Shown one piece after another: positions 1 through 64,000 of a stretch of 64,000 nt of DNA. Origin of the DNA: Anaerovoracaceae bacterium (GTDB lineage Bacteria; Bacillota; Clostridia; Peptostreptococcales; Anaerovoracaceae). The stretch is from NCBI GenBank assembly GCA_045114615.1, contig JBGUKU010000099.1, positions 1,385 to 65,384 of the forward strand, read 5' to 3'. The translations under genes and the position numbers were made by a program. Every line of letters begins with the position of its first letter. Position 1 is the first letter of the stretch. The notes under the pieces are model-generated. The model saw only the letters and a list, made by a program, of their open reading frames with translations. It searched no databases and had not been told where the DNA came from.

Positions 1-745
1 TGTATACCTTGCCCATGTCGAACTTCAGGAAGTCTGCACTTCTGAGCATCGCTATCAGAATAGGCAGCGTCCTCTTGCTGTTTTCCTGAAGAACCAGCGC
101 CGGGATGAAGTAATTGTTCCAGTTCTGTACGAAAGCGAATATCGCCTGTACTGCGAGCGCCGGTTTCATGATAGGAATCACCACTCTGTTGAAAGTATGG
201 AATTCACTGGAACCATCTATCCTTGCTGCTTCCACAAGCTCAAGAGGCAGACTGGACTGCATATAGCTGTACATGAAGTAGAACACAGCAGGAGCTGCCA
301 CTGAAGGCAGGATGAGAGGATAAAGCGTATTGATCATCCCCATCTTTGTAATGACATTAATGAATCCCATCGCGGATACCTGAGTAGGCATAACCAGTAT
401 CAGCATTATGAAGATAAATGCCGGCTTCTTAAGCTTGAAATCATATGCATACAAGCCGTATGCCGTTAGGGCTGAGAAATATGTTGCCAATATGGCACAG
501 CATGCAGATACGATCAGACTGTTTTTTATGCCTGAGAGCACCGGGAGCTTGGCATCATGTATGACACTGTTGAAATTCTTTGAGAAAGAACTTCCCGGCA
601 GGAATGAGAATCCCGCCTGTATCTGCTGATGGCTCCTTGTGCAGTTGATCACAAGTATGTAGAAGAAGAACAGGCACAGGAACGTCAGTAGTATCAGTAC
701 TATATATGCAATGACTGTTCTTGCATGTGAAGGCTTCTTATCCAT
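1..745 (-). CDS. ABC sugar transporter permease (MalG/UgpE-like), C-terminus cut by window edge
   Basis: Absent from the ORF track because it has no stop in the window. Manual minus-strand translation from ATG 745 gives MDKKPSHARTVIAYIVLILL...LVEAARIDGSSEFHTFNRVVIPIMKPAL..., a multi-TM protein with the EAA loop of binding-protein-dependent permeases. Its start overlaps the upstream permease stop by 8 nt. Confidence 0.85.
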   Translation of the reverse strand, partial: MDKKPSHARTVIAYIVLILLTFLCLFFFYILVINCTRSHQQIQAGFSFLPGSSFSKNFNSVIHDAKLPVLSGIKNSLIVSACCAILATYFSALTAYGLYAYDFKLKKPAFIFIMLILVMPTQVSAMGFINVITKMGMINTLYPLILPSVAAPAVFYFMYSYMQSSLPLELVEAARIDGSSEFHTFNRVVIPIMKPALAVQAIFAFVQNWNNYFIPALVLQENSKRTLPILIAMLRSADFLKFDMGKVY

Positions 746-1709
746 TGACTGCCTCCTTTCTAGGTTTAAACCTGTCTCTCTTCTTTGTCTTTCTGTCATT
801 TTCCGTCGGATTCAGGTTGAAATACACTAGCAGACAAAGTATCGCGCATATTATGAACAATACTACTGAGATAGCACCGGCCATTCCGTAGTTCTTGCTA
901 TACAGATGGTTGTTAAGGAACATTATCAGTGTTGTGACCGTACGGTCAGGTGATCCCTTTCCGTTAGTGAGGATCTGCGGTACATCGAACATCTGGAGTC
1001 CGCCGATCATCGATGTTATCAGTACGTATACCAGGATTGGTCTTATCATCGGCAGCGTTACCCTGAAGAATGTCTGTCTTGGTGAACAGCCATCAAGTTC
1101 TGCCGCTTCAAACAGAGACGGGTTGATTCCCATTACAGCTGCCATGAGAAGTATCGTGGTATTACCGAACCACATAAGGAAGTTCATGAGGGCTACCAGT
1201 CCGCGCGTTCCCTTTACTGAAGCAAGGAACCTGAATGGTGTCTTTAAGATACCCATCGATACCAGCGACGCGTTGACAGGCCCGTTCTCTGAGAACAGAG
1301 CGAAGAAAAGCATGGCGAATGCAGATGCCATTATCAGGTTAGGCATGTAAATGACAACCTTGAAGAACTGCTTGCCTTTGATTTTCAGCCTTATATCTGT
1401 AAACCATGCAGCAAGAAGCAGCGATATGATTATCTGCGGGATGAACCCTGCCAGCCACAGTATAACTGTATTGCCTGCGTACTTAAGGAAATCGCTCTGC
1501 ATGAGCTCCTTGTAATTCTCCAAGCCAACCGGATTAGGCCCTATGATTGTCAGTCCGGAACGATAATACTCAAAGAAGCTGTAGTAAATTGTCTGTGCCA
1601 GCGGAATAAGCTGGAATATTGTGAAAGCTATGAAGAAAGGTGCAATAAATATATATCCCCATTTCGCATAGCTTATTTGTTTTATTTCGGATTTATTACT
1701 CTTAAACAT
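738..1709 (-). CDS. ABC sugar transporter permease (MalF/UgpA-like)
   Basis: 323 aa with multiple TM segments and the EAA loop EAAELDGCSPRQTFFRVTLPMIRPIL. AGGAGG RBS lies before ATG 1709. The gene sits between the binding-protein gene and the second permease. Confidence 0.9.
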   Translation of the reverse strand: MFKSNKSEIKQISYAKWGYIFIAPFFIAFTIFQLIPLAQTIYYSFFEYYRSGLTIIGPNPVGLENYKELMQSDFLKYAGNTVILWLAGFIPQIIISLLLAAWFTDIRLKIKGKQFFKVVIYMPNLIMASAFAMLFFALFSENGPVNASLVSMGILKTPFRFLASVKGTRGLVALMNFLMWFGNTTILLMAAVMGINPSLFEAAELDGCSPRQTFFRVTLPMIRPILVYVLITSMIGGLQMFDVPQILTNGKGSPDRTVTTLIMFLNNHLYSKNYGMAGAISVVLFIICAILCLLVYFNLNPTENDRKTKKRDRFKPRKEAVNG

Positions 1710-1790
1710 GGTGACCTCCTGAGTCGGGGATCTGTTTTCCTAAAATTTAAGGGGTGACCTGCCGGCCACCCCCATTAAGCATGGCTGAAA

Positions 1791-3182
1791 TTATTCCGGC
1801 CAATTAACTGTTTCGATCTCTGGATAGATTTCCTTGATGGCAGTCTCGAAGTTAGCCTTAGCTCCGTCAAGATCAACGTTGCCGTCGAAGTAATCCTTCA
1901 TGGAGTTCTGCATTTTCTCAATAACGCCCTGGTCATATGGCGAAGCGATCTTCAGGCTCAGGCCGGCTGCAGAATCGGAAAGCAGAGCGTAGTGGTTCTG
2001 TCCGCCGAGGAAGGAGTTGCCTTCATAGTTTGCAGCGAGGTCAGCGATAACGGACTTGCTGTTAACGAAGTCACCCTTGTCGACTGCGATCTTGTTAAGG
2101 ATGTCAGCATCTGTTGTCATCTTGATCATGATGTCTGCGATGAGATCAGCGTTGTCAGTTCCGGTTGCAGCGGTTATCCATGTACCGCCCCAGCACCAGG
2201 ACACAGGTCCTACGCATACTGCATAGTCTCCCCATGCGCTCTTCTCTGGATCCTTTGTTTCATCCGGATCAGCATTTCCTGTCAGAGTGAAGTCGATTTC
2301 CCATGTGCATGCAGGGATGCAGAATGCCTTGCCGTCCTTGCCCTGATCAGCTGCCCATTCAGCAGACCAGAGAGAAGTCTTGTTGTTCCAGCCCTTATCT
2401 GTGTAGTCCTTAGTCATGGTTACCCAATCCATGATGTTCTTATCGATGTTAAGGGTCTTTCCATCCTCTACGAAAGGAGCTGCATCATTGTTGTAGAAAG
2501 GTCTGAATGTGTCATCATATCCGGAAAGCATCTTATATCCGGCATCAGACATCTTCTGTGCTGTCTCTGCGAACTTGTCCCAGTCAGCAAGAGCTTCCTG
2601 TACAACTTCAGGATCATCAGATCCGAGTACTTCCTTAGCAATTGAACGTCTGTAAGCGATCAGTCCCGGGCAAGCCTGCCAGGAAACGCCCTTTACATTG
2701 CCGTCAGCGTCTGAAACTACTTCTTTAGTATAATCATACTGATCTGCTGTTGCATCAAGCACTCCAGGAAGATCAGCAACTTTCATTGTTGCATCGGAAT
2801 TGGTGTACTTCCTTGCATAGTCAGCCTCTACGAGGAACATGTCTACCTTGCTGTCAGTATCTGCACTCTCCTGAGCGAGAAGAGCTTCGTCAAGCTTGTT
2901 CTGATAGTTGTTGCCTTCGTTTGGCTCGATGATCCAGTTAACTACTGTTCCGTCTTTCAGTGTAGTTGTGGATCCGTCCTCTGCTACCTCAGCGACCTCT
3001 GGATAATAGTCGTTGAAGCGTGTCTGGAATTCGTCGTTCCAGCACCAGATGTTAAGTACCTTGCCGCCTTCAGAAGCCGCTGCTTCTTCACCGCCGCCGC
3101 TGTTACCGCCGCATGCTGTCATTCCGAAAATCATGGCTGCTGCGAGTGCGATACTCAGGACTGCTTTAAATCCCCTTTTCAT
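1791..3182 (-). CDS. Extracellular sugar-binding lipoprotein of the ABC transporter
   Basis: 463 aa. N-terminal signal peptide with lipobox-like FGMTAC followed by a G/S/E linker. Size and W/D/N-rich composition are typical of family-1 solute-binding proteins. AAGGAGG RBS. First gene of the permease operon. Confidence 0.85.
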   Translation of the reverse strand: MKRGFKAVLSIALAAAMIFGMTACGGNSGGGEEAAASEGGKVLNIWCWNDEFQTRFNDYYPEVAEVAEDGSTTTLKDGTVVNWIIEPNEGNNYQNKLDEALLAQESADTDSKVDMFLVEADYARKYTNSDATMKVADLPGVLDATADQYDYTKEVVSDADGNVKGVSWQACPGLIAYRRSIAKEVLGSDDPEVVQEALADWDKFAETAQKMSDAGYKMLSGYDDTFRPFYNNDAAPFVEDGKTLNIDKNIMDWVTMTKDYTDKGWNNKTSLWSAEWAADQGKDGKAFCIPACTWEIDFTLTGNADPDETKDPEKSAWGDYAVCVGPVSWCWGGTWITAATGTDNADLIADIMIKMTTDADILNKIAVDKGDFVNSKSVIADLAANYEGNSFLGGQNHYALLSDSAAGLSLKIASPYDQGVIEKMQNSMKDYFDGNVDLDGAKANFETAIKEIYPEIETVNWPE

Positions 3183-3211
3183 AGTTATCCTCCTTGCAAT
3201 AATAGGTGGGT

Positions 3212-4222
3212 CTATTCACTTTCCCACTTTCTGACACTGTTTCCGCTAAGAAACTCCCCCGACACCATGATCTGTTCGGCTACACTCGTGCCTTCTATCG
3301 ATTCCACAAGCTTGCGTACCGATTCTTTTCCTATTTTGTCAGCGTTCTGATACCATGTGGTCAGCTGAGGATTCAGTATCTTTGAAAGATTGATGCCGTC
3401 ATATCCGCATACGCTTATATCATCCGGTATGCTCAGCCCTCTTTCAAGGATCTCGGTCTGCCCTCCTATGAATGAGAAATCGTCTGGGAACATGATCGCC
3501 GTAGGCGGTTCTTCCAGATCGAGCAGTGCCGCTGTTGCCTTCCTGACCGAATCAGCATTGTGATATCTGGCTTCGACCATGTATTCAGGAGGAGTCTTGA
3601 TGCCGTACTCCTGCATGGCACGATTGAATCCTCTGATACGCTTCTGCGTTACCAGTGTGCGCTCGCCATGGATGAAAGCGATCCTTCTGTGACCCTGCTC
3701 AGCCAGGTAAGATGCCAGTCTGTATGATCCCTCCTGGTTGTCTGAAACTATCGAACTCAGATTGTCAAATGAGTAGTCGATGGTCACCACCGGTACATCA
3801 CTCTTGACAAGTTCGAGCACTTCCGGGTTCTGGAAGTCAACACTTGCTATAACGACTCCGTCGCAGTTCCTGTACTTGCAGTGCTGCAGAAATGACATCT
3901 TCTGTCTGCCTATGTTGTTGCTGATAAAAGTGATGTCATATCCGCTGGCCTCTGCCTCCTCCTTTACGCTGTTAAGGATGAGTGAGAAGAACTCGTGTGT
4001 CAGACCGCTCATGGTGTCATCGACGAACAGCACTCCGATATTATGGGATCTGTTTGTCTTGAGCAGCCTGGCCGCAGCATTCGGCATGTAATTGAGCTTA
4101 CGTGCCGTTCGCTTGACCAGCTCTACTGTTTCGGGACTTATTTCGTCGTATCCGTTAAGTGCCTTCGAAACAGTGGCCGGGGAAACGCCGCATTCCTTGG
4201 AGATATCTTTTATTGTTACCAT
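3212..4222 (-). CDS. LacI-family transcriptional repressor
   Basis: N-terminal HTH MVTIKDISKECGVSPATVSKALNG followed by a periplasmic-binding-protein-like sugar-binding core. Start refined to ATG 4222 (AAGGA RBS) rather than the track start at 4243. Confidence 0.9.
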   Translation of the reverse strand: MVTIKDISKECGVSPATVSKALNGYDEISPETVELVKRTARKLNYMPNAAARLLKTNRSHNIGVLFVDDTMSGLTHEFFSLILNSVKEEAEASGYDITFISNNIGRQKMSFLQHCKYRNCDGVVIASVDFQNPEVLELVKSDVPVVTIDYSFDNLSSIVSDNQEGSYRLASYLAEQGHRRIAFIHGERTLVTQKRIRGFNRAMQEYGIKTPPEYMVEARYHNADSVRKATAALLDLEEPPTAIMFPDDFSFIGGQTEILERGLSIPDDISVCGYDGINLSKILNPQLTTWYQNADKIGKESVRKLVESIEGTSVAEQIMVSGEFLSGNSVRKWESE

Positions 4223-4258
4223 TTGATTTCCTTTCTGCAGCATTCCAGCGAAAACGTG

Positions 4259-4272
4259 CGAATACGTTTTCG
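4259..4272. promoter_or_regulatory. Putative LacI-type operator O1 (CGAATACGTTTTCG)
   Basis: 14-bp near-palindrome with a central CG, located just upstream of the lacI-family gene start. It is the exact reverse complement of O3. Confidence 0.55.
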
Positions 4273-4290
4273 TAGCCTCATTGTAATTTA

Positions 4291-4304
4291 CTAAAACGTT
4301 TTCG
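4291..4304. promoter_or_regulatory. Putative LacI-type operator O2 (CTAAAACGTTTTCG)
   Basis: 14-bp near-palindrome (core AAAACGTTTT is a perfect palindrome) in the divergent intergenic region. Confidence 0.5.
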
Positions 4305-4399
4305 TCAATACATTTCGCAACATTTTTTGTAAATTTTTTGAATCAGGCTGCTTTTTGCTGCACTTTTCTAGATTATACACTATTTTTTTAAATTTATCC

Positions 4400-4429
4400 T
4401 TTACAAATTGTATTCTCGGGCCATATAAT
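4400..4429 (+). promoter_or_regulatory. Putative sigma-A promoter of the GH94 gene (TTTACA-18 nt-TATAAT)
   Basis: -35 TTTACA at 4400-4405 and -10 TATAAT at 4424-4429, about 45 nt upstream of ATG 4475. Operator O3 lies just downstream. Confidence 0.5.
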
Positions 4430-4442
4430 ATGCTTAAGTTTA

Positions 4443-4456
4443 CGAAAACGTATTCG
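4443..4456. promoter_or_regulatory. Putative LacI-type operator O3 (CGAAAACGTATTCG)
   Basis: 14-bp near-palindrome between the predicted -10 box and the GAGGGAG RBS of the phosphorylase gene, which is a roadblock position. It is an identical inverted copy of O1. Confidence 0.55.
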
Positions 4457-4474
4457 CTAATGAGGGAGCGCTAT

Positions 4475-6907
4475 ATGAAATTTGGATTTTTCGATGACAT
4501 CCATAATGAATATGTGATAACAACGCCAGAGACTCCCCTTCCGTGGATCAACTACCTCGGATCGCAGGATTTCTTCAGGCTTATTTCTAACACATCAGGA
4601 GGCTATTGCTTTTATAAAGATGCGAAACTGATGAGGCTTACCCGCTATCGCTACAACAACAGCCCTATGGACTGCAGCGGACATTACTTCTATATAAAAG
4701 ATGGAAACTGTGTATGGAATCCGGGCTGGCAGCCGGTAAAGACCCCTCTTGACTCATACAGATGCAGGCATGGTCTGGGATATACCGTGTTCGAAAGTTC
4801 CAGAAATGGACTTGATGCAGTTCAGGAAGTGTTCGTTCCTCTTCATGAGAACTGCGAACTTTCCAGAATTACTATGATGAACATGTCTTCGGAACCCAAA
4901 GAGATAGATCTGTACAGTTATGTAGAGTTCTGTCTGTGGGATGCCCAGGATGATGCCTCCAACTTCCAGAGGAACTTCTCTATCGGTGAGGTGGAAGTCG
5001 AAGGAAGCACAATTTACCACAAAACTGAATACCGTGAGCGCAGAAATCACTACTCGATGTTCTACGTCAATAAGGATATATGCGGATTCGATACAAGCCG
5101 CGACGCTTTTGTCGGTATATATAATGGAGCAGACAGGCCTCGCGCTGTTGAAGCCGGCGTCAGCTATGACAGTATTGCCCACGGATGGGCTCCTGTCGGC
5201 AGCCACCATCTGAAATTCACACTGGAGCCGGGAAAGATGTATTCGTGCATCTTTATTCTCGGATACTGTGAGAACCCATATGAAAAGAAATTCTCGGCTC
5301 CGGGAGTTATTAACAAGGAGCCTGCAGACAGGCTTATCTCACTGTTCGGTACTGACGATCAGTTTGATGCCGCCCTGCATGCTCTCAGGATTTACTGGAA
5401 AGAACTCCTTTCAAGTTACAAGGTAGTTTCCGGAAATGAAAAACTCGACAGAGCCGTTAATATCTGGAACCAGTATCAGTGCATGGTAACGTTCAACATG
5501 AGCAGATCTGCCAGCTATTATGAGAGCGGACTCGGACGCGGTATGGGATTCCGCGATTCCTGCCAGGATCTCCTCGGTTTCGTGCATCTGATACCTGAGA
5601 GAGCTCGTGAAAGAATACTCGATATCGCAAATACGCAGTTCCCTGACGGCAGTGCATATCATCAGTATCAGCCTCTTACAAAGCGAGGCAACATGGCAGT
5701 CGGAAGCGGATTCAATGACGACCCTCTCTGGCTGATCGCCTGTGTCTCCGCATACATCAAAGAGACCGGAGGCTTCAGCATACTTGATGAGCAGTGCACT
5801 TACGACAACAACATAAACGACATGGCTCCTCTTCTGGATCACCTCAGAAAGAGCTTCGATTATACGACCACACACCTCGGTCCGCATTCCCTTCCTCTCA
5901 TCGGACGCGCGGACTGGAATGACTGTCTGAATCTCAACTGCTTTTCGGAACATCCGGGTGAAAGCTTCCAGATAACCGGTCCAAGCGAAGGTCCGGTAGC
6001 AGAAAGCGTATTCATAGCCGGTATGTATGTGAAGTACGGTATCGAATTTGCCGACATACTTACACACATCGGATGTGATGAGGAAGCCGCCGGGATCATG
6101 AACCTGGTGGAGAAAATGCGTTCAGCCGTACTGGATGCAGGCTGGGACGGAGAATGGTTCAGGCGTGCATATGACGCTTTCGGTCATCCTGTCGGAAGCA
6201 AGGAATGCGAGGAAGGCCGCATATTCATAGAGCCTCAGGGCATGTGTGTTATGGCAGGCATAGGAACAGAGACCGGAGAGGCTGAGAAAGCTCTCAGAAG
6301 TGTAGAAAAACATCTTGAAACCGAATACGGTATCATGGTGCATCAGCCTGCTTATACAAAATATCACCTCGAACTTGGCGAGATATCATCCTACCCTCCT
6401 GGTTACAAGGAGAATGCAGGTATCTTCTGTCACTGCAATCCATGGATAGTCATATCAGAGGCTATGCTGGGACACGGCAACCGCGCCTTCGATGTATACC
6501 GCAAGACTAATCCGGTATTCCTTGAGGACATAAGTGAGATACACCGTACTGAACCATATGCATACTGTCAGATGATCGCAGGCCGGGATGCTGCGACACA
6601 CGGTGAAGGCAAAAACAGCTGGCTCACCGGTACTGCGGCATGGTCATTCGTAGCCGTCAGCCAGTACATTCTGGGAATCAGGCCTGAGCTTGACGGACTT
6701 CGCGTAGACCCTTGTCTGCCTGCAGATATCGATTCATTCAGCTGCGTGCGCAGATTCAGGGGATCGACCTATCATATAAGTGTTGAGAACAGGTCGGGCG
6801 GTCGGAGAGGCACTGCTTCAGTCACTGTTAACGGACAGCCTTCCGGCAACCTTATACCGGTGCCGGATGAATCATCAGACATTGACATCCGCATCATAAT
6901 CAGTTAA
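4475..6907 (+). CDS. cbp: GH94 cellobiose phosphorylase (cellobiose/cellodextrin/chitobiose phosphorylase family)
   Basis: 810 aa from ATG 4475 with a GAGGGAG RBS. The track's TTG start at 4355 adds 40 implausible residues. The N-terminus [29 protein letters not shown]...RYRYNN matches the characteristic N-terminus of cellobiose phosphorylases as I remember it, and the length is typical. Confidence 0.85.
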
Positions 6908-6941
6908 TTCTTTTTCTTCATACATATTCCATAATATAAAT

Positions 6942-6997
6942 ACGATTCCGCGATCTTACGTATAGTGCAGTACGCAAGATCGCGGAATCGTTTTATT
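6942..6997. terminator. Bidirectional rho-independent terminator between convergent cbp and GH5 genes
   Basis: Arms CGATTCCGCGATCTT (6943-6957) and AAGATCGCGGAATCG (6976-6990) form a perfect 15-bp stem, extendable further, followed by TTTTATT. Confidence 0.8.
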
Positions 6998-7023
6998 AAG
7001 CTAATTTACCGTGACATGCAGTT

Positions 7024-7959
7024 TCAGAGGTATTTTATCAGTTCCTCCCTGACCCCATCCATGCGGGCATCGCTTAAGCCGAAATCCATCTGCTTGTAGC
7101 TCCAGGCAGTTCTTGATATTCCATGCCGCTCGAACACCTTATATATGACCTTGTACCATTCAAGAGCTTCCTCGGGTGAAACTACGTCTATTACGCCGTA
7201 TTCTCCGCAGTAGAGATCTGCCCCATGCTCTGCTGCCTTCGAGAGCGCGGACTGAAAGAGTTCCTCGAACATATCTTCAGTAGTGCCTGAATCCCTGAAT
7301 GCCACTCTCTTTTCCTTATCCAGTCTGGGATCCCAGTATGCACCCTGATGCGTGAAGTCATGGGGTTCATAACAATGGAAGCTGTAAGCGACAAGGTTGT
7401 CCTGCGGAGCATCAAGGTCCTTTACCGCTCTTACATCGTTATAATCATAGCTGCCTATCACAATCGCTGTCTCTGGAGCAAATCTGCGGATACGCCTGAT
7501 GCACTCTGCAGATATCTTCTTCCACTCAGGCAAATACGATGCATCCGTGATCTCGTTGAGAAGATCGAATGCAACGTTCTCATGATCACTTCCGAACTCC
7601 CCGGCCAGTCTTTCCCAGAGCTTAAGGAATCTCTCCTGGTATTCCCTGTTATCGAAAAATCCGGATTCCTGCTCGCCTGCATCGAAGGAATATCCCGGCG
7701 CTTTATGAAGATCGAGCATGACGTTCAGTCCGCAGCGCTTTGCCGCATCCACTGCCCTTCTGATCCTCTCTATACCGTCATCCATGAGTTCAGCAACATC
7801 GTAGTCCACAGGAAGTCTTACATGATCGGCTCCCCACGATGCTATTGTCTCAAAGTCCTTTTCTGTTATAAAGCCGTTGAGCCTTTCAAGGCTGTAGTCG
7901 CACTGCGACATCCACCCTCCGAGGTTGACTCCTTTGTAAAAACCTTTTTCTTTAAGCAC
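7024..7959 (-). CDS. Intracellular glycoside hydrolase family 5 (cellulase-family; candidate cellodextrinase)
   Basis: 311 aa with no signal peptide. GVNLGGW start, acid/base motif LLNEI and nucleophile motif CGEYG are typical of GH5. GTG start preceded by AAAGGGGAG. Confidence 0.75.
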   Translation of the reverse strand: MLKEKGFYKGVNLGGWMSQCDYSLERLNGFITEKDFETIASWGADHVRLPVDYDVAELMDDGIERIRRAVDAAKRCGLNVMLDLHKAPGYSFDAGEQESGFFDNREYQERFLKLWERLAGEFGSDHENVAFDLLNEITDASYLPEWKKISAECIRRIRRFAPETAIVIGSYDYNDVRAVKDLDAPQDNLVAYSFHCYEPHDFTHQGAYWDPRLDKEKRVAFRDSGTTEDMFEELFQSALSKAAEHGADLYCGEYGVIDVVSPEEALEWYKVIYKVFERHGISRTAWSYKQMDFGLSDARMDGVREELIKYL

Positions 7960-8066
7960 TTTGCTCCCCTTTCACGTCCCAAATTCTGATTTATGCGCTG
8001 CATTTATGATATATTAGTTATCGATTAAAAGCCATCGCTTATTCATTAGAAGAGAGAGTTGTTTCC

Positions 8067-9812
8067 ATGATCAGAAAGCTCATGTTCCGCCTGCTTCCGG
8101 TACAGGTTATTCTGGCAGCCGTAAGCACTGTAAATATGATAGTATCCAGCTACTTTGCCAGCAACTATGTAGGCACAGAGGCGATGAGTGCTGTTGGTTT
8201 ATACGGACCGCTCAACATGTTCTTCGGAGCGGTAGCTGTTATGCTGGTCGGCGGTTCGTCCATACTCTGCGGTGAATACCTCGGTCAGAACCGTCAGGAT
8301 AAGCTGCAGGAAGTCTACTCTCTCGACCTTTTATTATCAGCTATGGCCGGACTTCTTTTTGCTGTATTAGTTATATTCCTGGCTATTTTTGACCTGACAG
8401 GATTTCTTACCCAGGATGCGGTAGTGCGCCCTTTGCTGAACCGGTATCTCATCGGCCAGGCAATCGGCATCGTTCCTCTCATACTCAGCAGCCAGTTCGC
8501 GTCATTTCTGTTCATCGAAAACAAAGGGCGCATAACTCAACTGGCGGTGCTCGTTTTCATAATTGTAAATCTTGTGCTGAACTATCTGTTTGTTGCGGTG
8601 ATGCATATGGAAGCATTCGGGCTCGCGCTTGCTTCGTCCATAGGAATGTGGGCATACCTTGCAGTAGAAGCATGGTATTTCGTATCGGGCAGATCGCATC
8701 TGCGCTTCACCCTGAAAAAGCCAGATCCTAAGGAAAGCGCAAACCTGTTCAGGATCGGCCTCCCGGGCGCCATGATCAACGGATACCAGACCTTCCGCGG
8801 CCTGATAGTCAACAAACTGCTCGAAGTATATGTCGGTGCTGTAGGAATATCCGCATTTGCTGCAGCAAACAACCTTCTGGCCCTATTCTGGGCTGTACCT
8901 GTCGGTATGCAGGCCGTGTCGCGCATGCTCATGAGCGTCGCTATCGGTGAAGAAGACCGCAGGTCCCTGACGGAAGTGATGAGGGTCGCTGTCAGACAGT
9001 ATATCCCGCTGATGTGTGTAATTTCTGCGGCATTGATCCTTTTGGCACAGCCACTGACATATATCTTCTATAAAGATCCTTCAGATCCAGTATATATGAT
9101 GACCGTCTGGGGCTTCCGTATACTGCCGCTCTGCATGCCTCTCGGTATCTTCTGCATGCACTACGTAAGCTACGCACAGGCAACAGACAGGCAGCGTTTT
9201 GTACATGTTCTTACGCTGTTTGACGGTCTGATCAGCGTATCTCTCTTTACAGCCATACTGATCCCGTTCCTGGGCATGAATAGTGTATATATCGCGAATG
9301 TTATCAACGGCATCGTTTCGGTCCTGATCATAATCTTATATGCAGCAAAAATGGCCGGACACTTCCCTCGCACAATGGATGAGCTGATGGTGATACCCGA
9401 CAGTTTTGGAGCAGGTGAAGATGAATTTACAGAGATCTCAGTAAGGAACATTGACGAAGCCGTCAGCATATCTCAGCATATACAGGAATTCTGCCTTAGC
9501 AAAGGCATAGACAGGCGCAGATCTTACTACGGAGGTCTGGCCGCAGAAGAAATGGTGGTCAATGTGATAGACCATGGTTTTACCAAGGATAAAAAAGACC
9601 ACTCCGTTGATGTCAGAGTGGTCTGTAAAGACAATGAGATTATTCTGCGTATCAAGGACGACTGCGTGCCGTTTGACCCTGAGGAGCGAAACCATCTTAC
9701 CGAAGGCGGCGATGCTGCATCCAACATAGGCATACGCATGATCTATTCCATCGCGAAAAACATTAAATATCAGAATCTTTTCGGTCTGAATGTGCTTACT
9801 ATACGAATTTAG
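8067..9812 (+). CDS. MATE-like 12-TM transporter fused to a C-terminal RsbW/SpoIIAB-like (HATPase_c_2) domain
   Basis: 581 aa. Residues 1-~440 are polytopic and MATE-like. Residues ~455-581 carry an N-box-like AEEMVVNVIDHGF and a G1-like IKDDCVPFDPEE, as in anti-sigma serine kinases. Confidence 0.7.
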   Translation: MIRKLMFRLLPVQVILAAVSTVNMIVSSYFASNYVGTEAMSAVGLYGPLNMFFGAVAVMLVGGSSILCGEYLGQNRQDKLQEVYSLDLLLSAMAGLLFAVLVIFLAIFDLTGFLTQDAVVRPLLNRYLIGQAIGIVPLILSSQFASFLFIENKGRITQLAVLVFIIVNLVLNYLFVAVMHMEAFGLALASSIGMWAYLAVEAWYFVSGRSHLRFTLKKPDPKESANLFRIGLPGAMINGYQTFRGLIVNKLLEVYVGAVGISAFAAANNLLALFWAVPVGMQAVSRMLMSVAIGEEDRRSLTEVMRVAVRQYIPLMCVISAALILLAQPLTYIFYKDPSDPVYMMTVWGFRILPLCMPLGIFCMHYVSYAQATDRQRFVHVLTLFDGLISVSLFTAILIPFLGMNSVYIANVINGIVSVLIIILYAAKMAGHFPRTMDELMVIPDSFGAGEDEFTEISVRNIDEAVSISQHIQEFCLSKGIDRRRSYYGGLAAEEMVVNVIDHGFTKDKKDHSVDVRVVCKDNEIILRIKDDCVPFDPEERNHLTEGGDAASNIGIRMIYSIAKNIKYQNLFGLNVLTIRI

Positions 9813-9821
9813 GCCCTGCTC

Positions 9822-10493
9822 TTAAATAACTCCTGCAGGTATCAGTATGATAAGAAGCAGTGCATCGATTCCCCATACAGCAATGAGGAATCTTTTTCTT
9901 TTGACCGGTTCCATATCAGGCACATAGTTTGCCGCCAGGAAAAATGGTATATACGTAGTTATGAATACCGGAAGCACTCCCCACCATTTGTATACCCAGA
10001 TGAAGGAATGGTTTGATGTTCCTGCAAGGAACGACTCGAAGAGAGCGAACAGCAGTGCCATGCTCAGCGCTCCGGCAAGCTTGCAGTCAATGCCTTTTTT
10101 GCCGTTTTTTGCAAAATATCTTGTACTGCGATTCTCCGGCAGCATCTTGAGTGAGATCATACCTGCCAGTGAGAACATCATAGACAGCTCCCAGCACACT
10201 CCGATCAGCAATATGAACGTTGTGGATTCATTGCTTACTGACCATAGCGGATATCCCGTCACATGCCCTATTATTGCATTACATATCTCATAGAACCAAT
10301 GGACTCCGTAAAGCGCAAACCCGGCGTATATCATGTCGTATTTCTTATTATGGAACTCAGTCCAATATACGTAAAATACGACAGCCAGAATGAAAATGAA
10401 GGTCCAGTTGAAGTTATCAGTGCTGCGCACCTGTATGGCATCTACAAGGTCTTTCGCAGCCTGGGACCCGTCTCCCCAGAACACAAAATGCAT
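9822..10493 (-). CDS. Hypothetical integral membrane protein
   Basis: 223 aa with ~6 hydrophobic segments. AAAGGGGG RBS. Tightly follows the FGGY kinase gene. I recognised no family. Confidence 0.6.
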   Translation of the reverse strand: MHFVFWGDGSQAAKDLVDAIQVRSTDNFNWTFIFILAVVFYVYWTEFHNKKYDMIYAGFALYGVHWFYEICNAIIGHVTGYPLWSVSNESTTFILLIGVCWELSMMFSLAGMISLKMLPENRSTRYFAKNGKKGIDCKLAGALSMALLFALFESFLAGTSNHSFIWVYKWWGVLPVFITTYIPFFLAANYVPDMEPVKRKRFLIAVWGIDALLLIILIPAGVI

Positions 10494-10510
10494 ATCCAGC
10501 CCCCTTTCCG

Positions 10511-12100
10511 CTACTTGGATACTGCTTTGAAAAGATTCTTATTGGCAGCATACAGTTTTTTGAACGTCTTGTAATACCGTTTATACTTTGCGTGTTTTTT
10601 CATATCCGGTTTATATGTAGCTGCGACCTGAATTAACTGTTTGGTGCATCCAAGATCAGGAATAAGCCCGAGCCCGACCGCCACTACTGCAGCAGCTCCT
10701 ACAGCTCCCGCGTTCTGAGGTGAAGGAACGGTCTCTATGGTCCTGCCTGTGATATCCGCGAGCATCTGACACGATACCGGTGCGAGAGCACCGCCCCCGA
10801 CAAACCTGATCGGATTGGAAGTCTTTACCAGCCGGCCCTGACATTCCAGCATCCATCTGAGATGATAGAATACTCCCTCAAGTACGGCGTGTATCATCTG
10901 AGTCTTACCGGTCTCAAGTCCAAGGCCGAAGAACATACCGGTCGCGTTCGGATCTTCGAAAGGACATCTGTTGCCGTGCAGCCATGGAGTGAAAATAACT
11001 CCGCCTGAACCCGGCTCCACATCCTTTACTACCTCGTTGAGATATGCGAACAGGCTCGTATTTCTCTGTTCGTAGTCTGATGGTATGCCCTCTTTCTTTA
11101 TGTAAACACCGATCTCATCAAGCGCCAGGTGATCTCTTACCCACTCAAGGCACTTGCCCGCAGTCTCCATTTCAGCAAAATAGTTATACTTCCCCTCCTG
11201 GGCACCGGTCACAGAAGCGATCATGGAAGTGACATCGACTACCTGCCTTTTTGTGACCGTCGATACCCAGCCTGAGGTCCCGCTGTAGATGTGTGTATCG
11301 CCGACCTCAACGCTGCCGGCACCGATACCGATCAGCGATAAGTCTCCTCCGCCTCCAAATACAGGGGTTCCCGCTTTTAATCCAAGCTCTGAAGCGGCCT
11401 TTCCCGTCAGTCCTCCGACTTTGTCGGTAGATTTGATGATTCTCGGCAGAAGATCCATGTTTATACCGAACATCTCACACAGTTCTTCACTCCAGCACTT
11501 GCCCTCAGGACGTGTATCATAAATGAGGGTTCCGAAGGCAGAGTCCTCGGTCATCGTGAATTCTCCGGTGCAGCGGCTGATAAGATAATCCTTTACATCG
11601 AGCCATCTGTAAGCATCTTTGAAGCGAGGCTCATGGTTCTCAAGCCATTTGTATTTCCAGACAGGGTCCTTAACAGAGCTCGTTACAGCACCTGTGATCC
11701 TGAGGCTTGGAATCAGTTTGAAAACATTTGCGCCTGCGATCTGTATACCGTTTGCTATACCTTTCTTCAGCTCTTCCTTAGCTCTCTGATCCATATAGCT
11801 CATAGGTCTGTGAATAGGATCGCCATTTTTGTCTACGATAACGAGACCCTGCATCTGTGAGCAGAATGAAATGCCTTCTATCTGATCAGGCGTTACATCC
11901 ACCTTGCTGAACAGCTCCCTTGTGCTTATGGCCATGCCGTTCCACCAGTCATCACCATCCTGCTCTGCACCGCCGCCCTCAAGGATGTACAAAGGATATC
12001 CTGCTGATGTGGATTCGAGCAGTCTGATCGTCTTATCCACCTTAAAAAGACAGGTTTTTACTCCGGTAGTACCGATATCATATGTAAGAATAAACGCCAT
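10511..12100 (-). CDS. FGGY-family carbohydrate kinase
   Basis: 529 aa. N-terminal YDIGTTGVKTC phosphate-1 motif, GGGDLSL and GGGA motifs of the sugar-kinase/actin fold. Confidence 0.85.
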   Translation of the reverse strand: MAFILTYDIGTTGVKTCLFKVDKTIRLLESTSAGYPLYILEGGGAEQDGDDWWNGMAISTRELFSKVDVTPDQIEGISFCSQMQGLVIVDKNGDPIHRPMSYMDQRAKEELKKGIANGIQIAGANVFKLIPSLRITGAVTSSVKDPVWKYKWLENHEPRFKDAYRWLDVKDYLISRCTGEFTMTEDSAFGTLIYDTRPEGKCWSEELCEMFGINMDLLPRIIKSTDKVGGLTGKAASELGLKAGTPVFGGGGDLSLIGIGAGSVEVGDTHIYSGTSGWVSTVTKRQVVDVTSMIASVTGAQEGKYNYFAEMETAGKCLEWVRDHLALDEIGVYIKKEGIPSDYEQRNTSLFAYLNEVVKDVEPGSGGVIFTPWLHGNRCPFEDPNATGMFFGLGLETGKTQMIHAVLEGVFYHLRWMLECQGRLVKTSNPIRFVGGGALAPVSCQMLADITGRTIETVPSPQNAGAVGAAAVVAVGLGLIPDLGCTKQLIQVAATYKPDMKKHAKYKRYYKTFKKLYAANKNLFKAVSK

Positions 12101-12115
12101 TGCTCACACCCTTTT

Positions 12116-15100
12116 CTATTTACCTTCTTCCGTTCCTGTATATTCCACCGCAAGCATTGTGAGGTCGTCGAACTGCTCAACGCCGGCAGCAAACTCTGAT
12201 ACGGCTTTGCGGACATTTCTCAGCATCTCTTCGACCGGAGCGTACTTGTCTGCGTTCAGTGCTTCGAGCATCCGGTCTGTGCCGAACAGCTCATTTTTAG
12301 AATTTGTTGCTTCAGGCACGCCATCGGTATATACGAACAGCTTGTCTCCTGGCCTGAGCTGCAGTTCATAATCATTGTATTTAACGCCTTCCATGCCGCC
12401 GACAACAAAGCCGTGATTATCTTTGATGATCTCGAACTCCTCTCCGGTATGGCCTATTACAGGATACTCATGTCCTGCATTGGATGCCACCATCTTACCT
12501 GTTGAAAGTTCCAGAATACCCAGCCAGACTGTGATGAACATCTCCATCTGATTGTTCTCACAAATCTCCTTATTTGCTTTTTCAAGCACCTCTGCAGGTG
12601 TATTATCTCCCGAAGCAAAAGATTTAATCAGCACCTTGGAATTCATCATGAACAGCGACGCAGGTATTCCCTTTCCGCTTACATCCGCAATCACCATACA
12701 CAGATGGTCATCATCGATAAGGAAGAAGTCATAGAAATCTCCCCCTACCTCTCTGGCAGGCTCCATCATGGCAAATAGCTCAAATTCTTTTCTCTCCGGG
12801 AAAGGAGGAAATTCATGTGGAAGCACACTTGTCTGTATCTGATTCGCCATATGCAGCTCATTGACAACACGATCACGCTCTGCCTTCTCGCGATGCTGTT
12901 CTTCGACCTTTTTCATCTTTTCACGAACATACAGCTGCAGGATAGCAAGTGAGCAGACTGCGAACAAAACCATTGCAAGCACAAAGAACCATGCCTGCTC
13001 ATAGAAAGCTTTTGCCTTAATGATCGTGGCAGTCATAGTCTTGCTGTTCCTGCCCATCGAATCCATTACCTGCATATCGAATCTGTATGTTCCGCCCTGC
13101 AGATTTGTATAGTAAAGCGGCCCCAGCTCGCTGAGCTTTAAAGTCGACGGCTTTCTTTCGAACCCTCTGAGCATGAATGACACTGTAGGATCCGTCAGTG
13201 AATAGTTGTAAACATATGCATAGACTGCCAGCTTCTTTGTGCTTGCCGGGATCCGTAAATAACCTTTCTTGTCAGGATATATAAATTTGCTGTCCGCTTT
13301 TACATACGGAACCGACATCTTCAGTTCTTCGATATCTTCCGGCGATTCTTCAATATTTACCTTTACCACTCCGGATCTGCCTGACATGTAAAGATCACCG
13401 TTCTCTGTCAGATAATTGTACGGATTGCTTGTGACTATACACGGGATTCCATTGGCTATTCCATAGTGGACAGGATCTGTGGCCTTATTTGCCATCAGGT
13501 CCTTAACAGGTGCAACGTAGATACCGTCACTGCTGAGTATCCACATATCGCCATTGCTGTTTTTAAATATATCCAGGTTGTCCGGATATGGGAATTTGCT
13601 TATAGTTTTTACCTTGTAGTCTTCTGTCAAATAGGCAAGTGAGTTCCCTGTAACCAGCCAGAAGATCCTGTTTTCTTCATCATATACTATTCGCATTATG
13701 ACGCCTGAAGCCAGTCCTGCATCCCTGCCTATATTCCTTGTGCCCTCGCTGTTTATAACATAAATGCCATCGCCGTTTGACCCTACCAGCACGTCCCCGT
13801 TTGGCGCTTCGCAGACGTTGAGAGTCTCATTATTGACTATGCCATTATCCCTGTCATAGGCAGCAACAACTGCATCGTCTTTTATTATGTTGAGTCCTCC
13901 CGTGACGGCAACCAGTATTCTGCCATCTCTCGTTTCATAAACGCTGCGAACACGTTTTGACAGGAGTCCGCCTGTCTCATCAAATACTGTCAGTTCTCCA
14001 TGGTCATAACGCAGAAGTCCCAGTGATTTCCATGTGGATATCCAAAGGCGGTCCCTGCTGTCACGGATTATTGAGCGTATACGGATACCATCCAGCAGAT
14101 CCAGAAGATCGGAAGCCGTCTGATCCTCTCTGAGCTGGCCTCCATTTGCTTTTCTTACTGAAGTCAGCGGAATGGACTCCACCACCCCTTCACCATCCGT
14201 AACTACAAGCCCGTTGTCAGAGCCCATGAACAGTTTTCCATCAAGCATGCAGGTGGTGTTGATGACTCTGTCTTCGAGTCCGTAGCGCGCAAAGACATCT
14301 GTGAAACGGTTAGCCACCAGTTTCATTACACCCTGACGAGAAGATGTAAACCACAGATTGCCCTGATAATCCATCATCACATGGTCTACGGAGTTGTTGA
14401 GAGGAAGATAGTCCAGAGAGTGGAATCCATCTTCAGCTATCGCACCTGCTCCGCCGCGTGTGCATACCCATAAATAATCGCCTATCTGAGTAATGTCATA
14501 AACACCGACGAGAGGAGAGATGTCGATACGCTCCGCAGTATTGAAGCCGCTTTTCAGATTAACGTGAAATACCCCCTCATCTTCAGTTCCATAGTATATC
14601 CATCCGGGCCTTTTATTATCCGGATACACACAGGTTATCGGATGCATTGTCTCGTCCTTCTCGTAATAGTTAACGAGATTTCCGTCACGCAGTATGAATA
14701 TATTGCCGTCATGTGATGTGCAGTAAACCAGACCGTCGCTGTCTGAGACCATGCTCTCAACATAAACATCATCAATTCTTTCGTCTTTCAGGGTGATCAT
14801 CTCAAGATCCGATTTGAACATTGAGATGCCGGCCGTGGTTCCTACATAAACACAGCCATCCTCATCTCCTTCGATATCGTTGATTTTGGAAGCACCGAGA
14901 CCGTCTTTTTCGCTCCAGAACCGGAACTCTCCATTCTCCATGACAGCCACACCGTTATCATTAGTACCGATCCAGAGCCTGTCCTGCTTGTCGACATACA
15001 GACTGGATATGCTGTTGACTCCCTGTGTGGAATCCAGACGCTCGAAAGTATTGCCGTCATACCGCACAAGTCCCGCATAGCAGCCTATCCATATAAAGCC

Positions 15101-15331
15101 TTCTGAAGTCTGTACGATGGTGTTTGCTTCAGCGGCAGGAAGGCCGTTGGTATTGTCATATACAACGGCAGAATAATTATCGTTGTTCCTGACTGGATCA
15201 ACAGATGGTTTTACCGCATCAGTATCTGCAGCTGCAGCTGTCTGTGTCACAATAAGCAGCACTAAAACCAGGCTCATCGCAAGCCATGCACAAACTTTTA
15301 TTCCTTTTGACATTTTATATTGAAGTCTCAT
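12116..15331 (-). CDS. Membrane sensor: extracytoplasmic two-component-regulator beta-propeller/Y_Y_Y region + TM + PP2C (SpoIIE/RsbU-type) phosphatase
   Basis: 1071 aa. N-terminal signal anchor, ~730 aa of repeated propeller-like units (W/GT..G), a TM segment (FFVLAMVLFAVCSLAILQLYV), and a C-terminal PP2C domain with GGDFYDF, ADVSGKGIPASLFM and YTDGVPEA motifs. Confidence 0.8.
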   Translation of the reverse strand: MRLQYKMSKGIKVCAWLAMSLVLVLLIVTQTAAAADTDAVKPSVDPVRNNDNYSAVVYDNTNGLPAAEANTIVQTSEGFIWIGCYAGLVRYDGNTFERLDSTQGVNSISSLYVDKQDRLWIGTNDNGVAVMENGEFRFWSEKDGLGASKINDIEGDEDGCVYVGTTAGISMFKSDLEMITLKDERIDDVYVESMVSDSDGLVYCTSHDGNIFILRDGNLVNYYEKDETMHPITCVYPDNKRPGWIYYGTEDEGVFHVNLKSGFNTAERIDISPLVGVYDITQIGDYLWVCTRGGAGAIAEDGFHSLDYLPLNNSVDHVMMDYQGNLWFTSSRQGVMKLVANRFTDVFARYGLEDRVINTTCMLDGKLFMGSDNGLVVTDGEGVVESIPLTSVRKANGGQLREDQTASDLLDLLDGIRIRSIIRDSRDRLWISTWKSLGLLRYDHGELTVFDETGGLLSKRVRSVYETRDGRILVAVTGGLNIIKDDAVVAAYDRDNGIVNNETLNVCEAPNGDVLVGSNGDGIYVINSEGTRNIGRDAGLASGVIMRIVYDEENRIFWLVTGNSLAYLTEDYKVKTISKFPYPDNLDIFKNSNGDMWILSSDGIYVAPVKDLMANKATDPVHYGIANGIPCIVTSNPYNYLTENGDLYMSGRSGVVKVNIEESPEDIEELKMSVPYVKADSKFIYPDKKGYLRIPASTKKLAVYAYVYNYSLTDPTVSFMLRGFERKPSTLKLSELGPLYYTNLQGGTYRFDMQVMDSMGRNSKTMTATIIKAKAFYEQAWFFVLAMVLFAVCSLAILQLYVREKMKKVEEQHREKAERDRVVNELHMANQIQTSVLPHEFPPFPERKEFELFAMMEPAREVGGDFYDFFLIDDDHLCMVIADVSGKGIPASLFMMNSKVLIKSFASGDNTPAEVLEKANKEICENNQMEMFITVWLGILELSTGKMVASNAGHEYPVIGHTGEEFEIIKDNHGFVVGGMEGVKYNDYELQLRPGDKLFVYTDGVPEATNSKNELFGTDRMLEALNADKYAPVEEMLRNVRKAVSEFAAGVEQFDDLTMLAVEYTGTEEGK

Positions 15332-15477
15332 TTAAGTATTTTCCCTTATCCGAAACTATTTATTTCAAACTCCTTCTGCAGCATGAAATGCATACTGCCT
15401 ATACATAGTTTATTATACTAAAAAAAGCCCCCGCGGTATAGCAAAGGCTGTTTCCGGCATTATTGCTTAATAACATT

Positions 15478-16887
15478 TTATCCTTTTCTGTTTTGCTCCT
15501 TCGGACTTAATTCCTGAAGTCTTCTGAAGCTCAGAAGTACCATCGACACAGACATTATGAACGCCATTGTATCAGCGATAGGGCTGGCGGCGAGAACACC
15601 ATTTATACCCATGAACTTCGGAAGTATGATAAGCAGCGGAATCAGGAACAGCCCCTGTCTCGACAGTGATACCAGCAGACCCTGCCTGTGATTGCCGGTT
15701 GCCGAGAAATAGTTGATAGTTACCGGCTGTATGTTCTGGAAAAATACCAGCAGCATGTAAATCTTAAGATATTTTTCCGCAAATTCATAGTACAGGTCGG
15801 AACCCGTTCCGAATATCGAGATTATCTGTCTCGGGCATGTCTGGAGCGCTATAAAGAACAGTACCCCTACTGTAAAGGCGGCCCCAAACGCTCTCCAGTA
15901 TGTGCCCTTCACACGGTCATATTTTTTTGCGCCCAGATTAAAGCCCCAGATAGGCTGGCATCCCTGTGCAAGACCCACGGCAAACGATACCATTATCATG
16001 TTGGTCTTCTGAGCGATTCCCGCCACCGCCAGCGGGATATCCGGCCCATATATGGACGCGGCTCCGTAAGATGACAGAACATTATTGAGCACTATCGCCG
16101 TGCACATCATAAGCATATGGTTGCAGAAGTTCGGGATGCCTGCAGACATGCTTCTCTTAAGATGAGGCAGGCTCACCTTCAAATCACTTATTCTTATATC
16201 GAAAGCCTTGAACCCCGGTAAGTAAAGGACCGCCAGCAGACAGCTGAATATCTGTGATACAGAAGTTGCGACAGCAGCTCCGACAAGTCCCATGCCCAAC
16301 GGAAACATAAACAGCCAGTCAAGGAACACATTCAATATGGCGCCGGAAACGGTACATATCATCGAATAGTTCGGGCTTCCGTCGGCTCTTATGATCGTAG
16401 ACGCGGTATGCGAAAACATGTGAAACGGAAGTCCGATCGTCGTGATTGAAAGGTATGACACCGCATAGTCATATACCATTCCGTCCGGATCAGCTCCGCA
16501 TATAGCAACAACTTTAAATCTTAATAAAAACAGCAGAATTCCTGTGACAAGGCCGGCAATGACAACTCCGGCAAATCCCGTATGCACATACTTTCTCGCT
16601 TCATCCAGCTCATCGGCGCCCTGGCTTATGCTGAAATTTGCTGCGGTTCCTATTCCGAACAGCATACTGAGTCCCGTCGTAAGTGTCACTGTCGGAAATA
16701 CGACATTAGTGGCAGCATTTCCGAGCATGCCAACCACGTGACCAATAAATATCTGGTCAGTAACGTTATAGGCTGCTCCGATAAGCATGCTTATGATAGC
16801 CGGAATCGAAAATCTTGCTATCAGAGGCGCAAGAGGAGCACTGCCAAGCGGGTTGTCTGCTGCATTTTTATAGGGACCTTGCTTCAT
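15478..16887 (-). CDS. MATE-family efflux transporter
   Basis: ~469 aa with 12 TM segments. N-terminal NPLGSAPLAPLIARFSIPAIISML is typical of MATE proteins. The start is uncertain: ATG 16887 versus TTG 16905. Confidence 0.8.
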   Translation of the reverse strand: MKQGPYKNAADNPLGSAPLAPLIARFSIPAIISMLIGAAYNVTDQIFIGHVVGMLGNAATNVVFPTVTLTTGLSMLFGIGTAANFSISQGADELDEARKYVHTGFAGVVIAGLVTGILLFLLRFKVVAICGADPDGMVYDYAVSYLSITTIGLPFHMFSHTASTIIRADGSPNYSMICTVSGAILNVFLDWLFMFPLGMGLVGAAVATSVSQIFSCLLAVLYLPGFKAFDIRISDLKVSLPHLKRSMSAGIPNFCNHMLMMCTAIVLNNVLSSYGAASIYGPDIPLAVAGIAQKTNMIMVSFAVGLAQGCQPIWGFNLGAKKYDRVKGTYWRAFGAAFTVGVLFFIALQTCPRQIISIFGTGSDLYYEFAEKYLKIYMLLVFFQNIQPVTINYFSATGNHRQGLLVSLSRQGLFLIPLLIILPKFMGINGVLAASPIADTMAFIMSVSMVLLSFRRLQELSPKEQNRKG

Positions 16888-16913
16888 GCTTTTATAATAC
16901 CACAAACAAAAGG

Positions 16914-16949
16914 TGCAAAAAGAGGAGCATATGCCACCGCATATGCTCC
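16914..16949 (-). terminator. Rho-independent terminator after the GPH transporter gene
   Basis: Stem GGAGCATATGC/GCATATGCTCC (16924-16949), followed on the minus strand by TCTTTTT. Confidence 0.7.
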
Positions 16950-16971
16950 ATCGATATTGGTTTTTTATGGT

Positions 16972-18330
16972 TTATTCCTCGCCCTTGATCTCTCTGATTC
17001 TGGAAAGGATCATCTTCTCGTTATACAGGAAGAAGAGGCACGCTCCGGTAACACAGGTGACAAATGCAACAGCCGCTGTTGCTCTGTAGCTTCCCGGAGT
17101 TCCGGAAACTGTGATAGATGTGAACACTACCATAGCGAGAGCCTGTCCCATTTTGAAAGCAAATGTACGTGCTGCAAAAAACATGCCGCTGCGATCCTCA
17201 CCTGTCTCAAGACGGCTGAGCTCTGCTACATCAGCAACGCAGGCCTGAGGCAGGATACCCAGGATAGCCATAGGCACGGATGCGCATACAGCTACGATGA
17301 AGCCCCAGTACAGGCCCTTTCCGCAGAGGAAAGTGATCAGGAATACAAGTGCGTATCCGAAGAATCCCGTGATTATCATTTTTTTCTTTCCGATCTTTGG
17401 CGCCAGTTTGTTGACGATCGGATACTGGCATACACTGAGGAAAGTCATGGTTGCCGTCAGCACGAAAGTCCATGTATCCTCGATCCCCATCAGCTTGGTC
17501 TCATAGAAAGCAAGTCCTGTCTGGAAGAGCGTAAGAGCAAAGAAGTATATAACATCGCTGTAAACAAAGCGTCTGAACTGTCTGTTCTGGAAAGTCTTGA
17601 GCAGCGAAGAGAACGCCTTTGTCTCACTCGGTTTAGCCTCAAGATAATCGCGCTCCTTGATGTAAAGGGACGGCACAAGCATGGCTATGCATGCAAGGGT
17701 CGCCATAATAGCAACAGCCATTCTTACTGAACCCGCCAGTCCGAAAGACCCCTGAAGAGCTCCGGCAACATTCGGAAGCATGAACGAAATCGACTGGCCT
17801 GCGATGAATGTGAATGAGATATAAGTCGAAACATTTATACGGTGCTGCTGTGTATCACCGAGTTCCGCGATCAGTGCGTTGTACGGAGTGCAGAATATCG
17901 TCATGAACAGATAGAACGTTATAAGCAGCGCAAACAGGATCACATCATTGACGACAATGTTTCCTGTTTGAGGCAATGTGAAGAGCCCGATCGTAATAAG
18001 TGCAAACGGGACAGCAATTGCACGCATGAATGGAATCCTGCGGCCGCCCTTGAATTTTGCGCGGTCAGACCATCCGGCTATCAGAGGGTCTGTGACAGCA
18101 TCGAATATACGTCCTACAGCCAGTACCAGTCCGAAAAGTGTGAGTTTAAACACTATCGGATGCTGGGTAATGCCCGAAGCGAATATGCCAGTGAGCGGGT
18201 TCTGCGCATCAGGCGTACCTGTATAGTAATAAACCATCCAGTTTGCAACTATTCCGGAAAGCAGGCTCCATCCGAACTGCCCGACTGCAAATATCCACAA
18301 CAGCTTATTTGTTATAGGTTTCTTCTGCAT
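16972..18330 (-). CDS. MFS glycoside-pentoside-hexuronide (GPH):cation symporter family transporter
   Basis: 452 aa with 12 TM segments. The motif GRIFDAVTDPLIAGWSDR is typical of MelB/GPH family loop 2-3. AGGAGAA RBS. Confidence 0.8.
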   Translation of the reverse strand: MQKKPITNKLLWIFAVGQFGWSLLSGIVANWMVYYYTGTPDAQNPLTGIFASGITQHPIVFKLTLFGLVLAVGRIFDAVTDPLIAGWSDRAKFKGGRRIPFMRAIAVPFALITIGLFTLPQTGNIVVNDVILFALLITFYLFMTIFCTPYNALIAELGDTQQHRINVSTYISFTFIAGQSISFMLPNVAGALQGSFGLAGSVRMAVAIMATLACIAMLVPSLYIKERDYLEAKPSETKAFSSLLKTFQNRQFRRFVYSDVIYFFALTLFQTGLAFYETKLMGIEDTWTFVLTATMTFLSVCQYPIVNKLAPKIGKKKMIITGFFGYALVFLITFLCGKGLYWGFIVAVCASVPMAILGILPQACVADVAELSRLETGEDRSGMFFAARTFAFKMGQALAMVVFTSITVSGTPGSYRATAAVAFVTCVTGACLFFLYNEKMILSRIREIKGEE

Positions 18331-18485
18331 ATTGGTTCTCCTATGATATTAGCGGCTTCTTAAGTTAAGCCTGGCAAAAAACAGCAAGAGAGCAGTTTAT
18401 CAACTGTCCCTTCCCTTTCCCGGTACATTGTAGCATGTACATCGTGTATATTGAAACTGTTTTTTACTCGGCAGTTTCCCTTTGT

Positions 18486-19196
18486 CTATTTGTTTTTCAG
18501 CGGAGCCCCGGAAAATCTGACTGCGACTCTCGCAAGCACCTCAGTCGGATCAATGGCAGGTATGCCTGTTTCCCCTATGAGATCGAAAGCCATTGGCAAT
18601 TCTGTGCATCCGAGAATCAGGACTTCTGCCCCTTTACCTTTCATCTCGGAAATAACTCCATCTATATCAAGATCCGAAAAGTCCATTATGCCTGCCTTTA
18701 CATGGTCATATATGAGACTCATGATGATCTTCTGTTTTTCTGCAGAAGGATATACAGGATCTATACCCTCTTCTTTGAGTGCATCACCATATACTCCGCT
18801 CCGGCAGGTACCATCTGTCGCAAGTACTCCGGCCTTCTTCACACCCATCTCAAAAATAAGCTGTGCAGTCAGCCTTGGCATATGCAGTACAGGTATTTTT
18901 ATGTCTTCACATACACTGTCATAGAAGTAGTGTGCGGTATTGCATGCCATCATGAGGACATCTGCGCCTGCTGATTCAAGGCGTTTAGCGCTTTTCTTCA
19001 GTTCAGGACGCGGATCGGTCCCGCCGTGAAGTATCGCGGCAGTTCTGTCTGCTATCCTCGTATTACAGTCTATCAGCACAGGAATGTTATCCTGATCGCA
19101 GGACGCAACAGTATTATTGAGTATCTTCTCGGCGAGGTCGTAGGTAGCCAGAGGACCCATCCCGCCGATTATTCCTATCGTTTTATAACTGTTCAT
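18486..19196 (-). CDS. Aspartate/glutamate racemase family protein (two-Cys type)
   Basis: 236 aa. IGIIGGMGPLAT N-terminus and both catalytic-Cys motifs are present: ACNTAHYF (Cys85) and LGCTELP (Cys197). Confidence 0.85.
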   Translation of the reverse strand: MNSYKTIGIIGGMGPLATYDLAEKILNNTVASCDQDNIPVLIDCNTRIADRTAAILHGGTDPRPELKKSAKRLESAGADVLMMACNTAHYFYDSVCEDIKIPVLHMPRLTAQLIFEMGVKKAGVLATDGTCRSGVYGDALKEEGIDPVYPSAEKQKIIMSLIYDHVKAGIMDFSDLDIDGVISEMKGKGAEVLILGCTELPMAFDLIGETGIPAIDPTEVLARVAVRFSGAPLKNK

Positions 19197-19225
19197 TTTA
19201 ACTACCTTCTATATGCAGCTCCGAA

Positions 19226-19981
19226 TCAAAGTATTTCTGTGAGTATCCTTATGAAGAAGATCACCAGTACGGTAAGCATGAGCGGACGTACAGCCTTAGC
19301 TCCCTTCTTTTCGAAGAATGTCACACCGATGTAATTGCCTATGATACCGAATAAGCCTCCGAAAAAACCCAGCAGTAATATTACCTTACCGTTCATAAGG
19401 TAAACTGCCAGTGACGATAAATTGGTCGTCAGATTTATGGATTTTGCAACTCCGTTGGCCTCTCCGAGTCTGAAATGCGCGAAGGCTGTCAGGAGCAATA
19501 TGAGGAATGTCCCCGTACCGGGTCCGTAGAACCCGTCATAAACGCCTATAAGAAGTGCCACCAGCGCTGACCGTATAATGGTCTGCCGATTGCTCAGCGG
19601 TTCCTTTTCGTCCATCTTTTTATTCCGCATGACATACAGTGCCGTCAGCGGAATTATGACAAGCATTATCCTTTTGAACAGTTCGGCATTCACCATAAGC
19701 GCGAGATTTGCCCCGGCTGATGAGCCTATAATGGCCATCAGAATACATAAGGCAGCCCTGCGCCACGGGATATATCCAAGTCTTGCAAGCCTGTATGTTG
19801 ATATTGTAGTGCCCATACCCGAACTCAGTTTGTTGGTCGCTATGGCGTTATGAACAGGCACGCCGGCAATCATATAAGCGGGCAGCGAGATAAGCCCCCC
19901 GCCGCCCGCAACTGCATCAACGAATCCCCCCAGAAATGTCAGGGGGCATACTATTAAGAAAGTCCAAATACTCAATTCCAT
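19226..19981 (-). CDS. TauE/SafE (TSUP) family anion exporter
   Basis: Start refined to ATG 19981 (MELSIWTFLIV...), because the longer track ORF would overlap bioY. GGFVDAVAGGGGLISLP motif and ~8 TM segments. Confidence 0.75.
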   Translation of the reverse strand: MELSIWTFLIVCPLTFLGGFVDAVAGGGGLISLPAYMIAGVPVHNAIATNKLSSGMGTTISTYRLARLGYIPWRRAALCILMAIIGSSAGANLALMVNAELFKRIMLVIIPLTALYVMRNKKMDEKEPLSNRQTIIRSALVALLIGVYDGFYGPGTGTFLILLLTAFAHFRLGEANGVAKSINLTTNLSSLAVYLMNGKVILLLGFFGGLFGIIGNYIGVTFFEKKGAKAVRPLMLTVLVIFFIRILTEIL

Positions 19982-20013
19982 TCCGGTTTTATCTCTTAGT
20001 CCTTTATAACCAG

Positions 20014-20589
20014 TTAACCAATTATAAGCGGTCTGAGTCTGCGCGTCATAACCGCTGCCAGCAGTATTTTCAGTGCGTCCGGAATAATGTACGGGAACAC
20101 ACACCATGAAAGAGCCGTTATCAGTCCGATGCTTCCGCTGTCCCTTGCATATACCACCATAAACCATGCGGTACCGAATGCATAGCAGACCAGCAGACCT
20201 GCGATCATCGACGCAACAAGCGCTTTAAAACTCCTGCCCAGAAGGCGTTCCATCAGCCACATCAGAAGTGCTGAAAATACAAATCCGATTATGTAACCTC
20301 CGGTGGCGCCGAACAGATGCCCAATGCCGCCCGTAAATCCGGAAAAGACAGGAAGTCCTGCCGCACCAAGCAGCAGATATATGACTACCGCAAGTGTTCC
20401 GTTCCTGCCCCCAAGCAGACCCACAGCGAGAAATACTCCGAATGTCTGCATGGTGAACGGTACGGCTGCAGGGATAGATATCCACGAGCATACAGCCATG
20501 ACCGCGGCACAAACCGCGATCATGGCAGCATCTTTTGTCTGAATGCCTTCATGGCCTGTTTTGGTTTTCACTTCAGTATAATTTGACAC
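20014..20589 (-). CDS. bioY: Biotin transporter S-component BioY
   Basis: 191 aa with 5-6 TM segments. Motifs PFTMQTFGVFLAG-like and GPTGGYL-like (GATGGYIIGF) are typical of BioY. GTG start with AGAAGG RBS. Confidence 0.8.
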   Translation of the reverse strand: MSNYTEVKTKTGHEGIQTKDAAMIAVCAAVMAVCSWISIPAAVPFTMQTFGVFLAVGLLGGRNGTLAVVIYLLLGAAGLPVFSGFTGGIGHLFGATGGYIIGFVFSALLMWLMERLLGRSFKALVASMIAGLLVCYAFGTAWFMVVYARDSGSIGLITALSWCVFPYIIPDALKILLAAVMTRRLRPLIIG

Positions 20590-20611
20590 TCAATTTACCT
20601 TCTTGATTAAC

Positions 20612-21850
20612 TTATTTTTTTGATTTAGGAAATTCCTTTCCCTCTCTTCTTGTCTCATAATCGCTAATGATCATAGCTGCCGAGAGGTCTCCTACAACGT
20701 TGATTCCTGTACGTCCCATATCGAAGATACGGTCTACGCCGGCAACGAGCGCAATACCTTCAACAGGCAGTCCAACAGACTGGAGTACCATAGCGAGCAT
20801 GATCATGCCTGCACCAGGTGTTCCGGCTGTTCCGACCGAAGCGAGCGTAGCTGTCAGAACGATTGTAACCATCTGGCCGAGTGTCAGATGGATTCCGTAG
20901 CAGCTTGCGATGAAGATAGCGCAGACACCCTGATAAATCGCGGTACCATCCATGTTGATGGTAGCACCAAGCGGAAGTGTGAAGCTGGCAACATCCTTGC
21001 GACCGCCCATCTTCTCAGCACATTCCATCGTGACAGGAAGTGTTCCAATTGAAGATGTACTGGAGAAAGCGAACAGAAATGCCGGGAGTGCTCCCTTGAG
21101 GAACTTGGCCGGACTCATATGGCCGAGAGTCTTGACCGCGAGCGAGTATGTGAACAGTGCATGTACTGCGTATGCAATGTATGCTGTCAGCAGTACCATT
21201 GCGAGTGATCCGAGTACCTGAGGTCCATTGACTGCCACTACCGGTGTGATCAGGCAGAATACAGCGATCGGAGTCATCTTGATGATTCCTCTCATGATCA
21301 CCATGAACACTTCATAAGCACTGTCGATCCATTCCTTGAACGGAAGTCCCTTGTCCCCGGCAATGATGATGCCAAATCCGACGAAGAGAGCAATAACGAT
21401 TACCTGCAGCATAGTATTATTTACCATAGGCTCGAACAGGTTGGACGGGAAGATATTTACTATCGTGTCCATGAAGCTCGTAGGCTCTGCAGCTTCATAT
21501 TCCAGCGCGCTTGTCTCCAGGACCTTATATGTTCCCTTGAAAATGTTCGCAAAGAGAAGTCCGATAACGATGGCGAACGCTGTAGTGCAGAAGTAATAAA
21601 TGATAGTACGGAGTCCGATAGTTCCTACCTTCTTGATGTCCGAGAGCGATACAACACCCTGAACTATCGAAGTGATTACGATCGGTACTACGATGAACTT
21701 GAGCAGGTTGAGGAAGATAGTACCAAATGGCTTGATATAAGCTTCGGTAAAATCTGCCGCACCCACTGCAAGGAAGATGAGTCCCGCTACAATACCCAGG
21801 CCGAGAGCAATAAAGATTTGAATCGGCAATGAATTTTTAATTTTCTCCAT
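20612..21850 (-). CDS. Dicarboxylate/amino acid:cation symporter (DAACS; GltP/DctA/SstT family)
   Basis: 412 aa. Polytopic, with the SSIGTLPVT and GATINMDGTA re-entrant-loop motifs characteristic of the family. AAGGAGG RBS. Confidence 0.85.
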   Translation of the reverse strand: MEKIKNSLPIQIFIALGLGIVAGLIFLAVGAADFTEAYIKPFGTIFLNLLKFIVVPIVITSIVQGVVSLSDIKKVGTIGLRTIIYYFCTTAFAIVIGLLFANIFKGTYKVLETSALEYEAAEPTSFMDTIVNIFPSNLFEPMVNNTMLQVIVIALFVGFGIIIAGDKGLPFKEWIDSAYEVFMVIMRGIIKMTPIAVFCLITPVVAVNGPQVLGSLAMVLLTAYIAYAVHALFTYSLAVKTLGHMSPAKFLKGALPAFLFAFSSTSSIGTLPVTMECAEKMGGRKDVASFTLPLGATINMDGTAIYQGVCAIFIASCYGIHLTLGQMVTIVLTATLASVGTAGTPGAGMIMLAMVLQSVGLPVEGIALVAGVDRIFDMGRTGINVVGDLSAAMIISDYETRREGKEFPKSKK

Positions 21851-21939
21851 AAAAACCTCCTTAAACCTATTAACCTCCTTACATTATAGTTAGCACATGG
21901 CTGAAGTCCTCACCCTTCCAGCTATGTGTATACTATCGT

Positions 21940-22665
21940 CTAAATACTGTCAGCTGATTCTCTGACATTAGCGCCTGCCATTCTTATGGCTGCCTTTGCG
22001 AGAATTATAGTAGGATCTACAAATGCATCCGATCTCAGTCCCATTAAGCTGAAGGCGATAGGAAACTCCGTACTTGCGAGTATGAGCACCTCTGCGCCCT
22101 GTTTGCCAAGATCTCCGATCAGGTTCTGCATGTCTTCGCGGACAGCATCCGGAATGACAGCTCTGCCCTTTTTGACATAGTCGTATACAAGAGACATTAC
22201 CAGCTTTTGCTGTTCCTCATTCGGATACACGGTCTGGATTCCCATGCGCTCAAGGGCATGACCGAACAGTCCGCTCTGAACAGTGCCGTCAGTCGCGAGG
22301 ACCGCAGCTCTGTTAACTCCATTGAGTTTCAGAAGTTTAGCCGTCTCTTCAGGCATCTCGATAATAGGGATGCTGATTTTGTCCTTTATGTCTTCTACAA
22401 AGCAGTGTGCTGCATGGCATGCTATCACTATGAAGTCTGCTCCGGCCGCCTCAAGTCTTCTGGCACTTGCCAGCATCTCTGGCGCAGGGCTCTCGCCTCT
22501 GCCCAGGATAGCTTCCGTCCGGTCAGGTATCCTGGTATCGTTGTCGACTATCATAGGGATGTGTTCCTGATCTGAATAGGCGTCTGTCATGCTTATGATC
22601 CTGCTCATCAAGTCTACTGTCGCAGCAGGACCCATGCCGCCCATGATACCAATGGTCTTAGGCAT
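21940..22665 (-). CDS. Aspartate/glutamate racemase family paralogue lacking the second catalytic Cys
   Basis: 241 aa. IGIMGGMGPAAT N-terminus. The first motif is IACHAAHCF (Cys83). The second motif reads LASTEFP (Ser198, codon AGT at 22072-22074) instead of LGCTELP. Confidence 0.8.
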   Translation of the reverse strand: MPKTIGIMGGMGPAATVDLMSRIISMTDAYSDQEHIPMIVDNDTRIPDRTEAILGRGESPAPEMLASARRLEAAGADFIVIACHAAHCFVEDIKDKISIPIIEMPEETAKLLKLNGVNRAAVLATDGTVQSGLFGHALERMGIQTVYPNEEQQKLVMSLVYDYVKKGRAVIPDAVREDMQNLIGDLGKQGAEVLILASTEFPIAFSLMGLRSDAFVDPTIILAKAAIRMAGANVRESADSI

Positions 22666-22730
22666 TTCAGCCTCCTTTCTGAAGATGTGACAGCCGCGCC
22701 TTTATAAAGCGCGGCTGTCGCTTAAATGCT

Positions 22731-23948
22731 TTACTTGAGTAATGCCGCTATAGCCTCAGCACATTTTACGCATTTCTCTTTCGAGATCGACGCGATGGAT
22801 ACGCGGATTCCCTTTGCCAGTGCCAGGCAGAAAATATCCTGCTCTTCAAGCTTCCTGCCTACTTCAGCAGGATCGTCGCATGCGATGGTCACAAAGAATC
22901 CGGCTCTGAACGGTACGCACTTCACTCCGTTGTCGTTGAGAGTCTTTTCAAAAATGCGGCCGCGCTCGAGGAGCATGTCACGGTATACTCTTCTCTCTTC
23001 GTCTACCTTTGCCCTGAGTTCAGGATCTGCGTAGATCTTGCCCATTACTACCATAGCTGAACGGTTGCAGTTCGACCATGTGGAACGGGCTGCATACTCT
23101 GCTGCGCGTCTGAACTCTTCAGCGTCTTCCGCGTTCTTAGCCATGCATACGATGGCTCCGAGTCTCATGCCGTATGCAGTGAGAGTCTTGGAAGCACTGT
23201 ATCCGAATATTGTCAGAACATGATCTCCGAGATCAGCAAGTTTTGGCACAAATGCGCGCACTTCGTCTTCTTCGCCTGCATAGTCGATGTATGCGACATC
23301 GAGGAACAGAACCACCTTGCATGCTGCCTTGTTGATGACAGCGATCATTGCATCCCAGTCTTCAAGGCTGAGTGAGTAGCCGGTCGGATTGTGAGCAGGT
23401 GTGTTGATCATCAGCACTACCTGATCCTGTACTGCAGCAAGCTCGTTCAGCTGCTTTTCAAGATCTACAGCATCAAAACCGCCGTCTTCATTGAAGAATC
23501 TGAAAGTTTTGAGCTTGCGGCCCTGTGACACTGCGATGTTTTTATAGTTTGCCCAGCACCAATCATGTGTAAGAACACTGTCTCCATAGTTGGAATAATT
23601 CTGGATCACGCTTGTGATACTTCCGGTTCCTCCAGGTGTCACGCACAGATTGATGTGCCCGGATGGCTCATAGTTTCCGAAAAGAGCCTTTACTACTGCT
23701 TCCTTGAATGCAGGTGTTCCGGTGATCGGAGCATACTCAGCATAGTCCGCAGGTGTCAGGGTGCGAATCGCTTCTGCGACCGATGACATTACTACGAGGT
23801 CACCGTTATCGTCGAGCAGAGCTCCTACTGTAGCGTTTACTACTGCATCCTTACCCTTTGCGGCGATAGCCGCTTTTGCGCGTCCGCTCAATGCGAATAC
23901 TTTATCTGCGACAGGAATGGTCCTGCCATTCTCTTTCACGAAACCCAT
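22731..23948 (-). CDS. Class-I PLP aminotransferase, AspC/TyrB-like (aspartate aminotransferase candidate)
   Basis: 405 aa. PLP-lysine context GYSASKTLTAYGMRLG resembles AspC SYSKNFGLYNERVG. AAAGGAGAG RBS. Confidence 0.75.
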   Translation of the reverse strand: MGFVKENGRTIPVADKVFALSGRAKAAIAAKGKDAVVNATVGALLDDNGDLVVMSSVAEAIRTLTPADYAEYAPITGTPAFKEAVVKALFGNYEPSGHINLCVTPGGTGSITSVIQNYSNYGDSVLTHDWCWANYKNIAVSQGRKLKTFRFFNEDGGFDAVDLEKQLNELAAVQDQVVLMINTPAHNPTGYSLSLEDWDAMIAVINKAACKVVLFLDVAYIDYAGEEDEVRAFVPKLADLGDHVLTIFGYSASKTLTAYGMRLGAIVCMAKNAEDAEEFRRAAEYAARSTWSNCNRSAMVVMGKIYADPELRAKVDEERRVYRDMLLERGRIFEKTLNDNGVKCVPFRAGFFVTIACDDPAEVGRKLEEQDIFCLALAKGIRVSIASISKEKCVKCAEAIAALLK

Positions 23949-23968
23949 TTGTTATCTCTCCTTTGCGT

Positions 23969-25366
23969 TTATACCGGATATGCCTTGTTCTTCATGTCAA
24001 TCGCAGCAGGATCCATCTCGCTGCGAAGGGCTGCTCTTCTCTTGAAGTAGTCGAGCGCTACCTGACCGAACAGAGCGTAAGTCAATACATCCTCATCCTG
24101 CTCCTTGTAGTCGCCTACTTCTGCCGTGAGCTTCTCAAGTTCAGGCTCAAGCAGGTCTGCAGGTCTGCAGGTGATTCTCTCGCTCTCATCGATCTTAGCG
24201 AGAACCTCAGGATTCATAGGCATAGGTGTTGAACCGTATTTGCCTTTGAGAATCTCCTTTGTCTCCTTGGACAGCACCTTATATCTCTCACCCATCAGAA
24301 CGTTGAGAACAGCCTGTGTTCCTACGATCTGTGATGAAGGTGTTACCAGAGGCGGCATGCCGAGGTCGTTTCTTACACGAGGTACTTCCTGAAGCACTTC
24401 AAGGTATTTATCCTCTGCATTCTGATCTTTAAGCTGTGATACAAGGTTCGAAAGCATTCCGCCAGGTACCTGATAAATAAGAGTCTTGATATCTGTTCCA
24501 AGAACCTTGGTGTTCATGAGACCGCTCTTGAGATCCTTGTCTCTGATGGTCTGGAAGTGAGCAGCTATCTTTTCGAGCTTGCTGATATCGAGACCTGTAT
24601 CGTATTCAGTTCCCTTGAATGTCTCCACCATTACCTCGGTAGAAGGCTGGCTTGTTCCGCCCGAGAACGGCGAAATGGCTGTATCGATGACATCAACGCC
24701 GTTCAGAGCCGCTACGTAATAAGTGATAGGAGCTACACCACTGGTGCAGTGTGTATGCAGCTGGATAGGAATATCCACTGTCTCCTTGAGCATCTTGATC
24801 ATCTCGCCTGCCGCTGTCGGCACCATGAGACCCGCCATATCCTTGATGCAGATCGAATCTGCTCCAAGCTCCTGGATACGAAGAGCGCGGCCCTTCCAAT
24901 ACTCAGGTGTATACGGCTCTCCGATAGTATATGACATCGCTACCTGTGCGTGAGCTCCGTAAGCCTTGGTCGCCTTTACTGCTGTCTCAACATTGCGGAG
25001 GTCATTCAGCGCGTCGAAGATCCTGATCCTGTCAATACCGTTGTCGATCGACTTTTTGACGAAATAGTCAACTACGTCATCTGAATAGTGTCTGTAACCG
25101 AGAAGGTTCTGGCCTCTGAGCAGCATCTGAAGCTGTGTGTTAGGCATAGCGGCACGGAGCTTTCTGAGTCTTTCCCACGGATCCTCATCGAGGAATCTGA
25201 TACATGAGTCGAATGTAGCTCCGCCCCAGCATTCGATGGCTTCATAACCGACTTCATCCATAAGAGCCAGTGCAGGTTCCATGTCTTCAAAAGGCATTCT
25301 AGTAGCGATCAGTGACTGCTGACCGTCTCTGATCGCAGTCTCCATTATTTTTATTTTCTTTCCCAT
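23969..25366 (-). CDS. Oxaloacetate decarboxylase alpha / pyruvate-carboxylase-B / transcarboxylase-5S-type carboxyltransferase (no biotinyl domain)
   Basis: 465 aa. N-terminal IMETAIRDGQQSLIATRM TIM-barrel motif, HTHCTSG metal site, conserved C-terminal conserved-region fold. No AMKM motif. Confidence 0.85.
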   Translation of the reverse strand: MGKKIKIMETAIRDGQQSLIATRMPFEDMEPALALMDEVGYEAIECWGGATFDSCIRFLDEDPWERLRKLRAAMPNTQLQMLLRGQNLLGYRHYSDDVVDYFVKKSIDNGIDRIRIFDALNDLRNVETAVKATKAYGAHAQVAMSYTIGEPYTPEYWKGRALRIQELGADSICIKDMAGLMVPTAAGEMIKMLKETVDIPIQLHTHCTSGVAPITYYVAALNGVDVIDTAISPFSGGTSQPSTEVMVETFKGTEYDTGLDISKLEKIAAHFQTIRDKDLKSGLMNTKVLGTDIKTLIYQVPGGMLSNLVSQLKDQNAEDKYLEVLQEVPRVRNDLGMPPLVTPSSQIVGTQAVLNVLMGERYKVLSKETKEILKGKYGSTPMPMNPEVLAKIDESERITCRPADLLEPELEKLTAEVGDYKEQDEDVLTYALFGQVALDYFKRRAALRSEMDPAAIDMKNKAYPV

Positions 25367-25384
25367 TTTATTCCTCCATTGATA

Positions 25385-26500
25385 TCAGACACCGAATATA
25401 GCCATGAATACTCCGGCAGCAACTGCCGTACCGATTACTCCGGCTACATTAGGGCCCATGGCATGCATGAGCAGGAAGTTCGTAGGATCGGCTTCTGCGC
25501 CAACCTTCTGTGAAACTCTCGCCGCCATAGGAACCGCGGATACACCGGCGGAACCGATGAGCGGGTTGATCTTGCCGCCCGACAGCTTGCACATGAGTTT
25601 TCCGAAGAGCACTCCGGCAGCTGTACCGAAACTGAATGCTATCATTCCGAGGATGACGATCTTGATTGTAGTCCACTTAAGGAATGCTTCTGCGCTGGTC
25701 GTAGCTCCTACTGAAGTTCCCAGGAAGATTACTACAATATACATGAGTGCGTTTGAAGCTGTATCCTGCAGCTGACGTACGACTCCGCTCTCACGGAAGA
25801 GGTTGCCGAGCATGAGCATTCCGATAAGCGGTGCTGTAGAAGGCAGTATGAGGCATACTACGATCGTAACGATTATCGGGAACAGAATGCGTTCTCTCTT
25901 GGAGACGTCTCTGAGCTGCTCCATCTTGATTTTACGCTCTGCTTCAGTTGTGAGCGCTTTCATGATAGGCGGCTGTATGATCGGTACAAGTGACATGTAC
26001 GAGTACGCCGCCACGGCGATAGGACCCATGAGTTCTCTCTGTCCCAGCTTCATTGCCAGGAAGATCGATGTAGGTCCGTCCGCTCCTCCGATTATGCTTA
26101 CTGCCGCTGCCTGAGCTTCAGTGAATCCCATGAGCATCGCCAGCAGGAACGCTCCGAACACTCCGAACTGCGCTGCAGCTCCGAGCAGGAAGCTCTTAGG
26201 GTTGGCGATCAGCGGTCCGAAATCCGTCAGTGCTCCGACTCCCAGGAAAATGAGAGACGGAAGTATGGTCCACTCATCGAGCATGAAGAAGTAGTGCAGC
26301 AGTCCGCCTTCTTCCATGATAGGCGGATACAGGTTTACCAGCAGCATGCCGAATGATATCGGAAGGAGCAGGAGTGGCTCATATTCCTTGACAATGGCCA
26401 GATACAACAGTCCGAGAGCAACTGCGATCATGATCACATTGCCTACGGTAAGGTTGAAAAAGCCGGTCTGGTGAGCCAGGTTGAATAAGGTATCTCCCAT
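25385..26500 (-). CDS. Na+-translocating decarboxylase beta subunit (OadB/MmdB/GcdB family)
   Basis: 371 aa, polytopic. Motifs GADGPTSIF and [14 protein letters not shown] are typical of the beta subunit. Confidence 0.85.
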
Positions 26501-26517
26501 TTCTTTACCTCCCGGTA

Positions 26518-26883
26518 TTATTCTACGTAAGCTACAGTCTGGCCTGATGTGGTGGCTTCTCCTTCTGAAACAACGATCTTGCTGACTGTGCCGTCCTTAG
26601 GTGCAACGACAGGGATCTCCATCTTCATGGCCTCGAGTACGATAATTGTGTCTCCGCTCTTGACCTGCTGTCCCTCATTTGCGACGATCTTGAAGACCTT
26701 ACCGGCAGTACCGCATACGACCGGATCGCCCTTTCCTTTTCCGCCGCCGGACTTGCCTGCCGCTTTTTTAGGTGCAGGAGCTGCTGCTGCCTTCGCCGGT
26801 GCTGCAGGAGCTGCGCTGCCGTCTGCCTTTTCTATTTCAACTTCGAATTCTTCGCCGTTTACTCTTACGATGTATGTCTCCAT
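26518..26883 (-). CDS. Biotin carboxyl carrier protein (stand-alone biotinyl domain)
   Basis: 121 aa. Ala/Pro/Lys linker followed by the biotinylation motif [10 protein letters not shown]. Confidence 0.9.
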
Positions 26884-27173
26884 GTTGCCCTCCGTACATT
26901 TCTGACGATGTATCCTTCTTCAGGTACACCCTCTTCATCTTTTAGTTGCTGATGGATCGCTGCCATGATGGCGGCAACGACTTCAGGCCTGATGCCCTCA
27001 GGTTCTTCAGGCTCTGCCGCTGCTGCAGCGGCCTGAACTGCCGGTTTTCTAGGCGCAAATGCCTTACCAAGCAGCCAGATGCAGATCGAAATGAATATCA
27101 GTACGCAGAATACCGTGCCCATTCCGATAAGCGTGTATAGCAGCGCGGTTAAGAATATCTGTCCTAAACTCAT
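26865..27173 (-). CDS. Decarboxylase gamma subunit (OadG family membrane anchor)
   Basis: 102 aa. Single N-terminal TM segment with GMGTVFCVL, an Ala/Pro/Glu linker and a basic C-terminus (IVRNVRR). Overlaps the BCCP start by 19 nt. Confidence 0.75.
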   Translation of the reverse strand: MSLGQIFLTALLYTLIGMGTVFCVLIFISICIWLLGKAFAPRKPAVQAAAAAAEPEEPEGIRPEVVAAIMAAIHQQLKDEEGVPEEGYIVRNVRRATWRHTS

Positions 27174-27181
27174 ATCATCAC

Positions 27182-28528
27182 CTACCTGCTGTTTACGAAC
27201 GTCTGAAGAGCTCCGATCAGATACTTTCTGGAGTCCTCAGGTGCGATCACCTTGTCAGCAAAGCCGTGTCTTGCCAAAGCAACGGCACTAGACTGGGTGT
27301 CGCGGAACTGCTGCTCGAGCTCAGATGACCATTTTCCGAAAATGACCTCTGTAGCCTGGCGCGGTTCTACGATACTTACATTGGCAGTATCCCACATGAA
27401 CACGTAATCAGCACCGAGTCCCTTGGAGTTCATCATACTGTAGGCACTTCCTACGATGGAACCTGTCACAAGGTTGATCTTAGGAACATCTGCTGCTGTC
27501 AGTGCCCTGACCATTCTCTCAGCTGCGCTAGGCAGTAAGATCTCTGTTGCCGAATCAGTATTGTAACCGTCGGTATCAGTAATGGTCAGAAGCGGAATGT
27601 GGAATCTGGTGCAAAGGTCTATCAGCTTTGCAGCCTTGTTGCAGCCGGCAGCTGTCAGACGCTTTTTGCCCTCATACTCATTGCAGGCCACCACTCCGAG
27701 AGGCATGCCCGCGATTCTGATGAATCCGGTCACTATGCTCTGACCTTCGTCGCTCCTGCATTCTATTAGACGGCCGTCATCAGACAGCTCAGCGAGTATC
27801 GCTCTTGCATCTCCGAGGCTGTCTTCGATACCGTCGCAGCTGCGGTTGAGATCTTCGTCGCTTACCTCAAGAACATTCGGCGCAAACTTGCTGCTCGGCG
27901 GCAGGATGTCCACTATGCCATGGATCTTCTCTACGATCTCTGCCCACTCAAATGTACCGTCATTGAGTGCCTCAACATATGGATTGTCACCGATGGCGTT
28001 GCTTACAACTCTCTGCGGGTTAACGAATATGCTTCCCTTATCCTTCTCAATAAAGACAAAGTCTGCAAGCTGTGCAGCGATCGACATTCCCCCGCCGCAC
28101 TGTCCTATTACCGCAACTATCTGCGGTATGATGTGCGAAGCCTCTGTCTGTCTCTTGTAAAGCTTCGCAAACTGATAAAGTCCGTCCAGCCCTTCTTCAA
28201 TACGGAAACCTGCACAGTCAAGGAGTCCGATCACAGGAGCATTTGCTTTGATAGCATGCTCGTACAGATCGACTATCTTGCGTCCGTGCTGTTCACCGAA
28301 TGTGCCGCCCATTACTTCATTGTCCTGGGCATAGACAAATACAAGGTTCCCATTTATCGTGCCGTAACCGGTCACCACGCCGTCTGACTCCTTAACGGAG
28401 TCCGGGTGATAGAACTCGGTAAACCTCGCCGATACATGTTCGCCCATCTCCATGAAGCTGCCCGGATCCAGAAGTTCCATGACCCTGGAAACCACGGCAG
28501 TTCTTTCATCACTTGCGATTACCTTCAT
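27182..28528 (-). CDS. Acyl-CoA-type carboxyltransferase (MmdA/GcdA/PccB, 12S-like), short form
   Basis: 448 aa. DGVVTGYGTINGNLVFVYAQDNEVMGGTFGEQHGRKI and GQCGGGMS motifs of the crotonase-fold carboxyl_trans family. AAGGAGG RBS. First gene of the cluster. Confidence 0.8.
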   Translation of the reverse strand: MKVIASDERTAVVSRVMELLDPGSFMEMGEHVSARFTEFYHPDSVKESDGVVTGYGTINGNLVFVYAQDNEVMGGTFGEQHGRKIVDLYEHAIKANAPVIGLLDCAGFRIEEGLDGLYQFAKLYKRQTEASHIIPQIVAVIGQCGGGMSIAAQLADFVFIEKDKGSIFVNPQRVVSNAIGDNPYVEALNDGTFEWAEIVEKIHGIVDILPPSSKFAPNVLEVSDEDLNRSCDGIEDSLGDARAILAELSDDGRLIECRSDEGQSIVTGFIRIAGMPLGVVACNEYEGKKRLTAAGCNKAAKLIDLCTRFHIPLLTITDTDGYNTDSATEILLPSAAERMVRALTAADVPKINLVTGSIVGSAYSMMNSKGLGADYVFMWDTANVSIVEPRQATEVIFGKWSSELEQQFRDTQSSAVALARHGFADKVIAPEDSRKYLIGALQTFVNSR

Positions 28529-28658
28529 AAGTTTCCTCCTTATGAGCTTATGATAATAGCACTACAATTTCTCCTGATTTTATTCTACATTGAAAGGGGG
28601 TTTTTATCAAACAAAAGGGGCAAACAGAACAAAGCAAAACAAAGCTTCAGCCTTATTG

Positions 28659-28687
28659 TTGTTTATGTTCAGTACAATTGATAAAAT
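28659..28687 (+). promoter_or_regulatory. Possible extended -10 promoter for the divergent aminotransferase gene
   Basis: TTGTTT (28659-28664), 17-nt spacer, then TGaTAAAAT (TG at 28679-28680, hexamer 28682-28687), 34 nt before ATG 28721. Confidence 0.35.
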
Positions 28688-28720
28688 AGAGAAATCAACC
28701 GGAAAGCGAGGGCTTCTGAC

Positions 28721-29890
28721 ATGCAGAAACTATCAAAAAAGACCGAACATTTTACGGATTCCGTGATAAGGCGTATGACCAGGATCGCCTATCAGTATGA
28801 CTCCATAAACCTGTCTCAGGGATTCCCTGATTTCGCACCTCCTGAGATGCTGCTTAATAGACTTGGAGAAACTGCTGACATGCTCGATGTGCATCAGTAC
28901 TCAATAACTTTCGGAGATCCGGGATTCCGCCGGGCGCTTGCCGAAAAGCAGAGCCGTTTCATGGGAATGGACATTGATCCCGATACAGAGATCACCGTCA
29001 CATGCGGCAGCACCGAAGCGATGATGTCATCCGTCCTCACAGTTGCTGATCCGGGTGACAAGGTCATTATTTTCTCGCCTTTCTATGAAAATTACGGCGC
29101 AGATACCATACTTTCCGGTGCTGAACCTATTTATGTACCTCTGGTGCCGCCTGACTTCCATTTTGATCCGGAGGTGCTTGAGGATGCCTTCAGACAGCAT
29201 CCGAAAGCGATGATACTCTGCAACCCATCCAATCCTACCGGCAAGGTGTTTACAAGAGAAGAACTCGAATTCATAGCACATCTTGCGGTTAAATATGACA
29301 CATACGTAATCACGGATGAAGTCTACGAGCACATCATTTATGAGCCATATAAACACACCTATATAGCATCACTGCCGGGAATGCGTGAGCGTACGCTGTC
29401 ATGCTCTTCCCTCTCAAAGACTTATTCCATAACCGGATGGAGGATTGGATATGTTATAGCTCCGCCTGAAATCACCGAGTGCGTCAAAAAAGTGCATGAT
29501 TTTCTGACAGTAGGCGCACCTCATCCACTTCAGGAGGCAGTTATACCGGGACTTCTGGCCGGTCCTGAATACTATGAGGAGCTGATCAGCTTATATACAC
29601 ATAAACGCAACATCTTCCTGAAAGGCCTTGATGACATAGGACTGAATCATACCGATCCGCAGGGAGCGTATTACGTACTCATGGATATCTCGGAATTTGG
29701 CTATGAAAGCGACCTTGAGTTCTGCGAAGACATGACCCGTTTAGTCGGAGTGGCGACTGTACCGGGCTCAAGCTTCTTCAGAGAGCCTGTAAACAACCTC
29801 ATACGCTTCCATTTCGCAAAACAGGACAGCACTTTATATGCTGCCCTGGACCGTCTTGAATCTATAAGAAAGAAAATGCCGTACAAGTGA
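28721..29890 (+). CDS. Class-I PLP aminotransferase (YbdL/kynurenine-aminotransferase-like subgroup)
   Basis: 389 aa. INLSQGFPDF N-terminal motif, NPSNPTGKVF, and PLP-lysine motif SLSKTYSITGWRIGY. Confidence 0.85.
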   Translation: MQKLSKKTEHFTDSVIRRMTRIAYQYDSINLSQGFPDFAPPEMLLNRLGETADMLDVHQYSITFGDPGFRRALAEKQSRFMGMDIDPDTEITVTCGSTEAMMSSVLTVADPGDKVIIFSPFYENYGADTILSGAEPIYVPLVPPDFHFDPEVLEDAFRQHPKAMILCNPSNPTGKVFTREELEFIAHLAVKYDTYVITDEVYEHIIYEPYKHTYIASLPGMRERTLSCSSLSKTYSITGWRIGYVIAPPEITECVKKVHDFLTVGAPHPLQEAVIPGLLAGPEYYEELISLYTHKRNIFLKGLDDIGLNHTDPQGAYYVLMDISEFGYESDLEFCEDMTRLVGVATVPGSSFFREPVNNLIRFHFAKQDSTLYAALDRLESIRKKMPYK

Positions 29891-29928
29891 GACTATTCCA
29901 TCTTTATTGTCCCCGGCAGTTTGCTCGT

Positions 29929-29955
29929 GAGACCCTTCTCAGGGTCTCTTTTTTT
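29929..29955 (+). terminator. Rho-independent terminator of the aminotransferase gene
   Basis: GAGACCCT-tctc-AGGGTCTC followed by TTTTTTT. The hairpin overlaps the stop codon of the convergent minus-strand gene. Confidence 0.75.
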
Positions 29956-32581
29956 CGAGCAGCTTCATAAGTATCTGTACTTCTTTAGTCTTTTCAAGTT
30001 TATCATAAAATTCCGATGAGAACTCCTCACCGTCAAAGTCATGAGCAGTGATTACGAATTCTTCGAGCTGTGCTGTCTCAAATCTGAGCAGGCCTGTTTC
30101 TTCATTGTATTCCGCTCTATATGCTTTTATCGTCTCTTCAGATGTCTTGTCTTCTTCAGCAAATACCGCATACAGCTGTCTGTCTCTGAAATCTTCCGGA
30201 AGCTCGTAATCCATGACCACTTCTACCGGCATTCCCAGTTTTGTTAGAGCCGTACCGTTTTTATATGCTGAAAGTACATAATACAGTGCCTCTTCTGCAT
30301 TATCTTTTCCGTCGTTAAGATCGTACATGTCGACTGCAAGGCTGATCGTACTGCCGGATGAATTGCTGACTTTTACCGGTCCGGAATTACCAGATTTAAC
30401 AGCTTTATTTGGCTTAACCGTCCTGGAATCATGTGTTTTTTTCGTGTCGTCTGACTTTACAGTATCAGGTTTGCTATCCGTTTTATCAGACTCGTCCGGT
30501 TTGCTTATGAGTCCGGTTCCGGTAAGGATTCTTTTTGCATTTCCTCCGATCGTTCCTGATCCGGTACGGGAGGAAATCGTAGTTGTTATCACCGAACCCG
30601 GCGCCGGTTCATGAATGCCTATATAATCAGCTTTACGGATCAGATAGATATTATCGGCAGAAATCTGTTCACCCGGACTACGAAGCACTGTGACTGTAAG
30701 CCTTCCGTTTATGTATCTGAAAATCTGATAGACTTCATTAACTCCCCCATAACCGTATTTTTCATGCAATACATCGTAGGATATGACCTTATCATCCCCT
30801 GCATCAAAAGCGTTGAACGGATCAAGCATGATATATTCCCCGCTTTCATAGGACGCTGTATGTCCGTAAAAGTCATTTCCGTCAAAATACGTGTGTTCAA
30901 AGAAGTTTAACGATACAACAGGTATCTCCTTCTGATCAGGAACAGTAACCAGATCCTTTGGTCCCATGAATACCGGCCCGCCGGTACCCATGGATACAGT
31001 TCCTGATCCGCTGTAATCGAATACTACAGGCGCTCCTTGTCTTCCATTGTAATCGCAGCTGCCGGTTTTTGCTCCATTCAGCAATTTGAAATTTTCCTCC
31101 AGATCTATTACTCCGGACCTTAAATACAATTCTCCTCTGTCAACAGATTCTGTAAGCTTCAGTTCATCGCTGCGGATTCCCCATCTCCCGTAAATATCCA
31201 GCCGGTCACCGTCCTGCATTATAATGTTTTTGATAACAGAGCCATGTTCGTAGTATAGTTCAGAGCTGCCGGTGTTTGTGAGTTTTTCGATCTGGCAGCT
31301 TCCATTCAGACTCAGAATGGAATCTTTGATTTTGATATTCAGCTCCTGCCCCTTATTTAGCCGGATCAATGAATTTTCAAGAACACCACTCCCCGAATAA
31401 TCACCATCGATATCAATGATATATCCTTTGAGTTGCCCTGATGTGATCCTGCCGTCATTAACAAGGTTCTTAACTACCTCTAAACCATTTACGACCTGGG
31501 TTATTAAAGCTCCATTCTCCAAAACAAGGTTGTCGACAGTGAGATGGCCATTGAAAACAGCACTATCTGTATATTTTTCACCTTTCTTCCATTCCTCACT
31601 TCCCCTCTCCATAAACTTGTAGATAGGATCACCGTTCTCATCATAATTTATATTTACAAATAACGATGTGATCCTGAGACTGGAGTTCCCTGGCAATACG
31701 AGCGTTGTTCCTTCCGGTAAAACGATCTCATCATCGATCACGCCTGTAACACTGCCATTGATAAGCTTGTAACTTCCATCATCCTGTCGCAGAAACAGTG
31801 CAGCACTTCCGCCATCTTCACCATAAAACTCAGTAACGGAGTGCAGGTTAAGCGCACTGTATTCAGAAATTTCAATTTTGTCGATCAGTATGATACCGGT
31901 ACCAATGATATCGATCTGCCCGTCAAACGAAAGTGTGCCTACTTTGCTGATACCTGTAGTAACAATGGTCACGCCGGTCCCGTTTGCCGTAATATCCGTT
32001 TTTTCTTTGAGCCCATCCAGAACAATGGTATTGTTGCTGCTGTCATAACTCCATCCGTCTCCGGATCCGTTTGAGCTGCCATCCAGCGTGGTTCCTGCAA
32101 TGGTTATCTTCTTTTCAGCAGGTGTACCTAAAGTTTCAGAACCCTGAGAAGCAAGGCTTTTACGTAAAGTGATGGCCGCCGGCTCTGAAGTTTTTTCAGA
32201 AGATTCAGGAGTCGCATCTTCCGGTTCAATACATGTCTGATCTGCATCTGCCGGTCCGTCTATTCCGGTCTCAGTTCCGACTGCATCCTGGATCTGCTCC
32301 TCCGGTACTTCAGCTGATTCGGATCCTGACTGCACCTGCTCTTCCTGCGCTGCCGTATTTTCTATTGTCTCCTGTACAGGTGTGCTTTCCGGTGCTTCTG
32401 CTTCTGTATTCTGAGATGCAGCGTTTTCAGAGACATGGTCAGCAACATCCTGTGAAGAACTGCCGCACTGCTCCTCTGCAGCAATATCCTCAATATCCTC
32501 TGCAAATACGACACATGCAGAAGGAATGACCATCAGCATGACCAAAACCATGCAAAGTCCTTTTCTTATAATTCTGTGCAT
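29939..32581 (-). CDS. Large secreted protein B (paralogue of 35509-38154): signal peptide + acidic low-complexity linker + beta-rich repeat region + conserved acidic C-terminal module
   Basis: Start refined to ATG 32581 (MHRIIRKGLCMVLVMLMVIPSACVVFA-ED), 7 nt after AAAGGAG. Colinear similarity to the other giant, e.g. KKITIAGTTLDGSSNGSGDGWSY...GTGIILIDKIEI and C-terminal LYAVFAEEDKTSEETI...FDGEEFSSEFYDKLEKT. No LPXTG motif and no C-terminal TM segment. Confidence 0.75.
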   Translation of the reverse strand: MHRIIRKGLCMVLVMLMVIPSACVVFAEDIEDIAAEEQCGSSSQDVADHVSENAASQNTEAEAPESTPVQETIENTAAQEEQVQSGSESAEVPEEQIQDAVGTETGIDGPADADQTCIEPEDATPESSEKTSEPAAITLRKSLASQGSETLGTPAEKKITIAGTTLDGSSNGSGDGWSYDSSNNTIVLDGLKEKTDITANGTGVTIVTTGISKVGTLSFDGQIDIIGTGIILIDKIEISEYSALNLHSVTEFYGEDGGSAALFLRQDDGSYKLINGSVTGVIDDEIVLPEGTTLVLPGNSSLRITSLFVNINYDENGDPIYKFMERGSEEWKKGEKYTDSAVFNGHLTVDNLVLENGALITQVVNGLEVVKNLVNDGRITSGQLKGYIIDIDGDYSGSGVLENSLIRLNKGQELNIKIKDSILSLNGSCQIEKLTNTGSSELYYEHGSVIKNIIMQDGDRLDIYGRWGIRSDELKLTESVDRGELYLRSGVIDLEENFKLLNGAKTGSCDYNGRQGAPVVFDYSGSGTVSMGTGGPVFMGPKDLVTVPDQKEIPVVSLNFFEHTYFDGNDFYGHTASYESGEYIMLDPFNAFDAGDDKVISYDVLHEKYGYGGVNEVYQIFRYINGRLTVTVLRSPGEQISADNIYLIRKADYIGIHEPAPGSVITTTISSRTGSGTIGGNAKRILTGTGLISKPDESDKTDSKPDTVKSDDTKKTHDSRTVKPNKAVKSGNSGPVKVSNSSGSTISLAVDMYDLNDGKDNAEEALYYVLSAYKNGTALTKLGMPVEVVMDYELPEDFRDRQLYAVFAEEDKTSEETIKAYRAEYNEETGLLRFETAQLEEFVITAHDFDGEEFSSEFYDKLEKTKEVQILMKLLEKKRP

Positions 32582-32597
32582 AACAGGTCTCCTTTCT

Positions 32598-34661
32598 TTA
32601 GAATAACTGCATCTCATTGATAACTGCATTTATTTCATCGCTGATCATTCCGGCATCTTCCTGTGCCTCCAGATCGCGTTTTATAGTATCAGCCTCTCCA
32701 AGTCCCGATGACGCTATTTCCCTGAACAGGCTGACTGCTCTATCGCTGTTGCCGGAGTACAGACATGCATAGGCATAGTTCAGTTTTACCAGCATGTTAT
32801 CCGGCTGGAGTTCGAGAGCTGACGATGCGGATGCGAGCGCAGCATTATAGTCTCTCAGGTGGATAAGTTCATAATATGAACGCCAGGCGAGGTACTGAGC
32901 CCGGTGATACTCTCCGAGAGACTCTGACACCTGACTGTATTCCCCCAGCCCCCGAGCGAAAAGCCTTTCTGACTTGTCGTATTCGTGCGCCTTGAATGCG
33001 TTTTCGCCGGTATTGAGCAGGCTTACCGCATATGCTGCGCGGTCCGGATCCGAACCTGTTTTTGCATATATCTTTCCGTAGACATCCGATGCATCAGAGT
33101 AATACTCATCAGCGGTGATGTAGTTTCCGCGGATATTGTGGCTGAGTCCTCTGTTGTTATAAAGCTCCGCCAGCATCTGCTGATATGAAATGTTTTCTTC
33201 GTCCTGTGCGAGTATCTCTGCATCTTTGATGGCTTCCTCGTAATAGCGGTCAGCATCTTCATAGTTTCCCGCATCCGTCAGACATGCGGCAAGCATGGAT
33301 GCGATCTGGATGCTGTTACTCCTGTTCTGGAGCGAATCGTTCATTCCTACAAGGGCATTAATGTCTTCATATGCATCTGACAGCATATCTGCTGCATCAT
33401 TGTACAGACCTGATCTATAGAGGAGTACTCCGTAATCGTATTTTACAGTACTGAGTGCATCAAGCACGTCTGCAGACTTATCCATACTGTCAAGAAGTCC
33501 CAGGCTCTGCTCAAAGCGTTCTGCCGCCAGATTTCCGTTTCCAAGATCGATAGCATTGCTTCCGGAGTTGAAGATCATTCTCGCCAGAACAAGATCGTCT
33601 CCGTGTGCAAGCGCCTGCTGCATGCCGATGGCCTTGTCGTAATCCTCTCCTGCCTCTTCATAGCGGCCTGCGGAGTTCAGTATGATAGCCCTGTTGTTGT
33701 ATCCGGATGCTGTACCGGCCTCCGCTTTTTCATATCCGGATCCTGCCAGCGTCTCGAACAGTGAAATGGCTGTGGTCTCGGAATCAAGAGCTTCATTATG
33801 CATTCCGAGAACATTCTCTGCCGTAGCCAGCTTTTCATAGTTTACGGCAGCCTCATACTCTCCTGCCTCTTTGTTGCGTGTCAGCCTGAGGATCTTATTT
33901 ATATCCTCAGTATTGTTGTACAGTATGTCACGGATACGGCTGTATGATCCCGGAACATCCGCAAGGCTGTCAGGCAATCCGTAGGTTAGATCATTCAGGA
34001 TCTGCATTGAAGCTGCTTCACGTTTTTCAGCTTCATTTCTGTAATTCTGTGCGCGTATCATCAGGCTCAGCGAGACTGCAAGTATCAGGACAAATGCAGC
34101 GGCACAGGTGACAGCACGTTTTACGACGTTTCTGTTCTGTTCTAACTGGTGCTCTCTGGCCAGCTCCTCCTCAGTGCAGCCGGCAATGCATGCGATCACC
34201 TTGAGCATCTCAGATTCGGCAAGAGACATCATCCTGCGAGTATCATTCCCCGGAACACGTATATCCATGAGCCTGTCCATTATATCCGGTATCAGCTTCA
34301 TGGATGCAGGGAATGAGGTATCAGGATCTCCGCTTATGAGTATCGGGAATACATGATCTGCTCTGCCGAGCTCAATGAAAGTTGCCACCTCCCTGTCTAC
34401 CCATTCAGACGAAGGAGTATCGGTCGAGCATACCACTACAAGGCAATCTGTGGAATGCAGAGCCTTGTCTATCGTATCGGTAAGTATCCTGCTTACAGGC
34501 AGCTCTTCAGTATCCCTGAAAGCACGCCTTACTCCATGCATTCCCCTTTCACGCAAAGAGGCAGGCAGACGGTAATTCTCTGCCAGATTGAACAGTTTCT
34601 GCGTTATCTCACTGTCCAGCGGCCTGTGGCGGTAGCTGAAGAACACATCGTAATCAAACAT
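32598..34661 (-). CDS. TIR domain - single TM - TPR-repeat protein
   Basis: 687 aa. N-terminal DVFFSYRHRP...CLVVVCSTDTPSSEWVDREVATFIE...VFPILISG is a TIR-domain signature (betaA FxSY, W-x3-E). One TM segment at aa 183-202. The C-terminal ~440 aa consist of repeated A/Y/N-rich 34-aa TPR-like units (YNNRG.., EEA/YEEAI..). GGGAGG RBS. Confidence 0.8.
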   Translation of the reverse strand: MFDYDVFFSYRHRPLDSEITQKLFNLAENYRLPASLRERGMHGVRRAFRDTEELPVSRILTDTIDKALHSTDCLVVVCSTDTPSSEWVDREVATFIELGRADHVFPILISGDPDTSFPASMKLIPDIMDRLMDIRVPGNDTRRMMSLAESEMLKVIACIAGCTEEELAREHQLEQNRNVVKRAVTCAAAFVLILAVSLSLMIRAQNYRNEAEKREAASMQILNDLTYGLPDSLADVPGSYSRIRDILYNNTEDINKILRLTRNKEAGEYEAAVNYEKLATAENVLGMHNEALDSETTAISLFETLAGSGYEKAEAGTASGYNNRAIILNSAGRYEEAGEDYDKAIGMQQALAHGDDLVLARMIFNSGSNAIDLGNGNLAAERFEQSLGLLDSMDKSADVLDALSTVKYDYGVLLYRSGLYNDAADMLSDAYEDINALVGMNDSLQNRSNSIQIASMLAACLTDAGNYEDADRYYEEAIKDAEILAQDEENISYQQMLAELYNNRGLSHNIRGNYITADEYYSDASDVYGKIYAKTGSDPDRAAYAVSLLNTGENAFKAHEYDKSERLFARGLGEYSQVSESLGEYHRAQYLAWRSYYELIHLRDYNAALASASSALELQPDNMLVKLNYAYACLYSGNSDRAVSLFREIASSGLGEADTIKRDLEAQEDAGMISDEINAVINEMQLF

Positions 34662-34663
34662 GT

Positions 34664-35509
34664 CTAGCCTCCCGTTACAGGCTGACCGCTCTCAGCCGTA
34701 TCATCAAGACCGAGCTCCTCAAGGGAACTCCTTGCATTATCCACTGCCTGCTGTATGTATACCAATGCCTGCGGTTCATCTGCGAATGCCGCCGGCAGTT
34801 CGTTCATCGTCCTCTCAGCGATCTCACGGCACAGTTTTGCCTGCTGATCTGCTATCTCACCTTCTGTGCGGGCAACATGTCCCAGATATGCAAATATCCC
34901 TGCCGCTCCCAAGCAGACAGCAGCGATCACAGATACCAGCATAATTATCGCTTTTCTGCGGCGCATGCGGTGGCGCTGCTCAAGGGCATCAGGATGCAGT
35001 CCCAGGATTGATGCGATGATCCTGACAGTCTCATAGCTCAGCGCTTCCCTCCAGCGCGAGCGGGTCTCTGCGCGAAGATCTGACGCTACAGGCTCTATGG
35101 TCTCGACGCGCTCAACGACAGTCATGTCAGGAAGTATCTTCTGAACGGTCTTTTTCTCAATAAAAGACTCCGGGAAAGAGTCGATAGGCTCTCCCCGGAC
35201 TATCACAACGATAATATTATTATCTTTTCCGATCTTGCGGAAATACTCAAGGCGCTCAAGTATGAACGGACTGGCCTTTGTTTCAGGCGAACAGAGCACT
35301 GCCAGAAAGCGGCTGTTGTCTAAGACATCACGTGTATCATCATCAAGCTCTCTGCCGGACACATCAACATACACCCGCCTGTAATCCAGTCCGCTGTCCG
35401 GAAGGACCACTCCTGACGGGAGTCTGTACTTGCGTATGCTGTCCGCAAGCTTATTTGCGACTGATGCATCCCCTGCTACGGCAATGATGCAGATATCAAA
35501 GTTCCGCAT
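34664..35509 (-). CDS. Divergent TIR-like domain - single TM - short ectodomain protein
   Basis: 281 aa. The N-terminal ~115 aa are colinear with the TIR of the next gene (FDICIIAV / KYRLP / FLAVLCSPETKASPFILERLEYF / IIVVIVRGEP). A basic cluster RHRMRRRK precedes the TM segment (aa 187-209), followed by a ~70-aa C-terminal tail. The ATG overlaps the upstream stop (TAATG). Confidence 0.65.
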   Translation of the reverse strand: MRNFDICIIAVAGDASVANKLADSIRKYRLPSGVVLPDSGLDYRRVYVDVSGRELDDDTRDVLDNSRFLAVLCSPETKASPFILERLEYFRKIGKDNNIIVVIVRGEPIDSFPESFIEKKTVQKILPDMTVVERVETIEPVASDLRAETRSRWREALSYETVRIIASILGLHPDALEQRHRMRRRKAIIMLVSVIAAVCLGAAGIFAYLGHVARTEGEIADQQAKLCREIAERTMNELPAAFADEPQALVYIQQAVDNARSSLEELGLDDTAESGQPVTGG

Positions 35510-38154
35510 TATCCTTCTTTTCTTTCTTTCAGATGTTCTATGAACAGCTTTGCCTCGTCCGTCTTCTCGAGCTCATCATAGAACTCAGGTGAGAATTCCT
35601 CGCCGTCGAATTCAAGTGCGGCGATAATAAACTCTCCCAGCTGTGAAGTCTCAAATCTGATCGTTCCGCTCTCTTCATCGTATTCGGCTTTTACAGCCGC
35701 AAGTGTCTCATCCGAGGTCTCATCTTCGTTGGCAAAGACCGCATAGAGCGGTTTATCCCTGAATTCCTCCGGAAGCACATACTCCATTTCCGCCTCGACA
35801 ACCCCGCTGAGTTCGGTGATCTGCGCACCGTTTATATATGACGTAAGGTTATAATACGGCGCTTTTTCGGCATTCTCAACGCCTTCGTTAAGATCGAACT
35901 CATTGATCTGAAGCACAATTGTATCACCTACTGTAGTGACTGCTGCGATCGTGTAATCACCGGCCGGTTTGCCAGGGTCCGGATCAACCGGTTTTGGCTC
36001 AGGCTTTGGTTCAGGCTTTGGTTCAGGCTTTGGTTCAGGTTTTGGTTCAGGCTCGACAGGATCCTCTGACGAGAACCTTGAAATGCCTGTTCCTGTAAAG
36101 ATAGGTTTGGAATTACCGCCAATATTTCCCGAGCCGGTCTGTGATGCATGTGTCGTAGTCATGGCAGATCCTCCAATGTTCTCTTCCGTAGCGGTCCGAA
36201 CCACCTTTCTTATCAGAAACACACCGTCAGCATCAGTGCTTTGCTGATAGCCATATCCAAGAATAGTCATGGACAATCTGCCGTTTTTGCAGCGGAGCAC
36301 CTCGAATAAAAATGGGGAAACCCCAAACTCTGATAATATCTCTTCAGGGACATAGGAGCTAAGCAGGTCAGTATAAGTAATCAAACCTTCTTCGTTTTTC
36401 TCTGATACATTATAGTCTGCAAGCTGAGTGTAAACCTCTTCTTCATTCACGTTTTCTTCCCATGTGTAATATAACAAGGGTTTCCTGGTATCAAGAAGAG
36501 CCAAAGACACGACCGGGATAGAATCAGCCTCCGGCATGATAATATCTTTCGGACCGAGGTATACAGATCCGTTTATCCCGTATGATACAGCACCTTTCCC
36601 GCTGTAATCGAACACCGGCCCTCCATATGTTTGGTTGCTTACTGTGGCTTCATTCACTTTAAGATCCGCTTCGAGTTCTGTAATAGCAGATTTGATCACA
36701 ACAGAGACTTTTTCGATCTCGTCAGTGATCTTAACAATACGATTGTCATTAAAAATATTTCTGCTGTATATACTCAACGAACCATTGGAAGAAGACTTTA
36801 TCTTCTTTAATTCAACATTACCCTCATAATATAGTTCGCAGTTTCCCGTGATGTTTAATTCATTGAGCGTATAATCACCACGCTCCAGAGAAACATTGGC
36901 ATCCCTGAGCTTGATGCTCGTTGTCTGGCCTTGGCTAAGTGTAATTATGGAATTCTCGATAATACCTGATCCCGAATAACCGACAGCGTCTACAAGGCCG
37001 CCGTTGATGACTCCATCATTTACCAGACTGCCGACAACTTTGAGGCTTGATATGATCACATCCGATACTCTATTGAGTTTGATCGTTGCGCCTTTTTTGA
37101 CAGTCAGATCGTTTACCTTCAGATTAGCTATGTAGTACCTGATAGCAGCTGCTTTCAATTCTTCTTCACTAAAGCCGGAATAGTCCCTTATGATAGTCTC
37201 ATTACCGTCTTCATCCGTCTCAACTACGACACCAAGAGCCTGAAGTTCAAGATAAGAGTTCTCAGGAAGTACAAGCTTCACATCTTCGATCTTATAATTC
37301 TCATCGACAATGCCTTTGACCGTTCCGTTAATAAGCATATATGATTCATCATCCTGTTTAAGGAATACTGCAACGCTGCCCCCGTCCTCTCCATAATAGT
37401 CTTTAAGAGGAAGAAGATTGAAGGAGCACCCTTCTGCAAGCTCAACCTTATCGATGAGAAGGATCCCGGTCCCGATAACATTGATGTCCCCGTCACAGGA
37501 AAGCGTTCCGATCCTGTTTAAACCGGTGGAAACGATATCGACTCCAGTGCCGTCTGATGTGATATCAGCGCTGTCTGTATAGTCCCTGAGAACTATCCTG
37601 CCGCTGTCCTTTTCGTAAGTCCATCCGCTTCCGCTGCTGTCGGCAGTGCAGTTGAGCTTAGTTCCGGCAATGGTAATCGTTTTATCTGTCTGAGCTGCTG
37701 TTCTTACTGATGCTGCAGCTGCCGGAGCAGGTGCATAAGCCGCTTTTGCCACAGCAGGTGCAGGCGCCGTATCTTTCGGATCTTCTTCAGGCCCGGACGG
37801 TTCAGGTGCAGCAGCTGACTCCGCCGTATCCTGCTCAGCAGGCTCGTACGGCTCGGGTTCTGCAGCCACTTCTTCAGCTGCAGTTCCGGCCTTTGCTTCA
37901 GATGCTTCTGGTGTTTGCATAGCTGCATTCTCAGATGATTCAGGTATTTGCGCAGCCGCACTCTCGCTTGATGCAGGAGCTGCAGGTTTCTCAGCTGCTG
38001 TCTCCGCCTCAGGCTCAGGCTGCACTGCTTCAGTATCAGCTGCTGTGTCCTGATCCTCCGGTAAAGTGTCGTCTGCAAAGACCTGCCACGTAAAAGGCAT
38101 GATCATAAGCATGATCATTAATATGCTGATGGTTTTGCGCGCATTACTTTTCAT
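35509..38154 (-). CDS. Large secreted protein A: signal peptide + Ala/Pro/Glu linker + beta-rich repeat region + (PEPK)n linker + conserved acidic C-terminal module
   Basis: 881 aa. Signal peptide MKSNARKTISILMIMLMIMPFTWQVFA-DD and AAGGGGGA RBS. Paralogous over its full length to 29939-32581. No sortase motif or C-terminal anchor. Confidence 0.8.
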   Translation of the reverse strand: MKSNARKTISILMIMLMIMPFTWQVFADDTLPEDQDTAADTEAVQPEPEAETAAEKPAAPASSESAAAQIPESSENAAMQTPEASEAKAGTAAEEVAAEPEPYEPAEQDTAESAAAPEPSGPEEDPKDTAPAPAVAKAAYAPAPAAAASVRTAAQTDKTITIAGTKLNCTADSSGSGWTYEKDSGRIVLRDYTDSADITSDGTGVDIVSTGLNRIGTLSCDGDINVIGTGILLIDKVELAEGCSFNLLPLKDYYGEDGGSVAVFLKQDDESYMLINGTVKGIVDENYKIEDVKLVLPENSYLELQALGVVVETDEDGNETIIRDYSGFSEEELKAAAIRYYIANLKVNDLTVKKGATIKLNRVSDVIISSLKVVGSLVNDGVINGGLVDAVGYSGSGIIENSIITLSQGQTTSIKLRDANVSLERGDYTLNELNITGNCELYYEGNVELKKIKSSSNGSLSIYSRNIFNDNRIVKITDEIEKVSVVIKSAITELEADLKVNEATVSNQTYGGPVFDYSGKGAVSYGINGSVYLGPKDIIMPEADSIPVVSLALLDTRKPLLYYTWEENVNEEEVYTQLADYNVSEKNEEGLITYTDLLSSYVPEEILSEFGVSPFLFEVLRCKNGRLSMTILGYGYQQSTDADGVFLIRKVVRTATEENIGGSAMTTTHASQTGSGNIGGNSKPIFTGTGISRFSSEDPVEPEPKPEPKPEPKPEPKPEPKPVDPDPGKPAGDYTIAAVTTVGDTIVLQINEFDLNEGVENAEKAPYYNLTSYINGAQITELSGVVEAEMEYVLPEEFRDKPLYAVFANEDETSDETLAAVKAEYDEESGTIRFETSQLGEFIIAALEFDGEEFSPEFYDELEKTDEAKLFIEHLKERKEG
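35989..36054. repeat. 12-bp in-frame tandem repeat (about 5 copies of AGGCTTTGGTTC) encoding (PEPK)n
   Basis: Direct reading gives cggttttggctc aggctttggttc aggctttggttc aggctttggttc aggttttggttc. On the coding strand this is EPEPKPEPKPEPKPEPKPEPKP. Confidence 0.9.
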
Positions 38155-38169
38155 GTCAGTCCCCCTTTA

Positions 38170-39723
38170 TCAGACAGCAGACCTGTCTGCGACTCCGGCA
38201 AGCATCTCCCATGCAAAAGCGTCTTTTTCTTTATCTTCTTCACTGAGTTCTGAATACGGGAGCATCATAGGATGCCTGCGCATCAGATCGTTCCTTTCAG
38301 GTGAGTATGTCCAGTTGTACATCTGGTGGTATCTCATCCAGCGTCTGTGCTCCATCTCCCTGCATATGTCCCTCTTATCAGGGTCTGCATCGCTGAACAC
38401 ATCATATGCTCTGCGGCAGTTCTCTTCCGTGAGCTCCGTGATGCTGTCGTCATCGAGAAGATATCGGACCTTTACGATCATGTGATCGGCCGCAGCTATG
38501 TTGGAACGTTTCAGATGATCGCTGAGATCGCTCCATCCGCCAGTTTTGCCAGATCCTTCGTTATAGATATCGTTGAGCGTGACCGCAAGCCTGTTGATAT
38601 CGTCCCTGACAAATGCTCTCATCGTAAATATATCTTTGCTGCTGCCAAAACAGCTGATCTTTTCAACTGTATTGTTTAACCTGACATGGACTTTTGCAGC
38701 TGTCGGGAACAGCATCATGATCTCTTTATAAGTTGCCAGATCGCTCCTGTCATCATCCTCACAGATGATGATCCTGTCGGCATTGCGTATGATCTCCGGA
38801 TGATACTCCCAGCATTCTTCGTGGAGGAACAGTGCGTCATCTTCAGGATCTCCGCCGCATAAAGTTCTGACTGCCTCACGGTGTGACTTCCTGAAATCCG
38901 AGGAATCTCCAAAGACATGGTAGCAGATGTATCTGCCCGGCTCGAATACATTGGTAAGGAGTCCCCTTTCAAGCAATTCTGCTGCGATCTTTCCGCTGCC
39001 GATCAGAACTATGGTCTTCTCGTCTTTGCGTAAAGGATGATCTCTCCAGTAGCACCTGCTGATGATCTCTTTTTTGCTGAATGTATGAAGGCTGCCCGAT
39101 ATCTCGTCAGACCCGAAGTCTGTAAGGCAGTACGTATCTATATCCAGACCGGCAGCATCTGTCGCCTGACGGTAATTCTCCCATGAGTCTTCACCCAGGC
39201 AGAAATACTTTATATCCTGCCCGCTCCCCTTCAGATCGATGAGTTCTTCAGGATTGCAGTCAAGGCGCACAACAGCCCTGCCGCCTATCCGGTTTTCTGC
39301 CGAGCGGCGGAAAATAATGGCGGCGTCAGGGTCATCAGCAAGAACGGATCCTGCAAATACAGCAGACTGCTCGTTCTCCTCACTGATCGCATACCATCTG
39401 CGGTCCCTTAACGACCGGAGTCTGAATCGCGGTCTTGCCTGTCCACTGATAAAACTTATCAGTACACCTACAAGTGCGGTGAACACCCCGAGACTGCAAA
39501 GGGCAAGAATTACACCAAGTGCTTTTCCTGCAGGGGTCACAGGGGAAAGATCTCCGTAACCTACTGTTGTAAGTGTAATGACAGAGTACCAGATGGCATC
39601 CCCTATACTGTGTATGGACGAACCCTCTGCCTTTGATTCGGCAGCCAGCAGCAATATAAGTACCGCCGCATATGCAGCTATAATCGCTATCACTATCCGT
39701 ATGTTTCTTTTTCTGCTGCTCAT
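38170..39723 (-). CDS. 2-TM K+ channel (TVGYGD filter) with cytoplasmic Rossmann-like domains and a C-terminal RyR domain
   Basis: 517 aa. TM1, pore helix, TTVGYGD (codons at 39550-39567), TM2. TIVLIGSGKIAAELLERG is Rossmann-like. C-terminal EMEHRRWMRYHQMYNWTYSPERNDLMRRHPMMLPYSELSEEDKEKD matches the RyR-domain (PF02026-type) signature as I remember it. The start overlaps the upstream stop (ATGA). Confidence 0.8.
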   Translation of the reverse strand: MSSRKRNIRIVIAIIAAYAAVLILLLAAESKAEGSSIHSIGDAIWYSVITLTTVGYGDLSPVTPAGKALGVILALCSLGVFTALVGVLISFISGQARPRFRLRSLRDRRWYAISEENEQSAVFAGSVLADDPDAAIIFRRSAENRIGGRAVVRLDCNPEELIDLKGSGQDIKYFCLGEDSWENYRQATDAAGLDIDTYCLTDFGSDEISGSLHTFSKKEIISRCYWRDHPLRKDEKTIVLIGSGKIAAELLERGLLTNVFEPGRYICYHVFGDSSDFRKSHREAVRTLCGGDPEDDALFLHEECWEYHPEIIRNADRIIICEDDDRSDLATYKEIMMLFPTAAKVHVRLNNTVEKISCFGSSKDIFTMRAFVRDDINRLAVTLNDIYNEGSGKTGGWSDLSDHLKRSNIAAADHMIVKVRYLLDDDSITELTEENCRRAYDVFSDADPDKRDICREMEHRRWMRYHQMYNWTYSPERNDLMRRHPMMLPYSELSEEDKEKDAFAWEMLAGVADRSAV

Positions 39724-41582
39724 TTTACTGACATTTCTCCTTGTTTAAGGATCTCAGGAATAATCAGAACGTTATTGATGTCATACTGCTTGTAGTCCAC
39801 AGCACGCCCTGTAATGGATCTTTCTTTTTCTGACAGATCATCAAGCTCATCCCACGGTATCAGGCAGGCATGAGTGCGGTTTTCAGAATCCTTGAACAAC
39901 CTGATGCCCGGGAGGCCTTTTTCAATGTGTTTTCTGTATGTATCAGCTCTTTCATCGAGCTCAGCGCTGCTCATAGGTGAGTATCCCATCACGAAGTGGA
40001 ATGCATTCCATCTGAGATGCTCCATCTCGCCTAATACTTCCATAACATCCGCGGCCGGCGGCCAGCAGCCTGCCATTACCTCGTCTGTTGTCAGACCTGA
40101 TGCACTTATGAATGCCGGTATGAAATCAGCAGAAGCGCGTGATGACATCTTGCTGAACGAGTCGCATGCCACCCATTTCTCCCAATCTGTCCTGTCAGAA
40201 TCATCATAAGTGCTGTTAATGATGATCGCATCACGGTCTGCTTTCTGTGCTGAAAGATACTCGAGTGAATAGATATCGGCGGTGATGATCGGACTGCCGA
40301 CTGTCTCCTGATATCTGACACCATCTTTTCCGCACCTGATGACACAGATATGTTCAGCTTTACGGCGCTTCAGATACATCATAAGATTATCCGAGATCTC
40401 GCGGTCGCTCTCTTCACTTCCGGTGCAGACCGCTATAAGCTTGAGAGTACTCAGCCTGTTATCGACGTAGTGATAGAACTCAATGCTCCTGCCATCCGCG
40501 TTGAAGCTTCTGATATCATAGTTTTCAAACATCGATGAGCACTCGGCTTTCATGTACCCTGCCTCTTTTTCAAAATTCGGTGAAAAAACAGCAGCGTGGA
40601 ATGTGCTGCCTGCAAACTGTCCGTTCATCAGCAGCTGTTTCAGTACAGCCTGTCCATGTCTGCCGAAGCCCACTATGGCGCAGTCAAAATCTTCCTGAGC
40701 ACGGCCGTCACTGCCGAATCTCACAAGTTCCCAAGGCGGGCAGGTCTTTATCAAAGCCCTTGCTGAAAGCATGGCACTGTCATAAACGTTGACGTAACCG
40801 TATCCGTACTGATCCGCAGATACCTGCAGCATCGAAGTTATGATATCTTCAGCTCCCGGAAGAGTAATGGCTGTTTTTTCAGGAGAGACGCCTGCTTCTT
40901 TAAGGGCATTTTTCAAGCCAAGAGCATAAAACAGATCTTTGTCCTCTTCATCCATTGCGAACACTTTTATATTGCGCCGGCTGACCCTGAGCCTTCTCAT
41001 CACGGACTTGTCGGACGATACAGCTGCGGGACCGCTTATAACGGACATCCCCATGTTGTTGAGATCTGTCACAGTGGAAGGATCGACATTTTCAGAAACG
41101 AAAATCACAGAACCGGCACCCCGTTCACGGCATTCCTTGCCCAGGCTTATGCTGCGGTCGTTGATTCCGTAGATCAAAGTCAGATCACCTTTTGCAGAAA
41201 GGATCATGCGCAGGTATCTCAAAGCTTCCTCACCGAGCGTGAACATCGCAGCACTGGCCATAGAATAAAACGCCAGAAGATGTATGATCCAGAATAATAC
41301 GATCCTGAACGGTGTCCCGACAGGTGAAGTGCCTTCTATTGATCCGTAATCATTTATGCCGACGAACATTTTTATCACACAAAAAGGCGTGCGGATCATG
41401 CTGAGCCCGATGTCACCGGTGCTTTCAGCAAATCCAACGCCATATATAAGTACACCTCCGGCAAAGGCTATGATCATGCATATGGTTGTGAGCCTGGCAG
41501 AAAAAGATGGTTTCAGAGCAAGGTTAAGAACCATTGCCAGAAGCAATGCAGTTGACAGGATAACAACAGTCACACTCGTCAT
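39720..41582 (-). CDS. Multi-TM protein with TrkA-N-like Rossmann domains and a C-terminal RyR domain (no pore signature)
   Basis: Start refined to ATG 41582, 5 nt after AGGAGG (track start is GTG 41588). ~5 N-terminal TM segments. AIVGFGRHGQAVLKQL is a Rossmann motif. C-terminal EMEHLRWNAFHFVMGYSP...HACLIPWDELDDLSEKE is an RyR-domain signature. Confidence 0.75.
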   Translation of the reverse strand: MTSVTVVILSTALLLAMVLNLALKPSFSARLTTICMIIAFAGGVLIYGVGFAESTGDIGLSMIRTPFCVIKMFVGINDYGSIEGTSPVGTPFRIVLFWIIHLLAFYSMASAAMFTLGEEALRYLRMILSAKGDLTLIYGINDRSISLGKECRERGAGSVIFVSENVDPSTVTDLNNMGMSVISGPAAVSSDKSVMRRLRVSRRNIKVFAMDEEDKDLFYALGLKNALKEAGVSPEKTAITLPGAEDIITSMLQVSADQYGYGYVNVYDSAMLSARALIKTCPPWELVRFGSDGRAQEDFDCAIVGFGRHGQAVLKQLLMNGQFAGSTFHAAVFSPNFEKEAGYMKAECSSMFENYDIRSFNADGRSIEFYHYVDNRLSTLKLIAVCTGSEESDREISDNLMMYLKRRKAEHICVIRCGKDGVRYQETVGSPIITADIYSLEYLSAQKADRDAIIINSTYDDSDRTDWEKWVACDSFSKMSSRASADFIPAFISASGLTTDEVMAGCWPPAADVMEVLGEMEHLRWNAFHFVMGYSPMSSAELDERADTYRKHIEKGLPGIRLFKDSENRTHACLIPWDELDDLSEKERSITGRAVDYKQYDINNVLIIPEILKQGEMSVK

Positions 41583-41655
41583 AAGCACCTCCTGTTCTGA
41601 TCCGGAAGAGTTGCAGACAATATTCTCTGAATACGGAAACTCCGTAATATTTATG

Positions 41656-44466
41656 CTATCGAAGTACAGATGTAAGAGTCCTCATCAGCACGCCTACATC
41701 AACCGGTTTGGCCACATGACCCTGCATGCCGGCTTCCGCAGCAGCATCTACGTCCTCTTTAAAAGCATTCGCAGTCATTGCTACAATAGGTATCCCGGCA
41801 AGTGCTTTGTTATCAAGGTTCCGTATCGCCCTCGTAGCCTCATAGCCGTCCATGACAGGCATCTGTATGTCCATCAGGACAGCATCGTAGTATCCCGGCT
41901 CTGAAGTCTCAACCATTTCCACTGCGATCTTACCGTTTTCAGCTGTTTCCACATTAAATCCCGCCTGCATGAGTATCATGTTGGCAATCTCCATATTTAC
42001 CAGATTGTCTTCTACAAGAAGGATCCTCTTTGTACTGAAGTCGATTTCCGGCTCAGAAGCCGCTTCACCCGATGCTGAGCCGTCACGGAGTTTTTCCGAA
42101 TCCGGCACATCACCCGCTTCGGCAAGCTTGAACTTCAGCCTTATCACAATCTCGGTCCCGCTGCCCGGAGCAGTCATGACCTCTATGGTTCCACCCATCA
42201 GGTCTACAAGACTCTTTGTGATGGAAAGCCCGAGTCCTGTTCCTTCTATTCCGCTGACAGTAGATGTGCGCTCGCGTTCGAAGGCATTGAACATCCTTTC
42301 GGCAAATTCTTTCGACATGCCTATGCCGCTGTCCTGCACCCTTATTTCATATGTGCCGTAGCCATTGTCGGTCGTTCCGGACTGCCAGATCGAGGCACTG
42401 ACTGAACCGCCTTCCGGCGTGAATTTGCACGCGTTGCTCAGAAGGTTAAGGAGTACCCTGTTGACGTTCTTGCGATCGCACCATACATAGCGATCCTCAA
42501 TCTGATTCGTGTGCACGCTGAAGTTCAGGTTCTTGTCCTTCATCTGCTCAGAGAACAGCTCGCTTATGCCGTCAAATACTGCGTAGAGATCTACAGGAAC
42601 GTATTCCAGCTCCATCTTTCCGTTCTCAATGCGGCTCATCTCGAGAATGTCGTTGATGAGCGCCAGAAGATGCTGACTGGAGTTTTCTATCTTATCGAGA
42701 TATTCTTTGACTTCATCCGATGCCTCGCCGTTTCTGGCAAGATTTGTGTAGCCGATTATGGCGTTCATCGGGGTGCGGATGTCGTGCGACATGTTGAACA
42801 GGAACTGGCTCTTGGCAAGGCTGCTTTCAACCGCATGTATCTTTTCGCGCTCGGCCGCGGCGTGTTTTTCCCTTACGAGGTTCTGCACGTAAAGCATGAT
42901 TGCCAGGCCTGCGAATACCAGGAGAAGCATTATGACTCCTCCTCCTGTGAGCACCTGTCTCATCTGATCCGCATCAGGAGCTGCCAGTACCCGCTTGGCG
43001 AGCCACATCAGCGCTGAATACAGAAGCAGAGCGAACAATATTATGCCTGACGCGGACAGTCCGCTGTACTCGGTAAGTGAGCTCCTCTCTACCGTACGCC
43101 AGTAGAACACGAATCCCAGCAGGCACCAGAGTGACAGAAGCAGGAACGCCTCGCTGCCCATGGCCTCCATCGCCAGGATCCTCGGCACCATCTGTACTAT
43201 AGCGAATATCACAGAGATGGCGGCACCGGTCATGCCGGTGATCATCACCCTGTTATTGCCCTCCATCCGGGCTATCTTATACGCAGCTGCTGAAGTATAT
43301 CCGAAACCTACAATGGCACCGAATGATGTCAGGTCTACAAACCATATGAGGGTGTTGCGGCCGAAAAGCGACAGCACTATAGCTATTGCCATTATGAAAA
43401 GTATGCTGTATGTCGTGCTTGAGAACTTTTCTGAAAGGATGCGGTCCTCGGCCATAGTTGAGAGCACGCGTGTTGTAGCCCGGTAGCCTCCGATAATGCC
43501 TGTCATTATTGCTGAGACGGCGGTGACTGTCATCAGGATGAGACCTGCCTTTCCCATGACGGATCTGGCCACGTGGAACGTAGGGACTGAATCTATGCCT
43601 TTAATCCCGTCCAGCCCGGCGACGTAATCCATCCAGGATGAGAATCCGTCAGGTACGGAAGCAACACTTATGAGCGTCATGGCTATATACGCCATCGTCG
43701 CTATTATTATGGACGTGACGATTATCTTTCCCGACTTTCTGACAGGGAAATTGAAGTGAGCCGTTTCGAAAGATGTGATCTCAAATCCGACGAATGCCCA
43801 CGGAGCCAGAATGGCTATGCTGAATATCGCGTTAGCTCTGCTGATCCCGGCGGTGCCAAATGTCCAGATGAATCCGCTGGAGAATGCATGCGGCAGGCAG
43901 AATACCGAGATTATCGCTATACCCGTTACAAGGATGAGAGAAAACACAGTAAACATCCTCTGAAGAACTGCCTTTGCCGCGATGAACATCAGGCCTACTC
44001 CCGCCAGCACCGCTACAGACAGGAAAGTCTCTTTCAGATATATGGTGTTTCCCGCGACGACATAGCTGATGCCCTTCTGAGCCTCTTCGCCCATCAGAGT
44101 CCTCACTATGATGAACAGCGCAGTGCCGTTCAGGAATACTATCGTCAGATATGACAGGCAGAGAAACCACGAGCTTATGAACGCGTGATCCCTTCCGAAT
44201 GCTTCCTTGGTGTATGTGTAGATACCGCCTGTGATCGAAGTCCTTCCCATGAGGTATGAGATGTTCCTTGCTACGATCAGCATTATTACCATTCCTATGA
44301 GCATGGCGATCAGCGTTCCGGCCGGTCCCGCGACAGGCAGGAACGTCGTTCCGGGCATGGCAAATACGCCCCAGCCGACCATGCAGCCGAAGGCCATCGC
44401 CCACACATCGATCGGCGAAAGATACCTGTCCAGTGGTTTCGTTATATCTCTATCATGCATTTCCAT
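41656..44466 (-). CDS. Hybrid sensor histidine kinase with an N-terminal APC-family amino-acid-permease-like domain
   Basis: 936 aa. Residues 1-~440 resemble APC permeases (LSPIDVWAMAFGCMVGWGVFAMPG...AGPAGTLIAML...GGIYTYTKEAFG), with extra TM segments after them. Then HisKA (FLFNMSHDIRTPMNAIIGY), HATPase (GTGLGLSI) and a C-terminal REC domain (ILLVEDN...DIQMPVMDG). Confidence 0.8.
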   Translation of the reverse strand: MEMHDRDITKPLDRYLSPIDVWAMAFGCMVGWGVFAMPGTTFLPVAGPAGTLIAMLIGMVIMLIVARNISYLMGRTSITGGIYTYTKEAFGRDHAFISSWFLCLSYLTIVFLNGTALFIIVRTLMGEEAQKGISYVVAGNTIYLKETFLSVAVLAGVGLMFIAAKAVLQRMFTVFSLILVTGIAIISVFCLPHAFSSGFIWTFGTAGISRANAIFSIAILAPWAFVGFEITSFETAHFNFPVRKSGKIIVTSIIIATMAYIAMTLISVASVPDGFSSWMDYVAGLDGIKGIDSVPTFHVARSVMGKAGLILMTVTAVSAIMTGIIGGYRATTRVLSTMAEDRILSEKFSSTTYSILFIMAIAIVLSLFGRNTLIWFVDLTSFGAIVGFGYTSAAAYKIARMEGNNRVMITGMTGAAISVIFAIVQMVPRILAMEAMGSEAFLLLSLWCLLGFVFYWRTVERSSLTEYSGLSASGIILFALLLYSALMWLAKRVLAAPDADQMRQVLTGGGVIMLLLVFAGLAIMLYVQNLVREKHAAAEREKIHAVESSLAKSQFLFNMSHDIRTPMNAIIGYTNLARNGEASDEVKEYLDKIENSSQHLLALINDILEMSRIENGKMELEYVPVDLYAVFDGISELFSEQMKDKNLNFSVHTNQIEDRYVWCDRKNVNRVLLNLLSNACKFTPEGGSVSASIWQSGTTDNGYGTYEIRVQDSGIGMSKEFAERMFNAFERERTSTVSGIEGTGLGLSITKSLVDLMGGTIEVMTAPGSGTEIVIRLKFKLAEAGDVPDSEKLRDGSASGEAASEPEIDFSTKRILLVEDNLVNMEIANMILMQAGFNVETAENGKIAVEMVETSEPGYYDAVLMDIQMPVMDGYEATRAIRNLDNKALAGIPIVAMTANAFKEDVDAAAEAGMQGHVAKPVDVGVLMRTLTSVLR

Positions 44467-47400
44467 CTGTCAAAGTTTTTTCATAGCCGAATACGGCGCA
44501 TCCCTTGCGTCCGGCTTCCTTGACCTTATACAGTGTGCTGTCTGCATCACTGAATATGTCTCCCTGCGGATCCTCACGATCCGAGAAAGCTATACCGACA
44601 CTCAGCGATACCGGAGGCAGATCATCTTTAGGATGCTGCAATATCTCGTTAACACGGTTCATCTTGTTTAATACGAGCTGACTCATAGAGCTGTTCGCTC
44701 TGGTCATGATTACAGCAAACTCATCTCCTCCTATACGGCACAGCACGTCGACGGATCTGAAACTCGTCTTGAGAAGTTCCGCCACACGTTTAAGGACACG
44801 GTCGCCGACAGCATGTCCATATGTATCATTCACAGTTTTGAAGTAATCAACGTCAATCAGGATAAGTGCCATATGCTTAGTGTCAACGCTTTCCATAATA
44901 AGGTCATATGCACCGCGGTTGAACAGTCCGGTAAGAGCATCGTGAGAGGCCTCGTGGCTCAGCTTTTCACGTGCAGCACGGTTTTCCTGAAGTATCTGAT
45001 TATACGTTCTTGTGACGAATCTCAGCTCCTCAACACCGGTCGGAGGGATTATCTCCTGGTTCTGCATAAGCTTTACCATGTTAGTAAGCGGCCTGCGTAT
45101 CATCCTGGTAATGATCATAACGATAGCCAGAACGATCAGCAGGAAAAGCACCGTGATCCATGTCTGGAGTTTGACAAGAAGTGAAAGTTTTGTGGAAGCT
45201 TTTTCAAGCTCCTGGCTCGATGACCGTATGAGAGACTTCGTACAAAGCCCTACGTTTTCTCTTATCCTGTCCTTATAGTGCATGTAATTATTATCGAATA
45301 CGAGTGTCTCAGCCAGATCTTTCATCTGCTCAGGAGTAAGACGTCGTTCCTCAGGGGTGAGCTGTACGTTTGCGATGTTTGCAGGCACTGTGCTCATATC
45401 ATACTTTCCGGCTTCCAGGATCAGCCTCATCGCCTTATTTTCATAAACTACAAGCTCATTTGATGAAGCCAGAGCAGCGTTAAGGTTGTCCAGAGCTCCA
45501 CTTTCATCTTCACCGAGGAGTTCTCCGAGACTTTCCACAGCTTTGTCTCTTCTCCTTGTCACTTCAACTTCCTCTATGAAGTCTTCCAGGTATTCCATCT
45601 CTCCTGTTACAACAAAGCAGCGGACACGGTCTGTAAGATAATCCGAGCCGGCCTCCATGTCTGATGCCGCGATCTGAGCAGCTATATACCGGTCACTGGC
45701 AGCCTCCATATACTGATAGCCCTTTGTAACAGATATATCAGCAAACAGAAGTGCTGCTGCAGCAAGGAACGCCAGTATTGTAAAGAATACCGTAGCTGTT
45801 TTGAGCTGTATCGCGCTGTGTGAATCATCATCTATATAGGTCTCTTTTATATCACTGTCACCCTGGGCTGATTCGTTTCTGCGCATCAGATCAAGCTTGA
45901 CCCTGCGGCTCTCGTCGCTTTCCGGCCTGGCATTTTTCTGTACGCTCGCAGCCTTTTTATAGGCAGCATCGGCTTCTTTTTTCTGAAGAATAAACGGTTC
46001 AAACTTCTCAGAAGGAACCGGCTTGGAGAAGAAATATCCCTGAACGATATCACAGCCGATGTTTTTTAACGCTTGGAGCTGTTCTTCCGTCTCTACGCCT
46101 TCTGCAATGACAGGTACTGACAGGAAATCAGATATGCCTATGATTACCTCCAGCATATGAGTATTTCCATCTTCCTTGAAAGCATTCCGTATGAACTGCA
46201 TATCCAGTTTCAGAGCATCGATAGGAAGCGTAGATATCATGTTAAGCGAGGAGTAACCCGTACCGAAATCATCCATCTCGATCTGGAATCCCTTCTCTCT
46301 CAGTCGCTGTGCAGTCTCTATTATCTGTGCTGAATCCTGCGTATATGCGGACTCAGTGACTTCAAGCAGCATGTCACGTCCGCTGAGTCCATGTCTTTCT
46401 GTAAGTTCCTCCAGCGTCTCAACGATATTAGGGTCATACATGTCTATCCTTGATACATTGACTGAAACAGGAACAGAGTACTTGAGCCTGTCTTTCCAAT
46501 CGCGTATCTGTCTTGCAGACTCTTCCCAGACATAATAGTCAAGCTGCTGTATCAGACCGTTTTCCTCAAAAAGAGGTATGAAATCACCAGGGCTTATCAT
46601 ACCGAGCTCAGGATGGATCCACCTTACAAGAGCCTCTGCGCTTGTAAGCACCGGAGTATCAGGTCTCACATCAAACTTAGGCTGATAATAAACCTGGAAC
46701 TGCTTCTCTCTGATTGCAGCCGGGAAAGCTTCTATCAGCTGCTCAGCATACAGCTGCTTTTCATGAAGCATGTCATCGTAAATACCGATCGTTTTGGTAA
46801 ATGATCCTTTTGCGGAATCCGCTGCCATTTTAGCGCGGTCAAACCTTCTTTCTATATCTATGGATCTGTCAGCGCATTCATAGACTCCCATGCGCAGTCT
46901 TATTCTGTTATCCGACAGGCTCTGCTCTGCAAGGCGTTTTGAGGCTCCGTCAAGTATATCTTCGAGACTTCCACCGTGCGGGAGGTAAAGAAGGAATGTA
47001 TCAGCCTCCTGTCTGCATGCCAGGCCGCCCCTTACGCTGACTGTTTCGAGCAGCTGTTCGCCGATCAGACGAAGCACTTCATCTCCGTAGCTTTTCCCAT
47101 ACCGCTCATTGACCATGCGGAAATGATTGACATCTATAATGACAGCGTCCATTTCCTTATCTTTATGATAGTGATCATACTGCTCCGCATAGCGGTAGAA
47201 AAATTCTTTATTATACAGGCCGGTCAGCAGGTCTTTCTCTGTCGACTGGATAATTTCCCTGTCTTCGGATAACTCGATCGTACGCAGTACTCTGGCGTGG
47301 ACCACGTCTACAGCAGGGTATGGCTTCGGTATAAAGTCCGCTGCACCGAGTCTCAGGCTGTCCACTTCAGTTTCCTTTTCAGCAGTCATCACTATAACAG

Positions 47401-47671
47401 GAATATGAGACAGACGATTATCTTCCTTTATCGCTTTCAGCACATCAAGGCCGGACATTCCCGGCATCAGAATATCGAGCAGGACCAGTGAAAGCGTCTC
47501 ACGGTATTGCTCTATCATCTCCAGTGTCTTTATACCGTCCTCAGCAAACAGAACCTCATAGTCATCTCTGAGCATCTCCCCCAGAATCTCACGGTTGATC
47601 ATCTCATCGTCTGCTATCAGGATCTGTCTCTTTCCGTTGACAGTATGAAATACTTCATGGCCTTTAAGCAT
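44453..47671 (-). CDS. REC - degenerate GGDEF - EAL - TM - ~190-aa loop - TM - GGDEF protein (c-di-GMP turnover)
   Basis: 1072 aa. REC (ILIADDE...DILMPGMSG). First cyclase-like domain with RQEADTF in place of GGDEF. EAL domain (EALVRW, DDFGTGYSS). Two TM segments flanking a helical loop. C-terminal intact RIGGDEFAV. Confidence 0.85.
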   Translation of the reverse strand: MLKGHEVFHTVNGKRQILIADDEMINREILGEMLRDDYEVLFAEDGIKTLEMIEQYRETLSLVLLDILMPGMSGLDVLKAIKEDNRLSHIPVIVMTAEKETEVDSLRLGAADFIPKPYPAVDVVHARVLRTIELSEDREIIQSTEKDLLTGLYNKEFFYRYAEQYDHYHKDKEMDAVIIDVNHFRMVNERYGKSYGDEVLRLIGEQLLETVSVRGGLACRQEADTFLLYLPHGGSLEDILDGASKRLAEQSLSDNRIRLRMGVYECADRSIDIERRFDRAKMAADSAKGSFTKTIGIYDDMLHEKQLYAEQLIEAFPAAIREKQFQVYYQPKFDVRPDTPVLTSAEALVRWIHPELGMISPGDFIPLFEENGLIQQLDYYVWEESARQIRDWKDRLKYSVPVSVNVSRIDMYDPNIVETLEELTERHGLSGRDMLLEVTESAYTQDSAQIIETAQRLREKGFQIEMDDFGTGYSSLNMISTLPIDALKLDMQFIRNAFKEDGNTHMLEVIIGISDFLSVPVIAEGVETEEQLQALKNIGCDIVQGYFFSKPVPSEKFEPFILQKKEADAAYKKAASVQKNARPESDESRRVKLDLMRRNESAQGDSDIKETYIDDDSHSAIQLKTATVFFTILAFLAAAALLFADISVTKGYQYMEAASDRYIAAQIAASDMEAGSDYLTDRVRCFVVTGEMEYLEDFIEEVEVTRRRDKAVESLGELLGEDESGALDNLNAALASSNELVVYENKAMRLILEAGKYDMSTVPANIANVQLTPEERRLTPEQMKDLAETLVFDNNYMHYKDRIRENVGLCTKSLIRSSSQELEKASTKLSLLVKLQTWITVLFLLIVLAIVMIITRMIRRPLTNMVKLMQNQEIIPPTGVEELRFVTRTYNQILQENRAAREKLSHEASHDALTGLFNRGAYDLIMESVDTKHMALILIDVDYFKTVNDTYGHAVGDRVLKRVAELLKTSFRSVDVLCRIGGDEFAVIMTRANSSMSQLVLNKMNRVNEILQHPKDDLPPVSLSVGIAFSDREDPQGDIFSDADSTLYKVKEAGRKGCAVFGYEKTLTDGNA

Positions 47672-47688
47672 CTTATCTCTCCTTTATG

Positions 47689-50001
47689 TTACTTGATCAG
47701 TGTTTCCAGTGTCTCAAACAGCAATTCAGGATCTACCGGTTTGCTCAGATGTGCATTGAGACCGGCCTGCATACTGCGCTCCACATCTTCATCAAAAGCA
47801 TTTGCAGTAAGCGCAATTACAGGTATCTCCTTCGCATCTTCCCTGTCCGAGGAGCGGATGGCTTTTGTAGCTTCAAGGCCATCCATTTCAGGCATGCGCA
47901 TATCCATTAATATTGCATCATAATACCATGGATCATGTTCCAGGTATTTTTCTACAGCGATCCTGCCATTTTCCGCAAGATCGACATCTATCTCTCTCAT
48001 GGAAAGCACCATCATAATGATTTCTGCATTAATGGAAACATCTTCGGCCAGCATTACGCGTTTGCCCGCGAGATCAGCCGTTTTGCTTTCCAGTTCAGAG
48101 TTCTTTCTGCGGAATGCATCGCGGAATTCGTCTATAACATTCCCGGCAAACAGCGGCTTTGGTACAAAAGTATCCACTCCTGCTGCACGCGCTTCATCCG
48201 CTATATCGTCCCAGTTGAACGATGTGAGTATGATGATCGGTGTCTCATCTCCTACTATTGAGCGTATCCTTCTGGTAGTCTCGACTCCATCCATTTCAGG
48301 CATACGCCAGTCAATAAGTATCAGATCGTAGTCCTCTCTGCGTCCGTGTCTGATCCGGACTTTATCAATGCCTTCCCATCCTGACTCCGCAGTGTCGCAG
48401 TTGATTCCGATCTGTCCGAGCACTATTTCTGCGTGTTCAAGTGCAACTCTGTCATCATCGATGGCAAGCACGCTCAGCTCTCCGGGATTGAAGTCACCAT
48501 CTTCTGTCTCAACACCGACTCTGTCAGACTGGCCGAGAGTAACTGTTACCGTAAATGTTGTCCCTTTTCCTTTTTCACTCTCGACCTCTATGGTCCCGTT
48601 CATCAGTTCCACAATGCTTTTTGTGATAGGCATTCCGAGACCGGTGCTGCCATACAGGCTGGTAGCAGAAGAATCCTCCTGACTGAAGGCATCAAACAAA
48701 TGCGGCAGGTACTCCTCGCTCATCCCGATACCATTATCGCTTATGGTGAACTTCAGGACTGCTTTATTGTCATACTTTGTGCCTTCCTCTATGGTGAAGT
48801 TGACTTTTCCGCCCTCAGGTGTGAACTTGACCGCATTGCCAAGTATATTGATCAGCACCTGCTTGAGTTTCATGGCATCACCTATGTAATAGTCATCGAC
48901 ATTCCCTTTTATCGTACAGTCATATGAAAGGTTCTTGTCTTTGCACTGACCGCTGATAATGGTATTGACCTGCTCCAGACAGCGTGAAAAAGAAAACTCC
49001 TCCTTCATGATAGTCATCCGCCCGGATTCTATGCGGCTCATATCGAGGATGTCGTTGATGATGCCCAGAAGATGCTGCGCGGATGAGCCTATCTTTTCAA
49101 GATATTCCATTACAGCACTGTTCACTCCTGACTCATTCATGGCTATGTTATTGAGACCAATGATAGCATTCATAGGAGTTCTGATCTCGTGGCTCATGTT
49201 TGAAAGGAATGCTGTCTTTGCTTTATTGGCGTTCTCTGCAGCTGCAAGGGCTTCCGAAAGAGCCTGCCTGCTCTCTGAAAGCTCTTCCTTCTGGAGACGT
49301 TCACGTTCTATGGACTTCTCCAGCTCTCTGCGGTATTCTTCTTTCTCATCTTCAACTACAAAGCTGTGCAGCACGCATGTTCCGAGCATATAACCTACGG
49401 CATAGAACGGCAGCAGCGGATAGAACACCTGAACGCCTATGAGCAGGGTCATCGCGATACCAAACAGCCCTATCGTCATATGCCTGTGCTTTGCCTTGCC
49501 TTCAGCCCTGCTGGTTACAAACATGGTGTAAACTGAAGTCATAAGGAACAGGATGATTTGTATTGCCAGTGTCACATAACGAAGAGTACCGGCATGATAT
49601 GCTCCGCTCTCATCAAACCAGAACAATACCGGATAAAAGAAATTGATAATGACAACAATTACTTCAAATACCAGGAACATGCCTCCTACATAATACAGCA
49701 GGCTTCCGAAGCGGTTCTTCTCTTCAAGGTAAATGACAACATACCTTGTCCACAGCATTACTGCAGCAGCCATGGCGATAAAATGTACGACAGTGTCAGC
49801 ATACAGAACCGAAGTCAGGTTATGTGACTCCAGTATGCCCCACAGCATATCTGTAATATAATAAGCCATAACGCCAAACAAAAAGCTGCGGTAGCTCTTC
49901 TGTGTAGATGTAAGAGCTGCCCTGTCTGCTTTCCACAGCACATCCCTGTTGATAATTAACAGAATGATAGCTGCCAGTATGCCGATAATTGAATACGTCA
50001 T
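47689..50001 (-). CDS. Hybrid sensor histidine kinase (multi-TM N-terminus, HisKA, HATPase, two REC domains)
   Basis: 770 aa. ~6-7 N-terminal TM segments, SHEIRTPMNAIIG H-box, GTGLGMPI G2 box, and two receiver domains (DWRMPEMDG and DMRMPEMDG). Confidence 0.85.
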   Translation of the reverse strand: MTYSIIGILAAIILLIINRDVLWKADRAALTSTQKSYRSFLFGVMAYYITDMLWGILESHNLTSVLYADTVVHFIAMAAAVMLWTRYVVIYLEEKNRFGSLLYYVGGMFLVFEVIVVIINFFYPVLFWFDESGAYHAGTLRYVTLAIQIILFLMTSVYTMFVTSRAEGKAKHRHMTIGLFGIAMTLLIGVQVFYPLLPFYAVGYMLGTCVLHSFVVEDEKEEYRRELEKSIERERLQKEELSESRQALSEALAAAENANKAKTAFLSNMSHEIRTPMNAIIGLNNIAMNESGVNSAVMEYLEKIGSSAQHLLGIINDILDMSRIESGRMTIMKEEFSFSRCLEQVNTIISGQCKDKNLSYDCTIKGNVDDYYIGDAMKLKQVLINILGNAVKFTPEGGKVNFTIEEGTKYDNKAVLKFTISDNGIGMSEEYLPHLFDAFSQEDSSATSLYGSTGLGMPITKSIVELMNGTIEVESEKGKGTTFTVTVTLGQSDRVGVETEDGDFNPGELSVLAIDDDRVALEHAEIVLGQIGINCDTAESGWEGIDKVRIRHGRREDYDLILIDWRMPEMDGVETTRRIRSIVGDETPIIILTSFNWDDIADEARAAGVDTFVPKPLFAGNVIDEFRDAFRRKNSELESKTADLAGKRVMLAEDVSINAEIIMMVLSMREIDVDLAENGRIAVEKYLEHDPWYYDAILMDMRMPEMDGLEATKAIRSSDREDAKEIPVIALTANAFDEDVERSMQAGLNAHLSKPVDPELLFETLETLIK

Positions 50002-50046
50002 GGCTCAATACCCCGATATCAGGCTTTGCCCGAACCCTTCTCTGTA

Positions 50047-50385
50047 TCAGAGAAGGGCTCTGTATTTTTTGAGTTCTTCGTCGATTCTGCTCAGCAGAGC
50101 GGAATAGTCAATATTGTTGCGTGCTCTGAGTTCTTCTGTGATCTCTGAAACAGGTTCAGAGAGAGTGGTGAGCGATACATTTGAAAGAACGCCCTTCAGA
50201 GCATGTGCCCTTTCAAAACCTTCGTTAAGGTCTCCATTCTGAACAGCAGCCTGCAGCTTCTCGAATCCATCATCGGCAAGAGCCATACTGACCATTCTGA
50301 GATAAAAGTCCTCCTTGCCGAGGCATCTGGCAAGGCCTTCATCGGTATTTGCACCGAGCGCTTTAAGATTTTCAATAGTAAGCAT
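50047..50385 (-). CDS. Hpt-domain phosphotransfer protein
   Basis: 112 aa, all-helical, with the conserved HALKGVLSNV histidine motif. AAGGAGAA RBS. Confidence 0.8.
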   Translation of the reverse strand: MLTIENLKALGANTDEGLARCLGKEDFYLRMVSMALADDGFEKLQAAVQNGDLNEGFERAHALKGVLSNVSLTTLSEPVSEITEELRARNNIDYSALLSRIDEELKKYRALL

Positions 50386-50416
50386 TTTGATTCTCCTTGT
50401 CTTTATCAGGTTCTGA

Positions 50417-51619
50417 TCAGCGGTTTGCTACAATAATGTTGCTGACCGAATAACTGAGGCTTGTCCGCTGCCCTTCGCGTATGAAGTGTGAGCTGATTCG
50501 CTGCGACACTACTGAACAATCCTCCTCTGTAGTGTTTATAAGAAGCACAAGATACTGGCCTTTCCCGTATCTTGTAACAGTATCTGTATGTCTTACGCTT
50601 TCAATTATCGTATTTCTTAGTCTTTCGGAAAGCTCTTCAAGGCGGCTCCCTCCACGCATCGGATTACCTTTGCTGTCAAGTATCGTGCAGAGCATCAGAT
50701 AGATTTTCTCCCCGGATCTCTCCATCATTCTCTCTGTCATCCTGTATATCTCCTGGAACACAGGAAGCGAACAGTAGTATCCTTTACGGTCATAGTCCTC
50801 CGGATTACCTATCTTCTGCTGTATTTCCTCAAGGGATTCATGACCTACAACAAGCTTGAGACCGATACGGTTTATGAACTCTCTGACATAACTGTTGGCA
50901 CGGCCGCCATATTCATTCACATATGCATCGACTGTTTTACGGTAAAAGCTTTCCGTTTTGTCGAATTTGCCCAGCCTTCCGAGAGCTTCCAGCGTCAATA
51001 TCTCCCATTCAGAGAAAGGATCCACCTTGCTGGCGTAAACGCTTACATCAAGGAGCTGTTTGTACTTATTCGCATCTCTGAGCAAATCAGTAAGCTCAAT
51101 AACACAGTCTGAAAAGATTTCGCGGTATCTTTCTGCTTCCTGAGCGCTCCATACACTGGATTCGTTACCCGCAAGGAATCTCCCGGCGTACATATAGCAC
51201 GCATCAGTCAGCATATCGATTTTCTGTTCATTCTCTTCGCAGCTCATCGCATTGTTGAAAGCTGTCTCGAATTCAGTAGCGTCTTCTATGACTTCTATAT
51301 CATCACACCAGAAATAGATACCCTTTTTCTTGACAACATACTGGCTGTCCGGAAGCCCAAGCGCTCTGAGTCTTTTGCGCAGATTATATATTATGTTTCT
51401 TATTGAATGTGAAACATCATCAACGTCTCGGTCCCCGAACAAAGCTGCTTTAGCAAGATCTCTCGACAGTCCCTGTTTCCTGAAATGAAGCAGTAGCTGC
51501 AGAAGCTGAACCATCTGTGATTCACTCTGATTGCCGAATGATAATTCGGAATCTTTGTATCTGATCGAGAAGCCTCCGAATGTTTTTACAATGATAGTAT
51601 TGTCTTCATTGCCGCTCAT
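50417..51619 (-). CDS. SARP-like winged-helix + BTAD + degenerate GGDEF-like domain regulator
   Basis: 400 aa. N-terminal IVKTFGGFSI...LLQLLLHFRKQGLSRDLAKAALFGD...IYNLRKRL pattern of the SARP/OmpR DNA-binding domain. A helical BTAD-like middle region. The C-terminal cyclase-like fold has RYGKGQY replacing GGDEF. Confidence 0.6.
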   Translation of the reverse strand: MSGNEDNTIIVKTFGGFSIRYKDSELSFGNQSESQMVQLLQLLLHFRKQGLSRDLAKAALFGDRDVDDVSHSIRNIIYNLRKRLRALGLPDSQYVVKKKGIYFWCDDIEVIEDATEFETAFNNAMSCEENEQKIDMLTDACYMYAGRFLAGNESSVWSAQEAERYREIFSDCVIELTDLLRDANKYKQLLDVSVYASKVDPFSEWEILTLEALGRLGKFDKTESFYRKTVDAYVNEYGGRANSYVREFINRIGLKLVVGHESLEEIQQKIGNPEDYDRKGYYCSLPVFQEIYRMTERMMERSGEKIYLMLCTILDSKGNPMRGGSRLEELSERLRNTIIESVRHTDTVTRYGKGQYLVLLINTTEEDCSVVSQRISSHFIREGQRTSLSYSVSNIIVANR

Positions 51620-51633
51620 GGTCTCACGTCCTC

Positions 51634-52692
51634 CTATGCTCCGACTTTCTTCACCATGAACTCATTGTTATTGCATGAAGAAAGAAGTGTATTCTTGCTG
51701 ATCCGGCCTTTATTGTACAGATCAAGAAGACTTGCATCCATAGTGATCATTCCGTCAGCAGATGCCGCCTGCATAGCCGACTCGAGCTGGTGGAGCTTGC
51801 CTTCTCTTATCATGTTGTGTATGGCCGGAGTTGACTTCATTACCTCGAATACCGGAATCAGGTGCCCGTCAACAGAAGTAATAAGCTGCTGGCATACAAC
51901 ACCCTTGATCAGCTGAGCCAGCTGGCCTCTTACCTGTACCTGCTGATTTGCAGGGAAAACATCCACGATTCTGTTGATCGTGTTTGCCGCGCTTGAGGTG
52001 TGGAGCGTGCTGAAAAGCAGCACCCCTGTTTCAGCTGCAGTAATAGCAGAGGATATCGTATCAAAATCTCTCATCTCTCCGAGAAGAATAACATCCGGAC
52101 TCTCTCTGAGAGCGGATCTCAGAGATTCAAGATAACCCGGAGTATCGATAAAGATCTCCCGCTGGCTGACGATGCTCTTGTTGTGCGAGTGCAGATATTC
52201 AAGAGGATCCTCCATCGTAATAATATGAGCCTCACGGCTCCTGTTGATCCTGTCGATCATGCATGCAAGAGTAGTCGATTTGCCGGAGCCTGCTGCACCT
52301 GTGACCAGTACAAGACCGGTCTTATTATCGGCAAGTGAAAGGACGCTCTCAGGGATCCCGAGAAGCGCCGGATCAGGTACCCCGAATTTGATGACTCTTA
52401 TTACAGCAGCAAGCGAGCCTCTCTGTCTGAACACATTCACTCTGAATCTTCCGAGATCTCTTATCGAAAAAGAAAAATCGTCGTCATTGTTCATGTCCAG
52501 ATTTGTCTTAGCGCGTCGGCCTGTCACATATATCTCATCGATAACCGCATTGATATCATCAGGCTTCATGATGCTGCCGCCATGTCTGTCCTGAGTTCCT
52601 TTAATCTTATAAGTCACAGGGATACCGGCGATGATAAAAATGTCTGATGCACCCTTCTGTATCGCAACCGTCAGTATTTCATTGAGATTCAT
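51634..52692 (-). CDS. pilT: Type IV pilus retraction ATPase PilT family
   Basis: 352 aa. ASDIFIIAG, RFRVNVFRQRG, Walker A GAAGSGKSTT, HIITMEDPLEY, Asp/His boxes LLGEMRD and LFSTLHT, VDVFPANQQVQVR. Confidence 0.85.
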   Translation of the reverse strand: MNLNEILTVAIQKGASDIFIIAGIPVTYKIKGTQDRHGGSIMKPDDINAVIDEIYVTGRRAKTNLDMNNDDDFSFSIRDLGRFRVNVFRQRGSLAAVIRVIKFGVPDPALLGIPESVLSLADNKTGLVLVTGAAGSGKSTTLACMIDRINRSREAHIITMEDPLEYLHSHNKSIVSQREIFIDTPGYLESLRSALRESPDVILLGEMRDFDTISSAITAAETGVLLFSTLHTSSAANTINRIVDVFPANQQVQVRGQLAQLIKGVVCQQLITSVDGHLIPVFEVMKSTPAIHNMIREGKLHQLESAMQAASADGMITMDASLLDLYNKGRISKNTLLSSCNNNEFMVKKVGA

Positions 52693-52729
52693 TATTGTTT
52701 CCTTCTTTCTCTGATGTATGCCTAAGCTG

Positions 52730-53131
52730 TCAGTTGCCCGGCCAGATGCTGTTCATCGGATCGGATGCGTTCCAGATTTTTGTAAGCTTCCATTTTGTAA
52801 CTTCATATCTTCCGGATCCATCCTGACGTGTCACAGCGACTTCAAGTCTGTAACCGCCATCTTCAGCAGTGAATTCGTATCCGTTTCCGGTCTGTGTTAC
52901 ACCGTTCATATGATCAGCCGGGTCTGAAACATCGGCTGATTCCACATAGCTCAGGAACTCTTCGCCCTGAGCTTCGAGCCCGTATCTGATCTGTGTTATA
53001 TCTGCAAATCTCTTTGCCATGGTCACATCTGCATTCGATGTGGCTACAGTGAGTACTGCCAGCGTTGTGATAACCATTGTGACTATCACCAGAAAGATGG
53101 CGATCGGACCGAGTCTGGTCTTATGAGTCAT
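52730..53131 (-). CDS. Small N-terminally anchored protein, pilin/pseudopilin-like (non-canonical)
   Basis: 133 aa. MTHKTRLGPIAIFLVIVTMVITTLAVL hydrophobic N-terminus followed by a beta-rich domain. ATGA overlap with the upstream gene. No canonical G-FTLxE motif. Confidence 0.45.
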   Translation of the reverse strand: MTHKTRLGPIAIFLVIVTMVITTLAVLTVATSNADVTMAKRFADITQIRYGLEAQGEEFLSYVESADVSDPADHMNGVTQTGNGYEFTAEDGGYRLEVAVTRQDGSGRYEVTKWKLTKIWNASDPMNSIWPGN

Positions 53132-53595
53132 GATCCCACCTCCTCTGCAGTAAAGTGGCTTCCGGTACTGAGATCGTATATCTTTCCCTCAAGCTGTCCC
53201 GGAACGCAGTAGTACACTTCGATGTTATCTTTTGTATATACTCCGGAAGCTCTCTCCTCTTCGGTCCTGTGAAGGACTGCACAGAAGTCTTTGCCTGCCG
53301 GATTGCCGTCCGTATCGAACACGATGTCGACCGAGCCGCCGGAAACATTTGCCTCGGCTGACTGCACATTGTCCATGGCTTTGATTTTTTCTGCAAGGAG
53401 AGACAGATCGTGCTCCGATGATGCCGCCTCAGCTGTGCTCTGGGCCATCATAACAGCCTGAGTCAGGTGTCTGGCTTCAATGGTCCTGGCCCTGCTCATC
53501 ACAAATACCTGAGTGATCATAACGATCACCAGTATCAGCAGTATGAAGAGCCCCAGGAGCTCCACTGTAAACGCAATGCTTTTCTTATTGTTCAT
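53128..53595 (-). CDS. Pilin-like protein with a near-canonical class-III leader (KKSIAFTVELLG)
   Basis: 155 aa. The N-terminus MNNKKSIAFTVELLGLFILLILV resembles prepilin KKGFTLIELLV, but with Ala for Gly and one residue missing before the Glu. Confidence 0.5.
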   Translation of the reverse strand: MNNKKSIAFTVELLGLFILLILVIVMITQVFVMSRARTIEARHLTQAVMMAQSTAEAASSEHDLSLLAEKIKAMDNVQSAEANVSGGSVDIVFDTDGNPAGKDFCAVLHRTEEERASGVYTKDNIEVYYCVPGQLEGKIYDLSTGSHFTAEEVGS

Positions 53596-53598
53596 CTC

Positions 53599-54042
53599 TT
53601 ATCTCTTTGTATTGACTACAGAAACACCTTCATCTGTTGCTACTGACAAAAGCCCGTCATCTCCGAGTTCAGGAACAAATGTATTTGTAGTGCCTATCTC
53701 GAGAGCAGTTTCGGGATCAAGCGGGATCCCTGCTTCAACATACTCTTCCATGAGTTTGCCTTCTATCATGAATATCCGGTGCTCATACCCGTCGCTGCTC
53801 CTGATTACCAGGCATTCCGTTCCGGATATGTTTTCGACCGCAACTTCACTGGTATTGCTGTCTTTGACACAATTGACCACATAAGAGCCGACAGCCCTGG
53901 TGTTGCTGTTCATGTTCTGTACTTCCGAAGCATGCTGATATCCTCTTGCAGCAAACACTACAAGACTTAGGATGACCACGAACAGGACTGTCACCGTAAT
54001 AGTCGATATTATGTCTCCTATGCCTCTTTTGCTTTCAAGCAT
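53599..54042 (-). CDS. Small N-terminally anchored protein, pilin/pseudopilin-like (non-canonical)
   Basis: 147 aa. MLESKRGIGDIISTITVTVLFVVILSLVV N-terminus. Sits within the type-IV-filament gene block. Confidence 0.45.
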   Translation of the reverse strand: MLESKRGIGDIISTITVTVLFVVILSLVVFAARGYQHASEVQNMNSNTRAVGSYVVNCVKDSNTSEVAVENISGTECLVIRSSDGYEHRIFMIEGKLMEEYVEAGIPLDPETALEIGTTNTFVPELGDDGLLSVATDEGVSVVNTKR

Positions 54043-54043
54043 T

Positions 54044-54361
54044 TTACTTGTCCTTTTTGTATATCACTTTGACTTCAGGAGGAAGATTCTCTGCATAAGG
54101 AATATATACGATCTTATAATCCTCCATGTTTACTGCCAGTCCGTAATTATCCACCAGATAGTCGAGGCTTTCAGGATATGCGCCTTCGATAACGTAACAC
54201 TGAAGCGCACGCCTTGATACGGTATCTTTGATAGCCTCTGCCTGCTCCTCAAAGCTGTCTTCTGCAGCCTTTCCGGCCCATACGAAGACGGCTGCGATCA
54301 GTATGACCGCAGTAATGACGACCGTCACTATCAATCTTCTGTAGTGGTTACTTCTTTCCAT
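54044..54361 (-). CDS. Small single-TM protein of the filament gene block
   Basis: 105 aa. RRLIVTVVITAVILIAAVFVWAG TM segment followed by a ~70-aa soluble domain. 1-nt gap to the next gene. Confidence 0.45.
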   Translation of the reverse strand: MERSNHYRRLIVTVVITAVILIAAVFVWAGKAAEDSFEEQAEAIKDTVSRRALQCYVIEGAYPESLDYLVDNYGLAVNMEDYKIVYIPYAENLPPEVKVIYKKDK

Positions 54362-54385
54362 GCCGGAGCTACTCTAATGAAACGT

Positions 54386-55450
54386 TTATCCGATGGAGTT
54401 CATGATACCGATCAGCGGCACCATAAGGCTGATGAGCATGATTCCGATGAATATCATCAGAACACCTGTGAGAAGAGGTTCGACAGTATTGGCAATACGG
54501 CCTATGCTCTTTTCGATGCTTACCTTGAGATTTGATAGTATCTTCTGCATGATAGCATCGAGCATACCGCTCCGCTCAGCAGGTATCAGCATTCTGTTGT
54601 TTGTCTGATCGTAGAGATGTTCTTCGTAAGCGGTCTGCGAGAAGCTCATACCGCCATCCATCTTCTCTTTGCAGCGCTGCAGCAATGACCTGAGCGCTTC
54701 GGTCTGCACTACAGGCATGCTCTTTACCAAAGCCTCATCCTGGTGCTCTCCGCTTGAGAGGAACATATCAAAACAGGACGTGAATCTGTAAAGATCCATG
54801 CTGCTGAAAAGATCTCTGAATGCAGAGAATTTTGACAGGAAGTTCCTGACTGTATCCTTCTTGCCGCCCCTCCACATCGCGATCCCGGCAACCATTGCTG
54901 CAAGAAGCACGATCATAATACCCAGCATCACTTTCGTCAGAGTGAACGACACATTGATATACCCGTAGGAAGAGGCTGACAGACTTCCGGCAAGATTCTC
55001 ATACACGCCATAAAACGCCGGGAATACAAGGGCCAGCATAACTACAAGTACCGCTATTACCATAAGCAGAAGGATAACCGGATATCTCACAGCTGATACC
55101 AGTGTTGTCTTCATGCTGTTTTCAGTCCGGTAATAGTCCGCAAGATGGAACAGCGTACTCTCGAGCTTTCCGGTGTATTCTGAGGTGCTGATCATGTCTA
55201 CGGAATAGTCAGGAAAAGCTCCGGTATCCCTCATGGCATCACCGAAAGGCTTGCCCATATAAAGATCATCTGCCATTGTATCAAAGGCGTTTTTCATTGC
55301 CTGCTCTGATGACGGAGTCTCCTCTTTGAGAAGCGACATTGCTTCACTTACCGAAATGCCGGATTTGACCATCATTCCCATGTTTTCGAAGAACGATGTG
55401 AGCTCGGTATAGTTCAGCATCCTGGAATCCGCTTTTTTCTCAGAACTCAT
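54386..55450 (-). CDS. Type II secretion / type IV pilus platform protein (GspF/PilC family)
   Basis: 354 aa. Two T2SSF-like repeats (FFENMGMMVKSGISVSEAMSLL...GKPFGDAM...STSEYTGKLE...YP) and three TM segments. AAAGGAG RBS. Confidence 0.8.
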   Translation of the reverse strand: MSSEKKADSRMLNYTELTSFFENMGMMVKSGISVSEAMSLLKEETPSSEQAMKNAFDTMADDLYMGKPFGDAMRDTGAFPDYSVDMISTSEYTGKLESTLFHLADYYRTENSMKTTLVSAVRYPVILLLMVIAVLVVMLALVFPAFYGVYENLAGSLSASSYGYINVSFTLTKVMLGIMIVLLAAMVAGIAMWRGGKKDTVRNFLSKFSAFRDLFSSMDLYRFTSCFDMFLSSGEHQDEALVKSMPVVQTEALRSLLQRCKEKMDGGMSFSQTAYEEHLYDQTNNRMLIPAERSGMLDAIMQKILSNLKVSIEKSIGRIANTVEPLLTGVLMIFIGIMLISLMVPLIGIMNSIG

Positions 55451-55483
55451 TAGTCTAAGCTCCTTTCACTTATATATGCATTT

Positions 55484-56440
55484 TCAATACTGGAATACGT
55501 CCATGTAATTGGAACCGTCGCCAATGAACTGACTGTCAGATCCATTGGCAGAAAAAGTGAGGTCGAGGCGGTTCCATTCACCTTCGTGAACCTCGAATTC
55601 AACGGCAACCCATCCCGTCTCCTCTGTGTAGTACATGTTCCACGCATGATAGAGATCACCGCTTTCACCTACATATCCGAATATAATTTTTGTCGGTATG
55701 CCATGGCTCCTCAGCATTGCCGCTGCAAGCGATGCATAGTCAATACAAATACCCTTGCCTGTCTCCATGGTCTCATCGGGATCCGGGATATAACCTGACT
55801 GTACAGTCTCTGCCTTCTTCTTATCGTATTTGACACTTTTGCAAACGAAGTTGAAGACGTTTGTGATGAAATCGTTAGCGTCTGTCGCCTGCGCAGCGAG
55901 TTCATCCGCCTTGAGCACGCAGGAGGACTCATCAGTATAATCTGCGTACTGACTCGGTCTGAGGAAAGGATCGAATTCATCCTCCAGTTCCACATATACC
56001 GATGTAGCGTAAAGTTCGCTGTACTTGGTATCGACTATGTTCTTCATGACCTTGATCGTATATGAGCCGTCTCCAAGCTGGAACGGATAGATCTGGTCTT
56101 TCCCGGTTACAACATCGTAGGTGTAAACCTCATCATCCTTGAATACCTGGACTTTGATTTTTTTATCCGACACACAGTGTATGCCGAAAAAGCCTTTGCT
56201 GCTCCTTGAGGTGTCTACCAGAACTTCGTCATTGCCATAAGCTTCATCTTCGTGGAACTGTGCACCTCTGAATTTAGGCACCTCGTATCTTTCGACAGTT
56301 TCATCGGCCTGAGCCCCGGTCTCTGCAGCCGCTCCGCCTGCCGCTTCACTGCTGCCGCATGCCGGAAAACACGCAAAAACGGAAGAAATCAGAAGACAGA
56401 TGATAAGATATTTGGCTTTCTTTTTCATCTTATGCCGCAC
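55484..56440 (-). CDS. Transglutaminase-like cysteine-protease-fold lipoprotein
   Basis: 318 aa. GTG start 6 nt after GGAGGA. Lipobox FPAC-G. Core motif GKGICIDYASLAAAMLRSHGIP...HAWNMYY (Cys/His of the transglutaminase core). Confidence 0.75.
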   Translation of the reverse strand: MRHKMKKKAKYLIICLLISSVFACFPACGSSEAAGGAAAETGAQADETVERYEVPKFRGAQFHEDEAYGNDEVLVDTSRSSKGFFGIHCVSDKKIKVQVFKDDEVYTYDVVTGKDQIYPFQLGDGSYTIKVMKNIVDTKYSELYATSVYVELEDEFDPFLRPSQYADYTDESSCVLKADELAAQATDANDFITNVFNFVCKSVKYDKKKAETVQSGYIPDPDETMETGKGICIDYASLAAAMLRSHGIPTKIIFGYVGESGDLYHAWNMYYTEETGWVAVEFEVHEGEWNRLDLTFSANGSDSQFIGDGSNYMDVFQY

Positions 56441-56476
56441 TTCATTCCTCCATTCAGTAATTAATATAGCTCTTTA

Positions 56477-56506
56477 ATTTTAACAATTACTGCCTTATAT
56501 TGTAAA
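56477..56506 (-). promoter_or_regulatory. Putative sigma-A promoter heading the 18-gene co-directional array
   Basis: On the minus strand: TTTACA (56506-56501), 18-nt spacer, TAAAAT (56482-56477), ~37 nt upstream of GTG 56440 and just after the glgA terminator. Confidence 0.45.
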
Positions 56507-56540
56507 TAGAGTTCGTCATTTTATCCGTCATTAAACAATA

Positions 56541-56572
56541 AAAGAGACTCAACAAATGAGTCTCTTTATTGA
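56541..56572 (-). terminator. Rho-independent terminator after glgA
   Basis: AAAGAGACTC-aacaaat-GAGTCTCTTT with flanking A/T runs, 26 nt downstream of the glgA stop. Confidence 0.75.
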
Positions 56573-56597
56573 TTGTTCTGAATTTTCCGGGATATCT

Positions 56598-58109
56598 TTA
56601 CGGTCTCAGTTCAAGATACAGATCTCTGTATCTCCATGCTGACGCCTCCCATGAAACATCTTTCGCCATGTTTCTCTGCACCATCTCATCCCAGTGCCAG
56701 CGATCAGTGAAGTACAGTGTCTTGGCGCGGTTGATGGCATCATAGAGCAATCCGGCTTCATATCTGTCAAAGGTGAAGCCATTACCCTGCTGTGTGAACA
56801 GGTTGTAAGGCTCTACTGTATCTTTCAGTCCGCCCGTCTCGCGCACAACAGGAACTGTACCGTAACGCATTGCTATCAGCTGTGTAAGTCCGCATGGCTC
56901 AAACAGCGATGGTACCAGCAGAGCATCTGCTCCCGCATAGATTCTGTGCGCTCTTCCTTCATCGTACATAATGCATGAGCATACGCTGCCCTTGAACCAG
57001 TTCTCAAAGTTGCGGAACGATTCCTCATAGAGGGCATCGCCCGTACCGAGCACTGCTATCTGTGTATTGCCGTCGATGAGCCCAGGAAGGATCTCATTGA
57101 CCAGATCGAGTCCTTTCTGATTCGTCAGGCGCGAGATAAGACCTATAACAAACTTGCTGTCATCGACCTCAAGTCCGAGTTCCTCCTGCAGAGCGCGCTT
57201 GTTCTGTCTCTTTTTCTCCAGAACTTCCGTGATATCGTAAGGCTCGGCGATTCTTGTGTCTGCCTTAGGATCCCACTGTACAACATCTATGCCGTTAACA
57301 ATGCCGCGGAGCTTTCCGGAATGATGGCGTATATGTGCATCCAGACCATCACCAAAGAACGGCGTCTGGATCTCTCCTGCGTAAGTTTCGCTGACTGTAG
57401 TAATAGCATCTGCATAAGCAAGTCCCGCTTTTAACATATTTGCGTCTTCATAACCTGTCTTGAACACATCGATGTTGAAGACTTCATCAGGAAGATTTGT
57501 CCAGTAGCGGATAGTAGAAATATTGTACACGCCCTGGAAGCGCAGATTATGAATAGTCAGAACTGTCTTTGCATCTCTGATGGCTGTTTCCGCAAACTGA
57601 GTGCGCAGCATAACCGGTACAAGGCTTGCCTGCCAGTCATGGCAGTGGATGATATCCGGGATCCAGTCCATGTAATTCAGTGCAGCAAGAGCTGCTTTGC
57701 AGAAGTAGCAGTACTTCGGAATGTCATCAACAAGGTTGAGGTAAGGGTTGCCGCTGCTGAAGAACTCATCGTTATCGATGAAGTCATATACAACGCCGTC
57801 ATGCACATATTCCATGATGCCTACGTAATATGATTTTCCGTCTGCACACAGATCCATGTCAAATGAGCCGCGGTATACCATCTTCTCCTGATATTCCCAA
57901 GGGATGCAGTGATAGCGCGGAATGATGACCTTGACGTCACAATTGAGCGCAGCCAGTGCCTTAGGCAGAGCATACATTACATCGCCGAGTCCTCCGGTCT
58001 TTACGAACGGATAGCACTCGGAACCGATGAAGACGATACTTCTTCTCGGCTGTGGAAGTGCTGTCTCTGCTGCCATATTTTCAGTATTCATTGTTTCTTC
58101 GTTTGCCAT
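56598..58109 (-). CDS. glgA: Glycogen (starch) synthase
   Basis: 503 aa. SECYPFVKTGGLGDV (KTGGL motif), HCHDWQ and the C-terminal GT5 motifs PSLFEPCGLTQL. AGGAGAA RBS. Confidence 0.9.
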   Translation of the reverse strand: MANEETMNTENMAAETALPQPRRSIVFIGSECYPFVKTGGLGDVMYALPKALAALNCDVKVIIPRYHCIPWEYQEKMVYRGSFDMDLCADGKSYYVGIMEYVHDGVVYDFIDNDEFFSSGNPYLNLVDDIPKYCYFCKAALAALNYMDWIPDIIHCHDWQASLVPVMLRTQFAETAIRDAKTVLTIHNLRFQGVYNISTIRYWTNLPDEVFNIDVFKTGYEDANMLKAGLAYADAITTVSETYAGEIQTPFFGDGLDAHIRHHSGKLRGIVNGIDVVQWDPKADTRIAEPYDITEVLEKKRQNKRALQEELGLEVDDSKFVIGLISRLTNQKGLDLVNEILPGLIDGNTQIAVLGTGDALYEESFRNFENWFKGSVCSCIMYDEGRAHRIYAGADALLVPSLFEPCGLTQLIAMRYGTVPVVRETGGLKDTVEPYNLFTQQGNGFTFDRYEAGLLYDAINRAKTLYFTDRWHWDEMVQRNMAKDVSWEASAWRYRDLYLELRP

Positions 58110-58132
58110 TTTTATTCTCCTGTATCTCCCCG

Positions 58133-59707
58133 TTAACGGAAGCTCTTCACCCAGTTCAGTAAAGAATCTCTGTAAACGTTTTCTCTGACTTCTCTTTTCA
58201 TCCGGTCAGTCAGAGGCCCGTTGGCAGAAAGTTTAGCAAGTATCTCAGCCTGAAGTTCTTCTATGCTCATCTCCTCATAGCTCTTTCCTGCTTCAGCCCT
58301 CTGAGGCATTTCATCAGTGCTTTCTTCAGGCTCATTTCTGTCCATCATCTTTTCCGGACTGTGCTTCAGCGGTTCGTAGTGATTCCTCTCATAATTCGGG
58401 ATCCATATTTCAGCGCTGTTGCCTTCCAGGCTGAACCTAAGTCTGCCATGATCAGAAGAGATCTCTCTTCCGTGAAGTGCACCGGTATATGACCCGTCAA
58501 GCCCCAGATCGAAGCTTTCTTCTCTGTCACTGTTAGTGACTGTTACAAGTATATCACCACGCATGAACGCGTATTTTGTAGTAGTCAGATCTGCCTCACG
58601 GTATTCTCCGTACCACAGAGCGGACTCCTTATTGTATATGTTACCAAGCGCACTGATGATATGTAAAGGGTTATTATCCTGTGATGAAAGCTCCCTCAGT
58701 GAAAGCGCCGGGCGAAGCGATGCGTCTGACCCTCTTTCTTTTCTTCCTTCAATACCGAACTCCGAGCCGTAGTAAACGGACGGAATACCCGGAAGAGTGT
58801 ATAAAAGCACATGAACAGGCAGGAAATGCCTCTTGTCACGCAGCTTTGTCATAATGCGTTCGACATCATGATTGTCTACGAAATCATACAGATGCACGTT
58901 GTCTCCGAGTCCCATATCTCTCTGGCGCTTAACAGTATGCGCTATTTCAAAATAGTTATGATCGTTATGAGCACTGTAAAGAGCTTTGTGCAGAGCATAA
59001 TTTGTCACAGAGTGCAAGGTATTGTCATTTACCCAGCGACCGTAATCTCCGTGAATAACCTCACCCATCAGCCAGAAATCATCCTTCAGACCATCAGTGA
59101 TGCTTCTGAGCTCACGCATGAATCCATGCTCGAGCACATCTGCAGCATCAAGGCGAATGCCGTCGATATCAAATTCAGACACCCAGAAACGCACAGTGTC
59201 AAAATGATACTGTCTTACCTCCGGGTCATACAGGTTGAGCTTTGGGAGCAGATTGTGGCCACCCCAGTTTTCATAGGAAAAGCCATCGTTATACTCGTTA
59301 TTTCCCCAGAAGTTTACGTTGCAGTACCAGTTTCTGTACCTGCTGTTCTCACGGTTTTCCTTCAGATCGCGGAAGGCAAAGAACCCCCTTCCCGTGTGAT
59401 TGAACACGCCGTCCAGGATCACATGTATGCCATTCTCATGGCAGTATCTCACCAGCTCCTTAAGGTCTTCATTATCTCCAAGTCTCTCATCAAGACGGCG
59501 ATAGTCTTCAGTATCGTATCCATGGGATCCTGATGAGAAGCACGGGCCGAAATACAGCGCAGTAAAACCGCACGCCTTCATATGATCGACCCACTCCTTA
59601 AGTTCAGGAAGTCTGTGTACCGTCTGACTGTGATCATTCAGTTCAGGCGCCCCAAGCAGACCTAACGGATATATATGATAAAAAACAGCCTCTTCATACC
59701 AAGCCAT
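58133..59707 (-). CDS. GH13 alpha-amylase-family enzyme with a ~75-aa helical/acidic C-terminal extension
   Basis: Start refined to ATG 59707 (AAAGGAGAA RBS). GH13 regions DGVFNHTG, GIRLDAADV, MGEVIH and FVDNHDV are present. No signal peptide. Confidence 0.85.
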   Translation of the reverse strand: MAWYEEAVFYHIYPLGLLGAPELNDHSQTVHRLPELKEWVDHMKACGFTALYFGPCFSSGSHGYDTEDYRRLDERLGDNEDLKELVRYCHENGIHVILDGVFNHTGRGFFAFRDLKENRENSRYRNWYCNVNFWGNNEYNDGFSYENWGGHNLLPKLNLYDPEVRQYHFDTVRFWVSEFDIDGIRLDAADVLEHGFMRELRSITDGLKDDFWLMGEVIHGDYGRWVNDNTLHSVTNYALHKALYSAHNDHNYFEIAHTVKRQRDMGLGDNVHLYDFVDNHDVERIMTKLRDKRHFLPVHVLLYTLPGIPSVYYGSEFGIEGRKERGSDASLRPALSLRELSSQDNNPLHIISALGNIYNKESALWYGEYREADLTTTKYAFMRGDILVTVTNSDREESFDLGLDGSYTGALHGREISSDHGRLRFSLEGNSAEIWIPNYERNHYEPLKHSPEKMMDRNEPEESTDEMPQRAEAGKSYEEMSIEELQAEILAKLSANGPLTDRMKREVRENVYRDSLLNWVKSFR

Positions 59708-59787
59708 TTGTCTTTCTCCTTTCTCTGCAGCATAATACTCCAAAAAAAAGAAAATTCAACCTTTTTATCATTATTGATAAAACAATT

Positions 59788-59814
59788 ATGCCGGAGCAGC
59801 AAGTGCTCCGGCAT
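59788..59814 (-). terminator. Hairpin terminator downstream of the decayed HTH/SOR gene
   Basis: ATGCCGGAGCA-gcaag-TGCTCCGGCAT, 12 nt after the stop codon of the out-of-frame C-terminal fragment, followed on the minus strand by AATTGTTTTAT. Confidence 0.55.
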
Positions 59815-59826
59815 GTATGATTCCGA

Positions 59827-60245
59827 TCAGATTTTCATCTGAAACAGTCCGTGTCTGTTACAGTATGCATACAGTTTTCTGATCCGGTTGATCTTGAAAC
59901 GCGCCTCTGCCGGCCCTTCCGGATACAGCTTAATCAGCTGACTACGATCTCTCCGGTCGACTGTATCACATTCCCGCAGACCGGACAGACATAGAACTTC
60001 GATCTGGCCATGTTTGACGACCTGTTCAGGTTTTTTACATCTTCGCCTGACAGCAGTTCTATCACGGAAATATCAAGTGCATTTGCGAGAGGCTCAAGCA
60101 GGCTTATATCAGGGAATCCCTGTCCTGTCTCCCACTTGCTCACTGCCTTGCTGCTGACAAATATCTTCTCTGCCAGCTCTTCCTGCGTCATCCTTTTGTT
60201 TTCACGGAGCTTTCGTATCACTGCTCCTGTAACATATCTGTCCAT
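59827..60245 (-). pseudogene. Decayed XRE-HTH / rubredoxin-like / superoxide-reductase-type fusion gene (internal deletion plus frameshift)
   Basis: ORF 59934-60245 (ATG 60245 after GGGAGG) encodes an XRE HTH (RKLRENKRMTQEELAEKIFVSSKAVSKWETG) and starts a Cys motif (FYVCPVCGNVI), then stops. A different frame at 59827-59940 encodes QLIKLYPEGPAEARFKINRIRKLYAYCNRHGLFQMKI*. This carries the C-N-x-H-G-L motif found at the C-terminus of superoxide reductases/desulfoferrodoxins. Confidence 0.55.
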
Positions 60246-60313
60246 ATCTTTCGCCTCCCTGTGAAACAAATCTATCACAGAGGCTCTGATGGCACTACCC
60301 ACGCATCGTGGAC

Positions 60314-60859
60314 TTAAAGGGCTGCAGCAACGGCCTTTTTAACCTCTTCCATGTCAACAGTAGGCTCGAATCTGGCGATTACATTGCCCTCTCTGTCGAC
60401 CAGGAATTTTGTGAAATTCCACTTGATGTAGGCTTTATCGCCGAACTTTTTGTTGTTTGCATTTGCAAACTTTGTCAGAGCTGCCATCTTAAGACCCTTT
60501 CCGAATCCTTCGAAAGGCTTTTCTGTTGCCAGATATGCAAACAGCGGATCTGCCGTTTCACCGTTTACATCGATCTTAGCGAACTGCGGAAATTCAGTTC
60601 CGAACTTCAGAGTGCAGAATTCATGGATCTCATCATCTGAACCCGGAGCCTGATCTGCAAACTGATTGCATGGGAAGTCCAGGATCTCAAAGCCCTGATC
60701 CTTCATCTCCTTATACATCGCCTCAAGAGGGTCATAATGCGGAGTGAAACCGCATCCGGTTGCTGTGTTAACGATCAGAAGAACCTTGCCCTTATAGTCT
60801 GCAAGACTTACTACATTACCGAATCTGTCTTTTACATCAAAATCATAAACGTTGCTCAT
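60314..60859 (-). CDS. gpx: Glutathione peroxidase family (thiol peroxidase)
   Basis: 181 aa. LLIVNTATGCGFT (peroxidatic Cys), FPCNQF and WNFTKFLVDREG motifs. Confidence 0.9.
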   Translation of the reverse strand: MSNVYDFDVKDRFGNVVSLADYKGKVLLIVNTATGCGFTPHYDPLEAMYKEMKDQGFEILDFPCNQFADQAPGSDDEIHEFCTLKFGTEFPQFAKIDVNGETADPLFAYLATEKPFEGFGKGLKMAALTKFANANNKKFGDKAYIKWNFTKFLVDREGNVIARFEPTVDMEEVKKAVAAAL

Positions 60860-61305
60860 TTTGTTCTCCTTTCCTTACCCAGAAGTTCATATAACAGTTC
60901 ATAAAGTTTTACAGCTTTCTCCGGTGACAGGTCGATGCACTCTCCTACCTTTTCTGGAATGTCCTTTGCTTTATCCTGCATCTCTCTGCCCTGATCTGTC
61001 AGTGTGATCACAACGACCCTGTCGTCTTCCGCGCTGCGTGATCTGGTGATATACCCTGCACTTTCCATTTTCTTCAGAAGCGGCGATACAGTCCCGTTAT
61101 CGAGCATCAGCCTTTCGCATATCTCACCGACAGTTATGCCATCCTTTTCCCACAATACCAGAAATGTGATGTACTGCGTATATGTAAGTCCCAGTTCTTT
61201 AAGCCATGGCGTATACAGGCCTGTCACACTTCTCGCTGCTGCATAAAGAGGAAAGCATATCTGATTTTCCAGTTTCATTAATTCTTTATAATCTGTTTTA
61301 TTCAT
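60856..61305 (-). CDS. ohrR: MarR-family organic-hydroperoxide-sensing repressor OhrR-like
   Basis: 149 aa. MKLENQICFPLYAAAR (sensing Cys), TYTQYITFLVLWE and LDNGTVSPLLKKMESAGYITRSRSAEDDR closely parallel B. subtilis OhrR as I remember it. 4-nt overlap with gpx. Confidence 0.8.
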   Translation of the reverse strand: MNKTDYKELMKLENQICFPLYAAARSVTGLYTPWLKELGLTYTQYITFLVLWEKDGITVGEICERLMLDNGTVSPLLKKMESAGYITRSRSAEDDRVVVITLTDQGREMQDKAKDIPEKVGECIDLSPEKAVKLYELLYELLGKERRTK

Positions 61306-61472
61306 AAATATTTACCTTTAAGCATTTATATTTGATACAACTATATTTTACACAATATATTCCCTATGTCAAGTGCTTTTTTGATATTAAAAATGACAGA
61401 AGATCTGCAGTATATCCTCTGTCATCTATTGTCACTGATTAAATACCGGAAACCGGTCGTATCTGTTCGGAT

Positions 61473-62417
61473 TTACTCAGTACGGTACTTTTTTTCAAGC
61501 TTGATGGCAAGGCCGGTATCGTCGGTGAAATACGAATCCACACCGAGGTCGATAGCACTTCTGATCTCTTCTTCGGAGTTCAGAGTCCATGCACTGAATT
61601 TCTTTTTATGATCACGTGCAGCCTTGAGATTGTCTGCTGTCATGTTTTTCTTCGGAACACTTATGATGTCTACATAATCATTTCCCAATGCAAGGTCGAA
61701 TGTTGCCTGATCCGCACAGACATACAGCTTTGGCATGTCAGGGAACGATTCATCAAGCGGCCTCAGAACATCAAAGAAAGATGAAGCTGCTATAACATTA
61801 TCCTCCATACCGCTTGTCCTTACAGCTATCGTAAAGGCATCGATGTTGCGTGATCCTGTGTATTTGATATCTACTATATATGTGACTGAGTCTCCGTATT
61901 TTTCAAAAAGATCCTTCAGTTTTATCACGTTGCTTCCGGATCTGGTTTTCAGTTTATCGATCTGGCCATCGGTCATACCGGAAAAGTATCCGCCTGTACC
62001 TGTCATATCCATAGCATAATCATCATGAGCCACATAAACTGTTCCGTTTCCGGATACTACAACGTCAGCTTCAATAAATTTTGAGCCTGCTTCAATGGCC
62101 CTGTCATAGGCAGCAAAAGTAAGCTCATCGTCTCCCGCTGATCCTCTGTGTGAATATACATGCGAAGCAGCTTCAGTGTCTGCGGTCTGTTCAGCAGCTG
62201 CCGGTTCATCCGGTTTATCTGCTCCTTCATCAGCAGCCTGTTCAGCAGCAGGAGCCTCATTAGCAGGCTTATCAGCTTTTTTATTATCTGACTTGCCGTA
62301 ATGCGACAGGATAAAAACTGCTGATGCTATACAAAGCAGGAGCAAGACTATGATTATAATTAGCTTTCTGTTCCTGCCGCTTATTCTTATGTCTCTGTTA
62401 TTATCCGTCTCGTTCAT
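61473..62417 (-). CDS. Membrane-anchored glycerophosphodiester phosphodiesterase (GDPD family)
   Basis: 314 aa. N-terminal TM segment, Ala/Glu/Pro linker, then GDPD motifs HRGSAG, FIEADV and AHDD. Confidence 0.8.
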   Translation of the reverse strand: MNETDNNRDIRISGRNRKLIIIIVLLLLCIASAVFILSHYGKSDNKKADKPANEAPAAEQAADEGADKPDEPAAAEQTADTEAASHVYSHRGSAGDDELTFAAYDRAIEAGSKFIEADVVVSGNGTVYVAHDDYAMDMTGTGGYFSGMTDGQIDKLKTRSGSNVIKLKDLFEKYGDSVTYIVDIKYTGSRNIDAFTIAVRTSGMEDNVIAASSFFDVLRPLDESFPDMPKLYVCADQATFDLALGNDYVDIISVPKKNMTADNLKAARDHKKKFSAWTLNSEEEIRSAIDLGVDSYFTDDTGLAIKLEKKYRTE

Positions 62418-62599
62418 TATCGTTTACCTGATTGTCCTGTTTTAACTGTATATGGTTAAGTATATGGTAAAAAAAGTCTGTTTCAAGGTAGCTTTACTCT
62501 TTTAAAGGACTGAAAGCAAAAAATATTTTTGCAAATTTTGAAATATACACTCAATTGCTGCAAAAAGCCCCCCTGCTGAGCATAAGCCGGTTTGCAGCT

Positions 62600-63697
62600 T
62601 CAGTTCTTTTCAGCGAGTGCTCTGAGCTGACGATATATGTCGTCTTCCTTCGGCGGACATCCTCTTACGCAATAATCAAAACCCGCAGTACAGCTGCCTA
62701 TACCAAGAAGTCCTTTTTCCCCCCGATGGCCCTGTCCTATGGCAATGCTTCCCGGCAGTTTTTCAAGAAGCCCTTCATTTTTGAGCCTTTCAAGCACCGG
62801 GATCAGGACTCCGTAGCATGCGCTGCATGAATCCACCTCATCAACAGCATAGCTTACATCCAGAATGCTGTGTGCAGGCAGATCCTCATAAGGTTCGCCC
62901 TCACATGTTACAAGTCTCAGGCGGGAAAGATCACTGCTCCCGATGCCGAGTTTCTCTGCTAAACCGATATATTCCACATCCTCAGTCTCATACCCGAGAA
63001 GTGAGCACACATAAGAATCCACCAGGACCGGGTCAACAGCTGTCATAATGCAGTTGCGTGTAACAGGGCTGCCGCCTTCCTCAAAGCTGAGATCTCCGCA
63101 GATATGATCTATAACGATAAAATCCTGCCTTATGCCCGCATTGAGATGTGCAATAGGCTTATGGAGCCCCATTGTATGGAATCTCCTCTTTTCCGTATTG
63201 GGAATCAGCCCTTTGAGATTCTTGAGCGCACAGGTGATATGTGTCTGACAGTGTCCTTTCAGAACAGGAACATTTATCAGAAAATCCCAGCTCCTGACTT
63301 TTTTGCAGATGGAAAGCGTTTCCCCTGCGCAGTCTGTGTCGACTCCCTTATCTTTCTGCATGTCAATAAGGGATACGCCATATTCCCGGGCAACTGAGTT
63401 GTATCCACAGTACTCGAAAGCTTCAGCAGTCTTGTCACCGACCCATGAACCTTCGGCGATAACTATATTCCCGTATCCCCTTTCCTGAAGAAACTCGACA
63501 ATACCTGCAACTATCTCCGGATGAGTTGTTCCGCCGAAAGAAGCAGGCGCCGGTGTCACAAGATTGGGTTTGATCGCGATACATGGATCATCAGAAACTT
63601 CCGGAAGCAGATCTGCAAGTCCTGACTGCAAGAGCAGTCTTTTGGTCATTTCCTTATAGTCAGTTCCATATGAACGCCATATTTCGTTTCTTTGCAC
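62600..63697 (-). CDS. DUF362-family protein (uncharacterised, Cys-rich C-terminus)
   Basis: 365 aa. IAIKPNLV..., GGTTHPEIV, LKGH and HxxCGD-like motifs are typical of DUF362. GTG start after GAAGGGGAG, overlapping the upstream stop (TAGTG). Confidence 0.65.
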   Translation of the reverse strand: MQRNEIWRSYGTDYKEMTKRLLLQSGLADLLPEVSDDPCIAIKPNLVTPAPASFGGTTHPEIVAGIVEFLQERGYGNIVIAEGSWVGDKTAEAFEYCGYNSVAREYGVSLIDMQKDKGVDTDCAGETLSICKKVRSWDFLINVPVLKGHCQTHITCALKNLKGLIPNTEKRRFHTMGLHKPIAHLNAGIRQDFIVIDHICGDLSFEEGGSPVTRNCIMTAVDPVLVDSYVCSLLGYETEDVEYIGLAEKLGIGSSDLSRLRLVTCEGEPYEDLPAHSILDVSYAVDEVDSCSACYGVLIPVLERLKNEGLLEKLPGSIAIGQGHRGEKGLLGIGSCTAGFDYCVRGCPPKEDDIYRQLRALAEKN

Positions 63698-64000
63698 TAT
63701 AGATTCTCCCCTTCAGCTTTTTCCTCAGTTTCATCATTATTTTCTTCAACTTCTTCAGTAGCTTTTTCATCTTCAGGTACCGGAACCAGATCATCTATAG
63801 TAAGTGACGTTCCGTCACCTGTGTATTCCGTTATAAAGACGCGGCAGTCAGTAACATCATCAAAGACGCATATATGCAGTCCTGTTCCCTCTTTTACTGT
63901 GAGCACCGTTGCGACATCATTGGGATTATCGCTGAGCGACGCTTCAGACGTGTCATCGCTTCGCAGAGGGAATCCTGCCTGTTCGTAAATCACGAGCTTA
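63697..64000 (-). CDS. Hypothetical protein, C-terminal part only (5' end outside the window)
   Basis: The open frame continues to the window edge. The acidic tail is ...EDEKATEEVEENNDETEEKAEGENL. It is translationally coupled to the DUF362 gene. I recognised no family. Confidence 0.4.
   Translation of the reverse strand, partial: KLVIYEQAGFPLRSDDTSEASLSDNPNDVATVLTVKEGTGLHICVFDDVTDCRVFITEYTGDGTSLTIDDLVPVPEDEKATEEVEENNDETEEKAEGENL

Follow-up and report, generated by a model that had tools for sequence, protein, structure and literature searches.

A conserved clostridial gene cluster linking membrane-anchored TIR proteins with a putative K+ channel pair of the RyR-domain type

We analyzed a six-gene cluster within a window of 64,000 nucleotides (the whole stretch of the Anaerovoracaceae contig JBGUKU010000099.1 that was studied). 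The cluster represents a cassette which is conserved in rumen and gut Clostridia and whose genes show a strong two-way linkage. It combines two genes for predicted channel subunits with C-terminal domains of the ryanodine receptor (RyR) type and genes for membrane-anchored TIR proteins. This looks like a bacterial pathway, apparently not described before, in which TIR activity on NAD would produce the signal that opens an ion channel. For the pathway as a whole, with a membrane TIR protein making an NAD-derived signal that gates the RyR-domain channel pair, we consider the chances to be slightly better than even.

Organization of the cluster

The genes, here named g1 to g6, are tightly packed on the minus strand of the window (Table 1). 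An ATGA stop/start overlap of g1 and g2, already described in an earlier reading made from the sequence alone (here referred to as the sequence-only reading), was found, and this arrangement indicates that both genes are translationally coupled. The most likely start of g1 is the ATG at 41582, which is preceded by a GGAGG site and leads to a product of 620 aa; the public protein P0241 is identical to it across all 620 residues. At the end of the cluster, by g6, a hairpin is followed by a T-run. The flanks of the cluster in the window consist of metabolic and two-component genes. A location in defence islands was not seen, as the 136 neighbouring proteins of 18 loci yielded only about 10 generic PADLOC hits, and no copies of the cluster were found on IMG/VR viral contigs.

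Table 1. Genes and sequence features of the cluster, in positions of the window
Feature	Position	Strand	Description
g1	39720..41582	-	620-aa membrane protein, paralogue of g2
g1 C-terminal RyR-like domain	39723..40070	-	approximately aa 505-620; EMEHLRW ... THACLIPWDEL; insertion of ~25 residues
g1/g2 overlap	39720..39723	-	ATGA stop/start
g2	38170..39723	-	517-aa predicted K+ channel subunit: 2-TM pore, tandem RCK, C-terminal RyR
K+ selectivity filter TTVGYGD	39550..39570	-	g2 residues 52-58
g2 tandem RCK-like alpha/beta domains	38644..39411	-	approximately aa 105-360; predicted from secondary structure, fold matches and invariant columns
g2 RyR (R12-type) repeat	38185..38391	-	aa 445-513
g3	35509..38154	-	881-aa secreted protein
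g4	34664..35509	-	281-aa degenerate TIR-like protein
g5	32598..34661	-	687-aa protein with TIR, TM helix and TPR
g6	29939..32629	-	896-aa secreted paralogue of g3; final gene of the same-strand cluster
Hairpin and T-run	29929..29948		at the cluster end, by g6

The channel pair g1 and g2

The g2 product is predicted to be a K+ channel with tandem RCK domains and an RyR domain at the C-terminus; it may conduct K+ and form a tetrameric gating ring. The pore resembles KvAP/KcsA and matched Ion_trans_2 with 60.7 bits (Pfam). Across 98 g2 homologues the filter residues T52, T53, V54, G55, G57 and D58 were invariant and Y56 was near-invariant (at least 90%). The sequence-only reading had recognized this pore and its TTVGYGD motif, but the interval given there (39550-39567) covers TVGYGD; the full motif extends to 39570. 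The RyR domain of g2 scored 29.1 bits with PF02026, above the gathering score of 27.4, and matched the solved RyR repeat chimera 6uhi with an E-value of 1.5e-14.

The N-terminus of g1 comprises three or four helices forming an M1-P-M2-like module, in which FVGIN replaces TVGYG. A K+ filter and a Pfam pore match were absent from g1, and hhalign of the TM regions of g1 and g2 gave an E-value of 0.34; pore homology of the g1 membrane domain is not supported by sequence. In profile-profile comparison the two proteins are homologous over their complete cytoplasmic part (hhalign 97.4%, E 1.4e-11). The previous suggestion that the first gene lacks a pore signature and may be regulatory was right as to the missing filter; however, g1 looks like a filter-less paralogous channel subunit and not like a purely soluble regulator.

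Both products had also been said to end in a clear RyR domain, which holds for g2, whereas the domain of g1 is too divergent for Pfam, where RyR was not reported even at E<=10. A profile of the g1 family searched against the PDB gave the RyR assignment at an E-value of only 0.34, and the g1-type partner of locus L076 reached 32.9 bits for RyR in Pfam. A divergent domain of the RyR type in g1 is supported by homology to g2 and by the invariant H..W and H motifs.

The Rossmann/RCK assignment of both proteins is drawn from predicted structures (AF2 models with pLDDT 90.7 for g1 and 86.7 for g2). The best fold match was GsuK in both cases, with E 4.7e-5 to the full-length channel for g1 and E 2.3e-6 for g2, the latter followed by MthK, Slo, TrkA, CASTOR and the Bt-hRyR_12 chimera 6uhi (Foldseek). 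Across the two models, the gating rings of Slo, TrkA and CASTOR ranked behind GsuK. Tandem RCK-like Rossmann domains with a GFGRHG motif are contained in g1. Its second RCK carries the invariant G305 and G310 of a GxGxxG-type motif and that of g2 an invariant G242-x-G244 motif (LIGSGKIA), while the first RCK domains were without a glycine motif. The Rossmann domains proposed before as TrkA-N-like are predicted from structure; TrkA_N itself reached only 18.4 bits in g1, below the cut-off of 23.8, and had no Pfam match in g2.

TIR proteins and secreted proteins

Two Pfam TIR models matched g5 above their cut-offs (ThsB_TIR 34.9 bits, TIR_2 31.2 bits) and TPR_12 scored 66 bits. Its N-terminal TIR is separated by a single TM helix (184-202) from the TPR region at the C-terminus, which is predicted to lie outside the membrane; the catalytic glutamate, E91 in a W-V-D-R-E motif, aligns with E86 of ROQ1. 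The g4 protein has a TIR-like domain, a single TM helix (188-206) and a short tail predicted to lie outside. Its Pfam TIR scores were below the cut-off, but a custom TIR HMM gave E-values of 1e-12 to 1e-18 across the g4 family. Arg takes the place of the catalytic Glu, and the Trp before it is missing; read from the catalytic column, g4 is predicted to be a catalytically dead TIR-like paralogue. In the metagenome loci it was located directly upstream of g5 in all cases in which the upstream sequence existed and could be read (47 of 62). The channel pair had been placed directly upstream of TIR genes. A TIR of the cluster is indeed real in the case of g5, but the secreted-protein gene g3 intervenes, and the first TIR-like gene, g4, is below the Pfam thresholds and without the catalytic Glu.

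A signal peptide, an acidic and Pro-rich N-terminus and an EPKP repeat characterize g3, in which no known domains were found. The gene is frequent but not obligatory, being present in loci L001, L006, L008, L016, L021, L038 and L041 and missing from L003 and L015. The secreted g6 product is its paralogue with 37% identity.

Five TIR architectures have the channel pair as their common partner: TPR, Sel1, WD40/PQQ, LRR/DUF285 (the LRR type in L076, L080, L081 and L083) and a short tail-anchored form. The Glu of the W-x-x-x-E motif and the preceding Trp were conserved in every TIR partner other than g4, throughout these five architectures. The common layout is a TIR, a positively charged stretch, one TM helix and a repeat domain predicted to be external, a topology that was predicted from hydropathy and charge only. 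By this measure a TM helix at about 165-215 with a positive N-side was found in g4, in g5 and in every alternative partner tested apart from that of L028, where a helix at about 245-263 became visible only at a lower hydropathy threshold.

Linkage of the channel pair with TIR genes

Our forward survey covered 76 species genomes, with 27 pair loci and 49 "solo" channel loci in the automatic count. With the first TIR model, a TIR gene was adjacent at 15 of the 27 pair loci compared to one of the 49 solo loci (Fisher p = 8e-8), and at this single solo positive g1 is in fact present in truncated form. With a refined TIR model, three more loci (L076, L080 and L081) became positive. Of the roughly 25 pair loci that could be evaluated after removal of contig-truncated ones, 19 had a TIR alongside, and within 10 kb of the solitary channels no TIR gene was found at about 47 loci (approximately 750 surrounding genes). 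When the search started in reverse from the TIR-TPR gene g5, 10 of the approximately 13 loci whose flanks were long enough contained the channel genes; L102 and L109 are TIR-TPR loci possibly without a channel. The co-occurrence survey that the sequence-only reading had proposed was thus strongly positive.

The solitary channels form a clade of about 47 Lachnospiraceae genomes in which the channel stands alone. Since, additionally, about six pair loci had no adjacent TIR, the channel family is not strictly dependent on a neighbouring TIR. The link between TIR and pair was kept through six gene orders and the five TIR architectures. The order g1-g2-(g3)-g4-g5 recurs amid unrelated flanking genes in Mogibacterium and Oscillospiraceae, and in L008 it is permuted to g3-g4-g5-g1-g2.

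The RyR pocket and its phage counterpart

The sequence-only reading regarded nucleotide binding by RyR domains as not established. This has been overtaken by phage RyR-domain proteins of the RyDEP family, which bind 2'/3'-cADPR with nanomolar affinity or hydrolyse it (bioRxiv 10.64898/2026.05.28.727677; PMC13232231; Lopez Rivera et al., May 2026). The RyDEP / R12-domain family (PF02026) comprises cADPR-isomer glycosidases and sponges, and H75, W78, H100 and D117 are the key ligand and catalytic residues of RyDEP (PMC13232231). These correspond, with identical spacing, to H459, W462, H484 and D501 of g2, all of which were invariant across the 98 g2 homologues. The His/Asp dyad of RyDEP was kept in 16 of 17 g2 homologues from pair loci. 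In BLASTP g2 aligned with DyoEdafos gp78 at 46.2 bits (E 5e-11, 35% identity), ungapped through the four pocket residues, and RyDEP was the second-best hit among phages for the g2 RyR domain (tblastn). In g1 the H/W/H part of the pocket was invariant in 22 of 22 homologues; the position equivalent to D117 is N, S, K or E across the homologues and is not acidic in g1 itself.

The phage precedent concerns soluble sponges and enzymes and not sensors. While g2 belongs to the same domain family and keeps all four pocket residues, RyDEP is a soluble viral counter-defence protein. In contrast, the domain of g1 and g2 is host-encoded, fused C-terminally to RCK-gated channel subunits and genetically linked to TIR producers, and g1 lacks the catalytic Asp.

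Proposed pathway and alternative explanations

The earlier interpretation of a putative TIR-linked, nucleotide-gated channel is supported by these comparisons. In the proposed pathway g5, with its cytosolic TIR, TM helix and external TPR, would sense an extracytoplasmic or envelope cue together with the dead g4 and often with g3/g6. From NAD+ its TIR would make a signal derived from ADP-ribose, in the simplest case a cADPR isomer, which would be read by the C-terminal RyR (R12-type) pockets of the two GsuK-like tandem-RCK subunits. These subunits, g2 with a canonical and g1 with a degenerate K+ filter, probably co-assemble. Ligand binding would act on the RCK gating ring and open the pore, with a change of K+ flux and membrane potential. 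Because the complete His/Asp dyad is kept as in the phage RyDEP cADPR glycosidase, g2 may also hydrolyse the signal and so reset the channel. We infer the identity of the ligand, its binding in the RyR pocket and not in the RCK, the hetero-oligomerisation of g1 and g2, the direction of gating and the biological role, be it defence against phages or ordinary signal transduction. Tentative, with a probability clearly below one half, is the complete receptor-to-channel version. Here surface ectodomains of the LRR, TPR, Sel1 or WD40 type would sense a cue, which might be contact with a phage or a secreted partner like g3, and a cADPR-type nucleotide would directly gate a heteromeric K+ channel via R12.

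An unlikely competitor places sensing of NAD+ or ADP(R) at the RCK Rossmann sites. The TIR would then be an NADase, with NAD+ depletion or ADPR altering the gating, and the RyR domains would serve dimerisation or structure only. ADP and NAD+ activate GsuK (PMC3510474), the K+ channel that was the best fold match, and the invariant glycine motifs of the second RCK domains fit this view. The glycine motif is missing from the first RCK domains, however, and the invariance of four RyDEP pocket residues in g2 and of three in g1 is hard to square with a purely structural domain. The RyR domains could mainly degrade or buffer the signal, for self-protection or signal termination, with gating controlled by another input. 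We consider this quite improbable: g2 retains the dyad at nearly all pair loci and RyDEP-family proteins do cleave or sequester 2'/3'-cADPR (PMC13232231), but the RyR domain is permanently fused to the channel gating ring, the separate and partner-specific pairing of g1 with g2 is conserved, and at least one of the two domains is presumably non-catalytic, since the acidic residue is missing from g1.

In animal TLR signalling, TIR domains serve as protein-protein adaptors. If the TIRs of the cluster worked likewise, physically recruiting the channel complex or controlling it at the membrane with no nucleotide messenger involved, this would agree with the anchoring of all TIR partners beside a membrane channel and with the catalytically dead g4. 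This seems very doubtful in view of the catalytic Glu and preceding Trp in all other TIR partners and of a channel bearing a pocket known to bind TIR products. Finally, channel and TIR/secreted genes might be non-functional neighbours co-inherited in one lineage. Although the solo channel clade and the possibly channel-less loci L102 and L109 could be cited in its favour, this explanation is largely refuted and retains hardly any probability, given the six gene orders, five architectures and unrelated flanks, the significant Fisher test and the complete lack of TIR genes around solo channels.

Relation to known systems

GsuK, a K+ channel from Geobacter that has dual RCK domains and is gated by multiple ligands (PDB 4gx0/4gx1/4gx5), shares with the predicted pair a 2-TM pore and two tandem RCK domains in each subunit. 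Its own regulation is by adenine dinucleotides and nucleotides (PMC3510474). It lacks an RyR domain, is not accompanied by a filter-less paralogue and has no TIR genes nearby, and the sequence identity to g1/g2 is only 11-16%.

With Thoeris, including type X (ThsB and the "ion channel" ThsK; Yirmiya et al., bioRxiv 10.64898/2025.12.03.692087), the cluster shares the putative logic of signal producer and effector, with a catalytic-Glu TIR beside an effector in the membrane that has a module for nucleotide binding. The presumed ThsK, however, is a 246-aa multi-TM protein without Pfam hit, RyR or similarity to g2, and the TIRs described here are membrane-anchored, with predicted external repeats and a dead-TIR partner. 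The cluster did not match the known Thoeris gene models and effectors (ThsA-ThsL) in PADLOC, and the presumed ThsK is unrelated. PADLOC gave no meaningful system match for the cluster; g5 had weak ThsB scores only (14-18 bits), and neither g1 nor g2 was hit. Because of this and of the location outside defence islands, a Thoeris-like defence role is unproven.

Animal ryanodine receptors are tetrameric cation channels, as is predicted for g1/g2, and likewise carry an R12-type domain (Repeat12) that faces the cytoplasm. The candidate modulator of both is an ADPR nucleotide derived from a TIR/NADase. They are 6-TM Ca2+ channels with tandem repeats, compared to a 2-TM K+ pore and one RyR repeat per subunit in g1/g2. 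To our knowledge, direct binding of cADPR to R12 has not been established in animals. Toll-like receptors are resembled in the predicted layout of extracellular repeats (LRR, TPR, Sel1 or WD40), a single TM helix and a cytosolic TIR. Here, however, the TIR is N-terminal (type II orientation), with the domains in the opposite order to TLRs, its predicted function is catalytic and not that of an adaptor, and the proposed output is a small molecule and a channel instead of a kinase cascade.

Significance

TIR enzymes and ADPR-derived messengers are central to the immunity of bacteria, plants and animals, and a direct action of cADPR on ryanodine receptors has been disputed for decades. The 2026 phage study identified the RyR Repeat12 fold as a pocket for cADPR isomers (PMC13232231). 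The cluster supplies the piece missing from that study, a putative cellular ion channel with an R12 pocket that is genetically tied to TIR producers, and makes the idea of R12 as a nucleotide sensor of channels directly testable in a small, tractable bacterial protein. If true, this would be the first RyR-type domain through which an ion channel senses a TIR product as its ligand. It would also be the prokaryotic counterpart, and perhaps the ancestor, of the link between cADPR and the ryanodine receptor in animals.

The cluster also reveals bacterial single-pass TIR proteins with predicted LRR, TPR, Sel1 or WD40 ectodomains, which resemble Toll-like receptors in their layout and lie outside defence islands. 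This location may be the reason why they are absent from a survey that demanded enrichment by known defence genes. If their role is physiological and not antiviral, TIR second-messenger signalling would extend beyond immunity.

Gene arrangement of the cluster

Every gene between ~29.9 and 50 kb of the window lies on the minus strand, and six of them, here named g1 to g6, are tightly packed. They encode a pair of RyR-domain channel subunits (g1, g2), two secreted proteins (g3, g6), a degenerate TIR-like protein (g4) and a TIR-TM-TPR protein (g5). The ATGA coupling of g1 and g2 described in the sequence-only reading was confirmed as a stop/start overlap. Between g2 and g3 there are 15 nt, g3 and g4 overlap by 1 nt, and g4 and g5 are spaced by 2 nt. 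The ATG of g1 at 41582 is located behind a GGAGG site, and the public protein P0241 is identical to g1 over all 620 residues. The same order of g1 to g6 was found in a rumen-type metagenome contig (L097), with 100% identity across g5. By the names of the closest homologues, the host is a Mogibacterium-like Clostridium of the rumen or gut.

Coordinates of the cluster genes and of further features in the window and in surveyed loci of other genomes or metagenome contigs (L handles)
Feature	Location	Strand	Size	Description
g1	41582-39720	minus	620 aa	
g2	39723-38170	minus	517 aa	
g3	38154-35509	minus	881 aa	signal peptide
g4	35509-34664	minus	281 aa	
g5	34661-32598	minus	687 aa	
g6	32629-29939	minus	896 aa	37% identical to g3
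hairpin	29929-29948			perfect 8-bp GC-rich hairpin, then T-run, exactly at g6 end
genes directly upstream of g1	41656-50001	minus		amino-acid-permease/histidine-kinase/receiver fusion, REC-EAL-GGDEF protein, hybrid kinase
downstream block	22731-28528			Na+-translocating oxaloacetate-decarboxylase-like (OAD beta, carboxyltransferase, HMGL-like/PYC_OADA subunit), two aminotransferases
gene after g1-g2 pair	L027:11656-15000			REC-GGDEF-EAL
gene after pair	L019:6678-8126			HAMP kinase
filter-less partner	L076:4982-6613; L080:11443-13068			2-3 TM protein beside TTVGYGD channel, not g1
protein after g2-g1	L077:4361-5629; L079:4727-6079		423-451 aa	no Pfam match; in place of TIR
g2 homologue region	L010:8942-13592			543-aa g2 homologue and two adjoining genes
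LRR-type TIR	L076:6580-8871; L080:13068-15323; L081:11368-13512; L083:8025-9989		655-764 aa	single-pass TIR, PT-rich linker, BspA-type LRR/DUF285 repeats

On both sides the cluster is flanked by ordinary genes, downstream by aminotransferase and oxaloacetate-decarboxylase-type genes. L015 and L016 share synteny with this downstream block in the stretch that follows their cluster; the upstream flank varies between relatives. Two-component and c-di-GMP genes, located upstream of g1 and after the pair in L019 and L027, may be loosely associated with the cluster or may merely be abundant in Clostridia. While a promoter and terminator scan gave nothing exceeding the shuffled background, the hairpin at the g6 end (GAGACCC-TTCT-CAGGGTCTC) may serve as a terminator for both directions at the end of the cluster.

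The secreted proteins g3 and g6 (~880-900 aa) each have an acidic/Pro-rich N-terminal region, and g3 carries an (EPKP)n repeat at residues 699-725. Neither had a Pfam or NCBIfam match, and NCBIfam holds no family or model for g1 and g4 either. One to three copies of such genes were present in many, not all, clusters, with three tandem copies in L017.

A K+ channel subunit and its putative channel-like paralogue

The assignment of g2 as a K+ channel was supported by an Ion_trans_2 match (60.7 bits) and by the filter TTVGYGD at residues 52-58, which was invariant among 98 g2 homologues apart from a near-invariant Tyr. Its RyR domain scored 29.1 bits with PF02026 (gathering score 27.4), and the solved Bt-hRyR_12 chimera 6uhi matched this stretch with an E-value of 1.5e-14. 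The C-terminal 156-residue module belongs to a modest family, since 1.8 billion representatives contained 244 clusters matching it at E<=1e-10; in the best 150 matches it was C-terminal in most full-length members (about 500-590 aa). Relatives of g2 were not found in viral contigs.

A clear RyR domain had been claimed for both products. This held for g2 but not for g1, which had no Pfam RyR match even at E<=10. The TrkA_N match of g1 was sub-threshold, and a g1-family profile searched against the PDB reached the RyR chimera at E 0.34 only. In a profile-profile comparison residues 121-596 of g1 aligned over the whole cytoplasmic region of g2 (97.4%, E 1.4e-11). The two proteins are therefore paralogues, and g1 ends in a divergent RyR domain into which ~25 residues are inserted.

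The AF2 models of g2 (pLDDT 86.7, pTM 0.78) and g1 (pLDDT 90.7, pTM 0.79) both had the dual-RCK K+ channel GsuK as best fold match, followed by the Slo, MthK, TrkA and CASTOR gating rings; the RyR chimera was also among the structural matches of g2. GxGxxG-type motifs were kept in the second RCK domains of both. The modelled N-terminus of g1 consists of two helices, a short helix, a loop and a long helix, with FVGIN where TVGYG would be. It is this predicted structure, together with a Foldseek alignment ~90 columns longer to full-length GsuK than to RCK-only chains, that suggests a pore-like N-terminal part; sequence homology between the membrane domains of g1 and g2 was not significant by hhalign (E 0.34). 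The sequence-only reading had suggested that g1, without a pore signature, may be a regulatory subunit. The K+ filter is indeed missing, but judged by the models g1 would be a channel-like paralogue of g2 that lacks the filter and not just a regulator.

In L076 and L080 the partner of the TTVGYGD channel was another filter-less protein. It too has a RyR domain that is significant in Pfam (32.9 bits), and all the H/W/H/D residues described below are present in it. The pairing of a K+ subunit with a filter-less RyR subunit thus arose or diverged more than once.

Linkage of TIR genes and channel pairs

The same cluster recurred around g2 homologues with unrelated flanking genes. The order g1-g2-g3-g4-g5 was found in L001 (81% identity to g2) and in the Oscillospiraceae locus L006 (46%), g1-g2-g4-g5 in L003 (67%) and g3-g4-g5-g1-g2 in L008 (48%).

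In a forward survey one genome per species was scanned, giving 77 full-length g2 homologues, and the ORFs called around them were searched with the window proteins and an iterated TIR HMM. An adjacent TIR was present in 19 loci carrying g2 with g1 or a g1-like partner (L015, L016, L017, L021, L028, L031, L038, L041, L072, L073, L075, L076, L078, L080-L084 and L091). Six adequately flanked pair loci had none (L019, L020, L025, L027, L077, L079), and five further pair loci end at contig ends. In ~47 mostly Lachnospiraceae-type loci (among L022-L090, e.g. L030, L039, L049, L063, L065; 33-37% identity to g2) g2 stood alone, and neither g1 nor a TIR gene lay within 10 kb. The genomic contexts of this solo clade were variable. 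The first automatic count of adjacent TIR genes gave 15/27 pairs versus 1/49 solo loci (Fisher p = 8e-8), the lone solo positive being L028, where the start of the contig cuts g1 short.

A reverse survey of metagenome contigs started from g5. Wherever the upstream sequence was present and readable (47/62 loci), g4 was located immediately 5' of g5, and g1/g2 were found in 10 of ~13 loci with enough flank. Gene orders around the TIR partners include g2-g1-TIR, TIR-g2-g1, g2-TIR-g1 and g2-g2'-TIR. Gene linkage between TIR and channel was seen in both survey directions.

The protein following g2-g1 in the Christensenellales-type loci L077 and L079 might be an alternative signal producer. The g2 homologue of L010 had no recorded RyR match and no g1; the two neighbouring genes encode proteins of 280 aa (transcribed divergently) and 703 aa, the latter weakly matching an HSP70/actin-like ATPase. 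Their sizes resemble g4 and g5, but homology was not detected.

Architecture of the TIR proteins

According to Pfam, g5 has a genuine TIR domain followed by TPR repeats. For g4 the Pfam scores were sub-threshold, but a TIR HMM built from neighbours matched its family at E 1e-12 to 1e-18. The catalytic Glu column was set by alignment of g5 with ROQ1, which places E91 of g5 on E86, the catalytic residue in the WCLEEL motif of ROQ1. This Glu was present in all TIR partners but g4. Since g4 has Arg or Phe at the catalytic position and lacks the Trp, it is a dead TIR-like paralogue.

Five architectures were assigned with Pfam: TIR-TPR with a g4 partner (window type), TIR-WD40/PQQ (1016-1104 aa; L082, L028), TIR-Sel1 (467-482 aa; L078, L084, L091), TIR-PT linker-LRR/DUF285 (L076, L080, L081, L083) and short TIRs (181-201 aa; L072, L073, L075). 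Each tested partner had one hydrophobic helix at residues 165-215, with the exception of L028 (about 245-263, visible at a lower threshold only). An Arg/Lys cluster precedes the helix and the repeat domain follows it. By the positive-inside rule, and because TIR needs NAD+, the TIR domain is predicted to be cytosolic and the TPR, Sel1, WD40 or LRR part outside. The short TIRs are, by predicted topology, tail-anchored.

All four LRR-type genes adjoin a RyR channel pair (TIR_2 51-71 bits, DUF285 198-334 bits). With their repeats predicted to be extracytoplasmic, these Clostridia proteins resemble the layout of a Toll-like receptor.

The RyR pocket compared with phage RyDEP

The mycobacteriophage DyoEdafos protein gp78 (RyDEP, PF02026) hydrolyses 2'/3'-cADPR, and other phage RyDEP homologues bind it with nanomolar affinity (2026 preprint, PMC13232231). 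H75 and D117 form its catalytic dyad, W78 stacks on the adenine and H100 contacts the phosphates (PMC13232231). Among phages gp78 was the second-best match of the g2 RyR segment. BLASTP aligned gp78 72-127 with g2 456-512 (E 5e-11), the sole gap being one residue long and located after D117, and paired H75/H459, W78/W462, H100/H484 and D117/D501. All four g2 residues were invariant among 98 g2 homologues. In the genome survey, g2 homologues of pair loci had H, W and H in 17/17 each and D in 16/17. The g1 homologues kept H, W and H in 22/22, with N, S, K or E at the Asp position. Solo-clade channels also kept H, W and H; in 40/47 Arg occupied the Asp column and Asp the next one, possibly through a shift in the alignment. 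Bacterial RyR domains fused to channels are not mentioned in the RyDEP preprint (PMC13232231).

Relation to Thoeris

The logic of the cluster is similar to that of Thoeris, but on several membership points tested the cluster differed from it. PADLOC gave only weak ThsB/TIR matches on the six window proteins, and a defence-island test on 136 neighbouring proteins was negative.

According to a Thoeris survey, one type, type X, has an "ion channel" effector and a short ThsB (bioRxiv 10.64898/2025.12.03.692087). One type X TIR, which shares 89% identity with the protein listed for B. cereus Q1 in Table S1 of that preprint, was traced to its contig. The adjoining gene encodes a 246-aa multi-TM protein, presumed to be ThsK by adjacency only, with no Pfam match and no similarity to g2. 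On this assignment the type X effector and g2 are not the same. A plasmid search for ThsK with the type X TIR gave only type II (Macro) systems.

The survey demanded enrichment beside known defence genes (bioRxiv 10.64898/2025.12.03.692087), which may explain why clusters of the g1-g6 type are omitted. Full-text literature searches on the RyR domain with TIR, potassium channels or prokaryotes, the survey's figures apart, gave no paper that describes RyR-domain K+ channels with TIR neighbours, though an unnamed entry among the 29 putative effectors of that survey might be such a channel.

Proposed mechanism and alternatives

Gene linkage and residue conservation are observed; ligand identity, binding site, hetero-assembly of g1 and g2, gating direction and physiological role are inferred. 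In the scheme regarded as most likely the g5 ectodomain, with g4 and perhaps g3/g6, would sense an external or envelope cue and thereby activate the cytosolic TIR. Its product would be bound by the RyR pockets of the g1/g2 channel complex, and the RCK ring would relay this binding to the K+ pore. With its His/Asp dyad intact, g2 could also hydrolyse the signal.

The same dyad is what would be expected if the RyR domains were signal-degrading modules, a reading that would fit g2 and the phage enzyme; the g1 homologues carry other residues at the Asp position. Alternatively, the RCK sites may sense NAD+/ADP(R) as GsuK does (PMC3510474), and the TIR domains could be adaptors, a role that the dead paralogue g4 would fit and that the Glu kept in the other partners speaks against. 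Chance inherited adjacency of TIR and channel genes is argued against by five TIR architectures and six gene orders around one constant partner.

The hypothesis that a TIR product gates a RyR/Rossmann-domain channel, put forward in the sequence-only reading, is well backed by comparative genomics and by recent biochemical work on other members of this domain family, and the underlying observation is real. The cluster would best be placed within TIR second-messenger signalling, as a variant whose putative effector is of a new type, an RCK K+ channel pair with RyR domains, and whose TIR producers are, by predicted topology, membrane-receptor-like.
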